NCBI GenBank assembly: GCA_965279035.1
Contig: OZ257142.1
Coordinates: forward strand, 896,001 to 960,000
Source of the DNA: Bacteroidia bacterium
Lineage (GTDB): Bacteria > Bacteroidota > Bacteroidia > M30B66
Direction of reading: 5' to 3'
DNA length: 64,000 bases
Part shown: positions 1-64,000 of the stretch, one piece after another
Position numbering within the stretch: the first letter of the stretch is position 1
How the letters are laid out: the number at the start of each line of letters is the position of its first letter
Position numbers and translations under genes: made by a program
The notes under the pieces: generated by a model
Databases searched by the model: none
What the model saw: the letters and a program-made list of their open reading frames with translations, nothing else
What the model was told of the DNA's origin: nothing

Positions 1-1089
1 GCTAAAAAGAATTTAGATAATTCGGCAAACTATGCCCTTGTTTATATTCCTAAAGGACAGGATGATAATCTTTTACTCACTCAAAAGAGCATCAAACTGT
101 ATTCGAAAGAGCAAGTGAGTTTGAACGTGAAAACGTATATCGCCAATCAAATTGAAAAGCAGATTGAGCGTGCCATGCTTAAATCGAGTGGGGTTGATAA
201 AGATTTGGTTGCAAGTATCGAAAAGGCAGTTCACGTTACGATTTCAACCGTTACTTCGGATCAAAAAAGCAAAAGTGATGTGAGTAATGATGTAGAAGTA
301 AGTACCATTTTAGGGGCTATTTCGGGATTTCTGATTTACTTTTTCATCTTCTTTTTTGGTGCTCAGGTAATGCGCGGAGTAATTGAAGAAAAAAACAACC
401 GCATTGTTGAAGTAATCATTTCGAGCGTAAAACCCTTTCAATTAATGATGGGGAAAATCATTGGAATTGCATTAGTTGGACTTACACAGTTTTTACTGTG
501 GGTAGTACTTACTGGAACACTCTATTCTACTTTCTTGAATACTGTTGTAAAAGATAAATATAGTGCGGAGAAAATTGAAATGCTCAAAGTAAAAAGTCCT
601 GATGGAACAGCTGTAGAAAACATTGATCAGATTACAGAAAACAGGGAAGTCATTGATGGAATTAATAGTGTCAATTGGGCTTTAATAATCCCCTGTTTCA
701 TATTCTACTTTCTCGGAGGATATCTCTTATATGGTGCGCTTTTCGCCGCTGTTGGAGGTGCTGTTGATACCGATTCGGATACTCAACAATTTGTTTTACC
801 CATTACAATTCCTCTCATTTTCTCATTCATTATGGCTCAAACTGTATTGAATGATCCAACTGGAGTTATGGCTCGTTGGCTTTCGATTATTCCATTCACA
901 TCACCCATTATCATGATGGTTCGATTACCTTTTCAAGTTCCTGTTTGGGAGCTCGTTTTATCCATGGTGATGCTAGTTTTGGGTTTTGTTTTCACTACGT
1001 GGATGGCCGGAAAAGTATACAGAACCGGAATTCTTATGTATGGAAAACGCGTAACATGGCGCGAAATGGCTCGTTGGCTTCGTTATTAA
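1..1089 (+). CDS. ABC-2 type transporter permease (NatB/YhaP-like), 5'-truncated by window edge
   Basis: Frame is open from base 1; contains the VMRGVIEEKNNRIVEVIISSVKPFQLMMGKIIG motif and multiple TM helices. Confidence 0.85.
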   Translation, partial: AKKNLDNSANYALVYIPKGQDDNLLLTQKSIKLYSKEQVSLNVKTYIANQIEKQIERAMLKSSGVDKDLVASIEKAVHVTISTVTSDQKSKSDVSNDVEVSTILGAISGFLIYFFIFFFGAQVMRGVIEEKNNRIVEVIISSVKPFQLMMGKIIGIALVGLTQFLLWVVLTGTLYSTFLNTVVKDKYSAEKIEMLKVKSPDGTAVENIDQITENREVIDGINSVNWALIIPCFIFYFLGGYLLYGALFAAVGGAVDTDSDTQQFVLPITIPLIFSFIMAQTVLNDPTGVMARWLSIIPFTSPIIMMVRLPFQVPVWELVLSMVMLVLGFVFTTWMAGKVYRTGILMYGKRVTWREMARWLRY

Positions 1090-1177
1090 TCTGTATAAAA
1101 CCGTTAATAACCTGTTAACATTCTATCCGGAATACCGCTTTCGGATTTCTTAACATTGGGGCTTCAATTTCTCTAGT

Positions 1178-2128
1178 GTGAAGCTTGCCATTATTGATAT
1201 CGGTACGAATACTTTTAAACTCATGATCGCCCGCGTTCAAGAGGACGGTCAGTTTATCGTTATTGATAAAGAAAAGATTCCTGTTAAGTTGGGAGAAGGT
1301 GGAATTAATAACCATGTGATTGCTCATAGTCCATTTTTACGTGGATTAAAAGCTATGAAAACCCACAAGGCTCGCATTGATCGATTTGAGGTCGATAAAA
1401 CGCTTGCCTTTGCTACATCTGCTATTCGGAGTGCTTCGAATGGAAAAGATTTCGTTAAAAAAGTGAAGTTGGAAACCGGGATCGATATTGAAATTATCTC
1501 TGGTGATCGCGAAGCAGAATTAATCTATTATGGTGTTCGGCAAGCACTCGATTTAGGTGCTGAGAAAAGCCTCATCATGGATATTGGCGGAGGAAGTACT
1601 GAATTTATAATAGCCGATAAAGACCGTATTTACTGGAAACATAGTTTTGATCTTGGAGCAGCTCGACTGTTGGAAGTAATCAATCCTTCGGAACCTATTA
1701 CAAAAGCAGAAATCAAAAAGCTGAAAGGATACCTGAAAGAACAAATGCTTATCCTTTGGGGCGCCTGTGAATTGCATTCAGTAAAATCACTTGTGGGCTC
1801 ATCGGGAAGTTTTGATTCCCTTGCTGAGATGATCTATTATCGGTATCATACGGAGGAAAATCCATTAGTGAAAACGGAATATAATTTCGATTTAGAACAT
1901 TTCGAAGCGATCTATAAAATCCTGATCAACTCAACAATTGAAAAGCGTTTTAAAATGAAAGGCTTAGCTGCAATGCGTGTTGAAATGATTGTTGTTGCAG
2001 TAATTATGATTAAATATGTGATGAAAAAAGTAGAATTAAATAAGATGCGTTTATCTACCTTTTCACTCAAAGAAGGAATTCTTTTTGACCATTTGCGCAC
2101 CAGTAAAGAACACGAAAATCATGGCTAA
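1178..2128 (+). CDS. ppx: Exopolyphosphatase / Ppx-GppA family phosphatase
   Basis: AIIDIGTNT, ATSAIRSA, EAELIY and DIGGGSTE ASKHA motifs; GTG start. Confidence 0.9.
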   Translation: MKLAIIDIGTNTFKLMIARVQEDGQFIVIDKEKIPVKLGEGGINNHVIAHSPFLRGLKAMKTHKARIDRFEVDKTLAFATSAIRSASNGKDFVKKVKLETGIDIEIISGDREAELIYYGVRQALDLGAEKSLIMDIGGGSTEFIIADKDRIYWKHSFDLGAARLLEVINPSEPITKAEIKKLKGYLKEQMLILWGACELHSVKSLVGSSGSFDSLAEMIYYRYHTEENPLVKTEYNFDLEHFEAIYKILINSTIEKRFKMKGLAAMRVEMIVVAVIMIKYVMKKVELNKMRLSTFSLKEGILFDHLRTSKEHENHG

Positions 2129-3284
2129 AATATTAATCGTAGACGATGAGCGTGCAATACGTAGCACTCTGAAAGAAATTCTCGAATACGAAAATCATCA
2201 AGTGGATGAAGCTGTTGATGGTGCAGAAGGCTGGGAAAAAATTCGAAATGGTGGATACGACATCTTGTTGAGCGATATCAAAATGCCTCGGATGGATGGA
2301 ACCGAGTTGCTTGAAAAAGTGTTGGCTCAAGGAATTGATTGTCCCGTTATCATGATTTCCGGTCACGGTACAATTGAAACAGCCGTTGAATGCATAAAGA
2401 AAGGAGCTTACGATTTTATTGCTAAGCCGCTAGATTTGAATCGTTTGATGATCACTTTGCGCAATGCCTTGGATAAATCAACCCTCATTCAAGAAACTAA
2501 AATCCTCAAGAAAAAAGTTAGTAAAACCGTTGATATGGTTGGTGAATCACCTGCAATCCGTAAGGTGAAAGACATGATTGAACGAGTTGCTCCAACCGAT
2601 GCACGTGTGCTAATTACTGGTCCTAATGGAACCGGAAAAGAATTGGTAGCTCGTTGGATTCATGCTAAAAGTAATCGCAACGAAGCCGCATTGATTGAAG
2701 TGAATTGTGCTGCAATCCCATCTGAGTTGATCGAAAGTGAATTATTCGGACATGAGAAAGGAGCTTTTACTAGTGCAATAAAACAACGGAAAGGACAGTT
2801 TGAATTAGCTCATGGTGGAACATTGTTCTTAGATGAAATTGGTGATATGAGCTTATCGGCACAGGCGAAAGTGCTCAGAGCATTGCAAGAAAACAAAATC
2901 ACACGCGTAGGAGGAGAGAAAGAAATTCCAGTAGATGTGCGCATTATTGCAGCTACCAATAAAAACTTGCAAGATGAAATTGGAAAAGGTCTTTTCAGAG
3001 AAGATTTATATCATCGCTTGAGTGTTATCATTATTCAAGTTCCTTCTTTAAATGAACGTTCTGAAGATATTCCACTATTGACAGACTATTTTCTCAAGTT
3101 AATCTGTACTGAATATGGAATGCCAATCAAAAACATCAAAGCAGATGCATTGGCGGAGCTTCAATCGCTTCAATGGACTGGAAATATTCGGGAATTCAGA
3201 AATGTCATTGAACGATTAATCATTCTTTGTGAAAAGGACATAACACGGGATGATGTTCGAACGTTTGCAAGACCAGCACGTTGA
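2121..3284 (+). CDS. Sigma-54-type (NtrC/NtrX-like) response regulator, REC + AAA+, no obvious C-terminal HTH
   Basis: REC domain (ILIVDDE, DIKMP), Walker A GPNGTGKE, GAFTSA, Walker B LFLDEIG; ATG at 2121 preferred to TTG at 2085. Confidence 0.9.
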   Translation: MAKILIVDDERAIRSTLKEILEYENHQVDEAVDGAEGWEKIRNGGYDILLSDIKMPRMDGTELLEKVLAQGIDCPVIMISGHGTIETAVECIKKGAYDFIAKPLDLNRLMITLRNALDKSTLIQETKILKKKVSKTVDMVGESPAIRKVKDMIERVAPTDARVLITGPNGTGKELVARWIHAKSNRNEAALIEVNCAAIPSELIESELFGHEKGAFTSAIKQRKGQFELAHGGTLFLDEIGDMSLSAQAKVLRALQENKITRVGGEKEIPVDVRIIAATNKNLQDEIGKGLFREDLYHRLSVIIIQVPSLNERSEDIPLLTDYFLKLICTEYGMPIKNIKADALAELQSLQWTGNIREFRNVIERLIILCEKDITRDDVRTFARPAR

Positions 3285-3307
3285 TCAATTTCATTAAATA
3301 ACAGGAT

Positions 3308-4549
3308 ATGCGTTTTATTCTAATCCTATTGTTATCTGTGTGTTTGTGCACTCATTGTGTTCAGTGCCAGATAACTCAATTTAGTCCTGGCTTGCAATCC
3401 ATGAAGAATGGAGATAACAATATGCAAGTGAATAATTTTCCTAAGGCCTATGAAGAATACTCAACCGCTATTGCAGTAGACCCAACATTAGCCGATGCTT
3501 ATTACAAACGAAGTATTGTTCTAACCAAAATGGCTCGATATACTGAGGCTTTGGCTGATCAAAACAAAGCACTGCAATTGAATCCTAACATTAATAATTT
3601 GTATGATTCACGTGGGCAATTACGAATGCTTGTTGAAGATTTTCCTGGTGCTATCGAAGACTATACGAAAGCAATAGAAAGCGATCCAACACAGTCGGAG
3701 CTTTATAACAAACTCGCGCATGCTCATATGGCTTCGGGCGATTTTAAATCGGCAGTGGATGATTATACTACCATGATTTCGCTTGATCCCAATGATACAT
3801 TAGCTTTTATATGCCGATCCATTGCATGGTTGAATTTAAATGAATTAGATTTTGCTCAATCGGACATTACGAAAGCACGAAGCCTAAATTCAGAAAGCTC
3901 CTTAGTTTCGGAAGTTCAAGGATTGATTTTCATTGAGCGGAAGGACTATGCATCTGCAATAAAATCATTCGACAAAGCGATCATTTCAAATCCTCAATTT
4001 GCGCTTGCCTATTATAACAGAGGAATTGCGAAAAAGCTCAATGATGATAATGCGGGTGCAGAATTAGATTTTACAAAATCCATTGAGCTTGACCATGATT
4101 TGAAGTCGGCCTATTTTAATCGTGCCATGGCTCGGAAAAAACTAGGAAACGAAGCCGAAGCATTGGAAGATTACAACAAAGCAATTCAATTAGATAAAGA
4201 ATATGCTGAAGCAGTTTTTTTTCGTGGCTTGACAAAAAAACTACTTGGTGATTATGAAGGTGCAATTGAAGACTATAACCAAAGTGCTGTTTTGAACCCA
4301 AATGATCCGGAGATTTATAATAATCGAGCAAATGTGAGGATGCTATTTGGAGATTATAACTCAGCAATTGCTGATTACAACAAAGCCATTCAACTACGCA
4401 ACGATTACGGAATTGCATATTATAATCGAGCTATTGCCTTTATAATGATGAGCAAGCGAAACAATGCCTGCGACGATTTGCAACAAAGTAAAACACTAGG
4501 TTACGAGCCCGCCAAACAAGCAATCAATGATTTTTGCACCAATCGATAA
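3308..4549 (+). CDS. Exported tetratricopeptide repeat protein
   Basis: Signal peptide followed by about 11 AYYNRG..AI.DY.KAI repeats of 34 aa. Confidence 0.9.
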   Translation: MRFILILLLSVCLCTHCVQCQITQFSPGLQSMKNGDNNMQVNNFPKAYEEYSTAIAVDPTLADAYYKRSIVLTKMARYTEALADQNKALQLNPNINNLYDSRGQLRMLVEDFPGAIEDYTKAIESDPTQSELYNKLAHAHMASGDFKSAVDDYTTMISLDPNDTLAFICRSIAWLNLNELDFAQSDITKARSLNSESSLVSEVQGLIFIERKDYASAIKSFDKAIISNPQFALAYYNRGIAKKLNDDNAGAELDFTKSIELDHDLKSAYFNRAMARKKLGNEAEALEDYNKAIQLDKEYAEAVFFRGLTKKLLGDYEGAIEDYNQSAVLNPNDPEIYNNRANVRMLFGDYNSAIADYNKAIQLRNDYGIAYYNRAIAFIMMSKRNNACDDLQQSKTLGYEPAKQAINDFCTNR

Positions 4550-4550
4550 T

Positions 4551-5810
4551 ATGCGTTATCTACTTCTACTTTGCTTTTTATATAGTACTGTTTCAGCACA
4601 AAATCTGGGTACGAAAAAAGTGCTATGGATAGGGAATAGTTATACCTATGTGAACGACTTGCCAACGATGTTTCGACTTTTGGCATTGAGTGGCGGTGAT
4701 TCAATCATCGTAGATTCGAGTACTCCCGGTGGATATTCATTTGCGGCACATTCTACTTACACAACGACACTCCAGAAACTAGCTGCCAATAACAACGATT
4801 TTGTTGTTCTTCAAGCTCAAAGTCAGGAACCTTCTTTTCCTCCTTTTCAAGTGGAATCGGAAACGTTTCCCTATGCCCATATTCTCGATTCATTAGCAAA
4901 AGCAGGTTCTCCCTGTTCTCAAACCGTATTTTACATGACTTGGGGAAGGAAATATGGTGATTCTCAAAATTGTGCGAGCTATCCACCACTGTGTACTTTC
5001 GAAGGAATGAATGATCGACTTCGATGGGCTTACAAACAAATGGCTGATGACAATGAAGCTCTTGTGTCGCCTGCCGGAACTGCCTGGAGGAAAAGCTGGG
5101 AAGCCGATTCAACAATCAATCTTTGGTCGGTCGATAATTCGCATCCGAGTGTTGCTGGTTCCTACCTCACGGCCTGTGTGTTTTATGGAACAATCTTACG
5201 GAAATCACCAGTAGGCTTGACTTATACCGCCGGACTTAGCACCGAACAATCGGGCTTTCTGCAGAATATTGCATTTCAAACAGTGTTTGATAGTTTGGAC
5301 ACATGGAACATCAGTCGATGGGATGTGAAATCAGATTTTACCTTTCTGCTAGATGGACTTTCGATCCAAACAAGCAATCAATCACACAATGCGGATTCGT
5401 ATACATGGGATTTTGGTGATGGTGAAACGAGTACTGAAATTTCTCCAAACCATAATTACACAGTTGGAGATGGTAGCTTTTTTACTATTAAACTCATTGC
5501 TACAGATAGCTGTAATTCAGATACAAGCAGTTTTCAAATTGAGATAAATACTGAAGGCATTCAAGCTAAAAAGGATGAATTTACTTGGCGTGTATATCCC
5601 AATCCTGCGAATTCGTTCGTCATGATTCAAGCATCTCACAAGAAGATGTTTGATATTCGAATTTATAGTGCAGATGGCAGTTTAACCAAGCATTATAAGG
5701 AATCGGGTGAATTGATTCCAATTCCCTTAGAAGGACTTGCTCCTGGAATGTATCAGGTTGTTTGTCAATCGGGAAAAGAGCAGCAAATTTTTCGATTAAT
5801 AAAAAACTGA
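4551..5810 (+). CDS. SGNH-type hydrolase (DUF4886-like) with PKD domain and T9SS type A C-terminal domain
   Basis: Signal peptide, WIGNSYT and DNSHP motifs, YTWDFGDG (PKD), VYPNPA...GMY CTD. Confidence 0.75.
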   Translation: MRYLLLLCFLYSTVSAQNLGTKKVLWIGNSYTYVNDLPTMFRLLALSGGDSIIVDSSTPGGYSFAAHSTYTTTLQKLAANNNDFVVLQAQSQEPSFPPFQVESETFPYAHILDSLAKAGSPCSQTVFYMTWGRKYGDSQNCASYPPLCTFEGMNDRLRWAYKQMADDNEALVSPAGTAWRKSWEADSTINLWSVDNSHPSVAGSYLTACVFYGTILRKSPVGLTYTAGLSTEQSGFLQNIAFQTVFDSLDTWNISRWDVKSDFTFLLDGLSIQTSNQSHNADSYTWDFGDGETSTEISPNHNYTVGDGSFFTIKLIATDSCNSDTSSFQIEINTEGIQAKKDEFTWRVYPNPANSFVMIQASHKKMFDIRIYSADGSLTKHYKESGELIPIPLEGLAPGMYQVVCQSGKEQQIFRLIKN

Positions 5811-5813
5811 GTT

Positions 5814-8240
5814 CTATCCTCTTAGTTCGGCGCCCAATTGATCAACATAGGCTTTGATTAAACGATCCATGGTTTTATCAATCTGCTTGTCGGTCAGTGT
5901 TTGTTCTTCATCCAGAAAAGTAAAAGCAACAGCATAGGATTTTTTACCATTGGGCAATTTATCTCCTTGATACACATCAAAAAGTTGCACATCCTTCAAT
6001 AGTTTTCTTTCAGTTCCACGGGCAATCTGTACAATTTTATCGAAGCCAGTTCCTTTATCCAATAACATCGATAAATCTCTTCTTACAGAAGGGAAACGCG
6101 GCACTTCTTCATATTCTAAACGATAGCGTTTATACACCATCAGCAGTTGATCCCATTGGCAGTCGGCAATCCAAACGGGCTCGTCAATCCCGTATAATTT
6201 TCGAATATCAGCGTTCAGGGAACCAATTACAGCCAATTCATATTTTTTCAACTTGAAGCTGAAGGATTCTTCAAACGCAGGATTCTCTATGGGAGTTATT
6301 TCGATGGAAAGAGGATCTATTCCTAGCAATCTGAAAATACTTTCTACTGCCCCTTTTATTTGAAAGTAGCCTGATTTTTTTTGACTTTCGTGCCAGCTTT
6401 CTTTCGTTGCAGCGCCTGTTACAGCAAGCATTAGCTTTTGATCTTCTTGATATCCTTCCTCTTTTTTGAAATAAGTTTTTCCCCATTCAAATAAGGCTAA
6501 ATCGGCTTGTTGACGATTTCGATTCCAAGCAATGGTTTCGCACACACCAAAAATCAAACTCTGGCGCATAATATTGAGCTCGGAGCTTAATGGATTGAGG
6601 ATTTCAACAGCTTTCCCTAATTCTGGAAGAATGAAGTTGGTTGTATTTCCAGCAGTGAGCGAGTTATTTAAAATCTCAGTGAATCCAATGCTGCACAAAT
6701 GATCGCTCAGATGGTTTTTCAATTTCCAAACATCTGGTTTTTCAGCAATGGCTGTTGAAGCCCTAACTTGAGTTGGGATAGCAATGGTGTTGTATCCGTA
6801 AATGCGTAGAACTTCTTCCACTACATCGTTAGGATTTTTTACATCAACTTTAAAAGGAGGAATGCTTAATTTCAATCCTTTATTACTTTCTGCTTCTACA
6901 CGAATTCCAAGTTTACCGAGGATTTTAACAACCGTTTCCTGAGGAATAATTTCACCCACCAAGCGGTCTAAGGTATTCCAAGTAAGTTCTACGGCAGCCC
7001 ATTCAGTAGGTTGAGGATAGTAATCACTGTATCCACCCGAAACAGTTCCACCAGCCAATTCGATAATTAAACTGGCAATACGTTCCAGCGCAACCACAGG
7101 CATTTCGGGATCTGTACCTCGTTCAAAACGGAACGAAGAATCGGTTTTTAATCCCAGTGCTCGGGAAGTTTTCCTAACCCAAACCGGATGAAAGGTTGCC
7201 GATTCTATAAAGATTGAGGTTGTAGTTTCTTTCACTCCCGAATCCAAACCACCAAAAACACCAGCGATACAGAGTGGTTTTTCCGCATCACATATCATCA
7301 AATCGTTTGCTCCAAGTTTTTGTTCTTGTCCGTCGAGCGTGATAAAACGAGTTCCTTCGGGACAAGTTCTTAGCACTATCTTATTTCCTGCAATGTTTTG
7401 TTGATCGAATGCATGGAGCGGTTGTCCAGTTTCGTGCATGACGAAATTTGTTACATCAACCACATTATTGATCGATTTCAACCCTATTGCTTTCAACGCA
7501 TTTTGGAGCCATGCAGGACTTTCTTTCACTTGAATTCCTTCGATTGAAACACCAGCGTAGCGAATAACCGCCTCTTTACATTCAACCGAAACCTCAATTG
7601 GTCCTTTACCTTCACTTAGGTGAACTGTTGGTTCAGGGAAATTTAATAAGTAAGAATCATCTTTGTACATGGTTGCAACCAGATCGCGAGCAACACCAAA
7701 ATGCGACATGGCATCTGTACGATTGGGTGTAAGTCCAATTTCGAGAACTTTATCTTTCACAACATGGTAAAGCTCCGAAACGAGCATTCCTGTTGGAGTT
7801 TCGTTAGGAAGAACAATAATTCCTGCATGACTTTCACCTAAGCCAATTTCATCATCAGCGCAAAGCATTCCTTGAGAAAGTTCACCACGAATTCGACTTT
7901 CTTTGATGGTGAAGGGCTCAGATCCAGTAGGGTAGAGCGTTGCTCCAATGGTGGCAACAATCACTTTTTGACCTGTTGCTACATTGGGTGCACCGCAAAC
8001 AATAGAAAGAAGATCACCTGAGGCAATATCAACGGTAGTTAATCGAAGACGGTCGGCGTTGGGATGCTGAATGCATGATTTTACTTCACCTACAACAAGG
8101 CCTTCGAAAGCACCTTGATGACTTTCAAAACGTTCGATTCCTTCCACTTCGAGACCAGATGCAGTCAGTAGTTTGGAGGTTTCTTCAATTGATGGAATTG
8201 GAGAAATATAGCGTTGAAGCCAGTTGTAAGAGATTTTCAT
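5814..8240 (-). CDS. pheT: Phenylalanine--tRNA ligase beta subunit
   Basis: MKISYNWL, HPNADRL, CGAPNV, TPNRTD, RFERG and a C-terminal FDX-ACB domain. Confidence 0.98.
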   Translation of the reverse strand: MKISYNWLQRYISPIPSIEETSKLLTASGLEVEGIERFESHQGAFEGLVVGEVKSCIQHPNADRLRLTTVDIASGDLLSIVCGAPNVATGQKVIVATIGATLYPTGSEPFTIKESRIRGELSQGMLCADDEIGLGESHAGIIVLPNETPTGMLVSELYHVVKDKVLEIGLTPNRTDAMSHFGVARDLVATMYKDDSYLLNFPEPTVHLSEGKGPIEVSVECKEAVIRYAGVSIEGIQVKESPAWLQNALKAIGLKSINNVVDVTNFVMHETGQPLHAFDQQNIAGNKIVLRTCPEGTRFITLDGQEQKLGANDLMICDAEKPLCIAGVFGGLDSGVKETTTSIFIESATFHPVWVRKTSRALGLKTDSSFRFERGTDPEMPVVALERIASLIIELAGGTVSGGYSDYYPQPTEWAAVELTWNTLDRLVGEIIPQETVVKILGKLGIRVEAESNKGLKLSIPPFKVDVKNPNDVVEEVLRIYGYNTIAIPTQVRASTAIAEKPDVWKLKNHLSDHLCSIGFTEILNNSLTAGNTTNFILPELGKAVEILNPLSSELNIMRQSLIFGVCETIAWNRNRQQADLALFEWGKTYFKKEEGYQEDQKLMLAVTGAATKESWHESQKKSGYFQIKGAVESIFRLLGIDPLSIEITPIENPAFEESFSFKLKKYELAVIGSLNADIRKLYGIDEPVWIADCQWDQLLMVYKRYRLEYEEVPRFPSVRRDLSMLLDKGTGFDKIVQIARGTERKLLKDVQLFDVYQGDKLPNGKKSYAVAFTFLDEEQTLTDKQIDKTMDRLIKAYVDQLGAELRG

Positions 8241-8346
8241 TGTATTCGAATTCGGGCGCTAAAGTACAAGGAATGATGATGTCATTCAAAATTGGATTCT
8301 TTCCCTTTAGAGTATAGGGAAAGCTGGAAGAATGATGAGAAAGAAT

Positions 8347-9213
8347 TTATTTCAAAAAGAATCCGGTTAGGAAAAACACGGCAAACAAAACACTTGCAAC
8401 GCCATTGGTTGTTCCAAAAGCCAAATTCACTCTACTTAAATCATCGTGTTTTACAATGCTGTGTTGGTAAACGAGCAAGGACAGAAAAACGGCTGATCCA
8501 AGCCAATAGAAAAGGCCAAAATTTCCAATCAAACCTGCACCAGCTATGCATAATGCTGTGCAAAAATGCAATGCACTTGAAAGGAGTAAAGCTTTCTTGG
8601 CACCAAGCCAAACGGGAATGCTAAAGAGTTCTTCGGAACGATCAAATTCTTCGTCCTGCAAGGCATAAATCACATCGAAACCGGCTGTCCAAAAAAGTAC
8701 GGCAAACGAAAACATCAATGGGAGAAAAGAGAATTCGCCTGTAACAGCGAGGAATGCACCAATGGGAGCAAGCGATAAACCGAGTCCGAGAACAAGGTGA
8801 CAAAGCCAGGTAAACCGTTTAGTAAGACTGTATCCTAAAATTACGGCAAGTGCAATGGGCGATAAGAAAAAGCAAAGTGGATTGATGAACCAGGTTGTGG
8901 TAACGAATAAAGCCGACATGCTAATAACAAACAATAATGCGGCTTTCGGAGAAATTATTCCAGATGGAATTTCACGTATGGCTGTTCGTGCATTTTTTTC
9001 ATCAAAGCGACGGTCGATGTATCGATTAAAGCCCATAGCAGCGCTGCGAGCGAAGATCATACAAAGAACCACCTTTAAAAATAAAGACCAATCAGGTGAT
9101 GCACCGAGATATTCAACGCCGAGGAAAAAGCCAATTACCGCAAAGGGTAAGGCAAAAACTGTGTGACTAAATTTTACGAGAGAGAAATAATGTTTAATAG
9201 AGATACTGCTCAT
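8347..9213 (-). CDS. UbiA-family polyprenyltransferase (MqnP-like, futalosine pathway)
   Basis: [36 protein letters not shown] and [10 protein letters not shown] are typical of the MqnP/UbiA-like group. Confidence 0.85.
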
Positions 9214-9830
9214 CGTTGCAGAGTTTGTTCAAAAGGAGTTCGGTGCAGAATGGAGCGACCAAGGGTAACTTCATCGGCATATTCGAGTTCATCGCCAACG
9301 GCAACACCACGGGCAAGTGTGCTAATTTTTATTGGAAACTCTTTTAATTTTCGGTAGAGATAAAAATTGGTTGTATCACCTTCCATTGTTGCACTCAACG
9401 CCATGATGATTTCGCGAACTTCACCTTGAGCAACACGCTGAATGAGGCTGTCGATTTCTAAATCCGAAGGTCCAATTCCATCCATTGGAGAAATAATTCC
9501 TCCCATAACATGATATAATCCTCGGTATTGTTGCGTGTTTTCAAGCGCCATCACATCCCGAATGTCTTCTACAACACAGATGGTTTCTTTGTCGCGCCGA
9601 GTGTCAGAACAAATGGAGCAAACAACTGTGTCGGAAACATTGTGGCAACTAGAACAAAAGAGAATATCTGTTCTTAAACGAACAAAGGCATTTGAAAACT
9701 GCTCCACTTCATGTTTTTCTCTACGAAGTAAATGCAAGACCAATCTTAGCGCTGTCTTTTTACCAATTCCAGGAAGCGAAGACATTTCGTTTACGGCATC
9801 TTCGAGTAGTCGAGAAGGGAAACTCTGCAT
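9210..9830 (-). CDS. recR: Recombination mediator RecR
   Basis: LPGIGKKTA HhH, C4 zinc finger, ICVVE toprim, [14 protein letters not shown]. Confidence 0.98.
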
Positions 9831-9837
9831 AGGTTTG

Positions 9838-9845
9838 CAAAGGTA
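9838..9845 (-). promoter_or_regulatory. Bacteroidota -7 promoter element TACCTTTG for recR-ubiA
   Basis: Exact TAnnTTTG match ending 8 nt before the recR ATG. Confidence 0.6.
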
Positions 9846-9933
9846 ACAGAAGCAACGGAGGAAGGTTGAGATTTGGAAGATTTTTCAATGACATACGTCA
9901 AGAAATCAGCATCTTTGAATTCAATCGGGAAAT

Positions 9934-10251
9934 ATGAAAACTACAGGTCGTTACCAATCTTTCAAGGAATTCTACCCATATTATTTAACGGAACATCAGA
10001 ATTTTGCATGCAGAGTGTTACATTTTATTGGAACCTGTTTGTTTTTCGACTTGTTGATTTTAGGTCTATTGATTAAGGATAGCAACCTGTTTCTTCTCAT
10101 GCCCTTTGTAGGATATGGTTTCGCTTGGATTGGACATTTCTTCTTTGAAAAAAATAAACCAGCAACATTTCAGTATCCTCTTTACAGTTTGTTTTCGGAT
10201 TTCAAACTCTTTTTTCAATTGGTTCTAGGAACGCAATCTTTTCGTGCTTAA
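9934..10251 (+). CDS. DUF962 / Mpo1-like small membrane protein
   Basis: FKEFYPYYLTEH, LHFIGT, GYGFAWIGHFFFEKNKPATF. Confidence 0.85.
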   Translation: MKTTGRYQSFKEFYPYYLTEHQNFACRVLHFIGTCLFFDLLILGLLIKDSNLFLLMPFVGYGFAWIGHFFFEKNKPATFQYPLYSLFSDFKLFFQLVLGTQSFRA

Positions 10252-10350
10252 ATCAGTTCAATTGTTGAATTACAGTTTATGAGCATGTTGGTTTTCATAA
10301 CTGATGAAACCGGAAGGCAAAATTGTTTGCTCTTCGATTAGTTTTGTTGA

Positions 10351-11826
10351 ATGCCTGAAATACTTCATCCTGCTTTACTTATTGGTGTTATTGCTGCCTA
10401 TTTCTTTGTGCTGGTGGGCATTTCCTGGTGGAAAGGTAGGGGCAACGATAGCGATGGTTATTTCTTGGGAAATCGTTCTTCTCCTTGGTATATCGTAGCG
10501 TTTGGAATGATTGGCGATTCGCTTTCAGGCGTTACGTTTGTGTCTGTTCCAGGTGAAGTTGGCGTTAAGAATTTCCATTATTTGCAAATCGTTTTGGGAT
10601 ACATGGTTGGCTATTTTGTGATAGCCAAAGTCTTGTTACCACTGTATTACAAGCTTCAACTTACCTCCATATATTCCTATCTCAAAGAACGATTTGGGCC
10701 AGTTTCTCAACAAACAGGTTCATTTTATTTCTTGCTTTCACGAACCATTGGCGCAGCTTTCCGCTTATTTATTTCTGCTGGTGTATTGCAATTGTTTTTG
10801 TTCGATCAACTTGGAGTTCCTTTCTGGATTTCGGTAAGTATCATCATCATTCTCATCCTTGCTTATACTTTAAAAGGAGGAATTAAAACGCTCATTTGGA
10901 CAGACACCTTTCAATCGCTCTTTCTTTTATTGGGCGTGATTCTCACCTGCGGAGCGATTATATCTCAAATGGATTTGTCGTTTACAGAAGCTGTTCAGCA
11001 GATAAGCGATAGTCCACATTCGAAAATTTTCAATTGGGATCCAAGTTCTAAGCTGTATTTCTTCAAGCAGTTTTTGAGTGGAATGTTTGTCGCCATTGCC
11101 ATGACTGGGCTTGATCAAAACATGATGCAGAAGAATTTGAGCGTTCGCACTTTACCCGAAGCACAAAAAAATATTCTGTGGTTTAGTGTGATTGTGCTTA
11201 TTGTGAATGTGATTTTTGTTTCGCTTGGGGCCTTGATGTATTTATACGCATCAGCTAAAGGCATTGCCGTTCCTGCAAAAACCGATGAATTTCTCCCGAT
11301 GTTGACTTTGAATTATTTGGGGACTTTTGCCGCAATCGTTTTTCTTTTAGGAATTATTGCCGCCACATTTTCCAGTGCCGATTCGGTTCTAACAACGCTA
11401 ACAACTTCATTGTACATCGATATTTTACACTTGGATGAAGACTCAAAAGTCACTGAAAAGCGGAAAGTCCAATATCGAAATATGATTCATGGTGGCTTTG
11501 CTTTTTTGCTACTTGCCGTAATTCTCTTGTTTCGTGCTTTAAATAATGATGCTGTTATTAGTGGAATATTTACTGCCGCGGGTTATACGTATGGTCCTTT
11601 GCTCGGATTGTTTGCTTTTGGAATTTATACGCGAACTTCCATTCACGACAAATTGGTTCCACTGGTTTGCATTTTAGCGCCTTTAATCAGCTTTGCCATT
11701 TCGTATTATTCTCCACTGTTGTTTGGAGGATATCAAATTGGTTTTGAATTGCTGATAATTAATGGACTGCTCACTTTCATAGGATTAGCTTTATTGAAAA
11801 ACCGTAACCATATCGTCATGCGGTGA
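10351..11826 (+). CDS. Sodium:solute symporter (SSS family)
   Basis: YFLGNRSSPW, SLSGVTFVSVPG, TSIYSYLKERFG, GLDQNMMQKNL, about 13 TM helices. Confidence 0.9.
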   Translation: MPEILHPALLIGVIAAYFFVLVGISWWKGRGNDSDGYFLGNRSSPWYIVAFGMIGDSLSGVTFVSVPGEVGVKNFHYLQIVLGYMVGYFVIAKVLLPLYYKLQLTSIYSYLKERFGPVSQQTGSFYFLLSRTIGAAFRLFISAGVLQLFLFDQLGVPFWISVSIIIILILAYTLKGGIKTLIWTDTFQSLFLLLGVILTCGAIISQMDLSFTEAVQQISDSPHSKIFNWDPSSKLYFFKQFLSGMFVAIAMTGLDQNMMQKNLSVRTLPEAQKNILWFSVIVLIVNVIFVSLGALMYLYASAKGIAVPAKTDEFLPMLTLNYLGTFAAIVFLLGIIAATFSSADSVLTTLTTSLYIDILHLDEDSKVTEKRKVQYRNMIHGGFAFLLLAVILLFRALNNDAVISGIFTAAGYTYGPLLGLFAFGIYTRTSIHDKLVPLVCILAPLISFAISYYSPLLFGGYQIGFELLIINGLLTFIGLALLKNRNHIVMR

Positions 11827-11839
11827 CGGAGAAATAGGC

Positions 11840-11879
11840 AAAAAAAATCAGGATCGCATTTGAATACAACCCTGATTTT
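11840..11879 (-). terminator. Intrinsic terminator after msrA (possibly bidirectional with the SSS gene)
   Basis: Minus strand reads AAAATCAGGGTTGTATT-CA-AATGCGATCCTGATTTTTTTT, a long stem with G-U pairs and a U tract, between convergent genes. Confidence 0.75.
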
Positions 11880-11894
11880 CGATGAATATGATTT

Positions 11895-12569
11895 TTATTT
11901 CTTCAATTTATCTGGAAACACTTTTCTGAATTTTTCCACTTTAGGCTGGATTACCATGCGGCAATAACCTTGTTCTCCATTTTGATTGTAGTAGTTTTGG
12001 TGATAGTCTTCTGCTACATAAAAGGCACCATCGAAAGGTAAAATTTCAGTAACGATTGGTTTATCGAAAGCGCCAGAGGCATCTAGCTCTGCTTTGTATT
12101 TTGTTGCTTTTTCGTTCTGTTCGGCTGAGGTAAAATAAATGCCAGAGCGATATTGAGTTCCCGCATCAGCACCTTGACGATTTAAAGTTGTTGGATCGTG
12201 CGTTTTCCAGAATACTTCCAATAATTCATCGAATGTAATTTTAGAAGGATCGTAAACGATGCGGGCTGCTTCGGCGTGACCAGTAAGTCCGGTACATACT
12301 TCTTTGTAAGTAGGATTCTTTACTTTGCCAGCGGTGTAACCAGAAGTTACAGAAAGCACTCCATCGAGTTGTTGAAAAATGGCCTCAATGCACCAGAAAC
12401 ATCCGGCAGCTAAATAGGCAGTATCGGTTTTTTGATCGGGTTGGGCGTTCATGTCGGGTGTTGAAAGCGTGTGTGAATCGTTGCTGCTGTTGCTCGAAGT
12501 GCAAGCTTGAAGGCCTGTGCTGATTCCAAACAACAAACCTAAAACTTGAATTTTTTGGGATAGGCTCAT
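11895..12569 (-). CDS. msrA: Peptide-methionine (S)-S-oxide reductase with lipoprotein signal
   Basis: GCFWC active site, GYTAG, HAEA, HDPTTLNRQG, AEDYHQNYY; LQAC lipobox. Confidence 0.95.
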   Translation of the reverse strand: MSLSQKIQVLGLLFGISTGLQACTSSNSSNDSHTLSTPDMNAQPDQKTDTAYLAAGCFWCIEAIFQQLDGVLSVTSGYTAGKVKNPTYKEVCTGLTGHAEAARIVYDPSKITFDELLEVFWKTHDPTTLNRQGADAGTQYRSGIYFTSAEQNEKATKYKAELDASGAFDKPIVTEILPFDGAFYVAEDYHQNYYNQNGEQGYCRMVIQPKVEKFRKVFPDKLKK

Positions 12570-12668
12570 ATTGAAAAAAAGATTAAACACATGAAATTGA
12601 AAATGGTTAATCTCTTGTCGCCTTTTATTTTATTCCCTTACAAAAACAGTAAATTATTTTTTTGAAGA

Positions 12669-13295
12669 TTATTCTACGGTTTCGTAATAATGCTTGCGAA
12701 CCGTTTGTTTTACACCGTGAAGTATGAGTCGGATAAGTAATTCAGTGTCTTTCTCAATGCGTTGATAATCGGGCTCATCATTCATGCTGCGGCGATTATA
12801 AATTACTTCATCATGTTTGATGGCATCGGCCGATGAAATAATTAATTCTGAAACACGCTTCACCATTTCATCACTGAGTTGAGGATCCATCAAGACCAAT
12901 TCACGCGAAACAAAATTGATTTCTCGTTGCAAAATATCATTATACAAGGCATGAAATCCCGGTTGTATTTGACGAACGCTTTCGGCAGAGAGCTGATGCA
13001 GACTTAATACCTTGCGGTAATAACCAAGTCGCTTGCGCATGTATAGTTGAATCTTTTCTTCCGGTTCCTGATGCCCAGCCATTTCAAGTTGCAACTCTTG
13101 AATGATGTTTTCGGCTTCTTGAACCACAACGGCAGTAAAAATCTCTTCCTTGTTTTTGAAATAATAATAAAGGGAAGATTTATTCAAACCAAGACGCTTT
13201 CCAATATCGTCAAGGGTTGTTTTATCAAAGCCGTATTGCGCAAAACAGTTTTTAGCTGCTTGTAAAATCTGGATTTTTTTTTCGGTTGCTTTCAT
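12669..13295 (-). CDS. TetR/AcrR family transcriptional regulator
   Basis: ILQAAKNCFAQYGFDKTTLDDIGKRLGLNKSSLYYYFKNKEEIF; own TACATTTG box at 13310-13317. Confidence 0.95.
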   Translation of the reverse strand: MKATEKKIQILQAAKNCFAQYGFDKTTLDDIGKRLGLNKSSLYYYFKNKEEIFTAVVVQEAENIIQELQLEMAGHQEPEEKIQLYMRKRLGYYRKVLSLHQLSAESVRQIQPGFHALYNDILQREINFVSRELVLMDPQLSDEMVKRVSELIISSADAIKHDEVIYNRRSMNDEPDYQRIEKDTELLIRLILHGVKQTVRKHYYETVE

Positions 13296-13357
13296 GGAAG
13301 AAAAGAAAGCAAATGTATCAAAAGTTCAAACAAGCAAACAGGATGTTTGAAAAGTCC

Positions 13358-13945
13358 TTATTCGGAATGTTCTTGCTCGATGAGTAAGTCTTTCGGACTA
13401 ATAACAGGTTCTTCAATAATAGCCTCTGAATAGGATTTTAAAGAATCTAAACCTGTTTCCATTTCATCACCCAAGAGTTGATTAATCATCAACCCATACA
13501 ATCGCCCCAATGGATAATCCAATTCGCCTTTGCTTGTCCAGGTTACGTTTGTTCCATTTTCGGTGGTATCGAACTTCCAGATATCATCCAATTGCATTTT
13601 AGCTGGACTAGCAATGTTGATTTTATTAACGATTAAAGAAAATGGATTGCATTCGCTGATTGTAATAGTACCATCGCCCATTTCTTCACCCGTAAAATGA
13701 TTTGAATGACCTTGCTGTCCAGCAATACCAGTAAAGCTATTCTTTGAAATCGGATCTTTGATATTCCAAGGTGCCCACTCTTTCCAAGTGCTGAAATCGC
13801 TCACTTGGTTGTATACAGTTTTAGAAGAGGTATTGATTTCAATAGAACGACTAATGGAAAAGGTACTGGGAAGAAATAGTGCAATAGCTAAAACCATTGC
13901 AATAAAGGCAATGATGATAAGTATTGTTTTTTTCAGAATCCGCAT
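13358..13945 (-). CDS. SRPBCC / polyketide-cyclase-like protein with N-terminal membrane anchor
   Basis: LFLPSTFSISRSIEIN, VYNQVSDFSTWKEWAPW, GTNVTWT, GLDSLK; own TATTTTTG box at 13966-13973. Confidence 0.8.
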   Translation of the reverse strand: MRILKKTILIIIAFIAMVLAIALFLPSTFSISRSIEINTSSKTVYNQVSDFSTWKEWAPWNIKDPISKNSFTGIAGQQGHSNHFTGEEMGDGTITISECNPFSLIVNKINIASPAKMQLDDIWKFDTTENGTNVTWTSKGELDYPLGRLYGLMINQLLGDEMETGLDSLKSYSEAIIEEPVISPKDLLIEQEHSE

Positions 13946-14002
13946 AGGCTATCTTGCTTATTCTTCAAAAATAAGAAAAAGACCTTCCGGATTTGGGCTT
14001 TA

Positions 14003-14614
14003 TTATTTGATCAAACTAAGTCCTTCTAATGCAGAGCTATCGTCGGGACGAATTAATAGAGCTTTGGTAAATAGTACTTTAGCTTCACGAGTTCTTCCCA
14101 TTTGAAGATAACTCCATGCATTCATCGTAACACTATCATAATCGAATGGATAAAGATTCATCACTCGTTCGAAATATTTTTGTGCTGTTGGATAATCTTT
14201 ACGACTATAATAAATCATCCCTGTTCTGAAATTAACCAAAGAATTTTGAGCATCTATTTCTAGAACCTTTTTGTACTGAACAATCACTTGATCCCAATTT
14301 CCTAAGCCCGAAGCAGGTAGAACATAGCCTAATTTTGCTTCAATCGAATAGGGTTTTAAGCTGATTGCATTTTGGTAATAGGTCATGCTTTGTGTAAACT
14401 GCCCTGCTTCATAACACAAATAGCCCAAGCGAATATTGATTTCATAGGAATCTTCACGATAAACTTCCTTCATGATCGCTATCGCTTTGGTGAATTCAGA
14501 TTTTGTTTCAAGTGAATAACTTGCTTTGAATGCAGCTATTTCTTTATCGTCGGTTGCCCATGCAGAAAAAGAAAATTGAAGTCCGAAAAGCAGTAGGAGC
14601 AGAGCATTTTTCAT
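14003..14614 (-). CDS. Exported tetratricopeptide repeat protein (last gene of the PqqD/ATP-grasp operon)
   Basis: Signal peptide (FSAWA) then about 5 TPR-like helical repeats (RLGYLCY, YQNAISLKP, YKKVLEID, FERVMNLYP, KALLIRP). Confidence 0.85.
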   Translation of the reverse strand: MKNALLLLLFGLQFSFSAWATDDKEIAAFKASYSLETKSEFTKAIAIMKEVYREDSYEINIRLGYLCYEAGQFTQSMTYYQNAISLKPYSIEAKLGYVLPASGLGNWDQVIVQYKKVLEIDAQNSLVNFRTGMIYYSRKDYPTAQKYFERVMNLYPFDYDSVTMNAWSYLQMGRTREAKVLFTKALLIRPDDSSALEGLSLIK

Positions 14615-14637
14615 TTTGGATTATTATTATGTTGAAA

Positions 14638-16860
14638 TTAAAGTTGATGTTGTTCGTCAATTGAGCGGGCAATAATGCGTTGAGATCCGTTTTTAGCAGA
14701 AATGCGTGTGATCCGGTTATGATTTAACTCGATTTCGAAAACATGTTGACTAAGTCTTTTTCCTCCAACCGAAATATGAATTTGCGATCTCAACACCATG
14801 TGTCTTGGGTTGAAATTATTATCAATATCGGTGTATTCGAGATTAAATTGAACATGCAAAAATTGCCAAAACGGAGCAATAAAATCCTGCATCGTTCGTA
14901 GAATCCCATTGCGCAAGGTATTGAGCGGAAGTTTATCTCGAAGAATAACATCGGGATAATATCCTAACAAAACCTGATAACAACCCAAGTAGAATTGATA
15001 GAGTAGCGATTTTCTATCTCCATGAAAACTCAAAAAATAAAACATCGTCCCATTGTTGAGCAGATAAGCATACGCTCCCGTGTTATGACAATAGATATAG
15101 GCTTGATTGTAAATGTTGACGCGTACTTCCCATTTTACCTCGGTTTTCTTTGATCCTTCTTCGACTTCAAACAATAAAATTTGTCCGGGAATAAATCCAA
15201 ACGCATCTTTGAGTAGTTGGTTGATTTCTACATTCTGAATGTGTTCGTCCTTTTTCGGGATTTCGAAACAGATTAAACGGTGTTGATTCGATTCTTCTCG
15301 CAAATAGTAGCTTACAGGCCAAGAAAGCGTTGGCGAACCTACATATGGAGTTGCCTGTAATTGAAAATGAATATGTGGAACGGGCGATCTACCAGAATTT
15401 CCAAGCGTTGCTAGAATATCTCCTTTTCGAACATAATCACCGAGAGAAACGCGAAAAGATCCCATGTGGAGATGAGAAAGTTGAGAATACAAATATTCCC
15501 CATGCTTAATGACAATGCTGTTTCCCCAGTTATTTTCCAGATTGACTTTGCCAGGTTCATTGTCTTCGATGTTGGCGTGAATATCTACTACGAGTCCATC
15601 GGCGGGCGCCAAAACCGGTTTCTGGAAAGAATAGTAATCTTTTAGTTCGATGCCGTTGTTCTGAAACTCTTCGCCTTCTTCATCTTGAACACTAAAATCG
15701 AGCGCATGTCGCCATTCACTTTTATGTGTGTGATCTCCATCATAGCCTTGAGTAACGGTCCATTTTCCAAAGAAAGGTAATTGAACAAGGATGGCTGTGG
15801 ATTTTCGAAAACGTTCCACACCCGTTGAAAAACTGTACAAATTATTTTCGGGAGAAAAATGCTGAATGCCTGTTAGGTGAAGGAATCGAGGCCAAGTTCT
15901 CATTTTCAATAAATAGAGAAACAGAACCACCATGATGTTAAACGGCATCGAATACAAAGGCAGCTGAACAACAAGCAGCGCAACGGCAAGAGAACTATTC
16001 AATACAGCAATCAAGGGAGTAATGATCATCACCGTGAGGTAAGACCAAGTGCTTGGAATTAGAAAAAAGCCTCCTATCGCAATTGCACTCAAAATAAAAT
16101 TGAATCCAATGTAACTGTATGTCAACTGGTTGATGTCACCACCAACAAAGGAGTAAAACAGATATCCGGTATAAAATCCTAAGAGCGAAAGAGTGAATGC
16201 AATGCGTGAATAAACTATTAAAGCAATTGCCGCAACAACACCTACTATTAGATTGTATTGAAAAAACACTGCACCGAGTGATCTGAAATAAACTCCAAGA
16301 TGCAAGGGTAATTGGTAGTTTTCGATGTTCATCATCAAATCGACAAACTTCTGACCGCCAATACTATACAGCTCATTGTATGCATAAATTCCACGCTCAC
16401 TCAATTCAAGTGCATCGTACGAACGCGCTGCTAATAATATTAGCCAAATGGTGAAAATGAAGGGGAAACTTAGAAATGGAAGTCCTTTCACCGAGAAAGT
16501 ACCATACAACCAAACGGTTAGCAACAAACATAGTAGTGCTGCAAAAAATAATACGGCTAAAAAGGGAAGATTAAACTGATAGTAAACACCTAAGCAAAGT
16601 CCAACGGATAAGCTATTAAAGCTATAAACACCCGTTCGAATAAAGGCATGATTTAATCCGAGAATTCGGGAAGCAATCTGAGTAATCAGCACTGCTACCA
16701 ATCCACTTAAACCAGCATAAAAATCGACAAACGTAACTAGCAGTAAAAGTACAGCCAATGCTTTCTTTTGGGAGAAAAACACTTGGGCATAACTGAGTAG
16801 AACTCCTTCTCCAAAGTCCTTCAAATACGGCAAGTACTTTTTAAAAGGGGCATTCCCCAT
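14638..16860 (-). CDS. Urea-transporter (UT/Yut) fold membrane protein fused to an M23 metallopeptidase domain and an unassigned C-terminal domain
   Basis: UT-like repeats SYAQVFF/SLGAVFF, GVYSFN/YIGFN, PFLSFPF/PLYSMPF; M23 motifs HTH..RHALDF, PVLAPADG, GNSIVIKH, SHL, GNSGRSPVPHIHFQ. Confidence 0.85.
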   Translation of the reverse strand: MGNAPFKKYLPYLKDFGEGVLLSYAQVFFSQKKALAVLLLLVTFVDFYAGLSGLVAVLITQIASRILGLNHAFIRTGVYSFNSLSVGLCLGVYYQFNLPFLAVLFFAALLCLLLTVWLYGTFSVKGLPFLSFPFIFTIWLILLAARSYDALELSERGIYAYNELYSIGGQKFVDLMMNIENYQLPLHLGVYFRSLGAVFFQYNLIVGVVAAIALIVYSRIAFTLSLLGFYTGYLFYSFVGGDINQLTYSYIGFNFILSAIAIGGFFLIPSTWSYLTVMIITPLIAVLNSSLAVALLVVQLPLYSMPFNIMVVLFLYLLKMRTWPRFLHLTGIQHFSPENNLYSFSTGVERFRKSTAILVQLPFFGKWTVTQGYDGDHTHKSEWRHALDFSVQDEEGEEFQNNGIELKDYYSFQKPVLAPADGLVVDIHANIEDNEPGKVNLENNWGNSIVIKHGEYLYSQLSHLHMGSFRVSLGDYVRKGDILATLGNSGRSPVPHIHFQLQATPYVGSPTLSWPVSYYLREESNQHRLICFEIPKKDEHIQNVEINQLLKDAFGFIPGQILLFEVEEGSKKTEVKWEVRVNIYNQAYIYCHNTGAYAYLLNNGTMFYFLSFHGDRKSLLYQFYLGCYQVLLGYYPDVILRDKLPLNTLRNGILRTMQDFIAPFWQFLHVQFNLEYTDIDNNFNPRHMVLRSQIHISVGGKRLSQHVFEIELNHNRITRISAKNGSQRIIARSIDEQHQL

Positions 16861-16867
16861 AAAATGC

Positions 16868-18226
16868 TTAGAGTTTGAACGACTTTAAATGAGCAGGCAT
16901 TTCTTCTTGAGCATTGAGGTCGTCGACCGTTTCTTTCCTTCGGATGATATGCGTTTTGCTATCCATATCAATCAAAACCACATTGGGTCTCATCGCAATG
17001 AATTGCATCCATTGAGTCATATTGTATGCACCAACTGTGTGTATCACCACTTGATCGCCTTTGTTCAATGGTGGCAAAGTTACATTTTCCCTAAGTACAT
17101 CGATGTTCATGCACAGTGGTCCGTAAATCACAGCGTTTTCGGTATGATGTCCGCTGGCTTGTACTGGAGAAATGCGGTGGTCATACCAAAAGGAAGTAAA
17201 CAAAAGATTCACGCCCATATCCATCACCAATGCGCGTCGTCCATCGGAAAGGCGTTTGTTTGCGATAACTGATCCTGCCAAATATCCAGCTTCATCAATC
17301 AGCGCTCTTCCCGATTCAAGAATGAGCATGGGGAGATCTTCTTTTGTAAAACCAGCATTTAACAAGGTTGTGCAAATGGCTTCAGCGTAATCATCAAAGT
17401 TTGGTATCACATCACTTCCCGGAAGAAACGAACCTTTGAGTGTATTTTTAGAAGCGAAACCACCACCTAAATCAACGTATTCGATCGATTTGTTGTGATG
17501 CTTTTTTATTCCTAATGCCAAATCGGCTAGCTTGTTTGCAGCAACAGCGTAGGCATTTGGCGAAAGCATGAATGTTCCAATATGACAATGCAAGCCAACC
17601 AAATCCATTTTATCGGTAAGGATGATTTTATTGATCGCATCCCAAGCTTGACCGTTTTCATAGTTAAATCCAAAACGATCCCACATTGGATAAATGCCTG
17701 TGTCCATATTCACACGAATAGCAACACGTGGGCGTTTTTTGGTTGAATTACAGATTTCGATAATCTGATAGAGTTCATCCAAATGGTCGATGTGAATCAA
17801 TGAATCGTTATCAATCGCTAAACGAAGATCGCTTTCCGTTTTTTCGGGACCATTGAAAATGATATTCTTTCCTTTAACGCCATTTCCAAGAGCTTTTTTG
17901 TATTCGAAAATGGAAACTACTTCTGCCCAAGAACCTTCTTGATGAAAAATATTACAAACAGCATTGATGTAATTCGTCTTGTATGACCAAGCAAATTGAA
18001 CCTTCGGGTAACGAGATGTAAATGCACGACGGGCGTCTCGGTATGTTTGACGAATTTTTCGTTCGGAAATAATGAAAACAGGAGATCCATATTTATCAAT
18101 CATCTCTTTTACCGAAACTCCGTCAATTTGACTTACTGGATCATGTAAAGAACGTGTTCCAAATTTATTGCTTACGCCTCCATTGAGTGAAGTTATAATT
18201 GGGCGTTCGTATCTAAGCTTTGTCAT
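16868..18226 (-). CDS. Fold-type III PLP-dependent decarboxylase (LysA/ODC superfamily), substrate unknown
   Basis: YGSPVFI, SYKTN (PLP lysine), EVVS, FNGP.K, HCHIG, DLGGGF, ESGR, GPLC, GAY. Confidence 0.9.
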   Translation of the reverse strand: MTKLRYERPIITSLNGGVSNKFGTRSLHDPVSQIDGVSVKEMIDKYGSPVFIISERKIRQTYRDARRAFTSRYPKVQFAWSYKTNYINAVCNIFHQEGSWAEVVSIFEYKKALGNGVKGKNIIFNGPEKTESDLRLAIDNDSLIHIDHLDELYQIIEICNSTKKRPRVAIRVNMDTGIYPMWDRFGFNYENGQAWDAINKIILTDKMDLVGLHCHIGTFMLSPNAYAVAANKLADLALGIKKHHNKSIEYVDLGGGFASKNTLKGSFLPGSDVIPNFDDYAEAICTTLLNAGFTKEDLPMLILESGRALIDEAGYLAGSVIANKRLSDGRRALVMDMGVNLLFTSFWYDHRISPVQASGHHTENAVIYGPLCMNIDVLRENVTLPPLNKGDQVVIHTVGAYNMTQWMQFIAMRPNVVLIDMDSKTHIIRRKETVDDLNAQEEMPAHLKSFKL

Positions 18227-18237
18227 TCTAGTTTGTA

Positions 18238-19281
18238 TTAAAGTTCACCAATGGTTGATATTTTCTGAAAGTCGGAGAGCGAAACAATATTGTCCCAAGA
18301 ATAGCGGACAAATAATTTCCCTATATCGTATGTTGTAAAAGGCTCAACATCTTCGCCAAATGCTAATTGCACTGCGGCTGCCGGCATATTTTGTCCACAA
18401 GCAACCGGCAAATAAACCCAAGCAGGAAAGCGCGGATTTATTTCTACGATGTACATTTTTCCTTCTTTGTCTTTGATTAGTTCGAGCTCCATTCCACCGC
18501 GCCATTTGTTGGCAGCAATGAGTGTATGCGTCATTTCGAGTAATTGAGGCTCATCGAGCGTTATGCCTGCCCAAGCTTTTCCCTTATCAGTAATGAATTG
18601 CTTTCTCATGGGAACAGCTCCAATGGTATTTCCTTTTCCATCGCCCAAGGCAGTTACATTGTATTCGTTACCATAAACGAATTGCTGAAAAATGATGGGC
18701 AAACCCCATTTCGCTTGAAGCTTATTGAAATAGGAATACACTTGTTCTTGGTTGTAAGCAATGTAGGCTTCATAGTATTTGCCTTTCACTACTACTGGAA
18801 ATTCAAATTGCTGAAGTACAGATGGAACTTCTGAAATAGAACTTACTGTGATAGAAAGCGGAACGTTCAATCCGTATTTTATTCCAAATTCAGAAAGACG
18901 GTATTTATGTCGTTCCTCAAATTGATCAATGGTAGGAAGGAATGTTTTGATTCCCATTTGATCAAGAACTGGAGCCAGTTTCATGAATGTGAAAAGCTCT
19001 GCATCGAAATTGGGAAAAATAAAATCGAGTTTCTCTTGTTGATGAATGTATTCTAAACGTAGTAAGAGATTGTCTGAACCTTCGGAAGGAAAAGGAACAG
19101 AATAACTTTTATCTACCAAATCGTGCATGTAAAGTCCGGGTTCCAAATGATCGTAGGAAAGTCCAATGATTCGAACATCTTTTCCTTTCCAATCTCTCAA
19201 AGCACGTATAACTGGAATTCCCGGTCCAGGATTATCGGTATTGTTAAGTCCCGAAACTGCAATGGTTAATTGCTCTTTCAT
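18238..19281 (-). CDS. Single-domain ATP-grasp carboxylate-amine ligase
   Basis: FPVVVKG, IFQQFVYGNEY, ELELIKD, IVEINPRF; pre-ATP-grasp domain with IFPNFDAE. Confidence 0.85.
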   Translation of the reverse strand: MKEQLTIAVSGLNNTDNPGPGIPVIRALRDWKGKDVRIIGLSYDHLEPGLYMHDLVDKSYSVPFPSEGSDNLLLRLEYIHQQEKLDFIFPNFDAELFTFMKLAPVLDQMGIKTFLPTIDQFEERHKYRLSEFGIKYGLNVPLSITVSSISEVPSVLQQFEFPVVVKGKYYEAYIAYNQEQVYSYFNKLQAKWGLPIIFQQFVYGNEYNVTALGDGKGNTIGAVPMRKQFITDKGKAWAGITLDEPQLLEMTHTLIAANKWRGGMELELIKDKEGKMYIVEINPRFPAWVYLPVACGQNMPAAAVQLAFGEDVEPFTTYDIGKLFVRYSWDNIVSLSDFQKISTIGEL

Positions 19282-19529
19282 AGTTTTTCGGCTAGTTGTT
19301 GATTGAGAAGAAGTTGAATAAATTCATACAAATCCTTATCAATCGTTTTTTCATCCGTTTCGTATCGATCGACCAAGTTTTTAATGATTTCTTCTTGCGA
19401 GCGATTCTCTTTCAAGAGCTGGATGATTTCAACCCCAATTGGGTTTACTGAATATGAATCACCGGTTCCGGGATCGAAAACGAAACCGCTATCACTTAAT
19501 GCAATGTTGCTTTTTATGCGGATATTCAT
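19278..19529 (-). CDS. Stand-alone PqqD-family protein / RiPP recognition element (RRE)
   Basis: 83 aa with the PqqD pattern: beta strands (GFVFDPGTGDSYSVNPIG), then helices (IIQLL, EEIIKNLVDRYE, IDKDLYEFIQLL). Confidence 0.85.
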   Translation of the reverse strand: MNIRIKSNIALSDSGFVFDPGTGDSYSVNPIGVEIIQLLKENRSQEEIIKNLVDRYETDEKTIDKDLYEFIQLLLNQQLAEKL

Positions 19530-19620
19530 ACAAATAGATTTTTCCCTTTCAGGAGATGAATTTTAAAGAGACCGCAAGACCTAGGGTTTTTAAAGTGGTT
19601 TAATTTCCCAATTTTATTTT

Positions 19621-20496
19621 TTAGGGAATAATTACTTTAAGTGAGGACGGAATCATTGAAAATTGAAGTTCATTCGATTGATTTACAGGTTCTCCATCAA
19701 TATTGACTAAGCCACTTTTTTCACGAATAATTTTTACGGAATTTGAAACGAACGAGACCGTATTTACATGATTATCGATTGTTCCACGAAATAATTTGAT
19801 GGCCAATCCTGGTGCATCTTTCCAAGAACATTGTTTTAAAAGCGTGATGTGAAATAGTCCATCACTTAACATTGCTTTGGGAGCAATAAACGCATTGTTG
19901 CCGAATTGTGGACCATTGCATACAGTCATGAGAAAAGCATCCTGTTCGAATGTTTCTCCATTGATTTCAATCACTAAATGTTCGGGGCGAAACTGATTAA
20001 ACTCTTTTAGGGTGATTTTAGCGTAATTCAATAATCCTCTATTTACCGAATGATGAAACATTCCAGCAACGTGCGCGTCAAAACCAACGCCTGCCAAATT
20101 CATAAATGGAACACCATTCAAAGATCCCGTATCCATGAGAATTAATTTCCCCGATTCAATGATTCGAACGGCTTTTTCAATGTCAAAGGGAATTCCGAGG
20201 CTTCTTGCTAGACCATTGCCCGAACCCATGGGAATGATACCTAATGAAGTATTCGAATGAATGAGTTGTGATCCAATGATATTGATCGTTCCATCACCAC
20301 CAACAGCTATCACCGAATTTATTTTTTCAGCAATGGCTTCCTGTGTTTTTTCGCGTGTTTCTGAAACAGAAGTGCTAAAACATATATCAACATCCAAGTG
20401 AGTTTTGATGCATGCTTTTTCAATCAATGCTGGAATGCGCGTTTTGTTTTTTCCACCCGAAACGGGATTGATTATAAAACGAACACGCTGCTTCAC
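19621..20496 (-). CDS. YegS/DAGK-family lipid kinase
   Basis: IINPVSG, AVGGDGT, IPMGSGNGLARSL, GVGFDA, NGPQFG, IDGE. Confidence 0.93.
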   Translation of the reverse strand: MKQRVRFIINPVSGGKNKTRIPALIEKACIKTHLDVDICFSTSVSETREKTQEAIAEKINSVIAVGGDGTINIIGSQLIHSNTSLGIIPMGSGNGLARSLGIPFDIEKAVRIIESGKLILMDTGSLNGVPFMNLAGVGFDAHVAGMFHHSVNRGLLNYAKITLKEFNQFRPEHLVIEINGETFEQDAFLMTVCNGPQFGNNAFIAPKAMLSDGLFHITLLKQCSWKDAPGLAIKLFRGTIDNHVNTVSFVSNSVKIIREKSGLVNIDGEPVNQSNELQFSMIPSSLKVIIP

Positions 20497-21308
20497 TTCG
20501 ATTCTTTTGCGAATTGTTGACGAATAACTTGAAGTAATTCATCATTCATCAATCCATTACCAGCAAGTAATTCTTTGCCAAACAGATACTCATTTCCACC
20601 CGAATAATCGGAAACTGTACCGCCTGCTTGTTGAACGATGAATGTTCCAGCAGCAACATCCCATGGACTTAATCCATATTCATAAAAAGCTTCGAATCTA
20701 CCGCAGGCAACGTAAGCTAAATCGATAGCTGCTGATCCCAATCGTCTCACTCCGTGTGAGTTTCTAAGTAGATGCATAAACAAACGCATCCATTCTTCCA
20801 ATCGGCCTTCATCCCGGTATGGGAATCCGGTAACGATAAGCGAATCTTTCAACCGATTCCGATTGGAAACACGAATTGGCTTGTTGTTGAGATAGGCATT
20901 TCCGCCTGCAACGGCATGAAAGCATTCATCGTTACTTATTTCATAAACCACCCCAAGAATAACTCGTTCGTTTTGCATCAATGCGATACTGATGCAATAG
21001 AGTGGCAAGCCATGAATAAAATTGGTTGTTCCATCAATAGGATCAATCACCCAGCGAAACTCTTTATTTTCTTGAGCAATGGTATTTTCTTCGGTGATAA
21101 AACCAGATTCGGGAAGTAAAATACTCAACTCACTCACTAGCAGAGTTTCGGCTGCTTTATCGACATAGGTCACGAAATCGTTTAAGCCTTTTGATTCGAT
21201 GCTCGATTCGGTAAGACGTTTTTGTTCCAGTTGAATGAACTTTCCAACTTCACGACTAATGGCGCAAACCTCAGCACACAGGGATTCAAGATCTTCAGGA
21301 AGCGACAT
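20493..21308 (-). CDS. suhB: Inositol monophosphatase family protein
   Basis: DFVTYVD, WVIDPIDGTTNFIHG, RRLGSAAIDL, WDVAAG; ATG at 21308 preferred. Confidence 0.9.
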   Translation of the reverse strand: MSLPEDLESLCAEVCAISREVGKFIQLEQKRLTESSIESKGLNDFVTYVDKAAETLLVSELSILLPESGFITEENTIAQENKEFRWVIDPIDGTTNFIHGLPLYCISIALMQNERVILGVVYEISNDECFHAVAGGNAYLNNKPIRVSNRNRLKDSLIVTGFPYRDEGRLEEWMRLFMHLLRNSHGVRRLGSAAIDLAYVACGRFEAFYEYGLSPWDVAAGTFIVQQAGGTVSDYSGGNEYLFGKELLAGNGLMNDELLQVIRQQFAKESK

Positions 21309-22458
21309 GATGTTGTTTTTTTTCAAGATTGCGTGTATACCAAATTCCAATAACACCCAAAATCATGAGAGTACACGAAATAATTTGCGCTTGAGTAATG
21401 CCTAATCCACCAATGTGATATTGCGTATTAACGCGAATTGATTCAATTAGAAAACGTTCCATTCCGTTCAGAATGAGGTAGATGCTAAACAATAAACCCG
21501 GCGTTGTTATTTTCTTGCGGATGGACCAAAGCACTAAAAACAGAATGATTGCCATGACTGTTTCGTAGAATGATGTTGGGTAAACAGCTTGTGGTAATTC
21601 GTGGCACCAGCGTCCAACACATCCGGGAATGGGAACTCCTTCGTTATTTACGTTATGCGGAAACTTAAACGCCCACATCCAGTCAGGTAGAAAACTCATC
21701 CAATTGGGTTTGGGAGATGAATTCACAATTCCCCAATCTCCATCGCCCGACATCATGCAACCAATTCGACCAATACCGTATGAGAGCATCAAGGCTGGAG
21801 CGGCTGCATCGGTAAGGTGAATGGCGGGTAAACCATTCTTGCGACCATACCGAATAATGAGAATGGCGGCAACGATTAATCCACCATAAAAAGTAAGTCC
21901 TGAAAATGAGAGTAATGCACCTATTGGATCGGCCATGAATTCTGCCGGATTTTCAAGATTGTGAAAGATTTTCGCACCCAATAATCCACCGATCACACCA
22001 AAGAGAATGATATTTCCAACATGATCTTCGGCTTTCATTGGGACAGAAAGCGTTTCTCTTTTGACTTTTTTCTGAGTTTCACTTTCTCTATAGCGCCAGT
22101 AAATCATGGCAGCGGCAATCAACAGTCCGCCAACAAAATTTCCTTTGGTAGATAAAAGTGTTGTTTGAGGATCGTTTACAAATTCACTGTAATTCATTGC
22201 CATATAAAAGGCTTTGAATCCGATGATGAAACCTAGAATACCTGCGATGATATAATCAGAAACCTGAGCTTCTTTCCCCACTTCAAGCATTCTTTTTCCT
22301 GTTTTGAACTGTCCGAGTTTTTCTTTTCTACGGAGCTCAAGCGTTAAAATATAGGCAGCAACGAGGAATGCGATAGCAACGAAAAAACCAAATGTTTGTA
22401 TGGGAAGAGGAAGATCGATTCCGAATGATTTCAGAAGTTCGCTAATGGTTGCGTACAT
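21295..22458 (-). CDS. lgt: Prolipoprotein diacylglyceryl transferase (long Bacteroidota form)
   Basis: GAKIFH, GLTFYGGL, YGIGRIGC, YPTSFYE, ERFLIESIR, TQAQIIS. Confidence 0.88.
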   Translation of the reverse strand: MYATISELLKSFGIDLPLPIQTFGFFVAIAFLVAAYILTLELRRKEKLGQFKTGKRMLEVGKEAQVSDYIIAGILGFIIGFKAFYMAMNYSEFVNDPQTTLLSTKGNFVGGLLIAAAMIYWRYRESETQKKVKRETLSVPMKAEDHVGNIILFGVIGGLLGAKIFHNLENPAEFMADPIGALLSFSGLTFYGGLIVAAILIIRYGRKNGLPAIHLTDAAAPALMLSYGIGRIGCMMSGDGDWGIVNSSPKPNWMSFLPDWMWAFKFPHNVNNEGVPIPGCVGRWCHELPQAVYPTSFYETVMAIILFLVLWSIRKKITTPGLLFSIYLILNGMERFLIESIRVNTQYHIGGLGITQAQIISCTLMILGVIGIWYTRNLEKKQHHVAS

Positions 22459-23794
22459 ATATAAATCTATTGCTGAGTTGGGTTTGGGATATTGAAATTG
22501 GTTTACCTAAACAGATTCCTTCCGAATCAATTTCTTGAAGTTGGAATGTTTCGATTGTATTTGTTTTTGATGAGTCGAATGCAGTTTTGACTTTAACATA
22601 ATTCTCAGTAAAACCATACATCCATTCACCATCACGTTCGCCTTCCCAAAGTACTTGAACTGTTTTACCCAATTGATTTTGGTAGAAGAATCGTTTCTTT
22701 TTTTCAGAAAGAATGTGAAGCATTTTACTACGAAGTGCTCTCACTTTTTCCGGAACAACTCCAGGAAGTTCTATCGCTTGTGTATTATCGCGTTCGGAGT
22801 ATGTGAAAACGTGGAGATATGAAACGTCCAACTCATTGATGAATGCATAACTATTTTGAAATTCTTCATCTGTTTCTCCGGGGAAACCTACTATTACATC
22901 TACGCCAATGCAGCAATTGGGCATCAATTCTTTAATTAGGGCAACACGGCTTTCATACACATCGCGTTTGTAACGGCGGCGCATTCGTCGGAGCGTTTGG
23001 TTGCTGCCCGATTGCAATGGTATATGGAAATGAGGAACGAATTTTTGCGAACTAGCTACAAATCGAATGATTTCATCGCTGAGTAAATTGGGTTCGATGG
23101 ATGAAATACGGAAACGTTCAACACCATCTAGTTTGTCGAGTTCCTGAATTAATTCTAAGAAACTTTCCCCATTGTACTTTCCAAAATCTCCTGTATTAAC
23201 GCCTGTTAGGATAATTTCTTTGGTTCCCGTTTCACGAATGAGTTCACGAGCTGCATCAAGGGTAGATACAATGGTTTCGCTGCGGCTTTTCCCTCTTGCT
23301 AAAGGAATGGTGCAAAAGGAACAGGAATAATCGCAGCCATCTTGTACTTTGAAAAATGTACGTGTACGATCACCCGAACTATAGGAAGGTACGAAGGTGT
23401 GCACATCCTCAATTTCGCAGGCATGAATCTGCGCTTTGATATTCTTTTCTGATTCTTGAATGTGTTCTAAAATGTTGAATTTCTCATTTGCTCCAAGCAC
23501 GAGATCAACTCCCAGAATTTCAGCAATTTCGTTTGGCTTTAGTTGAGCATAACAACCAATAACAGCAATGTAGGCATGAGGAGAAACCCGCAAAGCCCGA
23601 TTTACTAAGCTTTTGCATTTTTTATCTGCATTGTCGGTTACCGAACAGGTATTGATGATATACATATCGGGAGAATCATCAAAATCAACCTTCGTATAGC
23701 CAGCACCCTGAAACAGTCGGGCAACGGTTGAGGTTTCCGAAAAATTCAGTTTGCAACCAAGAGTATAAAATGCAACGCGTTTGCTTGTTTCCAT
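22442..23794 (-). CDS. mtaB: tRNA t6A37 methylthiotransferase
   Basis: TLGCKLNFSET, INTCSVT, GCYAQ, radical SAM CDYSCSFC, TRAM domain. Confidence 0.95.
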   Translation of the reverse strand: METSKRVAFYTLGCKLNFSETSTVARLFQGAGYTKVDFDDSPDMYIINTCSVTDNADKKCKSLVNRALRVSPHAYIAVIGCYAQLKPNEIAEILGVDLVLGANEKFNILEHIQESEKNIKAQIHACEIEDVHTFVPSYSSGDRTRTFFKVQDGCDYSCSFCTIPLARGKSRSETIVSTLDAARELIRETGTKEIILTGVNTGDFGKYNGESFLELIQELDKLDGVERFRISSIEPNLLSDEIIRFVASSQKFVPHFHIPLQSGSNQTLRRMRRRYKRDVYESRVALIKELMPNCCIGVDVIVGFPGETDEEFQNSYAFINELDVSYLHVFTYSERDNTQAIELPGVVPEKVRALRSKMLHILSEKKKRFFYQNQLGKTVQVLWEGERDGEWMYGFTENYVKVKTAFDSSKTNTIETFQLQEIDSEGICLGKPISISQTQLSNRFIYVRNH

Positions 23795-23801
23795 TCGGCT
23801 G

Positions 23802-23809
23802 CAAATGTA
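23802..23809 (-). promoter_or_regulatory. -7 promoter element TACATTTG for the mtaB-lgt-suhB-kinase operon
   Basis: Exact TAnnTTTG match ending 8 nt before the mtaB ATG. Confidence 0.6.
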
Positions 23810-23957
23810 CCATAAATGTGTATTCAGCCCTTTAAAAAGCCAAGTTTTGAGCAGGAAACTTTCCCCAACTTTAAAAATAAAACACTGAATTACAGTACAT
23901 AAGCATCTTTTTTGAAAAGAGATAATATACTGCTCTTGTCTGAGTAAATATTTGGAC

Positions 23958-23965
23958 TACATTTG
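23958..23965 (+). promoter_or_regulatory. -7 promoter element TACATTTG for tRNA-Glu/rpsT
   Basis: Exact TAnnTTTG match about 24 nt upstream of the tRNA. Confidence 0.65.
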
Positions 23966-23988
23966 CATTCCAATTTTTGAAAAAAAAT

Positions 23989-24060
23989 GGCCCGTTCATC
24001 TAGGGGTTAGGATACAAGATTTTCATTCTTGGTACAGGGGTTCGATTCCCCTACGGGCTA
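23989..24060 (+). tRNA. tRNA-Glu(TTC)
   Basis: Acceptor GGCCCGT/ACGGGCT, anticodon arm CAAGA-TTTTCAT-TCTTG, T arm AGGGG-TTCGATT-CCCCT; CCA not encoded. Confidence 0.96.
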
Positions 24061-24084
24061 CTACTCAAATAGAGAAAAAAACAA

Positions 24085-24339
24085 ATGGCAAATCACAAAT
24101 CAGCAATCAAACGGATTCGTTCTAACGATGCAAAACGTAATCGTAACCGTTATTTTCACAAAACGACTCGTAATGCGCTGAAGAAACTTCGCCTTACATC
24201 AGACAAAAAAGAAGCACAATCACAATTGCTTGTTGTTTCTTCTATGCTTGATAAATTAGCTAAGAAAAGCATCATTCATAAGAACAAAGCAGGTAATCTT
24301 GTAGGAAAGATTACTCGTTACGTGAACTCTTTGAAATAG
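24085..24339 (+). CDS. rpsT: 30S ribosomal protein S20
   Basis: MANHKSAIKRIR...LDKLAKKSIIHKNKA. Confidence 0.98.
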   Translation: MANHKSAIKRIRSNDAKRNRNRYFHKTTRNALKKLRLTSDKKEAQSQLLVVSSMLDKLAKKSIIHKNKAGNLVGKITRYVNSLK

Positions 24340-24360
24340 ATTTTTTTCAAATCAGAATTT

Positions 24361-24390
24361 AACCTCGGCCTCAACCGGGGTTTTTTTGTT
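24361..24390 (+). terminator. Intrinsic terminator after rpsT
   Basis: AACCTCGG-CCTCAA-CCGGGGTT followed by a T run. Confidence 0.8.
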
Positions 24391-25413
24391 TTATGATTTG
24401 CTCAGTTTTTCTTCAGGCACCTCGTCTTCGAAACGATCAGGTTCTCCTTTCGCTTGAATCAATTGCTCTATACTAATTCGATCATAGTCATCAAAATGGT
24501 TGACTTCAATTTGTGAAGAACCATCTTCAGCAACCGTTAATATTTTTCTCCATCGAGCACCCCAAATCACATCTTCTTCAAGGTAAGAATAACGCACTTG
24601 AACATTCGTGAAAAATGAATCATCATATCCTTGAATTAGGATTAATAATTCAGGTTCTGAGGCTCTAAATTCCTCTTCGTTCATTCCATAAAACGGACTG
24701 TTTTCATCAATGGGATGAACTACTGTCCAGCTTGTTGGGAAGAATACAATATCATCGCGTTCGAGCTTTAATCGAAAAAATCGTCTACCTGGCTGCCCAT
24801 TTTCATCCGAAAGCGTAATGGCAATGCTCACGTTGGCACTTAAGTTTACTAATTGACTTTTCATCCGATTCGTCAATCTAAACATGAGTGCTGTTTGATT
24901 TTTATACGGACTAATTAGAATATTTCTGCTAAACATGAGCTTGGCAATGGGTTTTGAAAAACGCCCGAAGACCAATCCAGTTATTAATGCAAAGCTCGAA
25001 ACGCCCAATAAAGCTTCAAAGGCAGCAATGGTATTCACAAGAATACCGCTTGGGCTTACACGACCGTATCCAACTGTGCTTAATGTTTGTGCACTAAAGA
25101 AAAAGGCTTCCCAAAAATGACCGCTTTCATCGGCTGGATCAATTCCTCTCAAATTATCAATGCCACATAAAAGATAAATTCCAGCAAAAACGAGGTTGAT
25201 AAAGAAATACCATAACAAAACGAATAGGAAAAAACGGTTCCAGCTTGTTGCAAGTAATTCATTGTATGGGTTGAAGGATTCAAAAACAGAGATTCCTTTT
25301 CTTACAACATTGAATGAGCCGTCTTTATTGAGTAAACGTTTCTTTTGACCCGTATTTCCAAATCCAAATTCCTGCTCTTGTACTTTTCTTCTTCTTCTGA
25401 AATGTTCTCCCAC
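24391..25413 (-). CDS. Inward-rectifier potassium channel (KirBac-like)
   Basis: FFFSAQTLSTVGYG filter, RFSKP, ALMFRL, WTVVHPIDENSP cytoplasmic Kir domain. Confidence 0.9.
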   Translation of the reverse strand: MGEHFRRRRKVQEQEFGFGNTGQKKRLLNKDGSFNVVRKGISVFESFNPYNELLATSWNRFFLFVLLWYFFINLVFAGIYLLCGIDNLRGIDPADESGHFWEAFFFSAQTLSTVGYGRVSPSGILVNTIAAFEALLGVSSFALITGLVFGRFSKPIAKLMFSRNILISPYKNQTALMFRLTNRMKSQLVNLSANVSIAITLSDENGQPGRRFFRLKLERDDIVFFPTSWTVVHPIDENSPFYGMNEEEFRASEPELLILIQGYDDSFFTNVQVRYSYLEEDVIWGARWRKILTVAEDGSSQIEVNHFDDYDRISIEQLIQAKGEPDRFEDEVPEEKLSKS

Positions 25414-25422
25414 AGCTGTGAT

Positions 25423-27849
25423 TTATTTTTCAAAAATAATAGTCATTTCAACACGTCGGTTTTTTTGTCGCCCTTCTGGAGTTTTGTTTGAAGCAATCGG
25501 TTTGGTTTGACCAAACCATTCCGTTGTTAAGCGATCAGGATTTATCTTCTTACTAATCATATACGTTTTTAAAGCCAAAGCCCGATTTTTCGAAAGCGCC
25601 ATGTTTGTTTGTGGTTTACCAACATTGTCGGTATGCCCCGAAATTAAAAGACTCCAACTATTTTTCTTCAACAGCAATTCAGCCAAATTATCGAGCGATT
25701 CGTAAGATGATTCTTTGATTAATGCTTTTCCTGTTTCAAACTCTAAGTTCTCAAATGCTGTGTTGAGAATTTCTTGTTCTTCTTTCAATAATTCTGGACA
25801 GCCATTATTTTTCAAACTTCCAGCTATTGAAGGGCATTTGTCTATTTCATCGTTCAATCCATCTCCATCACTATCCAAAGGAACGACAATAGGAAATGTT
25901 ATTATTTCAATTTCCGGGATTTTAACTGGGCAGCCTTTGTCAGTTCCTGGAACATCAGGACATAAATCAAGGTGATCAGCAAATCCATCTTTGTCTGAAT
26001 CTGGACAACCTTGTAGAGATAATAATCCAAACTTGGTAGGACAAATATCTTTCGTGTCAATCAATCCATCCCCATCGGTATCAGGACAACCAGCAAAATT
26101 TCGAGGACCAGCTAAATCGGGACATTCGTCTTCTTTATCTGGAATGCTATCTAAGTCGCGATCTGGACAACCTCCCAAATAAGCAAAACCAGCCAATGTT
26201 GGACATTGATCTTCAGAATCAATAATTCCATCGTCATCTCGATCGGGACAACCATTTAATTCAGGTTTACCTGCATTGTCGGGGCATTTATCGAGTTTAT
26301 CTGCAATGCCATCATGGTCTCTATCTGGACAACCTTTCATATCAACACTTCCAGATTCGAGTGGGCATTCATCGAATTTATCAGCAATTCCATCGTGGTC
26401 GGAATCGGGGCAACCATTTAAGCCAAATACTCCAGGAACATCAGGACATTCATCTTTGGAATTGGGAATTCCATCACCATCTTTATCACAGTAGTTTGGT
26501 CGTTCTGTATCGTAACCACTCACTAAAGTAATACCTGCACGCAGGTTAGTTCCACGACTATTGTATTGTCCAAACAGCCCGATTAAATTGTCGGAGATAA
26601 CCGAAAATTGGGTTAATCCAAGATTCAGCGTAAAGCCTGCACCCAGATTTATAAAAGAATTATTTTGATACGCTCCATTGATTGAAAACTCTAGCAGATC
26701 GTTAAAACGTTTTGTAAAACCTAAGGAAGCAGAAGGATATAGCTTTCCTTTATATGAACTGCCCATCAACAAAAACTGAAAGGAATTTCGGTTGTGTAAA
26801 GTATAATGTCCGCCAAAATAGTATCGTGTTGGCAAATGAGAAACATAATTATCGCTTCGTTCTTTGATGTTGAAAATATTGCCTAAGGAATCGAGATAAT
26901 GTTGAACACCATTGTTGATTGTATCGGTATTGGTCGATAAAAATTTATCAATAGGCACACCGGTAAAAGAGAAAGAAGGGATATTATTATAATAGTTGAC
27001 TGGTTTAAAACGCCAGTTGATATTTCCAATATCGAGTACACTTGCAAACACATCAAAATGATCATTGAATTTATATTCACCACCAAGATCTAAAGCAAAT
27101 CCACGATTTCTTCTTTCGAAAAGATAAGTCCAACGCTTGGTCGAATCCATACTAAAATCGCGCAATCCAGAAGAGTTAATTAGGATATCGGAAGTGCCAG
27201 TTAAATCGAACGTAACAGGTGCCGTATTCAGTTTGATATTGCTCCGGTTTATATCCAAGTTTTCCATGCCATACAGGTATTTCGCGGTAAATCCTAAGCG
27301 TAGTTTACACTTAAAATCACGCGACATTCCGAAAGCATATTCTCTGTAATGTGTTGCGGTAATGAATAAATTTCCAAGATCAGAGGTTTGCCCTATTTTA
27401 GGACCATTTCCGTTGATTGCAACATCCATTAAATCTTTGGTAAACTGCGATTGAAGTAAAAACTTTTCAGTTATTCTTCCATTCACATACCATCGGCCTT
27501 CGCGCCAACCAACACTTACTAAATCGGTTTGAGCAGTTGCAGAAATGTAATTTGTTTTTCGTAATCCTGATAAAAAACCTGTGAAATCAAAATAGATGGA
27601 GTCAGTGTTTGCTTTTTTCTTAATTAAATCGCGGTAAGTAAAACTGCTATTGCTAAAACTGAGGTAATTATTGGAAATTAAAGGCAAGCCTAAATAAAAT
27701 TCTTCTTTAGGCAAGAAAGCAGGATTGACAGTTACTTTATGAGGATTGTAATTTTGATTTAATAAAATGAAATCGGATTGAGAAAACGTGCTGAAATGCA
27801 ACAACAGAAAACATCCTACATGCAGAAGTGTTAGAGCAGACTTCCTCAT
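25423..27849 (-). CDS. DUF5723-like outer-membrane beta-barrel + thrombospondin type 3 repeats + OmpA C-terminal domain
   Basis: Signal peptide, VNPAF, HYREYAFG, LRLGFTAKYLYG, GFALDLG; DxDxDG..D.CP repeats; ISGHTDNVG..NMALSKNRA..NRRVE. Confidence 0.8.
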   Translation of the reverse strand: MRKSALTLLHVGCFLLLHFSTFSQSDFILLNQNYNPHKVTVNPAFLPKEEFYLGLPLISNNYLSFSNSSFTYRDLIKKKANTDSIYFDFTGFLSGLRKTNYISATAQTDLVSVGWREGRWYVNGRITEKFLLQSQFTKDLMDVAINGNGPKIGQTSDLGNLFITATHYREYAFGMSRDFKCKLRLGFTAKYLYGMENLDINRSNIKLNTAPVTFDLTGTSDILINSSGLRDFSMDSTKRWTYLFERRNRGFALDLGGEYKFNDHFDVFASVLDIGNINWRFKPVNYYNNIPSFSFTGVPIDKFLSTNTDTINNGVQHYLDSLGNIFNIKERSDNYVSHLPTRYYFGGHYTLHNRNSFQFLLMGSSYKGKLYPSASLGFTKRFNDLLEFSINGAYQNNSFINLGAGFTLNLGLTQFSVISDNLIGLFGQYNSRGTNLRAGITLVSGYDTERPNYCDKDGDGIPNSKDECPDVPGVFGLNGCPDSDHDGIADKFDECPLESGSVDMKGCPDRDHDGIADKLDKCPDNAGKPELNGCPDRDDDGIIDSEDQCPTLAGFAYLGGCPDRDLDSIPDKEDECPDLAGPRNFAGCPDTDGDGLIDTKDICPTKFGLLSLQGCPDSDKDGFADHLDLCPDVPGTDKGCPVKIPEIEIITFPIVVPLDSDGDGLNDEIDKCPSIAGSLKNNGCPELLKEEQEILNTAFENLEFETGKALIKESSYESLDNLAELLLKKNSWSLLISGHTDNVGKPQTNMALSKNRALALKTYMISKKINPDRLTTEWFGQTKPIASNKTPEGRQKNRRVEMTIIFEK
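25795..26490 (-). repeat. Eight thrombospondin type 3 (Ca-binding) repeats of about 27 aa / 81 bp
   Basis: D-x-D-x-D-G-I-x-D-x-x-D-x-C-P...G-C-P, seven in tandem plus one after a short spacer. Confidence 0.9.
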
Positions 27850-27851
27850 AA

Positions 27852-29516
27852 TTAAAATGTCTTATGTGCTTTAATTCGAGCTGCGATGCGGATATGTAAT
27901 GCATCATTTTCAAGAATTTTAACAGCTAATTGACCTAAATCATAGGTAGTTAAACGGGCTTTAATCAATATGCGATCTGCTTCAAACTGTGAAATCTTTA
28001 GCCATTTAGCACGATCAATTGTAGCATCAGTAATTTTTTGAGATGGTGTTGTTACCGTTCCATTAGTTCCTGTTGCTCCTGGTAATAAAACCGGCTCATT
28101 CCCTTGCGTATATAAAGAATCAATAATTTGTAATGTTAAATTCGAGGGATCGAGTTGCTTGCAGAAATACACTTGAAGTTTTCCATCTGTTGGGAATCCA
28201 TTGATGATATTCAAGCGTAACATGATTTCATCTACATCTTCAGAAATCGATTTGAATTGAAATTCCAAAGTATCTCGCACTTGAAGGTCAAGCGTTAATC
28301 CATTCAAGGGCAAAGTAACTTCGCTATAAAGCCTAACTCTACTCGTATCTCGCAAAAAATAACCTGTTCCACTTGGGCTTGTATTAAATTGATAATTTCC
28401 TCGACTAAGCATGTATCGTGGAAATAAATTAATCACATCAGAAATATTTGAACTCCCATTCGTGAAATTATATTCTTGTTGAGAAGCAACTGATGATGAT
28501 TGGCCTTGTCCTGCAATGGAAGTTGGGAAAGTAAATCCACTTAAATCAACCGAAGGAATTGAAGTTCCTGGTCGATAAGCATTGAAACTAGTTTGTGTGT
28601 AATTAATAGGTAATCCAGTAGAATTACTCACTATAATTTTAGCCGAAGGATTTGAAAATAATAGGTTCTGAGCACTGATTACATTTTTGAAAATATGAAG
28701 AAATAAGGTGTCATCTTGATTCAGTGGAGCTGAATAATTTCCAAAATATCCTGAAAGTTTTCCAAAGGCTTCATCCTCAAAATTGAGTTGTGTTGTGAAA
28801 AGATTACCTGTTGGAATTGATTGGGAATTGGTTCGAGTAATATCGATTTTATAATGAATATTAACGACTTCACCAGTTGGTGATGGTGTTAAATATGCCC
28901 CAGCTAGATTACGTTCTATATTCGTTATAACTGGAGTTTGGTTGGAATATATGATGGGAACTACTTGTCGGTAAATTTGATTATTGATAATTAATTCTGG
29001 AATCTCAATCGTTATTGCCGTTGCTTGAGGAACCAAACTACTTATTGACAAGCGAAGTTTTCCGCTTTTAAAAAATACGGTATCGAGTTGTGATGCAGCG
29101 CCTAAAGTAGCATCGAAAGAATAAGGGAGTGAATATGAAACAGAATCTACGAGTGTCGCTCCAATTGTGGAATTTGCATTAAATGCAGCACTGTTTCCAG
29201 CGCTTGGACTAAAACTACTGCTAAGATTAACTTGAGGAAGAGATAGAAGTTCTGCAGCAGTTGGGCTAAGTGCAGTGCTTGAATAAATGACTTCTACAAT
29301 TCCTAAATCATCGGCCGAAATAACTGTAGGAGATTCATCTTTTGCTAAAATGTCTTTCGCTGTTAAAACTGAATTTACTAATGGAAATGCCAAATCGGGA
29401 TTCCATTCTGATTCAGATAGCTTAGAAAAATCATCCTTTAAACATCCAGAATACATGAAAAGAATCCCAGAAATTAGGGTGAAAAGAAGGCTTTTTATTG
29501 GGTAGATTTTTTTCAT
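27852..29516 (-). CDS. Uncharacterised beta-rich lipoprotein co-transcribed with the DUF5723-like barrel
   Basis: MKK start, YSGC lipobox, WNPDLAFPL; stop is 2 nt from the next start. Confidence 0.7.
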   Translation of the reverse strand: MKKIYPIKSLLFTLISGILFMYSGCLKDDFSKLSESEWNPDLAFPLVNSVLTAKDILAKDESPTVISADDLGIVEVIYSSTALSPTAAELLSLPQVNLSSSFSPSAGNSAAFNANSTIGATLVDSVSYSLPYSFDATLGAASQLDTVFFKSGKLRLSISSLVPQATAITIEIPELIINNQIYRQVVPIIYSNQTPVITNIERNLAGAYLTPSPTGEVVNIHYKIDITRTNSQSIPTGNLFTTQLNFEDEAFGKLSGYFGNYSAPLNQDDTLFLHIFKNVISAQNLLFSNPSAKIIVSNSTGLPINYTQTSFNAYRPGTSIPSVDLSGFTFPTSIAGQGQSSSVASQQEYNFTNGSSNISDVINLFPRYMLSRGNYQFNTSPSGTGYFLRDTSRVRLYSEVTLPLNGLTLDLQVRDTLEFQFKSISEDVDEIMLRLNIINGFPTDGKLQVYFCKQLDPSNLTLQIIDSLYTQGNEPVLLPGATGTNGTVTTPSQKITDATIDRAKWLKISQFEADRILIKARLTTYDLGQLAVKILENDALHIRIAARIKAHKTF

Positions 29517-29575
29517 CCGATTGGGTTCTGTTCGAAATATACTCAATATTTAATTAAACGAAATTCAAAAGGAGT

Positions 29576-30193
29576 TCAATGATTATCGAACAAACTCAGT
29601 TGTTTTGGTAATAATGTAAAGCTCATTCTATGGTAAATACATGGACCATATTCTCGTATTGCATTGCGATGAAAGAGTGTTCCGTATCCTTTGTTTTTTT
29701 TCCAATCATACTGAGGAAATTGCTGATGAATAATTTCCATCTCCTCATCTCGATGCGTCTTTGCAAGTATGGAAGCTGCTGCAATTGAACGGTATTTTCC
29801 ATCTCCTCCAACAATGCTTGTGTGTTCAATTCCAGGATAGGATTTGAATCTATTCCCATCAATCAATAAAAATTCGGGCTGAACTTTTAATTGTTCAATG
29901 GCTCGATGCATTGCAAGAAAGGAAGCCTGTAAAATATTAATGGTATCAATTTCATCTGCACTCGCTTTTCCTACCGCCCATGTGATCGCTTCAGATTCAA
30001 TAATTGGTCTTAAAAGATTCCTGCTTTTTTCACTTAATTGTTTGGAATCGTTTAATAATGGATGATGAAAATCGACTGGTAAAATAACTGCAGCAGCAAG
30101 CACTGGTCCTGCCAAGCAGCCTCTGCCAGCCTCATCCACACCAGCTTCACACTTCAAGGGATTAAAATAATGGAGTAATTCTACTTTTTTCAT
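29576..30193 (-). CDS. rnhB: Ribonuclease HII
   Basis: [43 protein letters not shown]. Confidence 0.97.
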
Positions 30194-30258
30194 TTTGATA
30201 AAAATACATCGTGAGTTTCACATTTCATTATTTAAGGGAATTTGTATCTTTCAATCTG

Positions 30259-32058
30259 ATGAAACATTTCTTCTTTTCTATTTTTCTCATTTTACTTTTT
30301 GAGAACGGCTTTTCCCAATGTTCGGGATGCATAATTAACCCTGCTTGTACTATTACACCAGCAGCTCCAGCTTTATGTCCTGATGTTTTGCCCAATGCAA
30401 TTCAAGGAGAATTTTATGATATGGATATTACATTTTTTATCCCTCAACAATTCTATAATTCTTCCGCTGGTGTTAATGTAACAATCTCTCAAATTACAAT
30501 CACTTCAGTTTCAGGCTTGCCTTCGGGGCTATCATGGACAGCCAGCGAAAGCGATAACATTTACGATATCACCTCTGATACTTTAACTCAAAGAGGATGT
30601 GTGAAGATTTGTGGAACACCCAATGTGATTGGTTCATATACCGTTTCAGTGAACGTGATTGCAACAGTTACTTCTCCAATCTCAACAACTTCCCCTCAAA
30701 CATTTACGCTTCCAATGCTTGTTTTGCCCGGTGGTGGTGGAAATTCTGGATTTAGCTTCGATCCATCTTCTGGCTGTGATTCAATTCAAGTCGATTTTCA
30801 AGGCCTCATTACGAGTTCTACTCAACCAGTTCAATACTCCTGGGATTTTGGAAATGGAAATTCTTCCAATGAGCAATTTCCTCCAAGTCAATCGTATGCT
30901 ATTCCCGATACCTATTTTGTAAATCTTCAAACAGATCTACTGAATTACGTTCTTCAATCGGTTACGTTTAATTCTACTGGCTCCAATTGGTGTGGCGATA
31001 TTGAAGAGCCTTCCATACCCTTTGTAGGTACTTGCACTGGTTCTCCCGACATCTATTTTCAATTTACTGTTGGCTCTGCAACACAACAAAGTTCAACAAC
31101 CGATAATTCAACTTCGATGTCCTTAACCGACTTGAATTATGTGATTAATGAACCATCATTTAGCATTTCATTTTTTGATGAAGACCTTATAACAGCTCCC
31201 GACGATTTAGGAACGACTGTCGTACAAGTGAATGCTCCCGGGACGTTTAATTTCACAACCAGCGAAGGTTACGGCACTTATACCATAATCACTCAGATTG
31301 GACTTTCATTCAACAATACCGATACTGTAATCGTTTTTGCTTCTCCCGAAATTCCTCAAATTCAAGTCAGCGATTCCTTAGTTTGCGAAGGTGATTCTAT
31401 TCAGCTTTCGGTTGATACATCCTCTTTTTATCAATGGTATTTGCAAGGAGAACAAATTTTAGAAGCAAATGGCCCTTCTATATCCACACAAAATTCTGGA
31501 ACTTTTCAGGTTGAAGTTCGGAATGATGCTGGTTGTTCGACATTTTCTCCATCACAAACTGTTGTTGTTGCTAACAATCCAGATGAAGCAACCGTGTTTT
31601 TTAATCCAATAAGCAATGAATTTTTCTGCAATCCTGCGAATGATCTTGATTGGATTTGGCTCCTTGATTCTGTCGAAATTGTGGGCAGTAGCAATTTAAT
31701 TTCTTTCGTTCCAAATCAGATTGGTTATTATTCTGTAATCGTCACCAATTCATTGGGTTGCAGTGTTCAATCAGCGCCTGTTTATTTTACGAATGTTGGA
31801 TTGGAAGAATTATCAAGTCAATTGCAGTTCAACATTTTTCCTCAACCATTTCGATCGGGCAGTTTATTTATTGAAGGAATTGAAAAGCCAGCTTTGCTAA
31901 GAATTTATGATACAACGGGTAGGTTGTTAATTAATGAAAAGCTCTTTGGTGGGAAAACTCAAAGCATATCGATACCCGAAATTTCTTCAGGACTTTATTT
32001 CGTAAAGATAAATGGTGATAGAAATGAAGGTGTTCGCTTGCTCGTGGTGGGAAATTAA
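30259..32058 (+). CDS. T9SS type A cargo protein with PKD/Ig-like domains, function unknown
   Basis: Signal peptide MKHFFFS..., YSWDFGNG (PKD), IFPQP...IYDTTGR...SGLYFVKI CTD. Confidence 0.75.
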   Translation: MKHFFFSIFLILLFENGFSQCSGCIINPACTITPAAPALCPDVLPNAIQGEFYDMDITFFIPQQFYNSSAGVNVTISQITITSVSGLPSGLSWTASESDNIYDITSDTLTQRGCVKICGTPNVIGSYTVSVNVIATVTSPISTTSPQTFTLPMLVLPGGGGNSGFSFDPSSGCDSIQVDFQGLITSSTQPVQYSWDFGNGNSSNEQFPPSQSYAIPDTYFVNLQTDLLNYVLQSVTFNSTGSNWCGDIEEPSIPFVGTCTGSPDIYFQFTVGSATQQSSTTDNSTSMSLTDLNYVINEPSFSISFFDEDLITAPDDLGTTVVQVNAPGTFNFTTSEGYGTYTIITQIGLSFNNTDTVIVFASPEIPQIQVSDSLVCEGDSIQLSVDTSSFYQWYLQGEQILEANGPSISTQNSGTFQVEVRNDAGCSTFSPSQTVVVANNPDEATVFFNPISNEFFCNPANDLDWIWLLDSVEIVGSSNLISFVPNQIGYYSVIVTNSLGCSVQSAPVYFTNVGLEELSSQLQFNIFPQPFRSGSLFIEGIEKPALLRIYDTTGRLLINEKLFGGKTQSISIPEISSGLYFVKINGDRNEGVRLLVVGN

Positions 32059-32753
32059 ACATCGGTGAATTTATATCCAACACTGCGAATGGAGTGGAAA
32101 AACTGAGGTTCACGTGGATTAATTTCAAAGTATTTGCGAAATGCAAGAATGTAATTATCGATTGTTCTGGTAGAAGGAAAAATATCATAGCCCCAAACTT
32201 TTTCAAGAATTTGTCTTCTCGAAACCACTTCGCCTTTCCGATCAATTAACAACTTCAATAATTGAATTTCCTTTTTTGATAAAGTGAACGTTTCACCTCG
32301 GAAAGTAACAATGGTATAACGAGTGAAATCGATACTGTTTTGACCAAAAACATAATTTGCTGTTTCGGTATTGAGGCGAGCTCGATCAAGTCCACGCTTA
32401 ATTAGCGATTGAACACGAAGTAAAAGCTCTTCTAAATTAAAAGGCTTAGCTAAATAATCATCAGCGCCAAGTTTCAGTCCTTGAACTCGATCTGAACTCG
32501 TGTTTTTAGCCGTTAAAAAAAGGATTGGTACTTCTTGATTTTCTAAACGAATTGTTTCACAAACAGCAAATCCATCTATAAATGGAATCATTACATCAAG
32601 GATAATTAAATCATACCGTTCTCCAAGAGCTTTTTCAAGTGCTGCTCGACCATCGAAGACCGAAACCACTTGATGTCCTTCCAGTTCTAAGTTTAACTGA
32701 ATTATTTCTCTTAGGCTTTCTTCGTCTTCGGCTAATAAAATCCTGTATGCCAT
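32055..32753 (-). CDS. OmpR/PhoB family response regulator (orphan)
   Basis: ILLAEDE, ILDVMIP, FLTAK, GADDYLAKPF, winged helix TRTIDNYILAFRKYFE..SIRSVGY. Confidence 0.95.
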   Translation of the reverse strand: MAYRILLAEDEESLREIIQLNLELEGHQVVSVFDGRAALEKALGERYDLIILDVMIPFIDGFAVCETIRLENQEVPILFLTAKNTSSDRVQGLKLGADDYLAKPFNLEELLLRVQSLIKRGLDRARLNTETANYVFGQNSIDFTRYTIVTFRGETFTLSKKEIQLLKLLIDRKGEVVSRRQILEKVWGYDIFPSTRTIDNYILAFRKYFEINPREPQFFHSIRSVGYKFTDV

Positions 32754-32898
32754 GCTGCAAAGTAACAGGAAACAATCTCATGTTCACAACTAGCCATTTG
32801 AACGAATGACTGAAATGATCAAGCAATTAAATTCGTAAACTAGTTTTATTGAAACTTCAATCGATTGTTTTCGTTCACAAACAGCTAAAACCAAATTT

Positions 32899-34710
32899 AT
32901 GAAGCTCATTTATTCTTTAATGTTTATCCTATTTTTTTCACATGGTTTTGCTCAACGGAATTGTGGAACGATGGATCAATATGCGACTTCAATCCAAAAT
33001 AATTCAGCGATCATTCAGCAAAGGCAAGTCATAGAATCACAAATTCATACATGGATAGAACAACATCCATCTAATTCAACACGCACAGTTTTAACAATTC
33101 CGGTTGTTGTTCATGTTGTTTATAAAACATCAGCTGAAAATATTTCTGATAGTCAAATACAATCTCAATTGGATGTTTTGAATGAAGATTATTCGCGTTC
33201 AAATGCTGATGCTTCTCAAACTCCTACAGCATTTCAAGGTGTTGCAGCAAATTGTGAAATTCAATTTTGTTTAGCTCAACGTGATCCCAATAATCAACCA
33301 ACCAATGGTATTACGCGAACTCAAACTTTAGCTTCTTCTTTCCCTATTGGTGCTTCTGTTAAACACGCAAGTACCGGTGGAAAAGACGCTTGGCCAAGTG
33401 ATAATTACTTGAATATTTGGGTATGTAACTTAACAAGTCCAGTCATTGGGTTTGCTACATTACCCGGAACCTCTTCTCCCGATGAAGATGGTGTGGTGAT
33501 TATCTACAAACATTTTGGGAGAACAGGAACAGTAGAAGCTCCTTATAACAAAGGCCGAACAGCAACTCACGAAATTGGCCATTGGTTAAATCTACTTCAT
33601 ATCTGGGGTGATGATGAAAATAGTGGAGATAATTGTGCAGGATCAGATCAAGTAAGCGATACTCCAAATCAAGCAGGTCCCAATTTCGGTTGCCCAGGAG
33701 CATCAACGGCCTCTTGCAGTAATGGTGGCGATATGTTCATGAATTACATGGATTATACGGATGATGTATGCATGAATGTATTTTCCACAGGCCAAAAAAA
33801 TCGCATGCAAGCCACATTAAATGGAGTGCGATCAACTATCCCAATTTCTCCTGCTTGTCTACCTCCACCAATCATTCAATCTTGTGACACTCTTAATAAT
33901 ATAGTTGGTGGTGATGGGCTTGTGTACTATTATTCGTTTGAGGTTGATACCAATGATACTGGTTTTCTTACGGGTACGAATTCTCGCAATAGCTTAGCTT
34001 ATGCCGAAAAACATTCAGTTGTTAATCAACATACCATTGATGCAATCCGTTTTGATTTTGCTTATGCGATTGACGGAACTGGCTCGAGCAATTTGCATGT
34101 TGGTGTTTGGGAAGATGATGGGACGAATCCTCCGGGAAGTCCGGGAACACTCGTGGGTGAAGGGCAAATGGCTATTTCAGACATTGCAAACAATGTAGAT
34201 AATTTCACTTTCTCTGATGTAGTTCTTTCTCCTAGTGCTCTCGTTGATGGTGATTTTTATGTTGGATTCTTCACCAGCGATATTGCCGAAGACACCATTG
34301 CGGTTTATTCAAACCAAATAGATAAAGTCAATACAAATACTGCTTGGATCAAAAATTTTAACGGCAATTGGTTTGAGTTTAATTCCGATTCTACGTATGG
34401 ACCAACAGTAGCTTTGTCTTTAGCTATTCGTCCAGTAGCGTGTACAACCGTTGGAATGGAAGCTGTTTCAACTAAGAATCTGTTGATTTATCCAAATCCA
34501 AGCTCCGCTCAATTAACTGTTCAATTTCCTAATCAGTCTGGAATTCAATCTTGGCAATTGTTTTCTGTTGATGGAAGAGCCATACTAAACGGTCGATCAA
34601 CTTCCTCTACACTTCAAATAGATACTTCGATCATTCCTTCGGGTATTTATTTTTTCCGATCAACAGATGGGAAACAAGGATATTCATCTAAAATTTCTGT
34701 TTGTCATTAA
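32899..34710 (+). CDS. M43 (ulilysin/pappalysin) zinc metalloprotease with T9SS CTD
   Basis: RNCGT Cys switch, IPVVVHVV, HEIGHWLNLLH, Met-turn NYMDY, IYPNP CTD. Confidence 0.92.
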   Translation: MKLIYSLMFILFFSHGFAQRNCGTMDQYATSIQNNSAIIQQRQVIESQIHTWIEQHPSNSTRTVLTIPVVVHVVYKTSAENISDSQIQSQLDVLNEDYSRSNADASQTPTAFQGVAANCEIQFCLAQRDPNNQPTNGITRTQTLASSFPIGASVKHASTGGKDAWPSDNYLNIWVCNLTSPVIGFATLPGTSSPDEDGVVIIYKHFGRTGTVEAPYNKGRTATHEIGHWLNLLHIWGDDENSGDNCAGSDQVSDTPNQAGPNFGCPGASTASCSNGGDMFMNYMDYTDDVCMNVFSTGQKNRMQATLNGVRSTIPISPACLPPPIIQSCDTLNNIVGGDGLVYYYSFEVDTNDTGFLTGTNSRNSLAYAEKHSVVNQHTIDAIRFDFAYAIDGTGSSNLHVGVWEDDGTNPPGSPGTLVGEGQMAISDIANNVDNFTFSDVVLSPSALVDGDFYVGFFTSDIAEDTIAVYSNQIDKVNTNTAWIKNFNGNWFEFNSDSTYGPTVALSLAIRPVACTTVGMEAVSTKNLLIYPNPSSAQLTVQFPNQSGIQSWQLFSVDGRAILNGRSTSSTLQIDTSIIPSGIYFFRSTDGKQGYSSKISVCH

Positions 34711-34743
34711 GTTCGAAATAACCATTTGCTTGCTTGCTTGTTG

Positions 34744-34751
34744 TAAGTTTG
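34744..34751 (+). promoter_or_regulatory. -7 promoter element TAAGTTTG for mqnE
   Basis: Exact TAnnTTTG match 19 nt upstream of the ATG. Confidence 0.55.
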
Positions 34752-34769
34752 TCGAACCTATTTTAAGGA

Positions 34770-35915
34770 ATGCATTCTATCATCGAAGCTACTGCCGATA
34801 GCGAATTACGGCGCATTGCAAACAAAGTTTTTAGTTCAGAACGAATTTCTCCTTCGGAAGGAATCTACCTCTTTGAAAATGCCGAACTCGGATTTCTAGG
34901 AGTTCTAGCAAATCACATACGTGAATCGCGGTTTGGATTGCAGACTTTTTTCAATCGAAATTTCCATATAGAACCTACAAACATTTGTGTTTACGATTGT
35001 AAATTCTGTTCGTATTCGCGTTTGTTAAAACACAAGCAAGATGGTTGGGAATTAAGCGAAGAAGAAATTCTCGAGAAAGTTCGAAGCTATCATGGCGTTC
35101 CCATTACCGAAGTGCATATTGTTGGTGGCGTTCACCCGAAAATGGGCTTACAGTACTTTGCCAGTCTGATTCGTAAAATCAAAGAAATTCGTCCCGATAT
35201 CCATGTCAAAGCATTTACTGCTGTGGAATTGGATTATATGTGTCGAAAAGCAAAGCTGACTTATGCCGAAGGTTTGCAGATTTTGAAAGATCATGGGCAG
35301 GATTCATTACCTGGTGGAGGAGCAGAAATTTTTGATGAAGCACTTCGTGCTGAAATTTGTGGAGATAAATGCACCGCTTCCGAATGGCTTGAAATTCACG
35401 AAACGGCCCATCAACTTGGAATGCCTTCGAATGCAACGATGCTTTATGGTCATATCGAAAGCTATGCACATCGTATCGATCACATGGAGCGTTTGCGCCA
35501 GCTACAAGATCGAACTGGTGGTTTCAATACGTTTATCCCATTGAAGTTTCGCAACAAAGACAATCAAATGAGTCATGTGAGTGAGGTTTCTGTGATTGAA
35601 GATTTGAGAAACTATGCGATTTCACGAATTTACATGGATAACTTCGGTCATATAAAAGCATATTGGCCAATGATCGGAAGGAATACAGCACAGCTTTCTC
35701 TTTCTTTTGGAGTTGATGACATCGATGGAACTATCGACGATTCCACTCAGATATATTCTATGGCTGGTTCAGAAGAACAAAACCCAAGTTTATCCACTTC
35801 AGAATTAGTTGAAATGATTCAAGCAGTTGGGAAAATTCCAATCGAACGTGATACATTGTACCATGTGGTTCGCGATTATTCAAAACAACCAATTACCTTA
35901 GAAGAAGCTCTATAA
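34770..35915 (+). CDS. mqnE: Aminofutalosine synthase MqnE (CofH/MqnC-like radical SAM)
   Basis: EPTNICVYDCKFC, EVHIVGG.HP, HVKAFTAVE, PGGGAEIF, NATMLYGHIE, HIKAYW. Confidence 0.85.
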   Translation: MHSIIEATADSELRRIANKVFSSERISPSEGIYLFENAELGFLGVLANHIRESRFGLQTFFNRNFHIEPTNICVYDCKFCSYSRLLKHKQDGWELSEEEILEKVRSYHGVPITEVHIVGGVHPKMGLQYFASLIRKIKEIRPDIHVKAFTAVELDYMCRKAKLTYAEGLQILKDHGQDSLPGGGAEIFDEALRAEICGDKCTASEWLEIHETAHQLGMPSNATMLYGHIESYAHRIDHMERLRQLQDRTGGFNTFIPLKFRNKDNQMSHVSEVSVIEDLRNYAISRIYMDNFGHIKAYWPMIGRNTAQLSLSFGVDDIDGTIDDSTQIYSMAGSEEQNPSLSTSELVEMIQAVGKIPIERDTLYHVVRDYSKQPITLEEAL

Positions 35916-35918
35916 TCT

Positions 35919-36422
35919 ATGATTCAGTCGACTATAAATGGGAATTCTTTTGTTATCGAATTCGAAAGCGAAGGAAAGAATGGAACAATAAACGGTACTG
36001 ATTTCTCATGGGATTTACTACCCATTTCGGCAAACCGATTTAGTATTTTGAAGAATAATCGTTCATACAATGTCATCATAGAATCGCGCGATCCTGAAAC
36101 ACACTCAATTACGATTCGTGTCAATGGGAAAAAACTCCTTATAAGTACAAAGAACAAAATGATGCTTCTGCTCGAATCGATGGGTTTAAGTTCGGCAAGT
36201 TCTCAAAAGGTAAACGAAGTAAAAGCACCGATGCCAGGCTTAGTGCTAAGAGCATTGGTTAATGAAGGAGATGTAATAAAGAAAGGAGATAGTTTACTTG
36301 TTCTTGAAGCCATGAAAATGGAGAATGTTATTAAATCTCCGGTGGATGCTCAAATAGCTAAAATCCAAGTTCGACAAGGACAAGCAGTTGAAAAAAATCA
36401 GGTATTGATTCTATTCAATTGA
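35919..36422 (+). CDS. Biotin carboxyl carrier subunit of an acyl-CoA carboxylase
   Basis: KAPMPG and the EAMKMEN biotinylation motif. Confidence 0.92.
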   Translation: MIQSTINGNSFVIEFESEGKNGTINGTDFSWDLLPISANRFSILKNNRSYNVIIESRDPETHSITIRVNGKKLLISTKNKMMLLLESMGLSSASSQKVNEVKAPMPGLVLRALVNEGDVIKKGDSLLVLEAMKMENVIKSPVDAQIAKIQVRQGQAVEKNQVLILFN

Positions 36423-37454
36423 TCACCACTCCGTTTTAAATTGCTTCAAAAAGCGCATGTCATTTTGGGAGAAAAGTCGGAGGTCTTTCACTTGATATTT
36501 CAAAATGGCAATGCGTTCGATTCCCATCCCAAAAGCAAATCCTGAATATTTTTCAGCATCAATACCGCAATTCGTCATCACGTTTGGATGCACCATTCCG
36601 CAGCCTAAGATTTCAACCCAACCTGTGTATTTGCAAATATTGCAACCTTTCCCTTTGCAAACTGTACAGGAAATATCCATCTCAGCCGAAGGCTCAGTAA
36701 AGGGAAAATAGGAGGGACGAAGTCGAATTTTTGTGTCTTCGCCAAACAATTCTCTAGAGAATGTGAGTAGTGTTTGTTTTAAATCAGCAAAAGATACATT
36801 TTCATCCACATACAAGCCTTCCACTTGATGAAAAAAGCAATGTGCACGTGCTGAAATGGCTTCATTTCGATACACTCTACCAGGCATCAATAAACGCAAT
36901 GGTGGTTTTTGACTTTCCATCATGCGAATTTGAACAGACGAAGTATGAGTTCTTAAAGCAATGTCAGGATCTTTTTCGATAAAAAAGGTATCCTGCATAT
37001 CGCGAGCTGGGTGTTCAGCAGGGAAATTGAGTGCAGAGAAAATGTGCCAATCATCTTCAATTTCAGGTCCTTCGGCAATATTAAAACCTAATCGGGAGAA
37101 TATGGAATTGATTTCATTTGCAACTACAGACAATGGATGTCTGCTGCCACGTTGAAAAGACCAACCGGGTGCAGAGTAATCAAATGTTTCTGAATTTGTC
37201 GGCTTTCCTGATGCTTGAAGATTCTCAATGGATTCTTTCCAGGTGAGTTCAGCTGCTTGTTTTAATTCATTGAGCAACTTTCCAATGGGCTTTCTTTCTT
37301 CGAGCGTAACTTCTTTAAATCGTTCAAATAACGCGGGAACTAAACCTTTGCGACTTAAAAAACGAATCCGGTATTGTTCAGCTTCTTCGGCTGTTTGTAG
37401 CGCAATCGCTGTGATTTCTGATTTTATTCGTTCGATCTCTTCTGTCAATGTCAT
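36423..37454 (-). CDS. pheS: Phenylalanine--tRNA ligase alpha subunit
   Basis: HPARDMQDTF, LRTHTS, FHQVEG, RPSYFPFTEPS, GFAFGMGIER. Confidence 0.98.
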   Translation of the reverse strand: MTLTEEIERIKSEITAIALQTAEEAEQYRIRFLSRKGLVPALFERFKEVTLEERKPIGKLLNELKQAAELTWKESIENLQASGKPTNSETFDYSAPGWSFQRGSRHPLSVVANEINSIFSRLGFNIAEGPEIEDDWHIFSALNFPAEHPARDMQDTFFIEKDPDIALRTHTSSVQIRMMESQKPPLRLLMPGRVYRNEAISARAHCFFHQVEGLYVDENVSFADLKQTLLTFSRELFGEDTKIRLRPSYFPFTEPSAEMDISCTVCKGKGCNICKYTGWVEILGCGMVHPNVMTNCGIDAEKYSGFAFGMGIERIAILKYQVKDLRLFSQNDMRFLKQFKTEW

Positions 37455-37590
37455 GTTGCTCAATTTCGCTGCTAAGATAATGAAACTGTATGCCTTGTTC
37501 TATGTAACAAAGAAGAAGCATCTGCGTTTACTCAAAAGAAGCCGTATCTCTCAAAGATTTTTCTATTTTTGAACTCCTGAAATTTCAACC

Positions 37591-37956
37591 ATGGCATCCA
37601 AGTTTCGTTCAGCTATTTTTCTATTTACACTTGTTGCTTTATCTACAGTTGCTGGCTGTAAGAAAAAAGACACGACCTGTACTGCGGTCATTAAAGTTAT
37701 TCGCACAAATGGAAGTGTGGTTTCTGGAGCAAAAGTTCGATTAACATCCAATTGGGGACTTACCCAAAGTAATAACGAGCTTGCAGATTATCTTCCTGCA
37801 GACGAATTAACCGATGCCAATGGCATGGCGACATTTGAATTTAAATATCCTGGAATTTTGGATGTTGAGGTAACGCAAATCGCTTACGGATCCGGTACCG
37901 ATTTAATTAAATTAGAAGTTGGAGAAACAGTTACGAAAGTTGTAACTATCCAATAA
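37591..37956 (+). CDS. Small lipoprotein with a beta-sandwich (carboxypeptidase-regulatory-like) fold
   Basis: VAGC lipobox; VSGAKVRL..TDANGMATF pattern. Confidence 0.65.
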   Translation: MASKFRSAIFLFTLVALSTVAGCKKKDTTCTAVIKVIRTNGSVVSGAKVRLTSNWGLTQSNNELADYLPADELTDANGMATFEFKYPGILDVEVTQIAYGSGTDLIKLEVGETVTKVVTIQ

Positions 37957-38329
37957 TTGCAGAATTAGCTGCAAAATATTCTACCACACAGTCTTTCATT
38001 AATGCCAATTGTTGCCCTGGCGATAAGGGTGGTAACTTTTCGTTCAATTCCCAATGAGGATATCCATCATCATCTGTTCCTGAAAACGTGTAATATCCAT
38101 AAGGCTCCAATAATGTACATATAGCAATATGCATTAATTCGAGTTTCTGGTCTTTGCTGAATTTCAGTTTGCCTTTTCCCAATTCTTGAACGCCAATTAA
38201 AAACAATACGGCTTGCAAATCCAAATCACCATCAAATTGATGGTTCAATTCGGCAAGCAGTGTTTTCCAACGTTTTTCTACATCTTGAACATGCGAATCG
38301 CCTGTTCTGATGATTCGATAATCAGCCAT
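37946..38329 (-). CDS. Hypothetical protein
   Basis: Clean 127 aa ORF (LFLIGVQELG..KLELMHIAICTLL) abutting the upstream protease gene. Confidence 0.7.
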   Translation of the reverse strand: MADYRIIRTGDSHVQDVEKRWKTLLAELNHQFDGDLDLQAVLFLIGVQELGKGKLKFSKDQKLELMHIAICTLLEPYGYYTFSGTDDDGYPHWELNEKLPPLSPGQQLALMKDCVVEYFAANSAIIG

Positions 38330-40431
38330 TAATTACAAATCCATTTTCTTAATGCAGATTGATTTCCTGCTTCAATTCGAATTACATAAGCTCCAGCAGC
38401 CAAACTAGCTCCTCCAGTTAAATCGTGTAACCAAATTTTATATTCCCCAATCGATTGTTTCCCGAAACTACGTTGTCCAATCATTCTTCCAGCTAAATCA
38501 AGAATCTGAATGTTAACTTCTTCATTCTTGAACAATCCATAACTTACTTGAGCATCTCCCGATCCTGGATTTGGAAAAACCTGAGTTAAATACTCATCAA
38601 TAGAAGGATCAGAAATACCTGCAGGTACATTCACAATATTGACATCATCTAAATACAAATTGTTGCCACTGCTATCAACCACTGCAAATTTGATCATACC
38701 GTGAGCTTGGCCAGCTAAAGGTGTAACACTCACTGTTTCGGTTCTCCATTCTGATGCAGATGGCGTGTATGCGGAAGTTGATAATGTAGTTGTTGTTGCC
38801 AATGTTGCCCCTGCTTTTGCATAACGACGCGACCAGGTTTTACCACAATCGGAAGAAATCCAAAGTTCCAATCGATCATTTGAACTTGAACTTCTGCGTG
38901 CATAAGCAACTTTAAACGTGATGCTTGTAGGAGACGTTACAGAAGAAAAATTAATTACAGGTGAAATAACTGAAGATACAGTTCCTTCTCCAATTTGAAG
39001 ATTGTTGTATTTTAAACAGGCCGAACCACTAGCTGAAACTGCAGTAGTTCTTGCGAAAGCTCCAGTGGTTTGTAAATCGTATCTCCAATTTCTAGTTGCA
39101 TCAGGATCATTTTGTGGAAAAGCTGCTACTTCGAAACCTTCAACTACGGGCGATACTAATGACGGCGTGCTCGTATTTACATTGATATAACTGCTTCTAG
39201 TTTTTGTATCATTTCCAGTAGAATTTCCAACAGTTAATGTTGCTGTATACGATCCGGGAACCGCATAAGAAACTATGGGGTTTTGAAGATTAGAAGATGA
39301 TGGCGTTCCACCTGGGAAATTCCAATTCCAATTCCATGTGCCATCTACATCTGAATTGTAACTCAAATCGTTAAACGTAATATTCGTGTTAGAGCAAACA
39401 GATGTTGCTGATGCAGTAAAATCAGCTATTGGGGCGCATGGGGTTATTGATGTTGAACTTACACCAGTTGCATTTAAATTGGTTGCAGACCACAAGTTAT
39501 TTCTTCCAGATGTTTGAGAATTGATTGCTGCAATCATCCTATTCTTTTGTCCATTCGTAAACATGATGGCACAACTTGAATAGTCCATATAATTTTGAAC
39601 ATTATCCAATAATCCACAGGTACTTTGAGCTAAATTACATGATTGATTTGCTACCCCAATAGTATTAGGAGTATCAGCAACATTATCATCCGTGTTGCAA
39701 TTAGTAGAAACTCCCGGAGAATTTGTATCACCCCAAGTATGTAATAAATTGAACCAATGTCCAACCTCATGAGTCAAAGTTCGAGCAGAGAAATTACTTC
39801 CATTGGATGTTCCAACTGTACCTAATTGTGTATTTATTACAACAATTCCATCATCCGTTGCCGAAGGCGAAGAACCCGGGAGATAGGCATATCCGCCAGC
39901 ACCAAACGAAATCTGATCAACTACCCAAACATTCAAATATTTATTTCTAGGCCAGGATATTAATTGTTTTACATTATCATCACCGCTGTATGTGAGTGTT
40001 GATACAGTTCTTGTAATTCCATCGGTACAATTTCCATTTGGATCAATTCGCGCTAAACGAAATTCGAATCCAACATTGGCAACAATGCCAGAAAATGCAG
40101 AAATAACGCTGCTCTGATCTGTATTTAATAATTGATAATCAAGATTCAGAATTCGAACAGCATCTTCAACTTGCTCTTTGGGAATGTTTTCAGGTCCATA
40201 GTTATGGATGATGTGAAAGACAATCGGAATTACCTTTATATCTCTATCGTTACTTGGAGTAAAATGACGGGTGAACTCTTCGAGTTCTTCACGGGCAATT
40301 CTTAATTCCGGATGAAGAGTGAGTGATTTCCGAACTTGTTCGTCAGTACCACATGGCCGAGAAGAAGTTTGGGAAAAAGAAGTGAAAAATGAAAAAGCAC
40401 TAAGAAAAAAAGTGAGTAATAAAAGACGCAT
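38329..40431 (-). CDS. M43 zinc metalloprotease with PKD domain and T9SS CTD
   Basis: RPCGT, IPIVFHIIH, HEVGHWFNLLH, NYMDY, WNWNFPGG (PKD), VFPNP CTD; TATATTTG box at 40452-40459. Confidence 0.92.
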   Translation of the reverse strand: MRLLLLTFFLSAFSFFTSFSQTSSRPCGTDEQVRKSLTLHPELRIAREELEEFTRHFTPSNDRDIKVIPIVFHIIHNYGPENIPKEQVEDAVRILNLDYQLLNTDQSSVISAFSGIVANVGFEFRLARIDPNGNCTDGITRTVSTLTYSGDDNVKQLISWPRNKYLNVWVVDQISFGAGGYAYLPGSSPSATDDGIVVINTQLGTVGTSNGSNFSARTLTHEVGHWFNLLHTWGDTNSPGVSTNCNTDDNVADTPNTIGVANQSCNLAQSTCGLLDNVQNYMDYSSCAIMFTNGQKNRMIAAINSQTSGRNNLWSATNLNATGVSSTSITPCAPIADFTASATSVCSNTNITFNDLSYNSDVDGTWNWNWNFPGGTPSSSNLQNPIVSYAVPGSYTATLTVGNSTGNDTKTRSSYINVNTSTPSLVSPVVEGFEVAAFPQNDPDATRNWRYDLQTTGAFARTTAVSASGSACLKYNNLQIGEGTVSSVISPVINFSSVTSPTSITFKVAYARRSSSSNDRLELWISSDCGKTWSRRYAKAGATLATTTTLSTSAYTPSASEWRTETVSVTPLAGQAHGMIKFAVVDSSGNNLYLDDVNIVNVPAGISDPSIDEYLTQVFPNPGSGDAQVSYGLFKNEEVNIQILDLAGRMIGQRSFGKQSIGEYKIWLHDLTGGASLAAGAYVIRIEAGNQSALRKWICN

Positions 40432-40489
40432 AGGTGATGGTTGAGGGATGCCAAATATAGTTTAAATCTTTATGGATTCAAATTGCTGG

Positions 40490-41200
40490 TTAATGAGACA
40501 AGCTCCTGATTAACATGCGTTTGGCTATTGGGAAATAGGTTTCTTCAAAAGCTAATGGAATTTCAGAATTCATAACGAAGGTGGCTGGATTGGGTAATTC
40601 CTTGTTTTCTCGAATCAATTCAAGTTTAATGTTCGATGGTGTATTGATCAAATTCCGACTAACTATTTTGATTGGATACGTATGCAGACTTCTGTATTTT
40701 TCTCCAGCATCTTCATACAATTTCATGGTATATCCAAAAACGCGTGTTTCATTCGGTTCTTGAATTTCCATTAACAGATAACCGGCTTCTTTAGAAAGTG
40801 GAATTAATCCAACAGGTTCTAAATGAAGTTTTTCTTCTATATACGAATACACCACTTTGCCCTCTTCTAAATGCTGTTCGAATTTCGGTATGGAATAATC
40901 AATGATTTGTTTCAACTCATCCATTAAATGATCATTGCCGATCACCTTTTCATAACTGATTTTGAAATTGGCTAAATCAATCGCATTCATAGTTGATGGA
41001 AATGCTTGATACATCGAATCTGTTCTTTCTTTTATTTTACAAAGATTCCGGTAATGGTGAATTAACTCTTGAAGTCCAGGATATACCAATTGATTATCAA
41101 ACTGCTCGTGCACAGATTCTAACCAAGCCAATAATATATATTGCTTGTATTCTAAATCGATCCGGTTCTCTGTTAACCAGTTTTCACTTAGTTGTTTCAT
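40490..41200 (-). CDS. Hypothetical protein
   Basis: Clean 236 aa ORF (WLTENRIDLEYKQYILLAWL...PNPATF...ETYFPIAKR); no family recognised. Confidence 0.7.
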   Translation of the reverse strand: MKQLSENWLTENRIDLEYKQYILLAWLESVHEQFDNQLVYPGLQELIHHYRNLCKIKERTDSMYQAFPSTMNAIDLANFKISYEKVIGNDHLMDELKQIIDYSIPKFEQHLEEGKVVYSYIEEKLHLEPVGLIPLSKEAGYLLMEIQEPNETRVFGYTMKLYEDAGEKYRSLHTYPIKIVSRNLINTPSNIKLELIRENKELPNPATFVMNSEIPLAFEETYFPIAKRMLIRSLSH

Positions 41201-41359
41201 AAAAGCCAGCTTTATACTTTAAAACGCATACATTCACTTACAGTTGCGCAAATAATGCTAGTTAAATTACACGATTTAACGATTGACTGTTTATTACTTC
41301 CTGATTTCTATCTTTCCCTAAGCTCCTTTTTATCTACGTTTGCGTACTCAATTGAACCC

Positions 41360-42388
41360 ATGAAACCGATTCTCTTTCCTGCCTATCTGCTGATTTTTCT
41401 TTCAACAATCCTGGTTTCTTGCATTCCTGCGCGTCAGTTTGATGATGTGAAATCTGCAAAAGAACGCTGCGAGTCTGAGTTAACAGAACTCAAAGCACGT
41501 TATGAAACATTTACTGCAAAGGAAAAAGAATTAAATGTTCGTATCGAAGAGCTTTCTAAACAAACTCGCACACTTTCAGGAGATACAGCCAATATGGGCT
41601 TGACTGTTCGACGATTAACATCTTCATACGATCGTCTTGATAAAACTTATGACCAACTTCTTACCAATTACACGAAGTTGATGGAAGGAAAAGATCTCGA
41701 CAATAAAAAATTGATGGGGCAATATCAATTAACTCAAGAAGAGCTTCAAAAAAAGGAAGATCGTTTGCGTGATGCTGAAGCGGATCTTGAAAAACGTAAA
41801 ACGGAAGTCGATAAGTTGAGTGCCGACATGAAAATTTATGAGGAAGAACTTAACAACAAAGAAAAACGCGTAGCTGAATTGGAAGCAGTTCTTGCTAGAA
41901 AAGATTCTACCGTTGCAGTATTAAAAGAAAAAGTTTCGGCTGCTTTATTAGGATTTCAAGACAATGGACTTACCGTTACCACTAAAAATGGAAAAGTATA
42001 TGTTTCTCTCGAAGAACGCTTGCTGTTTGAATCTGGAAGTACTGTTGTGGACGCAAAAGGTGTTGATGCCTTGAAGAAATTAGCAAAAGTGCTCGAACGC
42101 GAAACAGATATTAACGTGCTTATCGAAGGACATACCGATAATGTTCCGATCAAAAGTGCCAACATCAAAGACAATTGGGATCTAAGTGTACTAAGAGCAA
42201 CATCCATCGTTCGTATTATTACTTCCAATTCGAAAGTTGATCCTAGAAACTTAACAGCTGCCGGAAGAGGTGAATATTTCCCAATCGATAAAGCCAATAC
42301 TCCTGAAGCTCGTCGCAAAAACCGCCGGACAGAAATTATCTTAACTCCAAATTTGGACGAGCTATTAAAAATTCTGGGAAGTAATTAA
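41360..42388 (+). CDS. OmpA/MotB-family lipoprotein with long coiled coil
   Basis: LVSC lipobox, heptad-rich middle, IEGHTDNVP..NWDLSVLRA..AAGRGE..NRRTEI; TACGTTTG box at 41335-41342 supports ATG 41360. Confidence 0.9.
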   Translation: MKPILFPAYLLIFLSTILVSCIPARQFDDVKSAKERCESELTELKARYETFTAKEKELNVRIEELSKQTRTLSGDTANMGLTVRRLTSSYDRLDKTYDQLLTNYTKLMEGKDLDNKKLMGQYQLTQEELQKKEDRLRDAEADLEKRKTEVDKLSADMKIYEEELNNKEKRVAELEAVLARKDSTVAVLKEKVSAALLGFQDNGLTVTTKNGKVYVSLEERLLFESGSTVVDAKGVDALKKLAKVLERETDINVLIEGHTDNVPIKSANIKDNWDLSVLRATSIVRIITSNSKVDPRNLTAAGRGEYFPIDKANTPEARRKNRRTEIILTPNLDELLKILGSN

Positions 42389-42394
42389 TTCAAC

Positions 42395-43612
42395 TTATTG
42401 ATTCAGTGTAGCAAGTTTTCTCTTACTAAGTGTTCTTGATGCTGGAAGCCAAGAGGCCAATGCACCTATGATAATAACTGTCAATCCAATATAAAATAGA
42501 TCGGCCCCTTTTACTAAAACGGGATACGCATCTTCGCCATTAATCAATACAAGTTGAAATTTTGATTGTAAAAACACAATCAACAGCCCAACTAACATTC
42601 CGCCTATCATACCTATCACCGAAATCAACATTCCTTCAAGAAAGAAAATGCTTCGTATCGTTTTCCAATTGGCACCTAAGCTCTGAAGTGTTAGAATATC
42701 TTTCGACTTATCTACGATAAGCATCGTTAATGAGCCGGTAACATTGAAAATAGCAATCAATAATATGAATGCTAAAATCAAAAACACACCCCATTTTTCG
42801 GCATTGATTATTTTATAAAGTAATTCATGTTGTTGAAAACGGTTCTTCAACAGAAATCCATTGCCTGCTAATGCTTGAATTTTAGTCAAAACCTTTTGAG
42901 GATCTGCACCTTTTTTCAATTGCACTTCATACGAAGTAAATTCAGTCTCTCGGTGAAATAAATTTCGAGCAAATTCAATAGGGACAATAACATAACGTAA
43001 ATCAAATTCAGGTTGAACCTCAAATATTCCTGCCGGTCGAATACTACCACTATGAAATGCTTCTGCAGGATTAATACTGAAACTCGCATTGGCTTTTGGT
43101 ACATACATATCGAGTGGTTCATTCAAATCGCTCAAGCTCATCGATAGCGCATAGGCAATTCCACTTCCTACTAATGCCGAAGGTGATCTGCCAAGATTCA
43201 AATTAAATTCTCCATCAACCAGCATAGTGTCCAATCCACTCATCTTCATGAATTCGGGACCAACACCTTTTATCGTACAAACGAATTGCGCGTCATGATG
43301 TGTTACCAAGCCATTTTCTTCAATCACTGGCATCACCAAATCAACACCTTCAATATGAAGAATGCGTTTAGCAGATAGTTCGTTTTCGCTAAAGAATTTT
43401 CGTCCGTTCGCCTCTATTCGAATATCAGGATCGAAACTATTGTACAGCTGAACTACCCAGTTTTCTAAACCATTAAATGCAGAAAGCAAAATCACTAAGG
43501 CACAGGTTCCAACATGTATTCCCGAAACCGAAATTCCCGAAATGATGTTAATCACATTGGTGCTCTTTCTCGAAAAGAGGTAACGCAAAGCGATGAAAAA
43601 AGAGAAACGCAA
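42395..43612 (-). CDS. LolC/E (FtsX-like) ABC permease
   Basis: FIALRYLFSRK, LSAFNG, LTMLIVDK.KDI..LQSLGA, IFFLEG; TTG start. Confidence 0.88.
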   Translation of the reverse strand: MRFSFFIALRYLFSRKSTNVINIISGISVSGIHVGTCALVILLSAFNGLENWVVQLYNSFDPDIRIEANGRKFFSENELSAKRILHIEGVDLVMPVIEENGLVTHHDAQFVCTIKGVGPEFMKMSGLDTMLVDGEFNLNLGRSPSALVGSGIAYALSMSLSDLNEPLDMYVPKANASFSINPAEAFHSGSIRPAGIFEVQPEFDLRYVIVPIEFARNLFHRETEFTSYEVQLKKGADPQKVLTKIQALAGNGFLLKNRFQQHELLYKIINAEKWGVFLILAFILLIAIFNVTGSLTMLIVDKSKDILTLQSLGANWKTIRSIFFLEGMLISVIGMIGGMLVGLLIVFLQSKFQLVLINGEDAYPVLVKGADLFYIGLTVIIIGALASWLPASRTLSKRKLATLNQ

Positions 43613-43615
43613 AGC

Positions 43616-43966
43616 TTAATCGTTTTTCAAGAGACGATCAATATTCTCTAAGTAATCTAAAGAATCGTCAATGTAAAATTCCAACTCAGGAACAATGCGT
43701 AATTGATGACGCACTTTCTCACCCAGTTTTTTCCGGATTTCCTTTTTAATCAGATTGATTTGATTCAACAATTCCTTCTGATCAGCCACTTTAAACATAC
43801 TCAAATACACTTTGGCATATCCTAAATCAGGGCTAATACGTGCTGTAGTTACAGTAATAAATGCTCCTTGAAACAAATTCCGACTTTCATACAGAAAGTA
43901 TTCTGCCATCTCTTTTTGAATTAAGCGGGCTACTTTTTTCTGACGAGTCGATTCTGTTTGTGTCAT
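43616..43966 (-). CDS. rbfA: Ribosome-binding factor A
   Basis: RQKKVARLIQKE, SPDLGYAKVYLS, LRIVPELEFYIDDSLD; TAGCTTTG box at 43992-43999. Confidence 0.97.
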   Translation of the reverse strand: MTQTESTRQKKVARLIQKEMAEYFLYESRNLFQGAFITVTTARISPDLGYAKVYLSMFKVADQKELLNQINLIKKEIRKKLGEKVRHQLRIVPELEFYIDDSLDYLENIDRLLKND

Positions 43967-44025
43967 CTTGGGATGGCTTCTTTGGAAAACGCAAAGCTAT
44001 TACAATAATTTCTCTTCTGCTTTGA

Positions 44026-44790
44026 TTATCGAAATCGGTTACGAGTATGCTTATAAAACCGCTGCAACATCCAACTCAATCTTCTAAAACTACCCGCTTT
44101 TTTATGATCAATGGATGAAGCATATTGTCCATTATGACTTCCTTGTTCGGCGATTGTTGGATGTGACCAATAAACTGAGAGTAACTGTTCTTCCGAAAGC
44201 CGCTTCAACCACCAATCAACAGGTTCATTCATTTTTCGTGATTCTAAGGTTTGAAGTAGAAATCGGGCAGCTACTTGATTCAACAAATATGCACCGGCGC
44301 AGCGTGTATCATTTATTGGATACAGATATTGCCCTTCGTTTTGCACTGGAGCTGGAACGAATTTCAAGCCTGAGTTTTCTAAAGAAATGAATGCTGTGCT
44401 TTCTGAAATCGTTGGATTCGAACTATATTCTTCTAAAAACAGTTTTAGATACTCTGTAAAACGTTTGTCTAATCGAATATCATCCTCGAGTACTAGAGCC
44501 AAATCATAGCTTGAACTTGCGAATTTTTTCCAAGCTTCGATGTGTTTGGATGCACATGAACTAGCCGAAGAAATCGTTCTCATTTCCTCTGCGAAATAAG
44601 AGTTTAGATGGTTTTCACTTAGCTCACTTTTATCCCATTCTAACACATAGTCAAATGAAATCCCCAACTCCTTCAACTGTTTTTCAATTGCAATAGCTCG
44701 TTCTTCATAGCCTACTTTCACATGAAGTACATACACTATAAGCCGAAGTGTTTTCGGATTTTGACTACGCTCAAACAGGTGAATGTTCAT
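44026..44790 (-). CDS. Glycosyltransferase family 25
   Basis: VYVLH, SCASKHIEAW, LVLEDD, AGAYLLN..AA..L, PVDWW. Confidence 0.85.
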   Translation of the reverse strand: MNIHLFERSQNPKTLRLIVYVLHVKVGYEERAIAIEKQLKELGISFDYVLEWDKSELSENHLNSYFAEEMRTISSASSCASKHIEAWKKFASSSYDLALVLEDDIRLDKRFTEYLKLFLEEYSSNPTISESTAFISLENSGLKFVPAPVQNEGQYLYPINDTRCAGAYLLNQVAARFLLQTLESRKMNEPVDWWLKRLSEEQLLSVYWSHPTIAEQGSHNGQYASSIDHKKAGSFRRLSWMLQRFYKHTRNRFR

Positions 44791-44849
44791 CCCGCGAAAG
44801 GTAGTAGAAATTTGTAATTTGCCGCCAAATTCAACCTATCCGGAATCAT

Positions 44850-46670
44850 ATGTATCACTTGAAGCGGTTACTAGCCTATATTCGACCGATTCACCATTAT
44901 CTTCCGGAATACATCATCTATACGTTCCTCGCAATTATTTTTGGAATCGTAAATTTTACCATGCTTATTCCATTGCTGAATTTACTATTTAGCTCCGAAG
45001 GAATTAAAGTCGCTGCAACTCAACCAGAATTTTCATTCAGTATCAGCTATTTCAGCGATCTGTTTAACTATCATCTTGGCAATTTTGCAAGCTCTAAAGG
45101 AAAGCTGTATGCCATGGCATTTGTCTGTGTTGTTATCGCTTCAGCTACATTACTAGCCAATATTTTCAGGTATTTAAGCACGCGTGTTTTAGTTCGACTG
45201 AAACTCAATTTGCTTCAACGTCTTCGGAATCATCTTTACGAAAAAGTATCTGGACAATCCATGTTCTGGTTCAACAAAAACCGAAAAGGCGATGTCATTT
45301 CCACCATGACCAACGATGTGCAGGAAATTGAATTCTCCGTAATCAGTTCGTTTCAAACGCTGCTGCGCGATCCATTTGTCATCATTGCCTATTTTATTAC
45401 CCTCTTTTATATTTCTCCAACGCTCACTTTTTTCACCATTCTTTTCTTTCCAGTTTCGGGTTTAATCATCTCCGGATTGGCTCGTCAACTCAAGAAAAAA
45501 GGCTACTTCAGTCAGGAAATGCTTGGTCGGATTTTGCAACATACCGATGAAACAATATCTGGAATTCGAGTAATACAGTCGTTCCGCGCAGTTGGAGTTT
45601 TTCGTAAACGATTTGAGTCGATCAATTCCCAATTTACTTCGAACAGTAAAGCATTATTTAATCAACGCGAATTAGCTTCTCCTCTATCCGAGCTTTTAGG
45701 GATTTTAGTAGTGGTTGTCGTGGTGATGTATGGAGGAAACTTGGTGCTGAAAAATGAACTTACCGGTTCCATGTTTATCACTTATTTGGCGCTCTATTCT
45801 CAAATATTACAACCGGCAAAAAACATCACTTCTGCAATTTCAAACATGCAAAAAGGCTTTGTTTCGGCCGAACGAATTTTTGCTATTCTCGATGAACCCG
45901 ATGTGATTCAGGAAAGCTCTGATGCTAGAACAATTCAAGGATTTAATTCAAGTATAGAATTTAAGAATGTAGGTTTTGCATATGGCGAAAAAGAAGTGCT
46001 CAGTCATATCAACCTTCAACTTAAAGCAGGTCAATCAATCGCATTGGTTGGGAAAAGTGGCTCCGGAAAATCGACTCTTTCTGATTTACTATTACGGTTT
46101 TATGATGTCACCGAAGGTGAAATTCTCATCGATGGAATGGACATGAGAAATATCACCATTGAATCTCTCAGAAAGTTGACGGGTTTAGTCAATCAGGATC
46201 CTATCATTTTCAACGATTCGGTATTTGCCAACATTACCATGGGCGCTGTTGATGCCGATTTGAATGCTGTTAAAGAAGCAGCCAAACATGCATTTGCCGA
46301 TGAATTTATTCAAGAACTCGAAAACGGATATGATACCATTTTGGGTGATCGAGGAAATCGATTAAGTGGTGGACAAAAACAACGAATTGCCATTGCTCGT
46401 GCATTATTTTTAAATCCTCCAGTGCTCATTCTCGATGAAGCGACTTCGGCACTCGATACTGAAAGTGAGAAGTTAGTTCAAAATGCACTTTCTATCTTAA
46501 TGGAGAATCGAACCTCGCTTGTTATTGCTCATCGACTCTCCACTATTCGTCATTGCGATGAGATTATTGTGCTTGATCAAGGGAAAATCATCGAACGCGG
46601 CACGCATGAACAACTCATTTTAGCGAACGGAATGTATAAGAAATTGTGCGATCTACAGGAATTCCGTTAA
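44850..46670 (+). CDS. MsbA-like ABC exporter (fused TMD + NBD)
   Basis: TM domain, GKSGSGKS, LSGGQKQR, LILDEATSALD, IAHRLST. Confidence 0.92.
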   Translation: MYHLKRLLAYIRPIHHYLPEYIIYTFLAIIFGIVNFTMLIPLLNLLFSSEGIKVAATQPEFSFSISYFSDLFNYHLGNFASSKGKLYAMAFVCVVIASATLLANIFRYLSTRVLVRLKLNLLQRLRNHLYEKVSGQSMFWFNKNRKGDVISTMTNDVQEIEFSVISSFQTLLRDPFVIIAYFITLFYISPTLTFFTILFFPVSGLIISGLARQLKKKGYFSQEMLGRILQHTDETISGIRVIQSFRAVGVFRKRFESINSQFTSNSKALFNQRELASPLSELLGILVVVVVVMYGGNLVLKNELTGSMFITYLALYSQILQPAKNITSAISNMQKGFVSAERIFAILDEPDVIQESSDARTIQGFNSSIEFKNVGFAYGEKEVLSHINLQLKAGQSIALVGKSGSGKSTLSDLLLRFYDVTEGEILIDGMDMRNITIESLRKLTGLVNQDPIIFNDSVFANITMGAVDADLNAVKEAAKHAFADEFIQELENGYDTILGDRGNRLSGGQKQRIAIARALFLNPPVLILDEATSALDTESEKLVQNALSILMENRTSLVIAHRLSTIRHCDEIIVLDQGKIIERGTHEQLILANGMYKKLCDLQEFR

Positions 46671-46771
46671 CATATCCACTTGAAAATCAGTCGAAGGCAA
46701 TTTTTTTGTAAAATTTTGACAGTTTGACTTTGTTCAATGAGGAATTTATCCTAACATTGCGCCCTCAAAAT

Positions 46772-46845
46772 TCCTTGGTAGCTCAGCCGGTTAGAGCATC
46801 TGACTGTTAATCAGAGGGTCACTGGTTCGAGTCCAGTCCGAGGAG
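46772..46845 (+). tRNA. tRNA-Asn(GTT)
   Basis: Acceptor TCCTTGG/CCGAGGA, D arm GCTC/GAGC, anticodon arm TCTGA-CTGTTAA-TCAGA, T arm ACTGG-TTCGAGT-CCAGT. Confidence 0.97.
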
Positions 46846-46851
46846 CAAATG

Positions 46852-46876
46852 AAGCCACCACGTCCGGTGGCTTTTT
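46852..46876 (+). terminator. Intrinsic terminator after tRNA-Asn
   Basis: AAGCCACC-ACGTCC-GGTGGCTT followed by TTT. Confidence 0.8.
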
Positions 46877-47118
46877 GCATTTTAGGCTAGGCTTTATTCT
46901 ATTTGTAGCCCCACTTATTGCTCAGGTTTTACTCAAACAGCTTTAAATTAAGAAACCTCTAATTTTACCATTCAAATTTATTTTTTAGGAACATCGAATG
47001 TTGAATGAATTCGTTTGTGGTGATTAGCAAGTAAAATTTAAGCGAAGGTTTGAAAGAATCATCGTCATAAACTGCCTCGAAAACACTAATTTTGCCGCCT
47101 AAACCATCTCATAAACGA

Positions 47119-48417
47119 ATGGCACAGTTTGATCTGATTATGCCCAAAATGGGCGAAAGTGTTGCCGAAGCCACTATCATTAAATGGCTAAAACAACCAG
47201 GCGATTCCATTGAACTCGACGAACCAGTTCTCGAAATAGCTACCGATAAAGTAGATTCCGAAATTCCTTCTCCAGTTGCAGGTATTTTAGAAAAAATCCT
47301 TTTTCAAGAAGGGGAAACCATATTAGTGAATGCAGTTATTGCGCATATAAAAACCTCCGCTGAATCGGGTTCTACACCAAGCGCACCTGTTGTTTCAGCT
47401 CCTGCAACAGTTTCAAATTCAGCCATTGCTGTTTCTGAATCAATTGTTGAAACCGAAGAAGATTACCGTTCTGCTTCTGGACGATTCTATTCTCCCTTAG
47501 TACGTAACATTGCCAAGGAAGAACATATTTCCATGGAAGAGCTCGAACTGCTGGTTGGTACTGGAAAAGATGGTCGCGTTACCAAAAACGACATCCTTGC
47601 CTATTTACCACTTCGTAAAAACGGAACGGCTCCAGCTCAAGCAAAACCTGCCGCATCATCGGCTTCGCCAGCACCTCGCCCTTCAGCACCTGCCATTTCA
47701 GTTTCGGGTGGTGATGAAATTATCGAAATGGACCGTATGAGGAAACTCATTGCCGATCACATGGTTATGTCGAAAGCAGTAAGTCCACACGTAACTTCAT
47801 TCATCGAAGTGGACATGACCAATATCGTTCAATGGCGCGACAAAGTGAAAAGTGCATTTGAAAAACGCGAAGGCGAAAAAATCACGTTCACTCCAATCAT
47901 CATTGAAGCTGTAGCAAGGGCGATTAAAGATTTTCCAATGATTAACGTTTCTGTAGATGGAAATACCATCATCAAACGGAAAAACATCAATATTGGGATG
48001 GCAACGGCTTTACCTTCGGGAAATCTCATCGTTCCTGTGATCAAGAATGCCGATATCATGAACTTGGTTGGAATTACCAAAAGCGTTAACAGCTTAGCCA
48101 ATCGGGCACGTGCTAATAAGTTAAGTCCTGACGATATTGCTGGTGGAACCTTTACTGTTACGAATGTTGGTTCATTTGGAAACGTTATGGGAACGCCCAT
48201 TATCAATCAACCTCAAGTGGCTATTATGGCAGTTGGTGTTATTAAAAAGAAACCAGCGGTGCTTGAAACTCCTCAAGGCGATGTGATTGCCATTCGTCAT
48301 TTAATGTTCTGTTCATTATCGTATGATCACCGCGTTGTGGATGGTTCTCTTGGTGGAAGTTTCCTTCGTCGTGTGGGTGATTACCTCGAATCTTTCGATC
48401 CAAATACTAGTATTTAA
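47119..48417 (+). CDS. 2-oxo-acid dehydrogenase E2 (dihydrolipoamide acyltransferase, probably branched-chain type)
   Basis: Lipoyl ATDKVD, E3-binding SPLVRNIA..GTGKDGRVTK, catalytic YDHRVVDG; TAATTTTG box at 47087-47094. Confidence 0.93.
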   Translation: MAQFDLIMPKMGESVAEATIIKWLKQPGDSIELDEPVLEIATDKVDSEIPSPVAGILEKILFQEGETILVNAVIAHIKTSAESGSTPSAPVVSAPATVSNSAIAVSESIVETEEDYRSASGRFYSPLVRNIAKEEHISMEELELLVGTGKDGRVTKNDILAYLPLRKNGTAPAQAKPAASSASPAPRPSAPAISVSGGDEIIEMDRMRKLIADHMVMSKAVSPHVTSFIEVDMTNIVQWRDKVKSAFEKREGEKITFTPIIIEAVARAIKDFPMINVSVDGNTIIKRKNINIGMATALPSGNLIVPVIKNADIMNLVGITKSVNSLANRARANKLSPDDIAGGTFTVTNVGSFGNVMGTPIINQPQVAIMAVGVIKKKPAVLETPQGDVIAIRHLMFCSLSYDHRVVDGSLGGSFLRRVGDYLESFDPNTSI

Positions 48418-49235
48418 TGGAACTCAACCTGAGTAAACCCATCGCATTTTTTGATATAGAATCAACAGGAACAAACGTTGCAGCCGATCGGATTGTAGAA
48501 ATCTGCGTGCTCCTAATACATCCCGACGGATCTCAAGAAACTAAAACGCGTAGAATTAATCCAACCATTCCAATTCCTCCTGAAGTTACGCTCATTCATG
48601 GAATTTCGGATGAGGATGTGAAGGATGAACCCACATTTAAAGCAATTGCAAAAGGCTTACTCGATTTTATTGGCGATGCAGATTTAGCTGGATATAACTC
48701 CAATAAATTTGATGTTCCCATGCTCATTGAAGAATATTATCGCGCTGGCATTGAGTTTCCAATGGATAATCGCAAGTTGATAGATATTCAAAATATCTTT
48801 CACCAAATGGAGCAACGTACTTTATCGGCTGCAGTAAAATATTACCTAGGTCGTGAACACATTGGTGCACATGGCGCCGAAGCAGATGTGATCGCAACGT
48901 ATGAAGTTTTAAAAGCTCAACTCGATCTATACAAAGACGTTGTATATACCGATAAACAAGGGAATCAGTCTGTGCCCATCGTCAATGATATGAATGCTCT
49001 TGCCGATTTTTCAACCAATAAAGATTGGGTAGATTTTGGCGGTCGAATGGTGTATGACAAAGACGGGAAAGAGCTTTTTAATTTCGGAAAACACAAAGGA
49101 AAACGTGTCGAAGATGTTTTAGCAAAAGAACCAAGTTATTACGATTGGATGATGAATGGTGATTTTGCTTTATCTACCAAACGTGCATTGGAGAAAATTA
49201 AAACCCGCGGTCTGGTTAAGAAATTCAATCAGTAA
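48417..49235 (+). CDS. DnaQ-like DEDDh 3'-5' exonuclease
   Basis: FFDIESTG, GYNSNKFD, HGAEAD; C-terminal FNFGKHKG motif. Confidence 0.9.
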   Translation: MELNLSKPIAFFDIESTGTNVAADRIVEICVLLIHPDGSQETKTRRINPTIPIPPEVTLIHGISDEDVKDEPTFKAIAKGLLDFIGDADLAGYNSNKFDVPMLIEEYYRAGIEFPMDNRKLIDIQNIFHQMEQRTLSAAVKYYLGREHIGAHGAEADVIATYEVLKAQLDLYKDVVYTDKQGNQSVPIVNDMNALADFSTNKDWVDFGGRMVYDKDGKELFNFGKHKGKRVEDVLAKEPSYYDWMMNGDFALSTKRALEKIKTRGLVKKFNQ

Positions 49236-49240
49236 TTGGA

Positions 49241-49852
49241 ATGAAAATCATTTGCATTGGTCGAAATTATTCTGAACACGCCAAAGAATTAAATAATCCT
49301 GTTCCAGCAAATCCGGTTTTTTTCATGAAGCCCGATACCGCTTTATTGAAAGATGGAGCTCCTTTTTATCTACCCGATTTTTCCTCCGAAATTCATCACG
49401 AAATTGAAGTTGTCTTAAAAATTTCTAAAGCAGGAAAGCATATAGCAGAAGAATTTGCTGGGAATTACTTCGATGAAATTGGACTTGGAATCGATTTTAC
49501 TGCACGCGACCTTCAACAAGAATGTAAATCCAAAGGATTGCCTTGGGAAATTGCCAAAGCATTTGATGGTTCTGCTCCAATCGGATCGTTTAAAAACAAA
49601 AATGAATTCAGTAATTTAAATGCTCTGGAGTTTCATTTAAACATCAATGGAGAAACTCGCCAGTTGGGAAATACAGCCGATTTGCTATTTCATTTTGAGA
49701 AGGTTATCTCTTACGTTTCTCAATTCATTTCACTAAAAACTGGTGATTTAATTTTCACTGGAACGCCTGCTGGTGTTGGTCCAGTTCACATTGGTGATCG
49801 ACTTCAAGGATATTTAAATAAGGAATTACTGATTGATTTTACGATCAAGTAA
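49241..49852 (+). CDS. Fumarylacetoacetate hydrolase family protein
   Basis: KIICIGRNY..H, FFMKP, HHEIE, DFTARDLQ, KAFD, GDLIFTGTPAGVG. Confidence 0.95.
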   Translation: MKIICIGRNYSEHAKELNNPVPANPVFFMKPDTALLKDGAPFYLPDFSSEIHHEIEVVLKISKAGKHIAEEFAGNYFDEIGLGIDFTARDLQQECKSKGLPWEIAKAFDGSAPIGSFKNKNEFSNLNALEFHLNINGETRQLGNTADLLFHFEKVISYVSQFISLKTGDLIFTGTPAGVGPVHIGDRLQGYLNKELLIDFTIK

Positions 49853-49857
49853 TTCGA

Positions 49858-51027
49858 TCAATTTCCTATCACCTGTTGCTTTCTCGGAATTAAATCGTAC
49901 AGAATTTTTAACCAAACGAGAAGGAGTGGAACTACTTTCACAACGTATGGATAAATATATTCTGTTCGAATAACACGCGGCATCAAATCCGTTGAACTAA
50001 ACGAGGTAAATACAAGCGCTAGAATCAATAATACAAGATTCGCTTTCGTCTTTTCTGCACTCACATACCATATCGCAACTCCCGTCATGGCTATCACCAA
50101 GGTAGGCGACTCCGACATATGGTTAAATAATATTACCCAAATCAGAATCTGGGCAAGCATGACCAATTGATACGAAGTTTCCTTATATCGATCTTTTCGG
50201 AGTAAAGTCAGCAAATACACTACAACACCTGAAATTAAAAGCAATGTTTTGTCCGGATTTAAGCCAAACCAGTAATGCAGCCAACCAATAACAGAAAAGC
50301 CATAATTCAGGCTATGATCTGAACTTAAAATATGCGTCCAGCTTTTATATAAAAACAGCAGTTGATTCGGGCTGACTACAATTAAAGGGATGAACGTAAA
50401 AAGTAGAAACCAGCAGCTTGTCCATTTAAACATGCGCCATTTACCTGGAAAAAACAGGAAAAGACTAAAAGCAACAATCCCAAAAAGCTTAATAAAAACG
50501 GTGATAGAAATACATAATGTTGCTAAAGCGATATTGTCTCGTTGAAGATAAGCAATGGATAATATGATCAATCCGGCAATAAGTGCATTGCATTGAGAGT
50601 TTTGAATACTCGTCATCATTTCCATGGTGAGTATAAGCAATGCGATGCCTTTCTGTTCAGCACTGATTCCTTTTAATAAGTGTATTCCTCTTACTAATAT
50701 GAGTGTATTTAATCCATTCCAAAGGATCAATCCCAGCCAATCGGGTAATGCATTAAAGAATCCGAAAACGAGGGCGAACGCTGGACTGTATTTATAAATA
50801 TCGAAATGTTCTGTTGGATAATATTGATAAAGATCCAATCCATGAATCAAGTGTTCAAAAGCATATCTGAAAATAACATAATTGTTATAATGCGAGTGAA
50901 CAATGCCGTGTGTTGTTTTGTCTCCTAATAAGATCGATTGAATAGCTGTAATAATGGCAAGAAGTCCAAATACAACATACCAACTACTTGGTTTAGAAAG
51001 CCAAGTTCTTAATACAGCTTTATTCAC
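49858..51027 (-). CDS. GT87 / DUF2029 family membrane glycosyltransferase (GT-C)
   Basis: YNNYVIFR, DLY, YKYSPAF, NSQCN, IKLFG, ESPT, many TM helices; GTG start. Confidence 0.8.
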   Translation of the reverse strand: MNKAVLRTWLSKPSSWYVVFGLLAIITAIQSILLGDKTTHGIVHSHYNNYVIFRYAFEHLIHGLDLYQYYPTEHFDIYKYSPAFALVFGFFNALPDWLGLILWNGLNTLILVRGIHLLKGISAEQKGIALLILTMEMMTSIQNSQCNALIAGLIILSIAYLQRDNIALATLCISITVFIKLFGIVAFSLFLFFPGKWRMFKWTSCWFLLFTFIPLIVVSPNQLLFLYKSWTHILSSDHSLNYGFSVIGWLHYWFGLNPDKTLLLISGVVVYLLTLLRKDRYKETSYQLVMLAQILIWVILFNHMSESPTLVIAMTGVAIWYVSAEKTKANLVLLILALVFTSFSSTDLMPRVIRTEYIYPYVVKVVPLLLVWLKILYDLIPRKQQVIGN

Positions 51028-51032
51028 GAATA

Positions 51033-52991
51033 TTATTTATTTAAAACAGTAAATTCAGTTCTTCGGTTCTTTTGTTTTCCTTCGGGCGTTGCGTTGGAAG
51101 CAATGGGTTTTGTTTTTCCATATCCTTTCGATTGAATACGATCGGCTAAAATTCCTTTTCCTACAAGATATGTTTTAACCGACTCAGCTCTTTGTTGAGA
51201 GAGTTTCATATTGGCATCATCTGCTCCAACATCATCAGTATGGCCTCCAACTTCAATTTTCATGGTTGGGTTTTTCTCCAAAAACTCGATAAGCTTTTTC
51301 AATTCTGTTTGTGATTGTGTTTCCAATGTGGAAGATCCAGAAGCGAAGAAGATATTCTTCAAAACAATACGTTCTCCAGCTTCAATTGCATTCATGGGAA
51401 TATCGGCTTCAAATACATCGCTTGCTTTCAATGTTTTTCCTAAAGTGTAATTCTCCGAATAAAATAAATATCCTGGAGCACTTACATTCAAAGCGTAGGA
51501 AGAACCTGAAGGAAGACTCACCAAAAATTCTCCTGTTACCTTATCCGAGGAACTAACAACGCGTGTTAAACCAGTTGCTAAATCAATAACTTCGAAATTG
51601 GCTTTCATCGGTTTGCCTGTTTTACTATCGCTTACTTTTCCTCTTAAAAATGTAACAGGCGATGGTTGCGCTTCTGTATATAAATCGAATGAGTAAATAT
51701 CTCTTACTCCAACACCACCTTCTCTATCTGAACTGAAATATCCCTTTTTCCCATCAGCACTAACGATCAGATGGATTTCTTCATTCTTTGTATTGATTGG
51801 ATATCCTAAATTAATTGGCCTTCCCCAAGTTCCATCTGCTTTTCGTTTTGAGTAAAAAATATCTTTCCCTCCCATTCCTGGATGACCGGCTGATGAGAAA
51901 TACAATGTTTGTCCATCAGGGTGCAAATACGGACCGAACTCATCTAATGATGTATTAATCGAATCTCCTAAATTCTCTGGAATTGACCAACGACCATTGC
52001 TACGTTTTGTCGATATCCATAAATCGGCAGCTCCTTTTCCTCCTGATCTTCGGCTAGAAAATACCAACGATTGTCCATCGGCTGATAAAGTTGGTTGAGC
52101 ATCCCAAACACCCGAATTTACTAAATCTCCTAAGTTTTGAGGAGCTGACCACTTATCTCCACTTCGTTCGCTGAAATACAAATCGCAGCTGCCTAAACCA
52201 TCGGGGCGATCACATCCCGTAAAAAAGAAATATCGTCCATCAGGTGAAATCGAATGCGCTCCTTCATTTCTGTGTGTATTTATGGGAGAACCTAATGGAA
52301 TTGCCGGCAACCATTCTCCTTTAATTCGTTTGCTATAATAAAAATCTTCCTCAAACGGAGAACCGATTACCTCAGTTAAATCATCCCGTGGGCGCATGCG
52401 AGTGAATATCAATAGATCTTCATCCACAGTTAACGAAGGATGATAATCGCTATATTCTGAATTGATGTTCTTTCCCATATTCACTGGGTTAAAAGGAACA
52501 GGATTCTTGATTGCATTTTCAGCAAATTGAGCACTAGCTAATCGAAGTGTTCCTTTTGAACGCATTTCAGGATTCACTTTCGGATAGGATAAAAATTTCT
52601 TTAGCTGAACTTGAGCATCAACATAATCTTCCATCTCCATTTCAACACCAGCCAAATTATAATAGAGTGGGGGAAATTTATCCGGTTGAATGCTAATGGC
52701 CTTTTTATAATGCTCAATGGCTTCTGAACTTTTCTTTAAATCGTTACAAACATCTGCTAATAGCATATGTGCATCAAAGAAGTTTTCATCTTCCTTGGTA
52801 GCTTTCAATAAAAAGGAATAGGCATCTTCATTTTTTTTATACTCATAGTTTTGCAAACCTTCATTGAAATACTGGATTGCCTTGCGGTTTGTTGAACCGA
52901 GTTGGCGCGGCTGAGCAATTGCACAAGAAATGAAAAGGAAATTCCCCAGAATGATGAGAATCCAATTCAGTATATAAGAGTGTCTATTCAT
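51033..52991 (-). CDS. PorE-like protein: TPR + PD40 beta-propeller + carboxypeptidase-regulatory-like + OmpA domain
   Basis: TPRs, repeated NLG..IN/SPDG..YFSS PD40 units, LRGKVSD, IEVGGHTD..N.KLSQQRA..NRRTEF. Confidence 0.88.
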   Translation of the reverse strand: MNRHSYILNWILIILGNFLFISCAIAQPRQLGSTNRKAIQYFNEGLQNYEYKKNEDAYSFLLKATKEDENFFDAHMLLADVCNDLKKSSEAIEHYKKAISIQPDKFPPLYYNLAGVEMEMEDYVDAQVQLKKFLSYPKVNPEMRSKGTLRLASAQFAENAIKNPVPFNPVNMGKNINSEYSDYHPSLTVDEDLLIFTRMRPRDDLTEVIGSPFEEDFYYSKRIKGEWLPAIPLGSPINTHRNEGAHSISPDGRYFFFTGCDRPDGLGSCDLYFSERSGDKWSAPQNLGDLVNSGVWDAQPTLSADGQSLVFSSRRSGGKGAADLWISTKRSNGRWSIPENLGDSINTSLDEFGPYLHPDGQTLYFSSAGHPGMGGKDIFYSKRKADGTWGRPINLGYPINTKNEEIHLIVSADGKKGYFSSDREGGVGVRDIYSFDLYTEAQPSPVTFLRGKVSDSKTGKPMKANFEVIDLATGLTRVVSSSDKVTGEFLVSLPSGSSYALNVSAPGYLFYSENYTLGKTLKASDVFEADIPMNAIEAGERIVLKNIFFASGSSTLETQSQTELKKLIEFLEKNPTMKIEVGGHTDDVGADDANMKLSQQRAESVKTYLVGKGILADRIQSKGYGKTKPIASNATPEGKQKNRRTEFTVLNK

Positions 52992-53066
52992 AGGGAACGA
53001 ATGTACCCGTAAAACGCAAAACCCCAACCATTTCTGATTAGGGTCTTGCACAAAATATTGTTAAAA

Positions 53067-56000
53067 TTATTGGCGGATAACCGTAACGTCTCCTTTTATT
53101 TTTTCTCCATTAGATAATTCTAGGATGTAAAAATAAACTCCATCAGGATGATTGCCTGCTTGCCAGTCATTTACATATCCATTCGAATTGTAAATCTCAC
53201 TTCCCCAACGATTGAAGATGACAATTTTTGAATCTGGGAAAGCTTCTAATCCTTGTATTACAAAGAAGTCGTTTTTACCATCACCATTCGGTGTGAATGA
53301 ATTTGGAACAGCTACTGAATTTGAAATTGTATAATCACGTGATGTAGTATCAGCGCAGCCTGCAGCATCTTTTACAATCAAAGTAACTGTTAGTTTACCT
53401 TGACTAGAATAAGCATGTGAGGTATTCTGAGTATTCACATTTGAATTATCTCCAAAGTTCCAATTCCAATTCGTAGGCGCACCCGATGATGCATCTGTAA
53501 ATGAAATAGCTACTCCTGTTTGAGATCCTGTAGTTGGATTGGATGTGAAATCAGCAGTAGGACCAGATTCTGTTATCACAATTCCATCGCTATTCACACA
53601 ACCATTAGCATCTGTAATAGTTAGCATGTAATTGCCTGCAGATAAATTTACATTTTGAGTACTTAAATCATTGCTCCATGAATAGGTCGTCATATTATCT
53701 GGACCATCGACTTCAACTGTAAAGCCTTTACAAACTGATAAACTATCAGTAAGATCAATGGCTGGTAAAGCAAGGATTACTACTTGAACAAAAGCACTGT
53801 CGGTCGATTTACAACCATTCAATTCGGCTGCTAAAGAATACTCACCAGCATTTATCGAACTCATATTATTGATCGTAATGCTTCCAGCCGAATTGGAATA
53901 TCCCGGACCATTCCAGAAATAGACTGTACCAGATTCATTATTCGAACTCAGATTTAATGTTGAGCCATCACAAATCGATAAATCTCCTGTAATAGTTGGT
54001 GTTTGAGGGTATGGATTGAAGGTTACTGTTACAGTATCCGAATCGGCACATCCAATGCTGTTTGTTATTTTCAACCAATAATCTCCGCTTGTGCTTACTT
54101 GTAAAGTAGAACCGGATGAATTATCCTGCCATAAATAAGTAACATTTGAAGTTGTATCTGCTGAAAGAATTATTGGGGTATTTCCGCAAATCGTAGAATC
54201 GCTAAATGCAAAGCTGAATTGAGGACTAGCTAAAATTGTAATCGATGCAGAATCAGGATCAGATGGACATCCATTCGAATAATAATAGGCTGCATATGTT
54301 CCTGATTGACTAATTGCAATATTGTTTAAGTCGAGTTGTGGTGAAGTGGAATTAGTTGTATCACCAACAGCAACCCAATAATAAGTATTTCCCGATAATG
54401 CTGGCAATGAAAGACTTAATGTTTGTCCAGCACATAAAGAATCTACAGTCACATTTTGACCATTAACACTCAATGTTGGAGCAGGAGGTCTTACTGAGAA
54501 AGTAAGGTTTACAGTATCCGATTTAACACATCCTTCTGGATTGGTAACAGAAACAGAATACTCACCACTTTCAGAAACAGTAAACGTTTGATTGGTCGAT
54601 TGATCTTGCCATTCGTACGTATAACCAGTTCCAGTTCCAGCATCAAGAACTAAATCTTGAACATTACATAGCGTATCCGAAAGTCCGATATACACTTCAG
54701 GTGTAGGATTTACAAGTATCGAGACTGTGTCATAAAAACTTTCACATCCTCCCACATTGTAAAATGCTTTATAATCTCCCGATTGTGCTTCAGTGATAGA
54801 AATGAAGTTCAGAACATCTCCAGAGAAAATTGTATTATTCGGTCCAATCCAAGCATAATTTGCATCTTGTAAAGGAGACATTTGAAGACTTAAAGATGTT
54901 CCTGCACAAACTGTGTCTGCGTCTACTGAAGGATCAAAAGGAAGAATGACTGCTGTTGGAGTAATTGGTCTTGGAGCCGTGTAAATTCGAATTGAATCGG
55001 CTGCCCTACATCCTTGATAATCTGTAATGATTACGGAATATAAACCACTGTCAGAAGCTATGAAAAAAGGATCGGTGCTTCCATCTTGCCATTCAAAAAG
55101 AAAAACACCCGGTACACTTAATAACAATTGAGAACCTTCACAGATAGTATCTCTTGATGCTTGAATAGTAGCTGCTGGTAAATAGTAACTCACAGAAACC
55201 GTATCGGTAGCTGTACACTCATTACCACTTAATGTACTTACCCAATACGTACCTGGATCAAAAACAATTATCTTTTGAGTTGTATCTCCTGTGCTCCACA
55301 AATATTCAGTTTTACCTGGGCCAGCATCCAAAATGGCTGAATCACCCAAACATAATGATCGATTAATACCCAATTCTAAGTATGAGAAATTGGTAAAATA
55401 TCCATAATTACAACTCGCTCCTTGTTGATAGGTTATCCCCATGTGGAAGAGCTCCTCGCTGAAATTTTGCAATAAAGCACCTTGTCCAACTGGAATTTCA
55501 GCTGTAGTAAATGCTTTTCGCATATACACCCAAACACCATTTGATCCTGGTACTGGTTGAAAATCGGCAGCAGTAATTAATGATGGATTTCCATTTAATA
55601 AGAACGAACCTTCAGAACCAGCTTTGATGGTCAAGTTCATTTTGAAATTCGCATTACCAGTACGAGTAAAACCTACTTGGTTTGATCCAGTACATTCTAA
55701 AGATGGTATGATTGCTCCTGCAATCTGATCACCTACACCCGAAAGATGCAATACATAAATTGGTTTGCTTCCTTCAATAAATCCAGCTGCTGCTGAAAAT
55801 GAATACGTGTATTGTTGACCTGTATTTAATGTTGCTACAGGAGTTAAACTTCCATCAATGAAAATATCTGTTCCATCTTGGGTTGCTAAAACATATACTT
55901 TATCACCAGGTGTTCCTAAATCTCCACGAACAACGATGTGTTTAAATCCGCATTTGTCGATAGAAATCAATTGATCGGCTGCTAAATCGGCACCACCATC

Positions 56001-56750
56001 AGTTGCTAAATTCAAATCGAGCATGTCGTCTTTGATAGTAACTGCAATTGGGCGATCAGATTCAATTTTTGTCCCTGCAGGTTTTGCTAATGCTGTTTGG
56101 TCAATAGCTTCGCAAAAATAGGTTTGACCACGATGCATATATACACTGAACGGAACACCCGCTTGGTGATTCAATATATCAATAGATGGAGTAATCGTTA
56201 CTGTTGTAGAATCATCTGTTGCTACAATAACAAATCCGCTTCTTGGAGCCGGAATGTATGGACTGCCTCCTAAACTTTGATCGTTTTCCCATTCCGTTTG
56301 AAAAGGGGTATAGAATAATGTTCCGTTAGCATTTTTTCCTTTCAAGGCAACCAAATCGCGATTAGCTGCAGCTCCTAACTCATAATAAGCAGTTATTGGT
56401 GCTGTCGAACGAATCAAAATTCCTGTACTCAATACTGAATCTGGAATCCGTGTTTCAATTTGATCTAACCAATTCGTTAGATTAATTGTTTGAGTTGAGC
56501 TTGCAGCCAAATTAACTACAATTGGAGCAAACGATAAATTCGCAGGCTGCCATAAAGTAATTTGTGCAGGATCAGTTAAAGTAGAAACAACAACCTGAAT
56601 AGGTCTATCTCTATAGGCATTTCCGTTGATTTCACCTTGGGTTCCTTGAGTTAAATCGGGCGCGCCAAACCAAAATTCTTGGTCAATTTGGGCTTTAGCC
56701 TGAAAACAAAAAATGGAAATGAAGATGACAACAAGTAGCGGGTTTCGCAT
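53067..56750 (-). CDS. T9SS type B cargo (gliding-motility-associated CTD) with IgGFc-binding-like N-terminus, Ig-like repeats and PKD
   Basis: IVATDDSTTVTITP and GTKIESDRPIAV (IgGFc-binding-like); YLWSTG/WQD repeats; VPNSFTPNGDGKNDFF..IFNRWG..DGVYFY. Confidence 0.88.
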   Translation of the reverse strand: MRNPLLVVIFISIFCFQAKAQIDQEFWFGAPDLTQGTQGEINGNAYRDRPIQVVVSTLTDPAQITLWQPANLSFAPIVVNLAASSTQTINLTNWLDQIETRIPDSVLSTGILIRSTAPITAYYELGAAANRDLVALKGKNANGTLFYTPFQTEWENDQSLGGSPYIPAPRSGFVIVATDDSTTVTITPSIDILNHQAGVPFSVYMHRGQTYFCEAIDQTALAKPAGTKIESDRPIAVTIKDDMLDLNLATDGGADLAADQLISIDKCGFKHIVVRGDLGTPGDKVYVLATQDGTDIFIDGSLTPVATLNTGQQYTYSFSAAAGFIEGSKPIYVLHLSGVGDQIAGAIIPSLECTGSNQVGFTRTGNANFKMNLTIKAGSEGSFLLNGNPSLITAADFQPVPGSNGVWVYMRKAFTTAEIPVGQGALLQNFSEELFHMGITYQQGASCNYGYFTNFSYLELGINRSLCLGDSAILDAGPGKTEYLWSTGDTTQKIIVFDPGTYWVSTLSGNECTATDTVSVSYYLPAATIQASRDTICEGSQLLLSVPGVFLFEWQDGSTDPFFIASDSGLYSVIITDYQGCRAADSIRIYTAPRPITPTAVILPFDPSVDADTVCAGTSLSLQMSPLQDANYAWIGPNNTIFSGDVLNFISITEAQSGDYKAFYNVGGCESFYDTVSILVNPTPEVYIGLSDTLCNVQDLVLDAGTGTGYTYEWQDQSTNQTFTVSESGEYSVSVTNPEGCVKSDTVNLTFSVRPPAPTLSVNGQNVTVDSLCAGQTLSLSLPALSGNTYYWVAVGDTTNSTSPQLDLNNIAISQSGTYAAYYYSNGCPSDPDSASITILASPQFSFAFSDSTICGNTPIILSADTTSNVTYLWQDNSSGSTLQVSTSGDYWLKITNSIGCADSDTVTVTFNPYPQTPTITGDLSICDGSTLNLSSNNESGTVYFWNGPGYSNSAGSITINNMSSINAGEYSLAAELNGCKSTDSAFVQVVILALPAIDLTDSLSVCKGFTVEVDGPDNMTTYSWSNDLSTQNVNLSAGNYMLTITDANGCVNSDGIVITESGPTADFTSNPTTGSQTGVAISFTDASSGAPTNWNWNFGDNSNVNTQNTSHAYSSQGKLTVTLIVKDAAGCADTTSRDYTISNSVAVPNSFTPNGDGKNDFFVIQGLEAFPDSKIVIFNRWGSEIYNSNGYVNDWQAGNHPDGVYFYILELSNGEKIKGDVTVIRQ

Positions 56751-57023
56751 AACTGCTGGGCTTTGGGTTTAGTTCTATTATGAGCGAATAATGAACGAAA
56801 GGATGAAGGAAAAGATTTTTTCCTCGGCTGTTTACTCTAATCTTTTTAAAAAGGTTTCAAAATTTCAGAATGGGCATGCAAATTTGCTCAAACTTTATTT
56901 AATTCTAGCATATAATATACGAATGAATCTTACTTCTAGTGTATTTTATGAATGCAGTTTATTCAAATTGGAAGATTGCTAATTTAATTTGGCAGAGTTT
57001 GTATCTGCATGTTTATCTACAAA

Positions 57024-58982
57024 TTATTTCCTGCCAATTTTCTTCCATGAATTTATAAGAATTGCAAAGTCCTTTTTTATTCGATAATCTTTTGCATATA
57101 ATAAATTCGATTGCTGTTTCATCTTATCATCAGCCTGAATTCCCTTATAAGGATCAAGTGGGTTTAATACTCCAGGTAATAGCTTAGGTAATGAATTAAT
57201 TTTATCCTCTATGGAATATCCAATCCATGTTTTCTTATTAAATAATATTTGGAAAATATGATTTATTGTCTCAATTCTATTGGAAATAAATAAAGTGAAT
57301 ATTGGAAAAAAGAATAGAAAAAACAAAGAAACAAGGATATCGAAAACTCGTTTTTTTCTTCTGTTTGATGGCCTATCAATGGAATTCAAGCCAATTGTGT
57401 ACAATTCTCCACTAGTTTGAATCGAATTACTTCCTATAATAAACAAGCTTTCCGGAGGAGCAATTTTGTATTCTAATTCAGGATGATTTATCATCATCAT
57501 TTTATCCATAATCTGAGCAGAAGTCAAATCTTTACCGCAAAATATTAATTCATTGATAGAGAAAATCTCTACCATTTCTCTCAATCGATTTAGATTTCCT
57601 GCAAATCCTGATTGAGGATCAATTTCTGATTCTGGTGAAACAATTCCTAAATAAGCTGTTTTAACTGGTGATTGATTCAATAATGCAGCGATTCTGCCTC
57701 CCTCACTTTCAGTTCCAATAATCAGAATTCGTTTCATTTCCCTTTCTTCTGGAAAAAAACTCTTATGACGAAATAAATTATAAATCATTCTATTGAGTGT
57801 TGCTGAAATCATTGCCCATCCAGCACCAACTAATGTTAAGAATCTGGAATAACGATGCATTTCATCCAACATTCCATAAACTACCAAAATGACTAATGTA
57901 CCTATTGCTAATCCTCTAATTGTTTTTAATATTTTCAAAGGCCTATCGTATCCACCACTTAGCCAAGTGAATGACAGCCAACAGACTATATACAAAGGAA
58001 CAGCTATCCATAGAAATTCTCTTGGATAATAAATTCCACTTCTACTTGCCCAATAATCTTTTAAGAAATACATCCCAATAAAAATGATTCCCGCATCTGT
58101 TATGGGTAACCAAACTGTTGAAACGACTCTTGAAAGTACCGAAAATGCTGCTCTTAAATAAACCGCCGATTTAATAAAAAGACTAAATAGGCGAGCATTT
58201 TTCTGTGAGAAGTGCTTATTAGCAAAAATAATCATCGCTTGATAAAACACGAATACATAGTTGATGCTGCTCTTCTTTGTGCTTTCTCCCCTATAATGTA
58301 TGATCCGTGTTTTTGGGTGATAATAGATTTTATAACCTGCTTGACTAATACGATAACTTAAATCAATGTCTTCACCATACATGAAGAAATCTTCATCAAG
58401 AAAACCTGCTTTGTCTAATGCTTTTTTCCGCATAAACATAAAGGCTCCAGATAATATTTCAATCTCATTCGTTTCCTCTTTATCAAGATAGCCTAAGTGA
58501 TATTTACCAAAGAACTTGGATTTTGGAAACAAGCGAGCAAGTCCAAATATTTTAAAAAAAGCAACTTGAGGAGTTGGTAAACCTCTTTTTGATTCGGGTA
58601 AAAAATTCCCTTTTCCATCTATGAGTTTTACACCTAAAGCACCAGCATCAGGCATAGAATCCATGAACTCAATACATGTGCTGAATGTATCTTCTTCAAC
58701 AACCGTATCGGGATTCAATAGCAATACATATTCACCTTGTGCAATGCGAATTGCTTGATTATTTGCTTTACTAAAACCAGCGTTATTTTTATTTGCAATC
58801 AACTTCACTTCAGGAAACTTCTCCCGTATCATCTCCACAGAACCATCCACCGAATTATTGTCAACAACAAAAATTTCACCTTCAATTCCTTGAAGTGCTT
58901 TACTAACCGACTGAACACATTGCTCTAAAAAATGTCGGACATTGTAATTAACGATAATGACAGATAGTTTCATTCCATTCAT
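57024..58982 (-). CDS. GT2 glycosyltransferase fused to TM, Rossmann-like and partial sugar-transferase domains
   Basis: LSVIIVNYN, VVDNNS.DGS, LLLNPD, SGAFM, FFMYGEDIDL; then TMs, RILIIG, KRVFDI. Confidence 0.88.
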   Translation of the reverse strand: MNGMKLSVIIVNYNVRHFLEQCVQSVSKALQGIEGEIFVVDNNSVDGSVEMIREKFPEVKLIANKNNAGFSKANNQAIRIAQGEYVLLLNPDTVVEEDTFSTCIEFMDSMPDAGALGVKLIDGKGNFLPESKRGLPTPQVAFFKIFGLARLFPKSKFFGKYHLGYLDKEETNEIEILSGAFMFMRKKALDKAGFLDEDFFMYGEDIDLSYRISQAGYKIYYHPKTRIIHYRGESTKKSSINYVFVFYQAMIIFANKHFSQKNARLFSLFIKSAVYLRAAFSVLSRVVSTVWLPITDAGIIFIGMYFLKDYWASRSGIYYPREFLWIAVPLYIVCWLSFTWLSGGYDRPLKILKTIRGLAIGTLVILVVYGMLDEMHRYSRFLTLVGAGWAMISATLNRMIYNLFRHKSFFPEEREMKRILIIGTESEGGRIAALLNQSPVKTAYLGIVSPESEIDPQSGFAGNLNRLREMVEIFSINELIFCGKDLTSAQIMDKMMMINHPELEYKIAPPESLFIIGSNSIQTSGELYTIGLNSIDRPSNRRKKRVFDILVSLFFLFFFPIFTLFISNRIETINHIFQILFNKKTWIGYSIEDKINSLPKLLPGVLNPLDPYKGIQADDKMKQQSNLLYAKDYRIKKDFAILINSWKKIGRK

Positions 58983-58983
58983 T

Positions 58984-59625
58984 TCAGGGAATGTGCATGT
59001 ATTTATGGGTTTGTAATGATATCATCCAGCGAGGATTCTCTTTTACAAATTCCACAATTTCTGACATTAATTGAGATGCTTTACTCCATTCAGGTTGTAT
59101 GTAACGAATGCACTTTTCATTAATATCCTGTAAATGTTGGTTTGCCCAATTGAAATCTTGTTTATTAAAAACAATCACTTTCAACTCATCAGCCCGTTCA
59201 AGTAAATCTTTACGTGGAGCTTTAAATTTTTTGGGTGAAACACAAACCCAATCAAATTCACCACTTAAAGGATATGCGCCTGAAGTTTCTAAGAATATTC
59301 TTATTCCACGGTTCTTCAACATCAAGGTCAATGGAGCTAAATTATAAATCAAGGGTTCTCCACCCGTAATGACTACAGCTTTCGCTGGATATAAAGCTGC
59401 CTTTTCTACAATTTCAGCAATATTGGTTAGTGGATGAAGATTCGCATCCCAGGATTCTTTCACATCACACCAATGGCATCCTACATCACATCCACCTAAA
59501 CGAATAAAATAAGCCGCTTGTCCAGTATTAAAACCCTCTCCTTGAATGGTGTAAAAGTCCTCCATGAGTGGAAGTGCATTTCCATTATCAAGTAAAATCT
59601 GTTGGGCTTCAGTCAAATTGGCCAT
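58984..59625 (-). CDS. queE: 7-carboxy-7-deazaguanine synthase
   Basis: FYTIQGEG, FIRLGGCDVGCHWCD, VITGGEP, LETSG, SPK, SLQTHK. Confidence 0.95.
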   Translation of the reverse strand: MANLTEAQQILLDNGNALPLMEDFYTIQGEGFNTGQAAYFIRLGGCDVGCHWCDVKESWDANLHPLTNIAEIVEKAALYPAKAVVITGGEPLIYNLAPLTLMLKNRGIRIFLETSGAYPLSGEFDWVCVSPKKFKAPRKDLLERADELKVIVFNKQDFNWANQHLQDINEKCIRYIQPEWSKASQLMSEIVEFVKENPRWMISLQTHKYMHIP

Positions 59626-59627
59626 TC

Positions 59628-60509
59628 TTAAATCTTTTCTCTGCGTTTAAATGCTTCTAATGTGTTTTGCATTAATGCTGCAATGGTCATTGCCCCAACT
59701 CCTCCAGGAACGGGAGTTATCCAGCTCGTTTTTGGTGCTACCGAATCAAAATCAACATCACCACAAAGTTTATATCCTTTCGGATTGGTTTCATCTTTTA
59801 ATCGGGTAATTCCAACATCAATAATAACAACACCTTCTTTCACCATATCAGCTCCTAAAAAAAGAGGCTTTCCTAAAGCTGCAATAATAATATCTGCTTG
59901 TAGCGTGTGATATTGAAGGTCATTCGTTCTACTATGAGTCAATGTAACTGTGCAATTTCCGGGATTGCTATTCCTACTTAAAAGAATACTCATTGGTGTT
60001 CCAACAATACTACTTCGGCCAATTACTACAGCATGTTTTCCTGATGTTTCTACTCCAAAATAATCTAATAACATCATGATTCCTTTGGGAGTTGCAGGCA
60101 CATATCCCGGTAATCCCAACATCATTAGTCCTAGACTTTCTGGATGAAATCCATCTACATCTTTTTCAGAATCTATTTCAAGTGTGATTTTTTCTTCTGA
60201 AATATGTTTAGGAAGTGGCAATTGAACAAGAATGCCATCAACATCTGAATTAGCATTCAAGCTTTTAATTTCATTAAGTAATGTTTCCTCAGTAACATCA
60301 GAATTAAATCGAATGAGAGTCGATTCAAAACCAATTTGCTCGCACGATCTTACTTTCGAAGCTACATAGGTTTCGCTTGCCCCATCATTCCCAACTAATA
60401 CAGCAACTAAATGCGGTTTTCTATATCCTTTAGCACGAAGTTGTTTAACTTCTTCAGCAATTTTATCCTTATAAAACTGTGAGGCCTTTTTTCCATCTAA
60501 AATTTCCAT
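59628..60509 (-). CDS. folD: Methylenetetrahydrofolate dehydrogenase/cyclohydrolase
   Basis: YVASK, GILVQLPLP, KDVDGFHP, GRSSIVG, TPVPGGVG.MT. Confidence 0.98.
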   Translation of the reverse strand: MEILDGKKASQFYKDKIAEEVKQLRAKGYRKPHLVAVLVGNDGASETYVASKVRSCEQIGFESTLIRFNSDVTEETLLNEIKSLNANSDVDGILVQLPLPKHISEEKITLEIDSEKDVDGFHPESLGLMMLGLPGYVPATPKGIMMLLDYFGVETSGKHAVVIGRSSIVGTPMSILLSRNSNPGNCTVTLTHSRTNDLQYHTLQADIIIAALGKPLFLGADMVKEGVVIIDVGITRLKDETNPKGYKLCGDVDFDSVAPKTSWITPVPGGVGAMTIAALMQNTLEAFKRREKI

Positions 60510-60518
60510 GATGATTTT

Positions 60519-61853
60519 TTATCGTTGAGCTCCGGGCATATTACGCATGAGTCCAGCCATTTTTCCGGGATTACTCATCATTCTCATCACCTTTCGCGTT
60601 TCCTCAAATTGCTTCAATAACTTATTTACATCTTGAATTGTTGTCCCACTTCCATCAGCAATTCTTTTTCTCCTTGAACCATTAATTAATGCAGGCTCAT
60701 CGCGTTCCTGTGGAGTCATTGAAAGTATAATGGCTTCAACACTTTTGAATGCGTTATCGTCTATATCTACATCCTTCATTGCTTTCCCAACACCTGGAAT
60801 CATTCCAACAAGATCTTTGATGTTTCCCATCTTTTTTATCTGTTGAATTTGATCATAAAAATCGTTGAAACTAAACTGATTCTTTGCAATCTTCTTTTGA
60901 AGCTTTCGCGCTTGTTCTTCATCAAAATTCTCTTGAGCTCTTTCTACCAACGAAACGATATCGCCCATTCCGAGAATACGGTCTGCCATTCGTTCTGGAT
61001 AGAACACATCAATGGCTTCCATTTTTTCTCCAGTACCAACAAATTTGATGGGCTTAGAAACTACCGAACGTATTGTTAGTGCTGCTCCACCTCGTGTATC
61101 ACCATCTAGTTTCGTTAATACAACACCATCATAATCAATTCTATCATTAAAGGCTTTTGCAGTATTTACAGCATCCTGACCTGTCATGGAATCAACTACA
61201 AACAAGGTCTCATGTGGTTGAACTGCCTTTTTTACATTGGCAATTTCATTCATCATGTGCTCATCTACAGCTAATCGCCCTGCAGTATCAATGATGATCA
61301 CATTTTTACCAAGTGATTTTCCATGTGCAATGGCTCTTTGTGCAATGTCTACTGGATCTTTACTTTCTAAATCTGCAAAAACTTCAACTCCAATCTGCTC
61401 ACCCAAAACTTTCAATTGGTTAATTGCAGCTGGTCTATAAACATCTCCCGCTACAAGCAAAACATTCTTTTTTTGCTTGTTCTTTAACATGTTTGCAAGT
61501 TTACCCGAGAAAGTAGTCTTACCTGAACCTTGCAAACCAGCTATCAATATAATGCTAGGATTCCCCGAAAGATTGATCTCCTCTCGTTGACCACCCATCA
61601 AAAGTGCTAGTTCATCATGCGTAATTTTAACAAGCAATTGACCTGGTGAAACTGCTGTTAAAACGTTTTCTCCTAATGCTTTCTCTTTGACTTTGTCAGT
61701 AAATTCTTTGGCAATTTTATAATTTACATCGGCATCTAGTAAAGCTTTTCTTACTTCTTTCAGTGTTTCTGCAACATTGATTTCAGTAATTTTACCCTGC
61801 CCTTTTAGCAGTTTAAATGCACGGTCGAATTTCTCACTTAAATTCTCAAACAT
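60519..61853 (-). CDS. ffh: Signal recognition particle protein
   Basis: GLQGSGKTT, DTAGR, TKLDGDTRGG, M domain; TAATTTTG box at 61882-61889. Confidence 0.98.
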   Translation of the reverse strand: MFENLSEKFDRAFKLLKGQGKITEINVAETLKEVRKALLDADVNYKIAKEFTDKVKEKALGENVLTAVSPGQLLVKITHDELALLMGGQREEINLSGNPSIILIAGLQGSGKTTFSGKLANMLKNKQKKNVLLVAGDVYRPAAINQLKVLGEQIGVEVFADLESKDPVDIAQRAIAHGKSLGKNVIIIDTAGRLAVDEHMMNEIANVKKAVQPHETLFVVDSMTGQDAVNTAKAFNDRIDYDGVVLTKLDGDTRGGAALTIRSVVSKPIKFVGTGEKMEAIDVFYPERMADRILGMGDIVSLVERAQENFDEEQARKLQKKIAKNQFSFNDFYDQIQQIKKMGNIKDLVGMIPGVGKAMKDVDIDDNAFKSVEAIILSMTPQERDEPALINGSRRKRIADGSGTTIQDVNKLLKQFEETRKVMRMMSNPGKMAGLMRNMPGAQR

Positions 61854-61949
61854 GATCGGAATGTATTTTCTTAAAGGAGGGCAAAATTACAAAAAATGCT
61901 GGGCTGGCATTTAATTTGTCAGGCCCGCCGCCGCTAAAAAAAACATACA

Positions 61950-62939
61950 ATGTATTCAAAGGTTCTACTTTGCTTTGCTCTCCTTTTATCACTCACTGTA
62001 TCTTCACAAAATTCAAATCAATTGTATCCTTATCTTGGAAAAAAGCGATTTGGATATGTTGATAATCAATTTAAACAAGCTATTTCAGAGGATTTTTCAT
62101 TTGCAGGGCCATTCATTCATGGCTTAGCAATCGCGTCCGATCAGCCATCATCAGGTTTATTCTCAGCCCAGCTTGGATTAATAAACACATCAGGAAATTG
62201 GGTTTTAAAATGCAACTACGATAAAATTTATCCCTTTTTTGAAGGATATGCAGTTGTTAAAAAAGGAAATAATTATGGAATGGTTGATACAACTGGTGGT
62301 ATAGTAATGCCTTTGAGATTTGAAGAATTAGATCAATATGGATCAGGATTAATTGGATATAGAGATGGTTTTATCTGGGGATTTACTGATGCATTTGGAA
62401 ATATAAAAATTCCTGCTCAGTTTGATAATATTACTCCATTTGATGGAAATCGTTGCTTTGTTAAACTCTATTCGAAATGGATCATTATTGATAAAACCGG
62501 TAAGCAAATAAATGCTGGCGAATGGGATTTGACCGATGGTTTTAGCGAAGGACTTGCAGGAGTAAAGTTTCTTGGAGGTGAGTTTGGATTTATTGATAGT
62601 ACAGGAAGAATTAGCATCCCTTCTCGTTTCGAAAATGTTCGACCGTTTAAAAATGGTAGAGCAGCTGTCCGTTTAGATGGACTTTGGGGATTTATTGATA
62701 AAACAGGAGCCCAAATTTCAAAACCTGTTTACTATGAAGTTCAAGATTTTTCTGAAGGAATGGCTGCTGTAGAATACAAAGGTAAATGGGGCTATATCGA
62801 CTCGAGTGGTCGCGTGATTGTTTCGGCAGTTTATACTGAAGCGGAACCTTATTATAACGGACTAGCTAGAGTTAAAGACTCAAGAGGTACTTGGTTTTAT
62901 TTAGATAAATCAGGTAAAGTTGTATATAGTTACAGGTAA
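61950..62939 (+). CDS. Exported WG-repeat protein
   Basis: Signal peptide; repeated F.EG.A.V...GKWGFID..G units. Confidence 0.9.
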   Translation: MYSKVLLCFALLLSLTVSSQNSNQLYPYLGKKRFGYVDNQFKQAISEDFSFAGPFIHGLAIASDQPSSGLFSAQLGLINTSGNWVLKCNYDKIYPFFEGYAVVKKGNNYGMVDTTGGIVMPLRFEELDQYGSGLIGYRDGFIWGFTDAFGNIKIPAQFDNITPFDGNRCFVKLYSKWIIIDKTGKQINAGEWDLTDGFSEGLAGVKFLGGEFGFIDSTGRISIPSRFENVRPFKNGRAAVRLDGLWGFIDKTGAQISKPVYYEVQDFSEGMAAVEYKGKWGYIDSSGRVIVSAVYTEAEPYYNGLARVKDSRGTWFYLDKSGKVVYSYR

Positions 62940-62940
62940 T

Positions 62941-63999
62941 TTACATCCGTTCAGGCATATCAATTCCAAGTAAATACATGCATTGCTTTAATGTTATTCC
63001 CACTTTATTAGAAAGAAATAATCTAAAAGATGCCGTATTCCTGTTTTCTTCTTTGATGATATCAAATTCATGGTAGAATTGATTGAATTCTTTAGCTAAT
63101 TCATAAGCATAATTCGCTACATGTGCAGGGTTTAGCGCTTCAGAAGCAATCTCAATAGTTTCTCTATATTGTTCTAAGGTTCTAATAAGTGAACGATGTT
63201 GAGGCTCATTTTCCAGTAATTTCGAATCAAACGTGGAAGTAATAATCCCATCTGCTTTTCTTAGAATTGATTGTATTCTGGCATAGGTATATTGAATAAA
63301 AGGCCCTGTATTTCCATTAAAATCGATTGATTCTGATGGATTGAAGACCATCCTTTTCTTTGGGTCAACTTTCAATATAAAGTATTTCAAAGCACCTAAG
63401 CCAATGGTATTATAAAGTGATTTCTTTTCTTCATCACTCATATCCGTGTTTTTTCCTAACTCTTCTGATCGAACACGTGCTTCATTTATTACTTCATCTA
63501 TTAAATCATCGGCATCAACTACAGTCCCTTCTCTTGACTTCATCTTACCGCTTGGCAAATCAACCATTCCATAAGAAAGATGAAATATACCTTTCGCCCA
63601 ATCAAACCCCAATTTTTGTAGAGTTAATGAAAGTACTTTGAAATGATAATCTTGCTCATTTCCAACTACATATATATAGGATGCGCATTGGAGTTCTTGA
63701 TGCCTTAGTAATGCAGTTCCTAAATCTTGGGTCATGTATACCGATGTCCCATCTGATCTTAATAATAGCTTATGATCAAGTCCTTCATTTGTTAAATCTA
63801 TCCAAACAGAATGATCTTCTTTTTTATACAGCACTCCCGATTTTAAACCAGATTCAATAATGTCTTTTCCTAAAACATAGGTTTCCGATTCATAATAGAA
63901 TTTATCAAACGAAACACCTAGTCGCGAATAGGTTTCATTAAATCCTTTGTATACCCAAGCATTCATCATTCTCCATAGCGAAAGAACCTCTTCATTTCC
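62941..63999 (-). CDS. argS: Arginine--tRNA ligase, 5'-truncated by window edge
   Basis: YYES.TY, LLRSDGTSVYMTQD, YVVGNEQDYHF, KMKSREG, GNTGPFIQYTYARIQSI, LGIDMPERM; frame open to the window end. Confidence 0.97.
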   Translation of the reverse strand, partial: GNEEVLSLWRMMNAWVYKGFNETYSRLGVSFDKFYYESETYVLGKDIIESGLKSGVLYKKEDHSVWIDLTNEGLDHKLLLRSDGTSVYMTQDLGTALLRHQELQCASYIYVVGNEQDYHFKVLSLTLQKLGFDWAKGIFHLSYGMVDLPSGKMKSREGTVVDADDLIDEVINEARVRSEELGKNTDMSDEEKKSLYNTIGLGALKYFILKVDPKKRMVFNPSESIDFNGNTGPFIQYTYARIQSILRKADGIITSTFDSKLLENEPQHRSLIRTLEQYRETIEIASEALNPAHVANYAYELAKEFNQFYHEFDIIKEENRNTASFRLFLSNKVGITLKQCMYLLGIDMPERM

Positions 64000-64000
64000 T

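What the first reader, a model, noticed from the sequence alone, without database searches (positions are those of the whole stretch)
14003..19529. Candidate undescribed biosynthetic system: PqqD/RRE + ATP-grasp ligase + PLP decarboxylase + urea-transporter/M23 fusion + exported TPR
Seen: five co-oriented genes with operon-type junctions (4-nt ATGA overlap, then gaps of 11, 7 and 23 nt), sitting among housekeeping genes. The next gene (SRPBCC) has its own TATTTTTG promoter box, which bounds the operon. Established: PqqD/RRE domains present peptide substrates to RiPP enzymes; ATP-grasp enzymes form amide bonds; an ATP-grasp plus a fold-III decarboxylase acting on a protein-tethered amino acid is the logic of butirosin BtrJ/BtrK. 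Inference: this operon ligates an amino acid or amine to a protein- or peptide-bound intermediate, decarboxylates it, then cleaves and exports the product through the channel-peptidase fusion, with a periplasmic TPR scaffold. Possible products are a small amide, a poly-amino-acid or an envelope modification. I know of no characterised pathway with this gene set.
Basis: partly seen in the sequence, partly recalled or inferred. Interest (0 to 1): 0.9.

Follow-up and report, generated by a model that had tools for sequence, protein, structure and literature searches.

The report
Uncharacterised Bacteroidota ligase–decarboxylase–channel operon
This is a real, tightly conserved gene cluster found in many Bacteroidota: three cytoplasmic enzymes-type genes (a peptide-binding helper, an ATP-dependent ligase and a decarboxylase) travel with a membrane channel fused to a peptidase, and no published pathway explains what they make.

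Summary
In 80 related loci the order PqqD–ATP-grasp–decarboxylase–UT/M23–(extra TPR/barrel gene)–TPR recurs while the flanks change. In an even sample of 401 Bacteroidota genomes, the ligase and the channel fusion occur in the same 31 genomes, on the same contig, and in none of the other 370.

New anatomy:
- There are two modules, which lie apart in at least 3 genomes.
- A sixth gene, probably an outer-membrane TPR/barrel protein, is missing from the window.
- An AraC-type regulator and a tandem-repeat operator occur in relatives but not here.
- The M23 domain and a family-specific C-terminal domain are probably cytoplasmic.
- The decarboxylase pocket is invariant and matches neither DAP decarboxylase nor FslC/FigC.
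- No precursor peptide gene lies nearby.

Best reading (0.45): synthesis of a small amide or amine conjugate and its passage through the channel. No paper with this gene set was found in four of the six full-text searches. Function is inferred, not shown.

The parts
19278..19529 (-). PqqD-like / RRE-type small protein (83 aa)
   Evidence: Pfam PqqD 52.5 bits against a cut-off of 23.4. All NCBIfam PqqD-type models score below their cut-offs. Orthologues were found in 53 of 80 related loci; the shortfall is mostly at contig ends. Its stop overlaps the ligase start by 4 nt.
18238..19281 (-). ATP-grasp ligase (347 aa)
   Evidence: Pfam ATPgrasp_Ter and ATP-grasp_3. AF2 model with mean pLDDT 89.4. 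The nearest solved folds are 2pn1 (function unknown), biotin carboxylases, CPS, the L-amino-acid ligases RizA/3vot, PylC and PurK. The 46-sequence alignment has 74 invariant columns, including K166, E280, N282 and R284.
16868..18226 (-). Alanine-racemase-fold (fold III) PLP decarboxylase (452 aa)
   Evidence: Pfam. Best solved relative is 7kh2, N-citrylornithine decarboxylase, at 2.3e-58; then DAPDC 1twi at 1.9e-42 and BtrK at about 1e-29. NCBIfam FslC 235.5 (<500) and lysA 223 (<297.9). The pocket residues K83, F343-T-S-F-W-Y348, C372-M-N-I-D376 and Q405-W-M-Q408 are invariant or nearly so in 59 sequences.
15907..16803 (-). Urea-transporter (UT) channel domain, residues 20-318 of the 740-aa protein
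   Evidence: Pfam UT 184.1 bits. It aligns to the whole dvUT chain, query 14-347 against 15-338 of 340. Two LPxxSxPF-type pore motifs are conserved in 76 sequences.
15346..15777 (-). M23 (LytM) metallopeptidase domain, about residues 362-505, probably cytoplasmic
   Evidence: Pfam M23 53.2 bits. Foldseek finds only M23 domains. H379, D388, H463, H496 and H498 are present in 76 of 76 sequences. No hydrophobic stretch follows residue 320, and 5 K/R fall in the next 40 residues. UT-B has intracellular N- and C-terminal parts (passages in PMC12998343).
14641..15333 (-). Family-specific C-terminal beta-rich domain, residues about 510-740, no known family
   Evidence: AF2 pLDDT is mostly above 90. 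No Pfam match. No Foldseek row attributable to it; rows give no aligned range. No useful Atlas match. A profile search of 1.84 billion representatives gave 538 hits. Judged by length and match position, the 150 listed are proteins of about 660-750 aa with the domain at the C-terminal end, or shorter proteins ending in it (likely fragments, or M23-CTD forms without UT).
14003..14614 (-). Small TPR protein with an N-terminal signal-like segment (203 aa), presumably periplasmic
   Evidence: Pfam TPR families. The N-terminus MKNALLLLLFGLQFSFSAWA was read by eye. An orthologue lies downstream of the channel gene in relatives.
19530..19620 (-). 91-nt region upstream of the PqqD gene; it lacks the tandem-repeat operator seen in relatives
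   Evidence: Sequence. Upstream regions compared. The regex count does not list the window, L001 or L002 among the 17 of 51 loci that carry the repeat.

Best explanation
The five genes are the window's copy of a Bacteroidota-wide system with two modules.

Module 1 is cytoplasmic: PqqD-like protein, ATP-grasp ligase and PLP decarboxylase. I infer that it builds a small amine-bearing amide. The ligase would join a carboxylate to an amine using ATP. One partner would be an alpha-amino acid whose side chain carries the new bond, or a short peptide held by the PqqD-like protein. The FigC-clade decarboxylase would then remove the free alpha-carboxylate of that conjugated amino acid.

Module 2 spans the envelope. 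It comprises an inner-membrane UT-type channel carrying an intact M23 zinc peptidase and an unknown beta-rich domain on its cytoplasmic side, plus a periplasmic TPR protein. In most relatives it also has a TPR protein with a probable outer-membrane barrel. I infer that the M23 domain trims or releases the product at the mouth of the channel and that the small product then crosses through the UT pore.

Shown:
- The genes form one conserved unit.
- The domains are present and their catalytic residues are conserved.
- The decarboxylase pocket differs from the pockets of DAP decarboxylase and FigC.

Inferred: the substrates, the order of steps, the topology and the direction of transport.
For: 1. 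Unit. Among 80 related loci, 41 of the 46 with at least 4.5 kb of upstream flank carry the full PqqD/ligase/decarboxylase triad within 6 kb upstream of the channel gene. 58 of the 60 with at least 2.3 kb of downstream flank carry the extra gene plus TPR directly downstream. The window's flanking genes recur only in the two closest relatives.
2. Co-occurrence. In 401 evenly drawn Bacteroidota genomes, the ligase orthologue (E<=1e-40) occurs in 31. The M23+CTD profile at E<=1e-60 occurs in 31. By my comparison of the two tables these are the same 31 handles, with both genes on the same contig a few kb apart. 370 genomes have neither.
3. Two modules. Five loci have the channel module without the triad beside it. 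In 3 of those 5 genomes the triad is a separate three-gene operon elsewhere.
4. Decarboxylase. The closest solved relative is FigC. The FigC paper places FigC, SbnH, AcsE, MccE and BtrK, all acting on conjugated amino acids, in one clade with DAPDC (sections read). Here the only Arg on the DAPDC specificity helix is Thr344, and the acidic residue after the catalytic Cys is Met373. FigC's citrate-facing H357, R387 and N389 are Ile375, Gln405 and Met407, and T330 is Trp347. All are conserved in 56-59 of 59 sequences.
5. Ligase. The fold is confident and nearest to L-amino-acid ligases, PylC, carboxylases and 2pn1.
6. Peptidase. All five M23 metal and catalytic residues are present in 76 of 76 sequences.
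7. Topology. The UT fold is complete and no later hydrophobic segment exists. The termini are K/R-rich and the central loop is acidic. UT-B termini are intracellular.
8. The 4-nt overlap between the PqqD-like gene and the ligase gene suggests coupled translation.
9. The extra gene in relatives resembles TPR+YaiO outer-membrane barrels in the ESM Atlas: feature score 0.98, TM 0.6-0.7. This is a lead only.
Against: - No conserved small ORF, and so no candidate precursor peptide, lies upstream of the PqqD gene (290 small ORFs compared) or anywhere within 2.5 kb of the clusters (3947 small ORFs compared). The peptide-binding role of the PqqD-like protein therefore has no visible client.
- The ligase's nearest folds act on small molecules or bicarbonate, not on peptides.
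- A UT pore is narrow (recalled knowledge), which limits the product to something very small. Nothing shows that the flow is outward.
- An AraC-type regulator with a tandem operator is at least as typical of substrate-induced uptake and catabolism as of biosynthesis.
- The window lacks the outer-membrane partner, and the two nearest relatives' partial genomes show none.
- Pfam does not recognise a YaiO barrel in any of 28 members of that family.
- In 3 of 4 genomes checked, no other lysA-like gene passes the lysA cut-off. A lysine-related role is therefore not formally excluded.
- There are no expression, metabolite or biochemical data.
Confidence: 0.45

Rival explanations
1. Uptake and assimilation. 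The outer-membrane barrel, TPR proteins and UT channel bring in a small urea- or amide-like compound. The cytoplasmic M23/CTD, ligase and decarboxylase then process it, under substrate control by the AraC-type regulator.
For: UT family membership is strong (184 bits) and both pore motifs are conserved. An AraC-family regulator lies directly upstream in 21 loci. A tandem direct repeat occurs upstream of the PqqD gene in 17 of 51 loci, against 13 of 2058 control windows. That layout is common for substrate-induced operons (general knowledge).
Against: An ATP-spending ligase plus a PqqD-like protein has no precedent that I know of in catabolism of urea-like compounds. No urease, amidase, allophanate hydrolase or similar gene is among the conserved or accessory families. 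The urea-transporter equivalog model is far below its cut-off (96.8 against 274.6).
Confidence: 0.2
2. Envelope or peptidoglycan-peptide remodelling. The decarboxylase acts on the free D-centre of a meso-DAP residue in a stem peptide or recycling product. The ligase adds or re-ligates an amino acid, and M23 cuts the peptide. The system would change or recycle wall peptides.
For: M23 domains are classically peptidoglycan peptidases. The decarboxylase is a relative of DAPDC (1.9e-42). Some loci carry an Acyl_transf_3 membrane acyltransferase in or beside the cluster. In 3 of 4 genomes checked, the cluster decarboxylase is the best lysA-like match.
Against: The M23 domain is predicted to be on the cytoplasmic side. 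The DAP-carboxylate-binding Arg and the acidic residue after the catalytic Cys are replaced in 59 of 59 sequences. No Mur ligase, transpeptidase or amidase gene is conserved nearby. A UT pore could not pass muropeptides (recalled knowledge).
Confidence: 0.12
3. A classical RiPP. A ribosomal precursor encoded elsewhere in the genome is bound by the PqqD-like RRE, modified by the ligase and the decarboxylase, cut from its leader by M23, and exported as a sizeable modified peptide.
For: PqqD/RRE domains are the hallmark leader-binding element of many RiPP pathways (Pfam match; role from general knowledge). A protease fused to the membrane protein recalls peptidase-containing exporters.
Against: No precursor candidate was found in 80 loci. 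The ligase is not of the graspetide type by Pfam/NCBIfam, and microviridin-type ligases are not among the listed nearest folds. A fold III decarboxylase needs a free alpha-amino acid (general knowledge), which a peptide offers only on a side-chain-linked residue. The exporter is a narrow channel, not an ABC or MFS pump.
Confidence: 0.08
4. Unrelated neighbours. The decarboxylase is simply the housekeeping LysA, the UT protein is a plain urea channel, and the adjacency has no functional meaning.
For: The cluster sits among housekeeping genes in the window. The lysA model gives 223 bits.
Against: Gene order is conserved with changing flanks. The ligase and the channel fusion co-occur in 31 and 31 of 401 genomes, the same genomes. 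One genome holds a true lysA (399.6 bits) in addition to the cluster decarboxylase (219.6 bits). The pocket is not of DAPDC type.
Confidence: 0.02

Closest known systems
Rhizoferrin pathway of Francisella: FslA/FigA (NIS synthetase) + FslC/FigC (N-citrylornithine decarboxylase)
   Same: An amide-forming ligase makes a side-chain conjugate of an amino acid, and a fold III PLP decarboxylase then removes the alpha-carboxylate. FigC is the closest solved relative of the window's decarboxylase (2.3e-58). Both share Met after the catalytic Cys and Thr on the specificity helix.
   Different: The ligase here is an ATP-grasp enzyme, not an IucA/IucC NIS synthetase. FigC's citrate-facing residues are replaced by Ile, Gln, Met and Trp. 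The NCBIfam FslC model scores 235.5 against a cut-off of 500. FigB is an MFS exporter (PMC7857480), not a UT/M23 fusion. That pathway has no PqqD-like protein.
Butirosin side-chain pathway BtrI/BtrJ/BtrK
   Same: An ATP-grasp ligase is paired with a fold III decarboxylase that acts on a tethered glutamate. BtrK is a homologue (about 1e-29).
   Different: No acyl carrier protein is present. The PqqD-like protein has no conserved acceptor residue at its C-terminus. Similarity of the ligase to BtrJ was not tested.
PQQ biosynthesis (PqqA peptide, PqqD chaperone, PqqE, PqqF/G peptidase)
   Same: A PqqD-type peptide chaperone and a zinc peptidase sit in one cluster, and the end product is a small molecule cut out of a peptide. 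This pathway outline is recalled knowledge.
   Different: There is no PqqA-like gene, no radical SAM enzyme, and the peptidase is M23 rather than M16. The NCBIfam PQQ_PqqD model scores 27.8 against a cut-off of 46.
Peptidase-containing exporters (C39 peptidase-ABC transporters of bacteriocins)
   Same: A cytoplasmic peptidase domain is fused to the membrane protein through which the product leaves. This is an analogy from general knowledge.
   Different: The peptidase family differs (M23 against C39), as does the membrane part (a passive UT-type channel against an ATP-driven pump). The pore is far too narrow for a peptide.
TPR + outer-membrane barrel export partners (PgaA, BcsC, AlgK/AlgE) and YaiO-family barrels
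   Same: Relatives encode a TPR/probable barrel protein and a second TPR protein right after the inner-membrane component.
   Different: There is no glycosyltransferase synthase. Barrel identity rests on Atlas look-alikes only, and Pfam YaiO matched 0 of 28 members. This gene is absent from the window.
UT-M23 domain architecture noted in a 2026 survey of urea transporters (PMC12998343)
   Same: It is the same fusion: a UT domain followed by an M23 peptidase in bacteria (passage read).
   Different: In the passages I read, the paper reports only the architecture, with no gene neighbourhood, no function and no mention of the C-terminal domain. Its supplementary table was not seen.

Membership tests
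RiPP biosynthetic gene cluster | A gene for a precursor peptide in or beside the cluster | tested here: not met
   No conserved small ORF was found upstream of the PqqD gene or within 2.5 kb of the core genes in 80 loci plus the window. Peptides shorter than 18 aa, or encoded elsewhere, are not excluded.
RiPP biosynthetic gene cluster | RRE / PqqD-like leader-binding domain | tested here: met
   Pfam PqqD 52.5 bits against a cut-off of 23.4. Peptide binding itself was not tested.
Graspetides (microviridin-type ATP-grasp macrocyclases) | ATP-grasp enzyme of the MdnB/MdnC type | tested here: not met
   Pfam and NCBIfam give CPS-like, Ter-type and ATP-grasp_3 matches only. The listed nearest folds are 2pn1, carboxylases, L-amino-acid ligases and PylC.
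Diaminopimelate decarboxylase (LysA) | Score over the TIGR01048 cut-off | tested here: not met
   223 bits against 297.9. Genome G003 has a separate true lysA at 399.6 bits.
Diaminopimelate decarboxylase (LysA) | Arg on the specificity helix that binds the distal carboxylate, and an acidic residue after the catalytic Cys | tested here: not met
   These positions are Thr344 and Met373 in 59 of 59 sequences. The roles come from PMC7857480 section 8. Equating the paper's R343 with the only Arg on the aligned 1twi segment is my inference.
N-citrylornithine decarboxylase FslC/FigC | NCBIfam NF041039 cut-off, and the citrate-facing residues H357, R387 and N389 | tested here: not met
   235.5 bits against 500. 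The aligned residues are Ile375, Gln405 and Met407.
NIS siderophore pathway | IucA/IucC-type NIS synthetase in the cluster | tested here: not met
   None appears among the conserved or accessory gene families.
Butirosin BtrI/J/K-type tethered pathway | Acyl carrier protein that holds the intermediate | tested here: not met
   No ACP is among the conserved families. The PqqD-like tails are variable.
Urea transporter family (Pfam UT) | Complete UT fold with the two pore motifs | tested here: met
   184.1 bits. It aligns over the whole dvUT chain. LPxLSxPF and LPxYSLPF are conserved; the canonical motif is recalled, not from a call.
Urea transporter family (Pfam UT) | Urea as the transported substrate (equivalog TIGR03441) | tested here: not met
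   96.8 bits against 274.6. The substrate is not testable with these tools.
Peptidase M23 (LytM) | Zinc ligands and catalytic histidines | tested here: met
   H379, D388, H463, H496 and H498 occur in 76 of 76 sequences. Foldseek finds M23 domains. The spacing of the first His and Asp is unusual: H379 to D388, with H385 present in only 53 of 76.
Peptidase M23 (LytM) | Extracytoplasmic location, acting on peptidoglycan | tested here: inconclusive
   Sequence-based topology points to the cytoplasm. There is no experimental topology.
Synthase-dependent exopolysaccharide secretion | Inner-membrane glycosyltransferase synthase together with a TPR/barrel exporter | tested here: not met
   No conserved glycosyltransferase. 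A GT4 gene lies beside one locus only.
Known anti-phage defence systems | Match to a PADLOC model | tested here: not met
   0 families for 6 proteins.

The most novel reading that the evidence does not exclude
Bacteroidota possess a dedicated trans-envelope route for a new peptide- or amino-acid-derived small metabolite. The route would consist of a UT-type channel with a cytoplasmic M23 peptidase and a private C-terminal domain, a periplasmic TPR protein and a TPR/outer-membrane barrel. The metabolite would be made by an RRE-assisted ATP-grasp ligase and a conjugate-specific decarboxylase. That would be PQQ-like 'cut a small molecule out of a peptide' logic with chemistry and export machinery not seen before. 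The product could be a signal, a metal-binding amide or an envelope-active amine.
Probability: 0.2. Interest if true: 0.85.

Novelty: new variant of a known kind. Interest (0 to 1): 0.65.

Why it matters
The system is common. It occurs in 31 of 401 evenly sampled Bacteroidota genomes. Named homologues come from Flavobacteriales, Bacteroidales, Chitinophagales/Saprospiraceae and Cytophagales. No function is known for any part of it.

Several features would each be new:
- A use of the urea-transporter fold outside urea handling.
- A cytoplasmic M23 peptidase.
- A PqqD-like protein working with an ATP-grasp ligase.
- A new substrate class for the FigC/SbnH/BtrK decarboxylase clade.

The invariant, rather apolar decarboxylase pocket and the perfect co-occurrence of the two modules make the problem directly testable with a knock-out plus metabolomics, or with three purified proteins.

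Tried and rejected
- Precursor peptide search. Small ORFs of 12-75 aa within 700 nt upstream of the PqqD gene (290 ORFs), and ORFs of 18-69 aa within 2.5 kb of the core genes (3947 ORFs), were compared across loci. All recurrent families were shadows of the AraC gene or of other real genes. Nothing was found.
- RNA elements. An Rfam scan of 13000-21000 gave one chance-level snoRNA match (E 0.27).
- Sigma-70 promoter and terminator scan. Counts were at or below the shuffled expectation, and the scan is not suited to Bacteroidota promoters.
- Complex prediction of the PqqD-like protein with the ligase: no support (score 0.01, mark 0.32). This is no verdict either way.
- Expression: no RNA holder listed. 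Co-transcription could not be examined, and read laying was not used.
- Fold of the C-terminal domain. Foldseek returned only M23 matches. Both VIA-align libraries were not on the machine. The Atlas gave scores of 0.80 or less.
- Barrel identity of the extra gene. Pfam YaiO matched 0 of 28 members, so the barrel rests on Atlas look-alikes alone.
- Extra gene in the window lineage. It was not found in the window or in the two nearest relatives' partial genomes of 2.5 and 2.2 Mb. Absence from the organism is not shown, because no whole genome is held.
- Defence-system reading: no PADLOC match.
- Metal link. This was considered because of the HMA-like N-terminus of the AraC regulator, DUF2202 in 5 loci and CDF transporters in 1 locus. 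The HMA motif is degenerate, usually with a single Cys, so I did not build on it.
- LysW/LysX-type carrier reading. Rejected because the PqqD-like C-termini are not conserved.
- Taxon names for divergent members by the listing of cluster members: not available.
- Supplementary tables of PMC12998343 and PMC7857480 were not seen. They may list UT-M23 proteins or decarboxylase homologues.

Full report
**Observation**

The window carries five co-oriented minus-strand ORFs at exactly the stated coordinates. The stop of the first overlaps the start of the second by 4 nt, read as ATGA. The following gaps are 11, 7 and 23 nt.

Pfam confirms all the domains above their curated cut-offs: PqqD, ATP-grasp, the two halves of a fold III (alanine-racemase-fold) PLP decarboxylase, a urea-transporter (UT) domain followed by Peptidase_M23, and TPR repeats. 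No NCBIfam model reaches its cut-off for any of the five proteins, so none of them is an equivalog of a named enzyme.

The TATTTTTG box before the SRPBCC gene is present at 13966-13973. GC content is like that of the surroundings.

**Is it a unit?**

A profile of the UT/M23 protein found 582 relatives in species-representative genomes, and 80 loci were fetched. tblastn and ORF clustering gave six families in a fixed order: PqqD-like, ligase, decarboxylase, UT/M23, an extra 380-500-aa gene, and TPR.

Counts by available flank:
- 41 of the 46 loci with at least 4.5 kb upstream of the channel gene have the whole triad within 6 kb. The other 5 have none of it there.
- 58 of the 60 loci with at least 2.3 kb downstream have the extra gene plus TPR directly downstream. 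In L021 the TPR gene lies before the channel gene. In L061 the extra gene lies upstream.

The window's own flanking genes (lipid kinase, IMPase, Lgt) recur only in the two closest relatives.

For the 5 loci without an adjacent triad I searched the whole genomes. In 3 of the 5, the triad is a separate three-gene operon elsewhere. The other two are metagenome bins of 1.9 and 3.7 Mb in which it was not found.

I then searched an even sample of 401 Bacteroidota genomes twice:
- The M23+CTD profile gave 49 genomes at E<=1e-20. Of these, 31 have E<=1e-60, and 18 match only the generic M23 part.
- The ligase profile gave 31 genomes at E<=1e-40.

By my comparison of the two tables these are the same 31 handles, with both genes on the same contig a few kb apart. 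Related genomes share genes, so this is not 31 independent events. Even so, there is not one exception among 401.

All homologues that carry a name are Bacteroidota: Flavobacteriales, Bacteroidales, Chitinophagales, Saprospiraceae, Lewinellaceae, Aureispira and Cyclobacteriaceae. A few bins have odd labels. Spread beyond the phylum was not shown.

*Extra gene.* The gene between the channel gene and the TPR gene in relatives has a signal-like N-terminus, one or two weak TPR matches and a long aromatic-rich C-terminal part. The ESM Atlas places it next to TPR+YaiO outer-membrane barrel clusters, with feature scores of 0.98 and TM 0.6-0.7. Pfam's YaiO model matches 0 of 28 members, so this is a lead only. 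The gene is absent from the 64-kb window.

*Regulator and operator.* 21 loci have an AraC-family regulator with a degenerate HMA-like N-terminus directly upstream. Many loci carry a tandem direct repeat, roughly TRTAAC-type units 21 bp apart, 70-140 nt before the PqqD gene. A strict pattern finds it in 17 of 51 loci against 13 of 2058 control windows. The window and its two closest relatives have neither the regulator nor the repeat.

*Accessory genes.* They sit mostly at the junction between the two modules:
- an IF-2B/MtnA-like protein (4 loci)
- DUF302 (3 loci)
- an Acyl_transf_3 protein
- DUF2202 (5 loci)
- a small secreted protein with a type IX secretion C-terminal domain (10 loci)

*The 740-aa protein has three parts:*
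- The UT part aligns over the whole Desulfovibrio UT chain and keeps both pore motifs.
- The M23 part keeps H379, D388, H463, H496 and H498 in 76 of 76 sequences and folds as an M23 domain.
- The last 230 residues or so form a confident beta-rich domain with no family. A profile of it finds 538 representatives among 1.84 billion proteins. Judged by length and match position, the 150 listed are proteins of about 660-750 aa with the domain at the end, or shorter ones ending in it.

*Topology.* After residue 320 there is no hydrophobic segment. The N-terminus and the segment after the last helix are K/R-rich, and the central loop is acidic. In human UT-B both terminal parts are intracellular (passages in PMC12998343). 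I therefore infer that M23 and the C-terminal domain face the cytoplasm, which is unusual for M23. In one genome the UT part and the M23-CTD part are separate overlapping ORFs. This is either a natural split or a frameshift.

**The enzymes**

*Decarboxylase.* Its closest solved relative is FigC/FslC, the N-citrylornithine decarboxylase (2.3e-58). Next come an archaeal DAP decarboxylase (1.9e-42) and BtrK.

The FigC paper (abstract, sections 8, 9 and 14, and passages) places FigC, SbnH, AcsE, MccE and BtrK in one clade with DAPDC. All of them act on amino acids that carry a larger group. It names the specificity helix and the loop after the catalytic Cys as the determinants of specificity.

I mapped the residues through the HMMER alignments. 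The paper's numbering equals the chain index minus 19; I checked this at K63, T327/T330/Y331, C354/M355/H357 and R387/N389. I then counted the aligned positions in 59 family members:

| Reference residue | Here |
|---|---|
| PLP lysine (FigC K63) | K83 |
| only Arg on the DAPDC helix segment | T344 |
| FigC T330 | W347 |
| acidic residue after the catalytic Cys in DAPDC | M373, as in FigC |
| FigC H357 | I375 |
| FigC R387 | Q405 |
| FigC N389 | M407 |

All are conserved in 56-59 of 59 sequences. The enzyme is thus neither a DAP decarboxylase nor a citryl-ornithine decarboxylase. Its pocket is fixed and rather apolar or aromatic, which suggests an uncharged distal group.

In 1 of 4 genomes checked, a true lysA (399.6 bits) exists beside the cluster enzyme. 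In the other three, no other gene passes the lysA cut-off. I cannot explain this, and I list it against my reading.

*Ligase.* It gives a confident model (pLDDT 89.4). Its nearest solved folds are 2pn1 (unknown function), biotin carboxylases, carbamoyl-phosphate synthetase, the L-amino-acid ligases RizA and 3vot, PylC and PurK (profile search). Enzymes that modify peptides are not among the listed top hits. The E-x-N-x-R segment (E280, N282, R284) and K166 are invariant. Their roles in ATP and Mg binding are recalled knowledge.

*PqqD-like protein.* It has the usual strand-rich N-terminal half and helical C-terminal half. Its C-terminal tail is variable and often acidic, and in the window it is truncated. 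That argues against a LysW-type carrier.

**Mechanism**

I commit to the following, at 0.45. The triad makes a small conjugate: the ligase forms an amide, and the decarboxylase removes the alpha-carboxylate of the conjugated amino acid, as in the FigA/FigC, SbnH and BtrJ/BtrK logic. The M23 domain at the cytoplasmic mouth of the channel trims or releases the conjugate. The small product then crosses the inner membrane through the UT pore, helped across the periplasm and outer membrane by the TPR protein and, in most species, the TPR/barrel protein.

The unit, the domains, the residue conservation and the pocket differences are shown. The substrates, the order of steps, the topology and the direction of flow are inferred.

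The main weaknesses are these:
- The PqqD-like protein has no visible peptide client.
- The ligase has a small-molecule-type fold.
- The direction of flow is unknown.

The rivals are uptake/assimilation (0.2), wall-peptide remodelling (0.12), a classical RiPP with a distant precursor (0.08) and chance neighbours (0.02).

**Comparison with what is known**

The system works most like the ligase-then-decarboxylase pairs of NIS siderophores and butirosin, and it shares the chaperone-plus-peptidase idea with PQQ synthesis. It fails the defining features of each where I could test them:
- no NIS synthetase
- no ACP
- no PqqA and no radical SAM enzyme
- no graspetide-type ligase
- not LysA and not FslC

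The UT-M23 fusion has been mentioned in print only as a domain architecture (PMC12998343, passage read). Four full-text searches for combinations of PqqD, ATP-grasp, decarboxylase, urea transporter, M23, RRE and Bacteroidetes returned no paper describing this gene set. A fifth returned only that architecture paper. The sixth was the look-up of the FigC paper. These searches cover open-access papers and preprints only.

**Verdict**

The cluster is a genuine, widespread and uncharacterised system with an unusual envelope module. I rate it as a new variant of a known kind (a ligase/decarboxylase biosynthetic cluster with its own transport module), with interest 0.65. There is a 0.2 chance that it is a wholly new peptide-derived-metabolite and export system.

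Noticed in passing
L004:7180-7260, and the equivalent places upstream of the PqqD gene in L031, L042, L051, L064, L079 and others: A tandem direct repeat of a TRTAAC-type unit, about 21 bp start to start, lies 70-140 nt before the PqqD gene. A strict pattern finds it in 17 of 51 loci against 13 of 2058 control windows. It is probably the operator of the AraC-type regulator. It is absent from the window and from L001/L002.
   Followed up: partly
L004:6537-7142 and 20 further loci: An AraC-family regulator with an N-terminal HMA-like domain sits directly upstream of the cluster. In most members the metal motif is reduced to a single conserved Cys (NM-V-S-x-x-C).
   Followed up: partly
L012:5177-6016, L069:7933-8583, L080:1372-2157 and 7 further loci: A small conserved secreted protein (about 170-aa beta-rich domain plus a type IX secretion C-terminal sorting domain) rides with the cluster in 10 loci. 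In two of them it lies between the ligase and the decarboxylase genes.
   Followed up: partly
L086:10430-12600: A CRISPR-like array, seen as many copies of one repeat in the small-ORF listing, lies next to a cas2-like 111-aa ORF directly after the detached triad in genome G005.
   Followed up: no
L089:7944-10198: In genome G026 the UT part (7944-9020) and the M23+C-terminal part (9017-10198) are two ORFs overlapping by 4 nt. This is either a natural split or a frameshift.
   Followed up: no
G001, G002, G004 (genomes of L025, L070, L066): Apart from the cluster decarboxylase, no gene comes near the lysA (TIGR01048) cut-off, and two of these genomes are complete chromosomes. Either lysine synthesis differs there or the model misses their LysA.
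   Followed up: no
window 21295-22458 (minus strand): The Lgt ORF is 387 aa, but the Pfam LGT match starts at residue 112. The ORF also overlaps the next gene downstream (20493-21356) by 62 nt. The start of one or both ORFs may lie further in, or Lgt has an N-terminal extension.
   Followed up: no
G347:C1:14-4962 and C1:3731290-3736378: The cluster appears twice with identical scores at the two ends of one contig. This looks like an overlap of the ends of a circular assembly rather than a real duplication.
   Followed up: no
L036, L043, L058, L066 (between the decarboxylase and channel genes): An IF-2B/MtnA-like (sugar-phosphate isomerase family) gene is inserted at the junction of the two modules in four Bacteroidales loci. 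DUF302 takes the same place in three others.
   Followed up: partly

Follow-up and report, generated by a model that had tools for sequence, protein, structure and literature searches.

A leader-like N-terminal tail of a fold-type III PLP decarboxylase as the probable peptide ligand of a lasso B1-type RRE encoded in the same operon

Background

The presence of an RRE is taken to signal a RiPP precursor peptide, and genome mining relies on RREs in this capacity. Lasso leaders follow a rule in which a Gly occupies position +9 and a Thr the penultimate leader position. The penultimate Thr is described in the available text of PMC10368454. The discrete lasso RREs with solved structures include TbiB1 (PDB 5v1v and 5v1u), TfuB1/FusB1 (6jx3) and PbaB1 (9x90), to which may be added the LppB-LppA pair (9x8z) from a system of linear polyphosphorylated peptides (LPP; PMC13381572). 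According to the available text of the latter paper, these proteins recognize a common ligand motif, [Y/W]xxPx[L/V/I/F/A]: an Asp (D70 in LppB) is hydrogen-bonded to the hydroxyl of the leader Tyr, an Asn (N33 in LppB) acts at the Pro kink, and a Phe separates two pockets. The same source indicates that LppB tolerates Trp in the place of Tyr, and that the indole NH of Trp is still able to donate the bond, as in PbaB1.

Three small-molecule pathways also bear on the locus described here. The butirosin pathway has its small protein (BtrI), ATP-grasp ligase (BtrJ) and fold-III PLP decarboxylase (BtrK) encoded together. BtrI is an acyl carrier protein. In the rhizoferrin pathway, FslA, which is not known to be an ATP-grasp enzyme, is paired with FslC, an N-citrylornithine decarboxylase, such that ligation comes first and is followed by decarboxylation of the free amino-acid end. 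BtrK acts on carrier-bound glutamate, as stated in the title of its PDB entry. In the fosfazinomycin pathway, the available text of PMC13622209 describes FzmZ, a free 22-mer whose N-terminal YxxP handle recruits RRE-bearing enzymes, with ATP-grasp involved; the chemistry takes place elsewhere on the same chain, which is modified at its C-terminus and later degraded.

The present study concerns an operon located in a 64,000-nucleotide stretch of DNA (the window), in which a PqqD-family protein is encoded together with an ATP-grasp ligase and a PLP decarboxylase that begins with a leader-like motif.

Results and discussion

Organization and distribution of the operon

The features of the operon are collected in Table 1. 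The gene order is PqqD, ATP-grasp ligase, decarboxylase, UT-M23 fusion and TPR protein, so that PqqD lies two genes upstream of the decarboxylase, and the Pfam assignments agree with the neighbours named in the preliminary description (PqqD, ATP-grasp and the UT and M23 fusion). This five-gene order is kept in 182 of the 213 loci that contain both the decarboxylase and PqqD, and the UT-M23 fusion and the TPR protein are syntenic in most loci. Another 28 loci contain the decarboxylase without PqqD; 26 of them end at a contig edge less than 1.4 kb upstream, and the genomes of the remaining two (L051 and L195) carry PqqD elsewhere. Wherever the sequence permits a judgement, PqqD is present. Among 401 genomes sampled from a single phylum, 31 contain the operon, which is also kept in other lineages, outside Bacteroidota-type genomes. 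The searchable literature (supplements aside) contains no description of this five- to six-gene operon.

Table 1. Positions of the operon genes and of the features discussed in the text (window coordinates)
Feature	Position	Strand	Basis
TPR protein with N-terminal hydrophobic signal-like segment, final operon gene	14003..14614	-	TPR families
Urea-transporter-like (UT) membrane domain and M23 peptidase fusion, 740 aa	14638..16860	-	PF03253 at 20-318, PF01551 at 413-502
Fold-type III PLP decarboxylase, 452 aa	16868..18226	-	PF02784 (E 3.5e-29) and PF00278 (E 1.2e-14)
Decarboxylase N-terminal tail, residues 1-31, outside LysA/FslC core	18134..18226	-	Core alignments from 30-35; low pLDDT
Second conserved tail block, N20-K21-F22-G23	18158..18169	-	Conservation in 161 distinct tails
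Leader-like motif [Y/W/F]xxPx[I/L/V/M], Y6-E-R-P9-I-I11	18194..18211	-	Conserved in 161 distinct tails; leader motif match
ATP-grasp ligase, 347 aa	18238..19281	-	PF15632, PF02655; start overlaps PqqD stop by 4 nt
Discrete PqqD-family RRE, 83 aa, lasso B1-like	19278..19529	-	PF05402, 52.5 bits against cut-off of 23.4, E 6.1e-14
PqqD Asp66 codon	19332..19334	-	Aligned with LppB D70, TbiB1 D70 and PbaB1 Q79; invariant in 68 of 68 sequences
PqqD Asn29 codon	19443..19445	-	Aligned with LppB N33 and PbaB1 G42; invariant in alignment A1

The decarboxylase scores 223 against the NCBIfam LysA model (TIGR01048), below its cut-off of 297.9, and its best family match is FslC (NF041039; 235.5, below a cut-off of 500). 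Its nearest solved structures are likewise FslC (7kh2; 2.3e-58) and BtrK (2j66; 1.5e-29). Across 68 sequences there is no variation at S81, Y82, K83, T84, G254-G256, E304, G306, R307, C372 and D376, residues that we take to have catalytic roles, the Lys of the S-Y-K-T-N block among them. The ATP-grasp protein has a single solved relative, 2pn1, at 2e-7. Family matches to the window operon genes revealed no lasso cyclase (C), no B2 protease or leader peptidase and no kinase. The operon likewise has no counterpart of the dedicated carriers, equipped with a reactive group, of the BtrI/J/K and LysW/LysX systems: its small protein, PqqD, shows no family match to ACP or LysW, and the PqqD consensus is variable at the C-terminus.

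The N-terminal tail of the decarboxylase

The 452-aa decarboxylase ORF (16868..18226, minus strand) opens with ATG and starts as MTKLRYERPIITSLNGGVSNKFGTRSLHDPVSQIDGVSVKEMIDKYGSP. Its translation places MTKLRYERPIITSLNGGVSNKFG at residues 1-23 (18158-18226 on the same strand), ahead of the LysA-like core, as had been claimed. The extension is genuine, since the Pfam, NCBIfam and PDB alignments of the protein all start at residues 30-35, and residues 1-30 are thus surplus relative to the LysA/FslC core. In an AlphaFold2 monomer model, mean pLDDT values are 46, 46 and 53 for residues 1-10, 11-20 and 21-30, respectively, compared with 93-95 from residue 31 onwards, and residues ~1-25 are accordingly predicted to be floppy or disordered.

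The tail is retained in all copies of the operon examined. Among 161 distinct tails, the first motif position is invariably aromatic (Tyr in 144, Phe in 12 and Trp in 5), and all 161 contain Pro9 and an Ile, Leu, Val or Met residue at position 11. The YERPII sequence of the window protein fits the motif of the discrete lasso RREs as defined in the available text of PMC13381572, and the YxxPx[L/I] motif noted in the preliminary description is borne out across the entire set in the wider form [Y/W/F]xxPx[I/L/V/M]. A second block, NKFG, is similarly conserved (K21 in 160, G23 in 156 and N20 in 137 of the 161 tails). The GG that follows YERPII, where release by the M23 domain had been envisaged, is not a conserved feature; Gly17 occurs in 145 distinct tails and Gly16 in just 4, and for this reason M23 release at Gly-Gly is rejected.

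By itself the motif is weak: in a background set of 1371 other ORF products, each of at least 150 aa and taken from the fetched loci, 17 (1.2%) carry [YW]xxPx[LIVFAM] among residues 1-30. Its conservation is far above chance. The motif is present in 119 of the 120 closest database proteins, the sole exception (P0117) being truncated at the N-terminus, in all 80 genome loci and, by regular expression, in 77 of 80 metagenome loci. Two of the three metagenome misses are over-long ORF calls in which YERP appears on direct translation; the third is L129. The motif was also found in high-GC contigs of non-Bacteroidota type, whose proteins share 46-61% identity with a protein from a proteobacterial MAG. 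Every motif-bearing homologue with sufficient flanking sequence has a PqqD, which bears on one half of the earlier prediction that the motif would be confined to homologues encoded next to a PqqD gene.

The tail dwindles in decarboxylase relatives under ~38% identity, where the motif occurs in only 4 of 90 representatives and 68 of the 90 are too short at the N-terminus to accommodate it. Some of the more distant decarboxylases start with YxPPx[hydrophobic], without NKFG. A search of the plasmid collection yielded only ordinary lysA genes (26-30% identity). An 871-aa ATP-grasp::decarboxylase fusion (P0129), with Y-V-R-P-S-I in its linker, was set aside; it may be an assembly frameshift, since its 90% cluster also contains split forms (P0276 and P0277).

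PqqD as a lasso B1-type RRE

In a profile comparison with the PDB, PqqD matches TbiB1 (6.4e-12), TfuB1 (1.2e-6) and PbaB1 (1.6e-3) ahead of the genuine PqqD 3g2b (0.059). Its AlphaFold2 model (pLDDT 91) has the three-stranded sheet followed by three helices that defines the winged-helix fold (strands 3-5, 16-19 and 24-27; helices 30-40, 45-56 and 60-76), and Foldseek superimposes the model on leader-bound TbiB1 (5v1v_A; TM 0.88, rmsd 1.8) and on 6jx3_B (TM 0.84). PqqD is therefore of the lasso B1 type in both sequence and fold. Against the NCBIfam models of lasso PqqD chaperones it scores 34.9 for NF033530 (cut-off 70) and 32.5 for NF033536 (cut-off 80), short of the threshold in both cases. 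The search for fused forms of PqqD, a weak kind of evidence, turned up just two longer proteins, neither of them informative.

Examination of the putative leader-contact residues shows that N29, I35, Y56, D66, F70 and L74 of PqqD are invariant or near-invariant (position 29, for instance, is Asn in all but 4 of the 175 distinct pairs, with Asn in 171 and Ser in the others), and that they align without gaps with G42, I48, Y69, Q79, F83 and L87 of PbaB1. Through the substitutions G42N and Q79D and the conserved Phe given in the available text of PMC13381572, N29, D66 and F70 equate to N33, D70 and F74 of LppB. The mapping to LppB D70 passes through the weak PbaB1 profile match (E 1.6e-3); all 14 residues named in that source nevertheless match at one offset in the PbaB1 alignment, and the stronger TbiB1 and TfuB1 alignments also have an Asp in the column of Asp66. 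In TbiB1, D66 and F70 align with D70 and F74. PqqD thus retains the three predicted contacts of a leader-binding RRE: an Asp for the Tyr hydroxyl (D66), an Asn at the Pro kink (N29) and a Phe between the pockets (F70).

Covariation between Tyr6 and PqqD position 66

Tail and PqqD sequences were compared in 181 paired operons. All 161 operons with a Tyr tail have Asp66 in PqqD, whereas none of the 16 with a Phe tail does, position 66 being occupied by Tyr in 13, Ser in 2 and His in 1. One further operon (L213) was overlooked by the regular expression and assigned as Tyr/Asp by eye. In 134 operons, 882 columns were compared (83 in PqqD, 347 in the ATP-grasp protein and 452 in the decarboxylase); apart from the Tyr column itself, Tyr and Phe operons have disjoint residues at PqqD position 66 alone. 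By APC-corrected mutual information, the Tyr6-PqqD 66 pair ranks first among 12,470 pairs of a tail position with a PqqD or ATP-grasp position. All pairs below the first rank, among them decarboxylase 4 with PqqD 55 and decarboxylase 19 with ATP-grasp 228, 268 and 285, were treated as noise because the alignment amounts to ~47 effective sequences.

The Tyr6-Asp66 covariation is new here. By analogy, the chemistry would fit, as the residue equivalent to Asp66 is the one that hydrogen-bonds the leader Tyr in LppB (D70; available text of PMC13381572), and loss of the Tyr hydroxyl would deprive a buried carboxylate of its partner. On a tree of the 134 operons, which leaves out eight Phe operons found later, the aromatic state of the tail requires a minimum of two changes, one to Phe and one to Trp. 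The Phe-tail operons form a single clade and hence count as one independent pair; the covariation represents one evolutionary event, and its weight therefore rests on the uniqueness of the column and on its agreement with the crystal contacts. The Trp-tail operons (position 66 Asp in 3 and Asn in 1) were considered as a second event and set aside, because the tolerance of LppB for Trp renders them uninformative. The paired changes in tail and PqqD suggest that PqqD grips the decarboxylase itself.

Docking model and alternative explanations

On the strength of these comparisons, the disordered tail (approximately residues 3-14, K-x-x-Y-E-R-P-x-I...) is probably the peptide ligand of PqqD, the stand-alone lasso B1-type RRE of the operon. 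The tail would bind in the manner of a lasso or LPP leader, with Tyr6 in the first hydrophobic pocket and hydrogen-bonded to Asp66, the Pro9 kink held by Asn29, Ile11 in a second pocket bounded by Phe70 and Leu74, and the residues after Ile11 adding a strand to the RRE sheet. The RRE and ATP-grasp genes are translationally coupled, so such docking would likely serve to bring the ligase and the decarboxylase together; the result could be no more than a scaffold for a pathway of ligation followed by decarboxylation, or the second block, N-K21-F-G, could in this way be presented to the ligase. Of the original proposal, the idea of a leader mimic for PqqD is supported, indirectly but specifically, by the B1-like character of PqqD, the preserved contact residues and the Tyr/Phe-Asp66 covariation; the part concerning Gly-Gly release is not. 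Complex predictions for PqqD with decarboxylase residues 1-45 scored 0.49, 0.51 and 0.51, compared with 0.46 when an unrelated protein replaced PqqD, and 0.02 and 0.00 in controls with a replaced peptide; these scores are given no weight for or against binding. The tail departs from a full lasso leader in that its conserved Gly (G17) is located at +11 rather than +9, there is no Thr at -2, and there is no core peptide.

The near-invariant NKFG block is not explained by RRE docking, and its conservation, foremost that of Lys21, leaves room for an extension of the docking model in which the tail is both handle and substrate or carrier: the RRE would offer Lys21 to the ATP-grasp enzyme, which would amide-link to it a carboxylate (e.g., of an amino acid via its side chain); once tethered, this group would be processed by the decarboxylase, and the M23 domain, as an amidase, would free the product. 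This reading, which does not exclude docking as such, is a tentative possibility. It is in line with the nearest solved relatives, FslC and BtrK, which according to their PDB titles act on side-chain- or carrier-linked amino acids, and RRE-recruited peptides have been described in print as scaffolds for small-molecule assembly (FzmZ; available text of PMC13622209). On the other hand, two representatives of 45-49% identity lack the lysine (P0122 with NTFG and P0126 with NPF), Lys21 is only ~10 residues away from the folded core, and the cleavage site once proposed for release is the poorly conserved Gly-Gly. A complete swinging arm seems doubtful; in this reading the RRE would clamp YxxPxI, Lys21 would be offered to the ATP-grasp enzyme and amide-linked to a substrate, the decarboxylase would process the tethered group in its own active site, and release at the membrane would fall to the M23 amidase fused to the channel.

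Two further explanations would dissociate the tail from PqqD. The true ligand of the RRE might be a separate, very short precursor that is encoded elsewhere or was missed, the likeness of the tail being incidental or at most competitive; the 21/22-residue YxxP precursor of the fosfazinomycin cluster escaped ORF finders until it was found by hand (available text of PMC13622209), and our scan covered only the 700 nt upstream of PqqD. In that span, motif-bearing short ORFs occur on the operon strand at 13 of 152 loci, compared with 17 of 152 for the opposite-strand control, such that none is conserved, and in the window the 90-nt gap upstream of PqqD holds no motif-bearing ORF of at least 20 aa, consistent with the absence of a separate precursor ORF reported previously. 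Inside the window operon there is no space for one, because its genes overlap or sit 7-23 nt apart, and the Tyr6-Asp66 covariation ties PqqD to the tail itself; a separate precursor is thus very unlikely. Alternatively, the tail may be an element that works within the decarboxylase, as a dimer arm, a lid over the active site or a regulatory stretch, in which case it would make no contact with PqqD and would match the motif by chance, as 1.2% of N-termini do. The monomer model cannot reveal contacts across an obligate dimer, and the NKFG block may well have a role in the enzyme proper. Such an element would leave unexplained a covariation with PqqD that is both unique and top-ranked, and the cleft residues of PqqD are invariant, yet no other peptide is in sight; in addition, generic LysA-like relatives do not have the tail. 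We consider this explanation unlikely and prefer the docking model.

Implications

If the docking model is true, an RRE that takes the tail of a folded enzyme as its ligand would mean that the leader/RRE pair also serves general protein-protein docking, and "orphan" RREs lacking a precursor gene would then be accounted for. Tyr6/Asp66 and Phe6/Tyr66 together form a natural double-mutant cycle, and the finding provides a foothold in an undescribed operon. Were the swinging-arm reading true, this operon, found across several phyla, would represent a RiPP-style leader/RRE system converted to small-molecule synthesis, with the carrier borne by the enzyme itself.

Comparison with known systems

[quoted passage not shown] In the lasso and LPP systems the motif resides in a short precursor with a core, whereas here it is found at the start of a 452-aa enzyme. 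Lasso cyclase, B2 protease and kinase genes are all absent from the operon, where the RRE is accompanied instead by the ATP-grasp ligase, the PLP decarboxylase and the fusion of a membrane channel with a peptidase.

The present operon shares with the butirosin genes the combination of a fold-III PLP decarboxylase with an ATP-grasp ligase and a small protein. Here, unlike in butirosin, that small protein is a peptide-binding RRE lacking the features of a carrier, and a tether, if there is one, would be formed by the tail of the enzyme itself. The operon may have in common with the rhizoferrin pathway the logic of ligation before decarboxylation; the latter includes no RRE, and FslC is without such a tail, as its alignment starts at residue 32 of the decarboxylase. 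Fosfazinomycin offers the parallel of an N-terminal YxxP handle, with the difference that the FzmZ scaffold is a free peptide, while the candidate scaffold here forms part of a folded enzyme.

Operon organization and distribution

The window operon is tight and co-directional, with the order PqqD, ATP-grasp, decarboxylase, UT-M23 and TPR (table below). The order of the first four genes is preserved across 80 genome loci, all from Bacteroidota-type MAGs, and 80 metagenome loci, among which are contigs of high GC and one encoding a protein labelled proteobacterial by NCBI. The ATP-grasp enzyme is present in 31 of 401 genomes sampled from the phylum. PqqD and the decarboxylase are both seen in 182 of 213 loci; the decarboxylase occurs without PqqD in 28, and in 26 of these the contig breaks off within 1.4 kb upstream. 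The remaining two (L051 and L195) belong to genomes with scattered genes, each with a PqqD of the same type on another contig. This co-inheritance agrees with docking of PqqD to the decarboxylase, as proposed in the preliminary description, and would equally be expected from any functional link, so that it does not discriminate in favour of docking. A full-text literature search found no paper on this operon.

Features of the operon and its upstream flank
Feature	Position	Strand	Remarks
YegS-type lipid kinase and inositol-monophosphatase-like genes	19621-21356		upstream of PqqD
PqqD	19278-19529	minus	83 aa
ATP-grasp	18238-19281	minus	start overlaps PqqD stop by 4 nt
Decarboxylase	16868-18226	minus	fold-III PLP decarboxylase, 452 aa
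UT-M23	14638-16860	minus	urea-transporter-like membrane domain fused to M23 peptidase
TPR protein	14003-14614	minus	last operon gene

Pfam matches in the 740-aa UT-M23 protein are confined to residues 20-318 (UT) and 413-502 (M23), and its C-terminal ~240 residues match no family. Most related loci have an extra 390-500-aa gene between UT-M23 and TPR, with no Pfam match (e.g., L005:9600-10814 and L045:9557-11053); it is missing in the window and in L003, where UT-M23 adjoins TPR. The YegS-type and inositol-monophosphatase-like genes keep their synteny in no more than the three closest loci (L001-L003) and lie outside the conserved operon. Directly after the decarboxylase, L063 has an M20 peptidase (6983-8197) and is missing UT-M23, and L033 has a histidine kinase with a LytTR response regulator (7376-9177); in L049 an IF-2B-family gene (7364-8311) is inserted between the decarboxylase and UT-M23. 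The operon is scattered in a few genomes, namely G001 (L051, L161, L162, L163), G090 (L195, L197) and G704 (L208), with the decarboxylase behind dnaA, while ATP-grasp, PqqD and UT-M23 are located on other contigs. All four parts were located in G001; in G090 the ATP-grasp and decarboxylase genes share one locus, with an opposite-strand ORF in between and PqqD on another contig, and the ATP-grasp gene of L208 has neither neighbour.

The N-terminal tail of the decarboxylase

The decarboxylase begins with MTKLRYERPIITSLNGGVSNKFG; given this ORF start, positions 18158-18226, where the preliminary description placed an extension ahead of the LysA core, indeed correspond to residues 1-23. All core alignments (Pfam, NCBIfam and PDB), with FslC (7kh2, 2.3e-58), LysA and BtrK as the top matches, start at residue 30-35, and the first ~30 residues are therefore an extension, as described. 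In the AlphaFold2 monomer (mean pLDDT 83.5) the tail is the lowest-confidence region, with means of 46, 46 and 53 over residues 1-10, 11-20 and 21-30 and 93-95 thereafter.

Of 1371 other long ORF products in the fetched loci, 17 also have [YW]xxPx[LIVFAM] somewhere in their first 30 residues, and the hexamer by itself is thus weak evidence. The preliminary description had allowed for a chance match, but conservation decides against chance: of the 120 nearest proteins in the database, 119 carry the motif together with a second block, N-K-F-G (the lone exception is N-terminally truncated), as do all 80 genome loci. Both are likewise shared by the metagenome loci, for which distant relatives served as query, two of three regular-expression misses having been resolved. 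Among 161 distinct tails, the aromatic position (Y144, F12, W5) and Pro9 are present in all, and position 11 is always I, L, V or M; Lys3 (146), Gly17 (145), Asn20 (137), Lys21 (160) and Gly23 (156) are also frequent. Gly16 occurs in only 4 of the 161, and the "GG" reported after the motif is therefore not a feature of the tail.

In a survey of 131 representatives at 50% identity whose match reaches the N-terminus, the motif occurs in 21 of 26 at 43% identity or above, and in 4 of 90 below 38%, where 68 leave no space for any tail. Judged by this survey, the tail is restricted to the near clade. In P0129, an 871-aa ATP-grasp::decarboxylase fusion, the linker keeps Y-V-R-P-S-I without the NKFG lysine; its 90% cluster contains the split forms P0276 and P0277, so the fusion may be a frameshift artefact.

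PqqD as a B1-type RRE

A profile of 68 operon PqqDs matched the lasso RRE structures TbiB1 (6.4e-12), TfuB1 (1.2e-6) and PbaB1 (1.6e-3), and ranked genuine PqqD (0.059) below them. The PqqD model (pLDDT 91) superposes best on TbiB1 with bound leader (TM 0.88), compared to 0.84 for TfuB1. According to PMC13381572, discrete lasso RREs read [Y/W]xxPx[L/V/I/F/A]; the leader Tyr is hydrogen-bonded by a conserved Asp (D70 of LppB, the RRE of linear polyphosphorylated peptides, LPP) in LppB and in an actinobacterial lasso complex, and in LppB Asn33 fixes the kink at the leader Pro and a conserved Phe divides two pockets. PbaB1, in the same paper, is Trp-specific, with Gln79 and Gly42 at the Asp and Asn places; all 14 PbaB1 residues named there fit the chain at one offset. 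In an ungapped HMMER alignment, window N29, I35, Y56, D66, F70 and L74 correspond to PbaB1 G42, I48, Y69, Q79, F83 and L87, and the D66 column is Asp in TbiB1 and TfuB1. By fold, family and contact residues, PqqD qualifies as a discrete B1-type RRE. The leader-contact columns are precisely those that the operon PqqDs keep invariant or nearly so, and the PqqD cleft is thus strongly constrained, though no free peptide is visible in the operon.

Asn29, invariant elsewhere, is replaced by Ser in four loci (L180, L216, L217, L218) that retain the tail Pro. In L081:4051-4851, and at the same coordinates in L082, both on the contig encoding a protein assigned by NCBI to a proteobacterial MAG, the PqqD domain forms the C-terminal ~80 residues of a 266-aa ORF whose N-terminal part resembles a TetR-type regulator by eye; this could be a genuine regulator::RRE fusion, or the ORF may have been called too long in DNA of high GC.

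Covariation of the tail with PqqD

PqqD was paired with the decarboxylase tail in each locus having both. Among the first 134 operons, all 120 Tyr tails accompany Asp at PqqD column 66, and the 8 Phe tails accompany Tyr (6) or Ser (2). When 882 columns (the window residues of PqqD, ATP-grasp and decarboxylase) were scanned, just two, tail position 6 and PqqD 66, had disjoint residue sets between Tyr and Phe operons. An unbiased scan by APC-corrected mutual information (29 tail positions by 430 PqqD and ATP-grasp columns; 162 operons, ~47 effective sequences) placed decarboxylase 6 and PqqD 66 at rank 1 of 12,470 pairs. Two further genome samples contributed 8 Phe operons (7 with Tyr and 1 with His at column 66) and additional Tyr operons, with zero exceptions; L213, beyond the 181 operons of the final count, is Tyr/Asp by eye. 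The alignment flanking column 66 is ungapped and unambiguous.

Pairing of tail residue 6 with PqqD column 66 in 181 operons
Tail residue 6	PqqD column 66
Tyr (161)	Asp 161
Phe (16)	Tyr 13, Ser 2, His 1
Trp (4)	Asp 3, Asn 1

The pattern is chemically reasonable: once the Tyr hydroxyl is gone, a buried carboxylate loses its partner and a neutral residue replaces it, while the NH of Trp still allows a bond to be donated. In a tree of the ATP-grasp and decarboxylase core from 134 operons, which covers the first 8 Phe operons, these form one clade and hence provide one independent contrast only. The weight of the covariation lies in a single clade-defining change that fell on the one column of 882 singled out beforehand by crystal structures, and in the invariance of PqqD 66 otherwise across phyla.

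Proposed docking and its alternatives

The RRE probably binds the decarboxylase tail the way it would bind a leader, gripping roughly residues 3-14. This part of the earlier leader-mimic proposal gains from the B1-type contact residues and the covariation; M23 release at the Gly-Gly, suggested there for the tail as modified peptide or carrier, does not stand. Docking would most plausibly unite ligase and decarboxylase, because the genes of RRE and ligase are translationally coupled and the nearest characterised decarboxylase relatives act after ligation.

A remote precursor peptide as the RRE ligand is unlikely. A short precursor could in principle be hidden, as the fosfazinomycin 22-mer was long overlooked (PMC13622209), but in the 700 nt upstream of PqqD short motif-bearing ORFs occur in 13 of 152 loci, against 17 of 152 on the opposite strand, with none conserved, in keeping with the earlier remark that no separate precursor ORF is visible; inside the operon there are no gaps. 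That the tail serves a role independent of PqqD is rather improbable. The second block (G17, N20, K21, F22, G23), as conserved as the motif and with no counterpart in lasso leaders, lies outside the docking footprint and is not explained by it; it may contact the ATP-grasp enzyme, serve the decarboxylase itself or bear a modification at Lys21. If the RRE does dock on the tail, pure scaffolding and presentation of Lys21 as acceptor seem about equally probable.

Comparison with known systems

The operon shares its gene logic with BtrI/J/K, and its decarboxylase shares enzyme ancestry with FslC; in both comparisons the score is below cut-off and no carrier protein is present here. Lasso systems have a cyclase and a B2 peptidase, whereas this operon has neither, and a lasso leader has a core peptide, whereas the tail has none. 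PqqD scores under the NCBIfam lasso-chaperone cut-offs, and the tail has Gly at +11, without Thr at -2, rather than the lasso leader Gly at +9. The system is therefore not a lasso system. Leader recognition, on the other hand, would work here as in lasso and LPP systems, through a PqqD that is B1-type in fold, family and contact residues.
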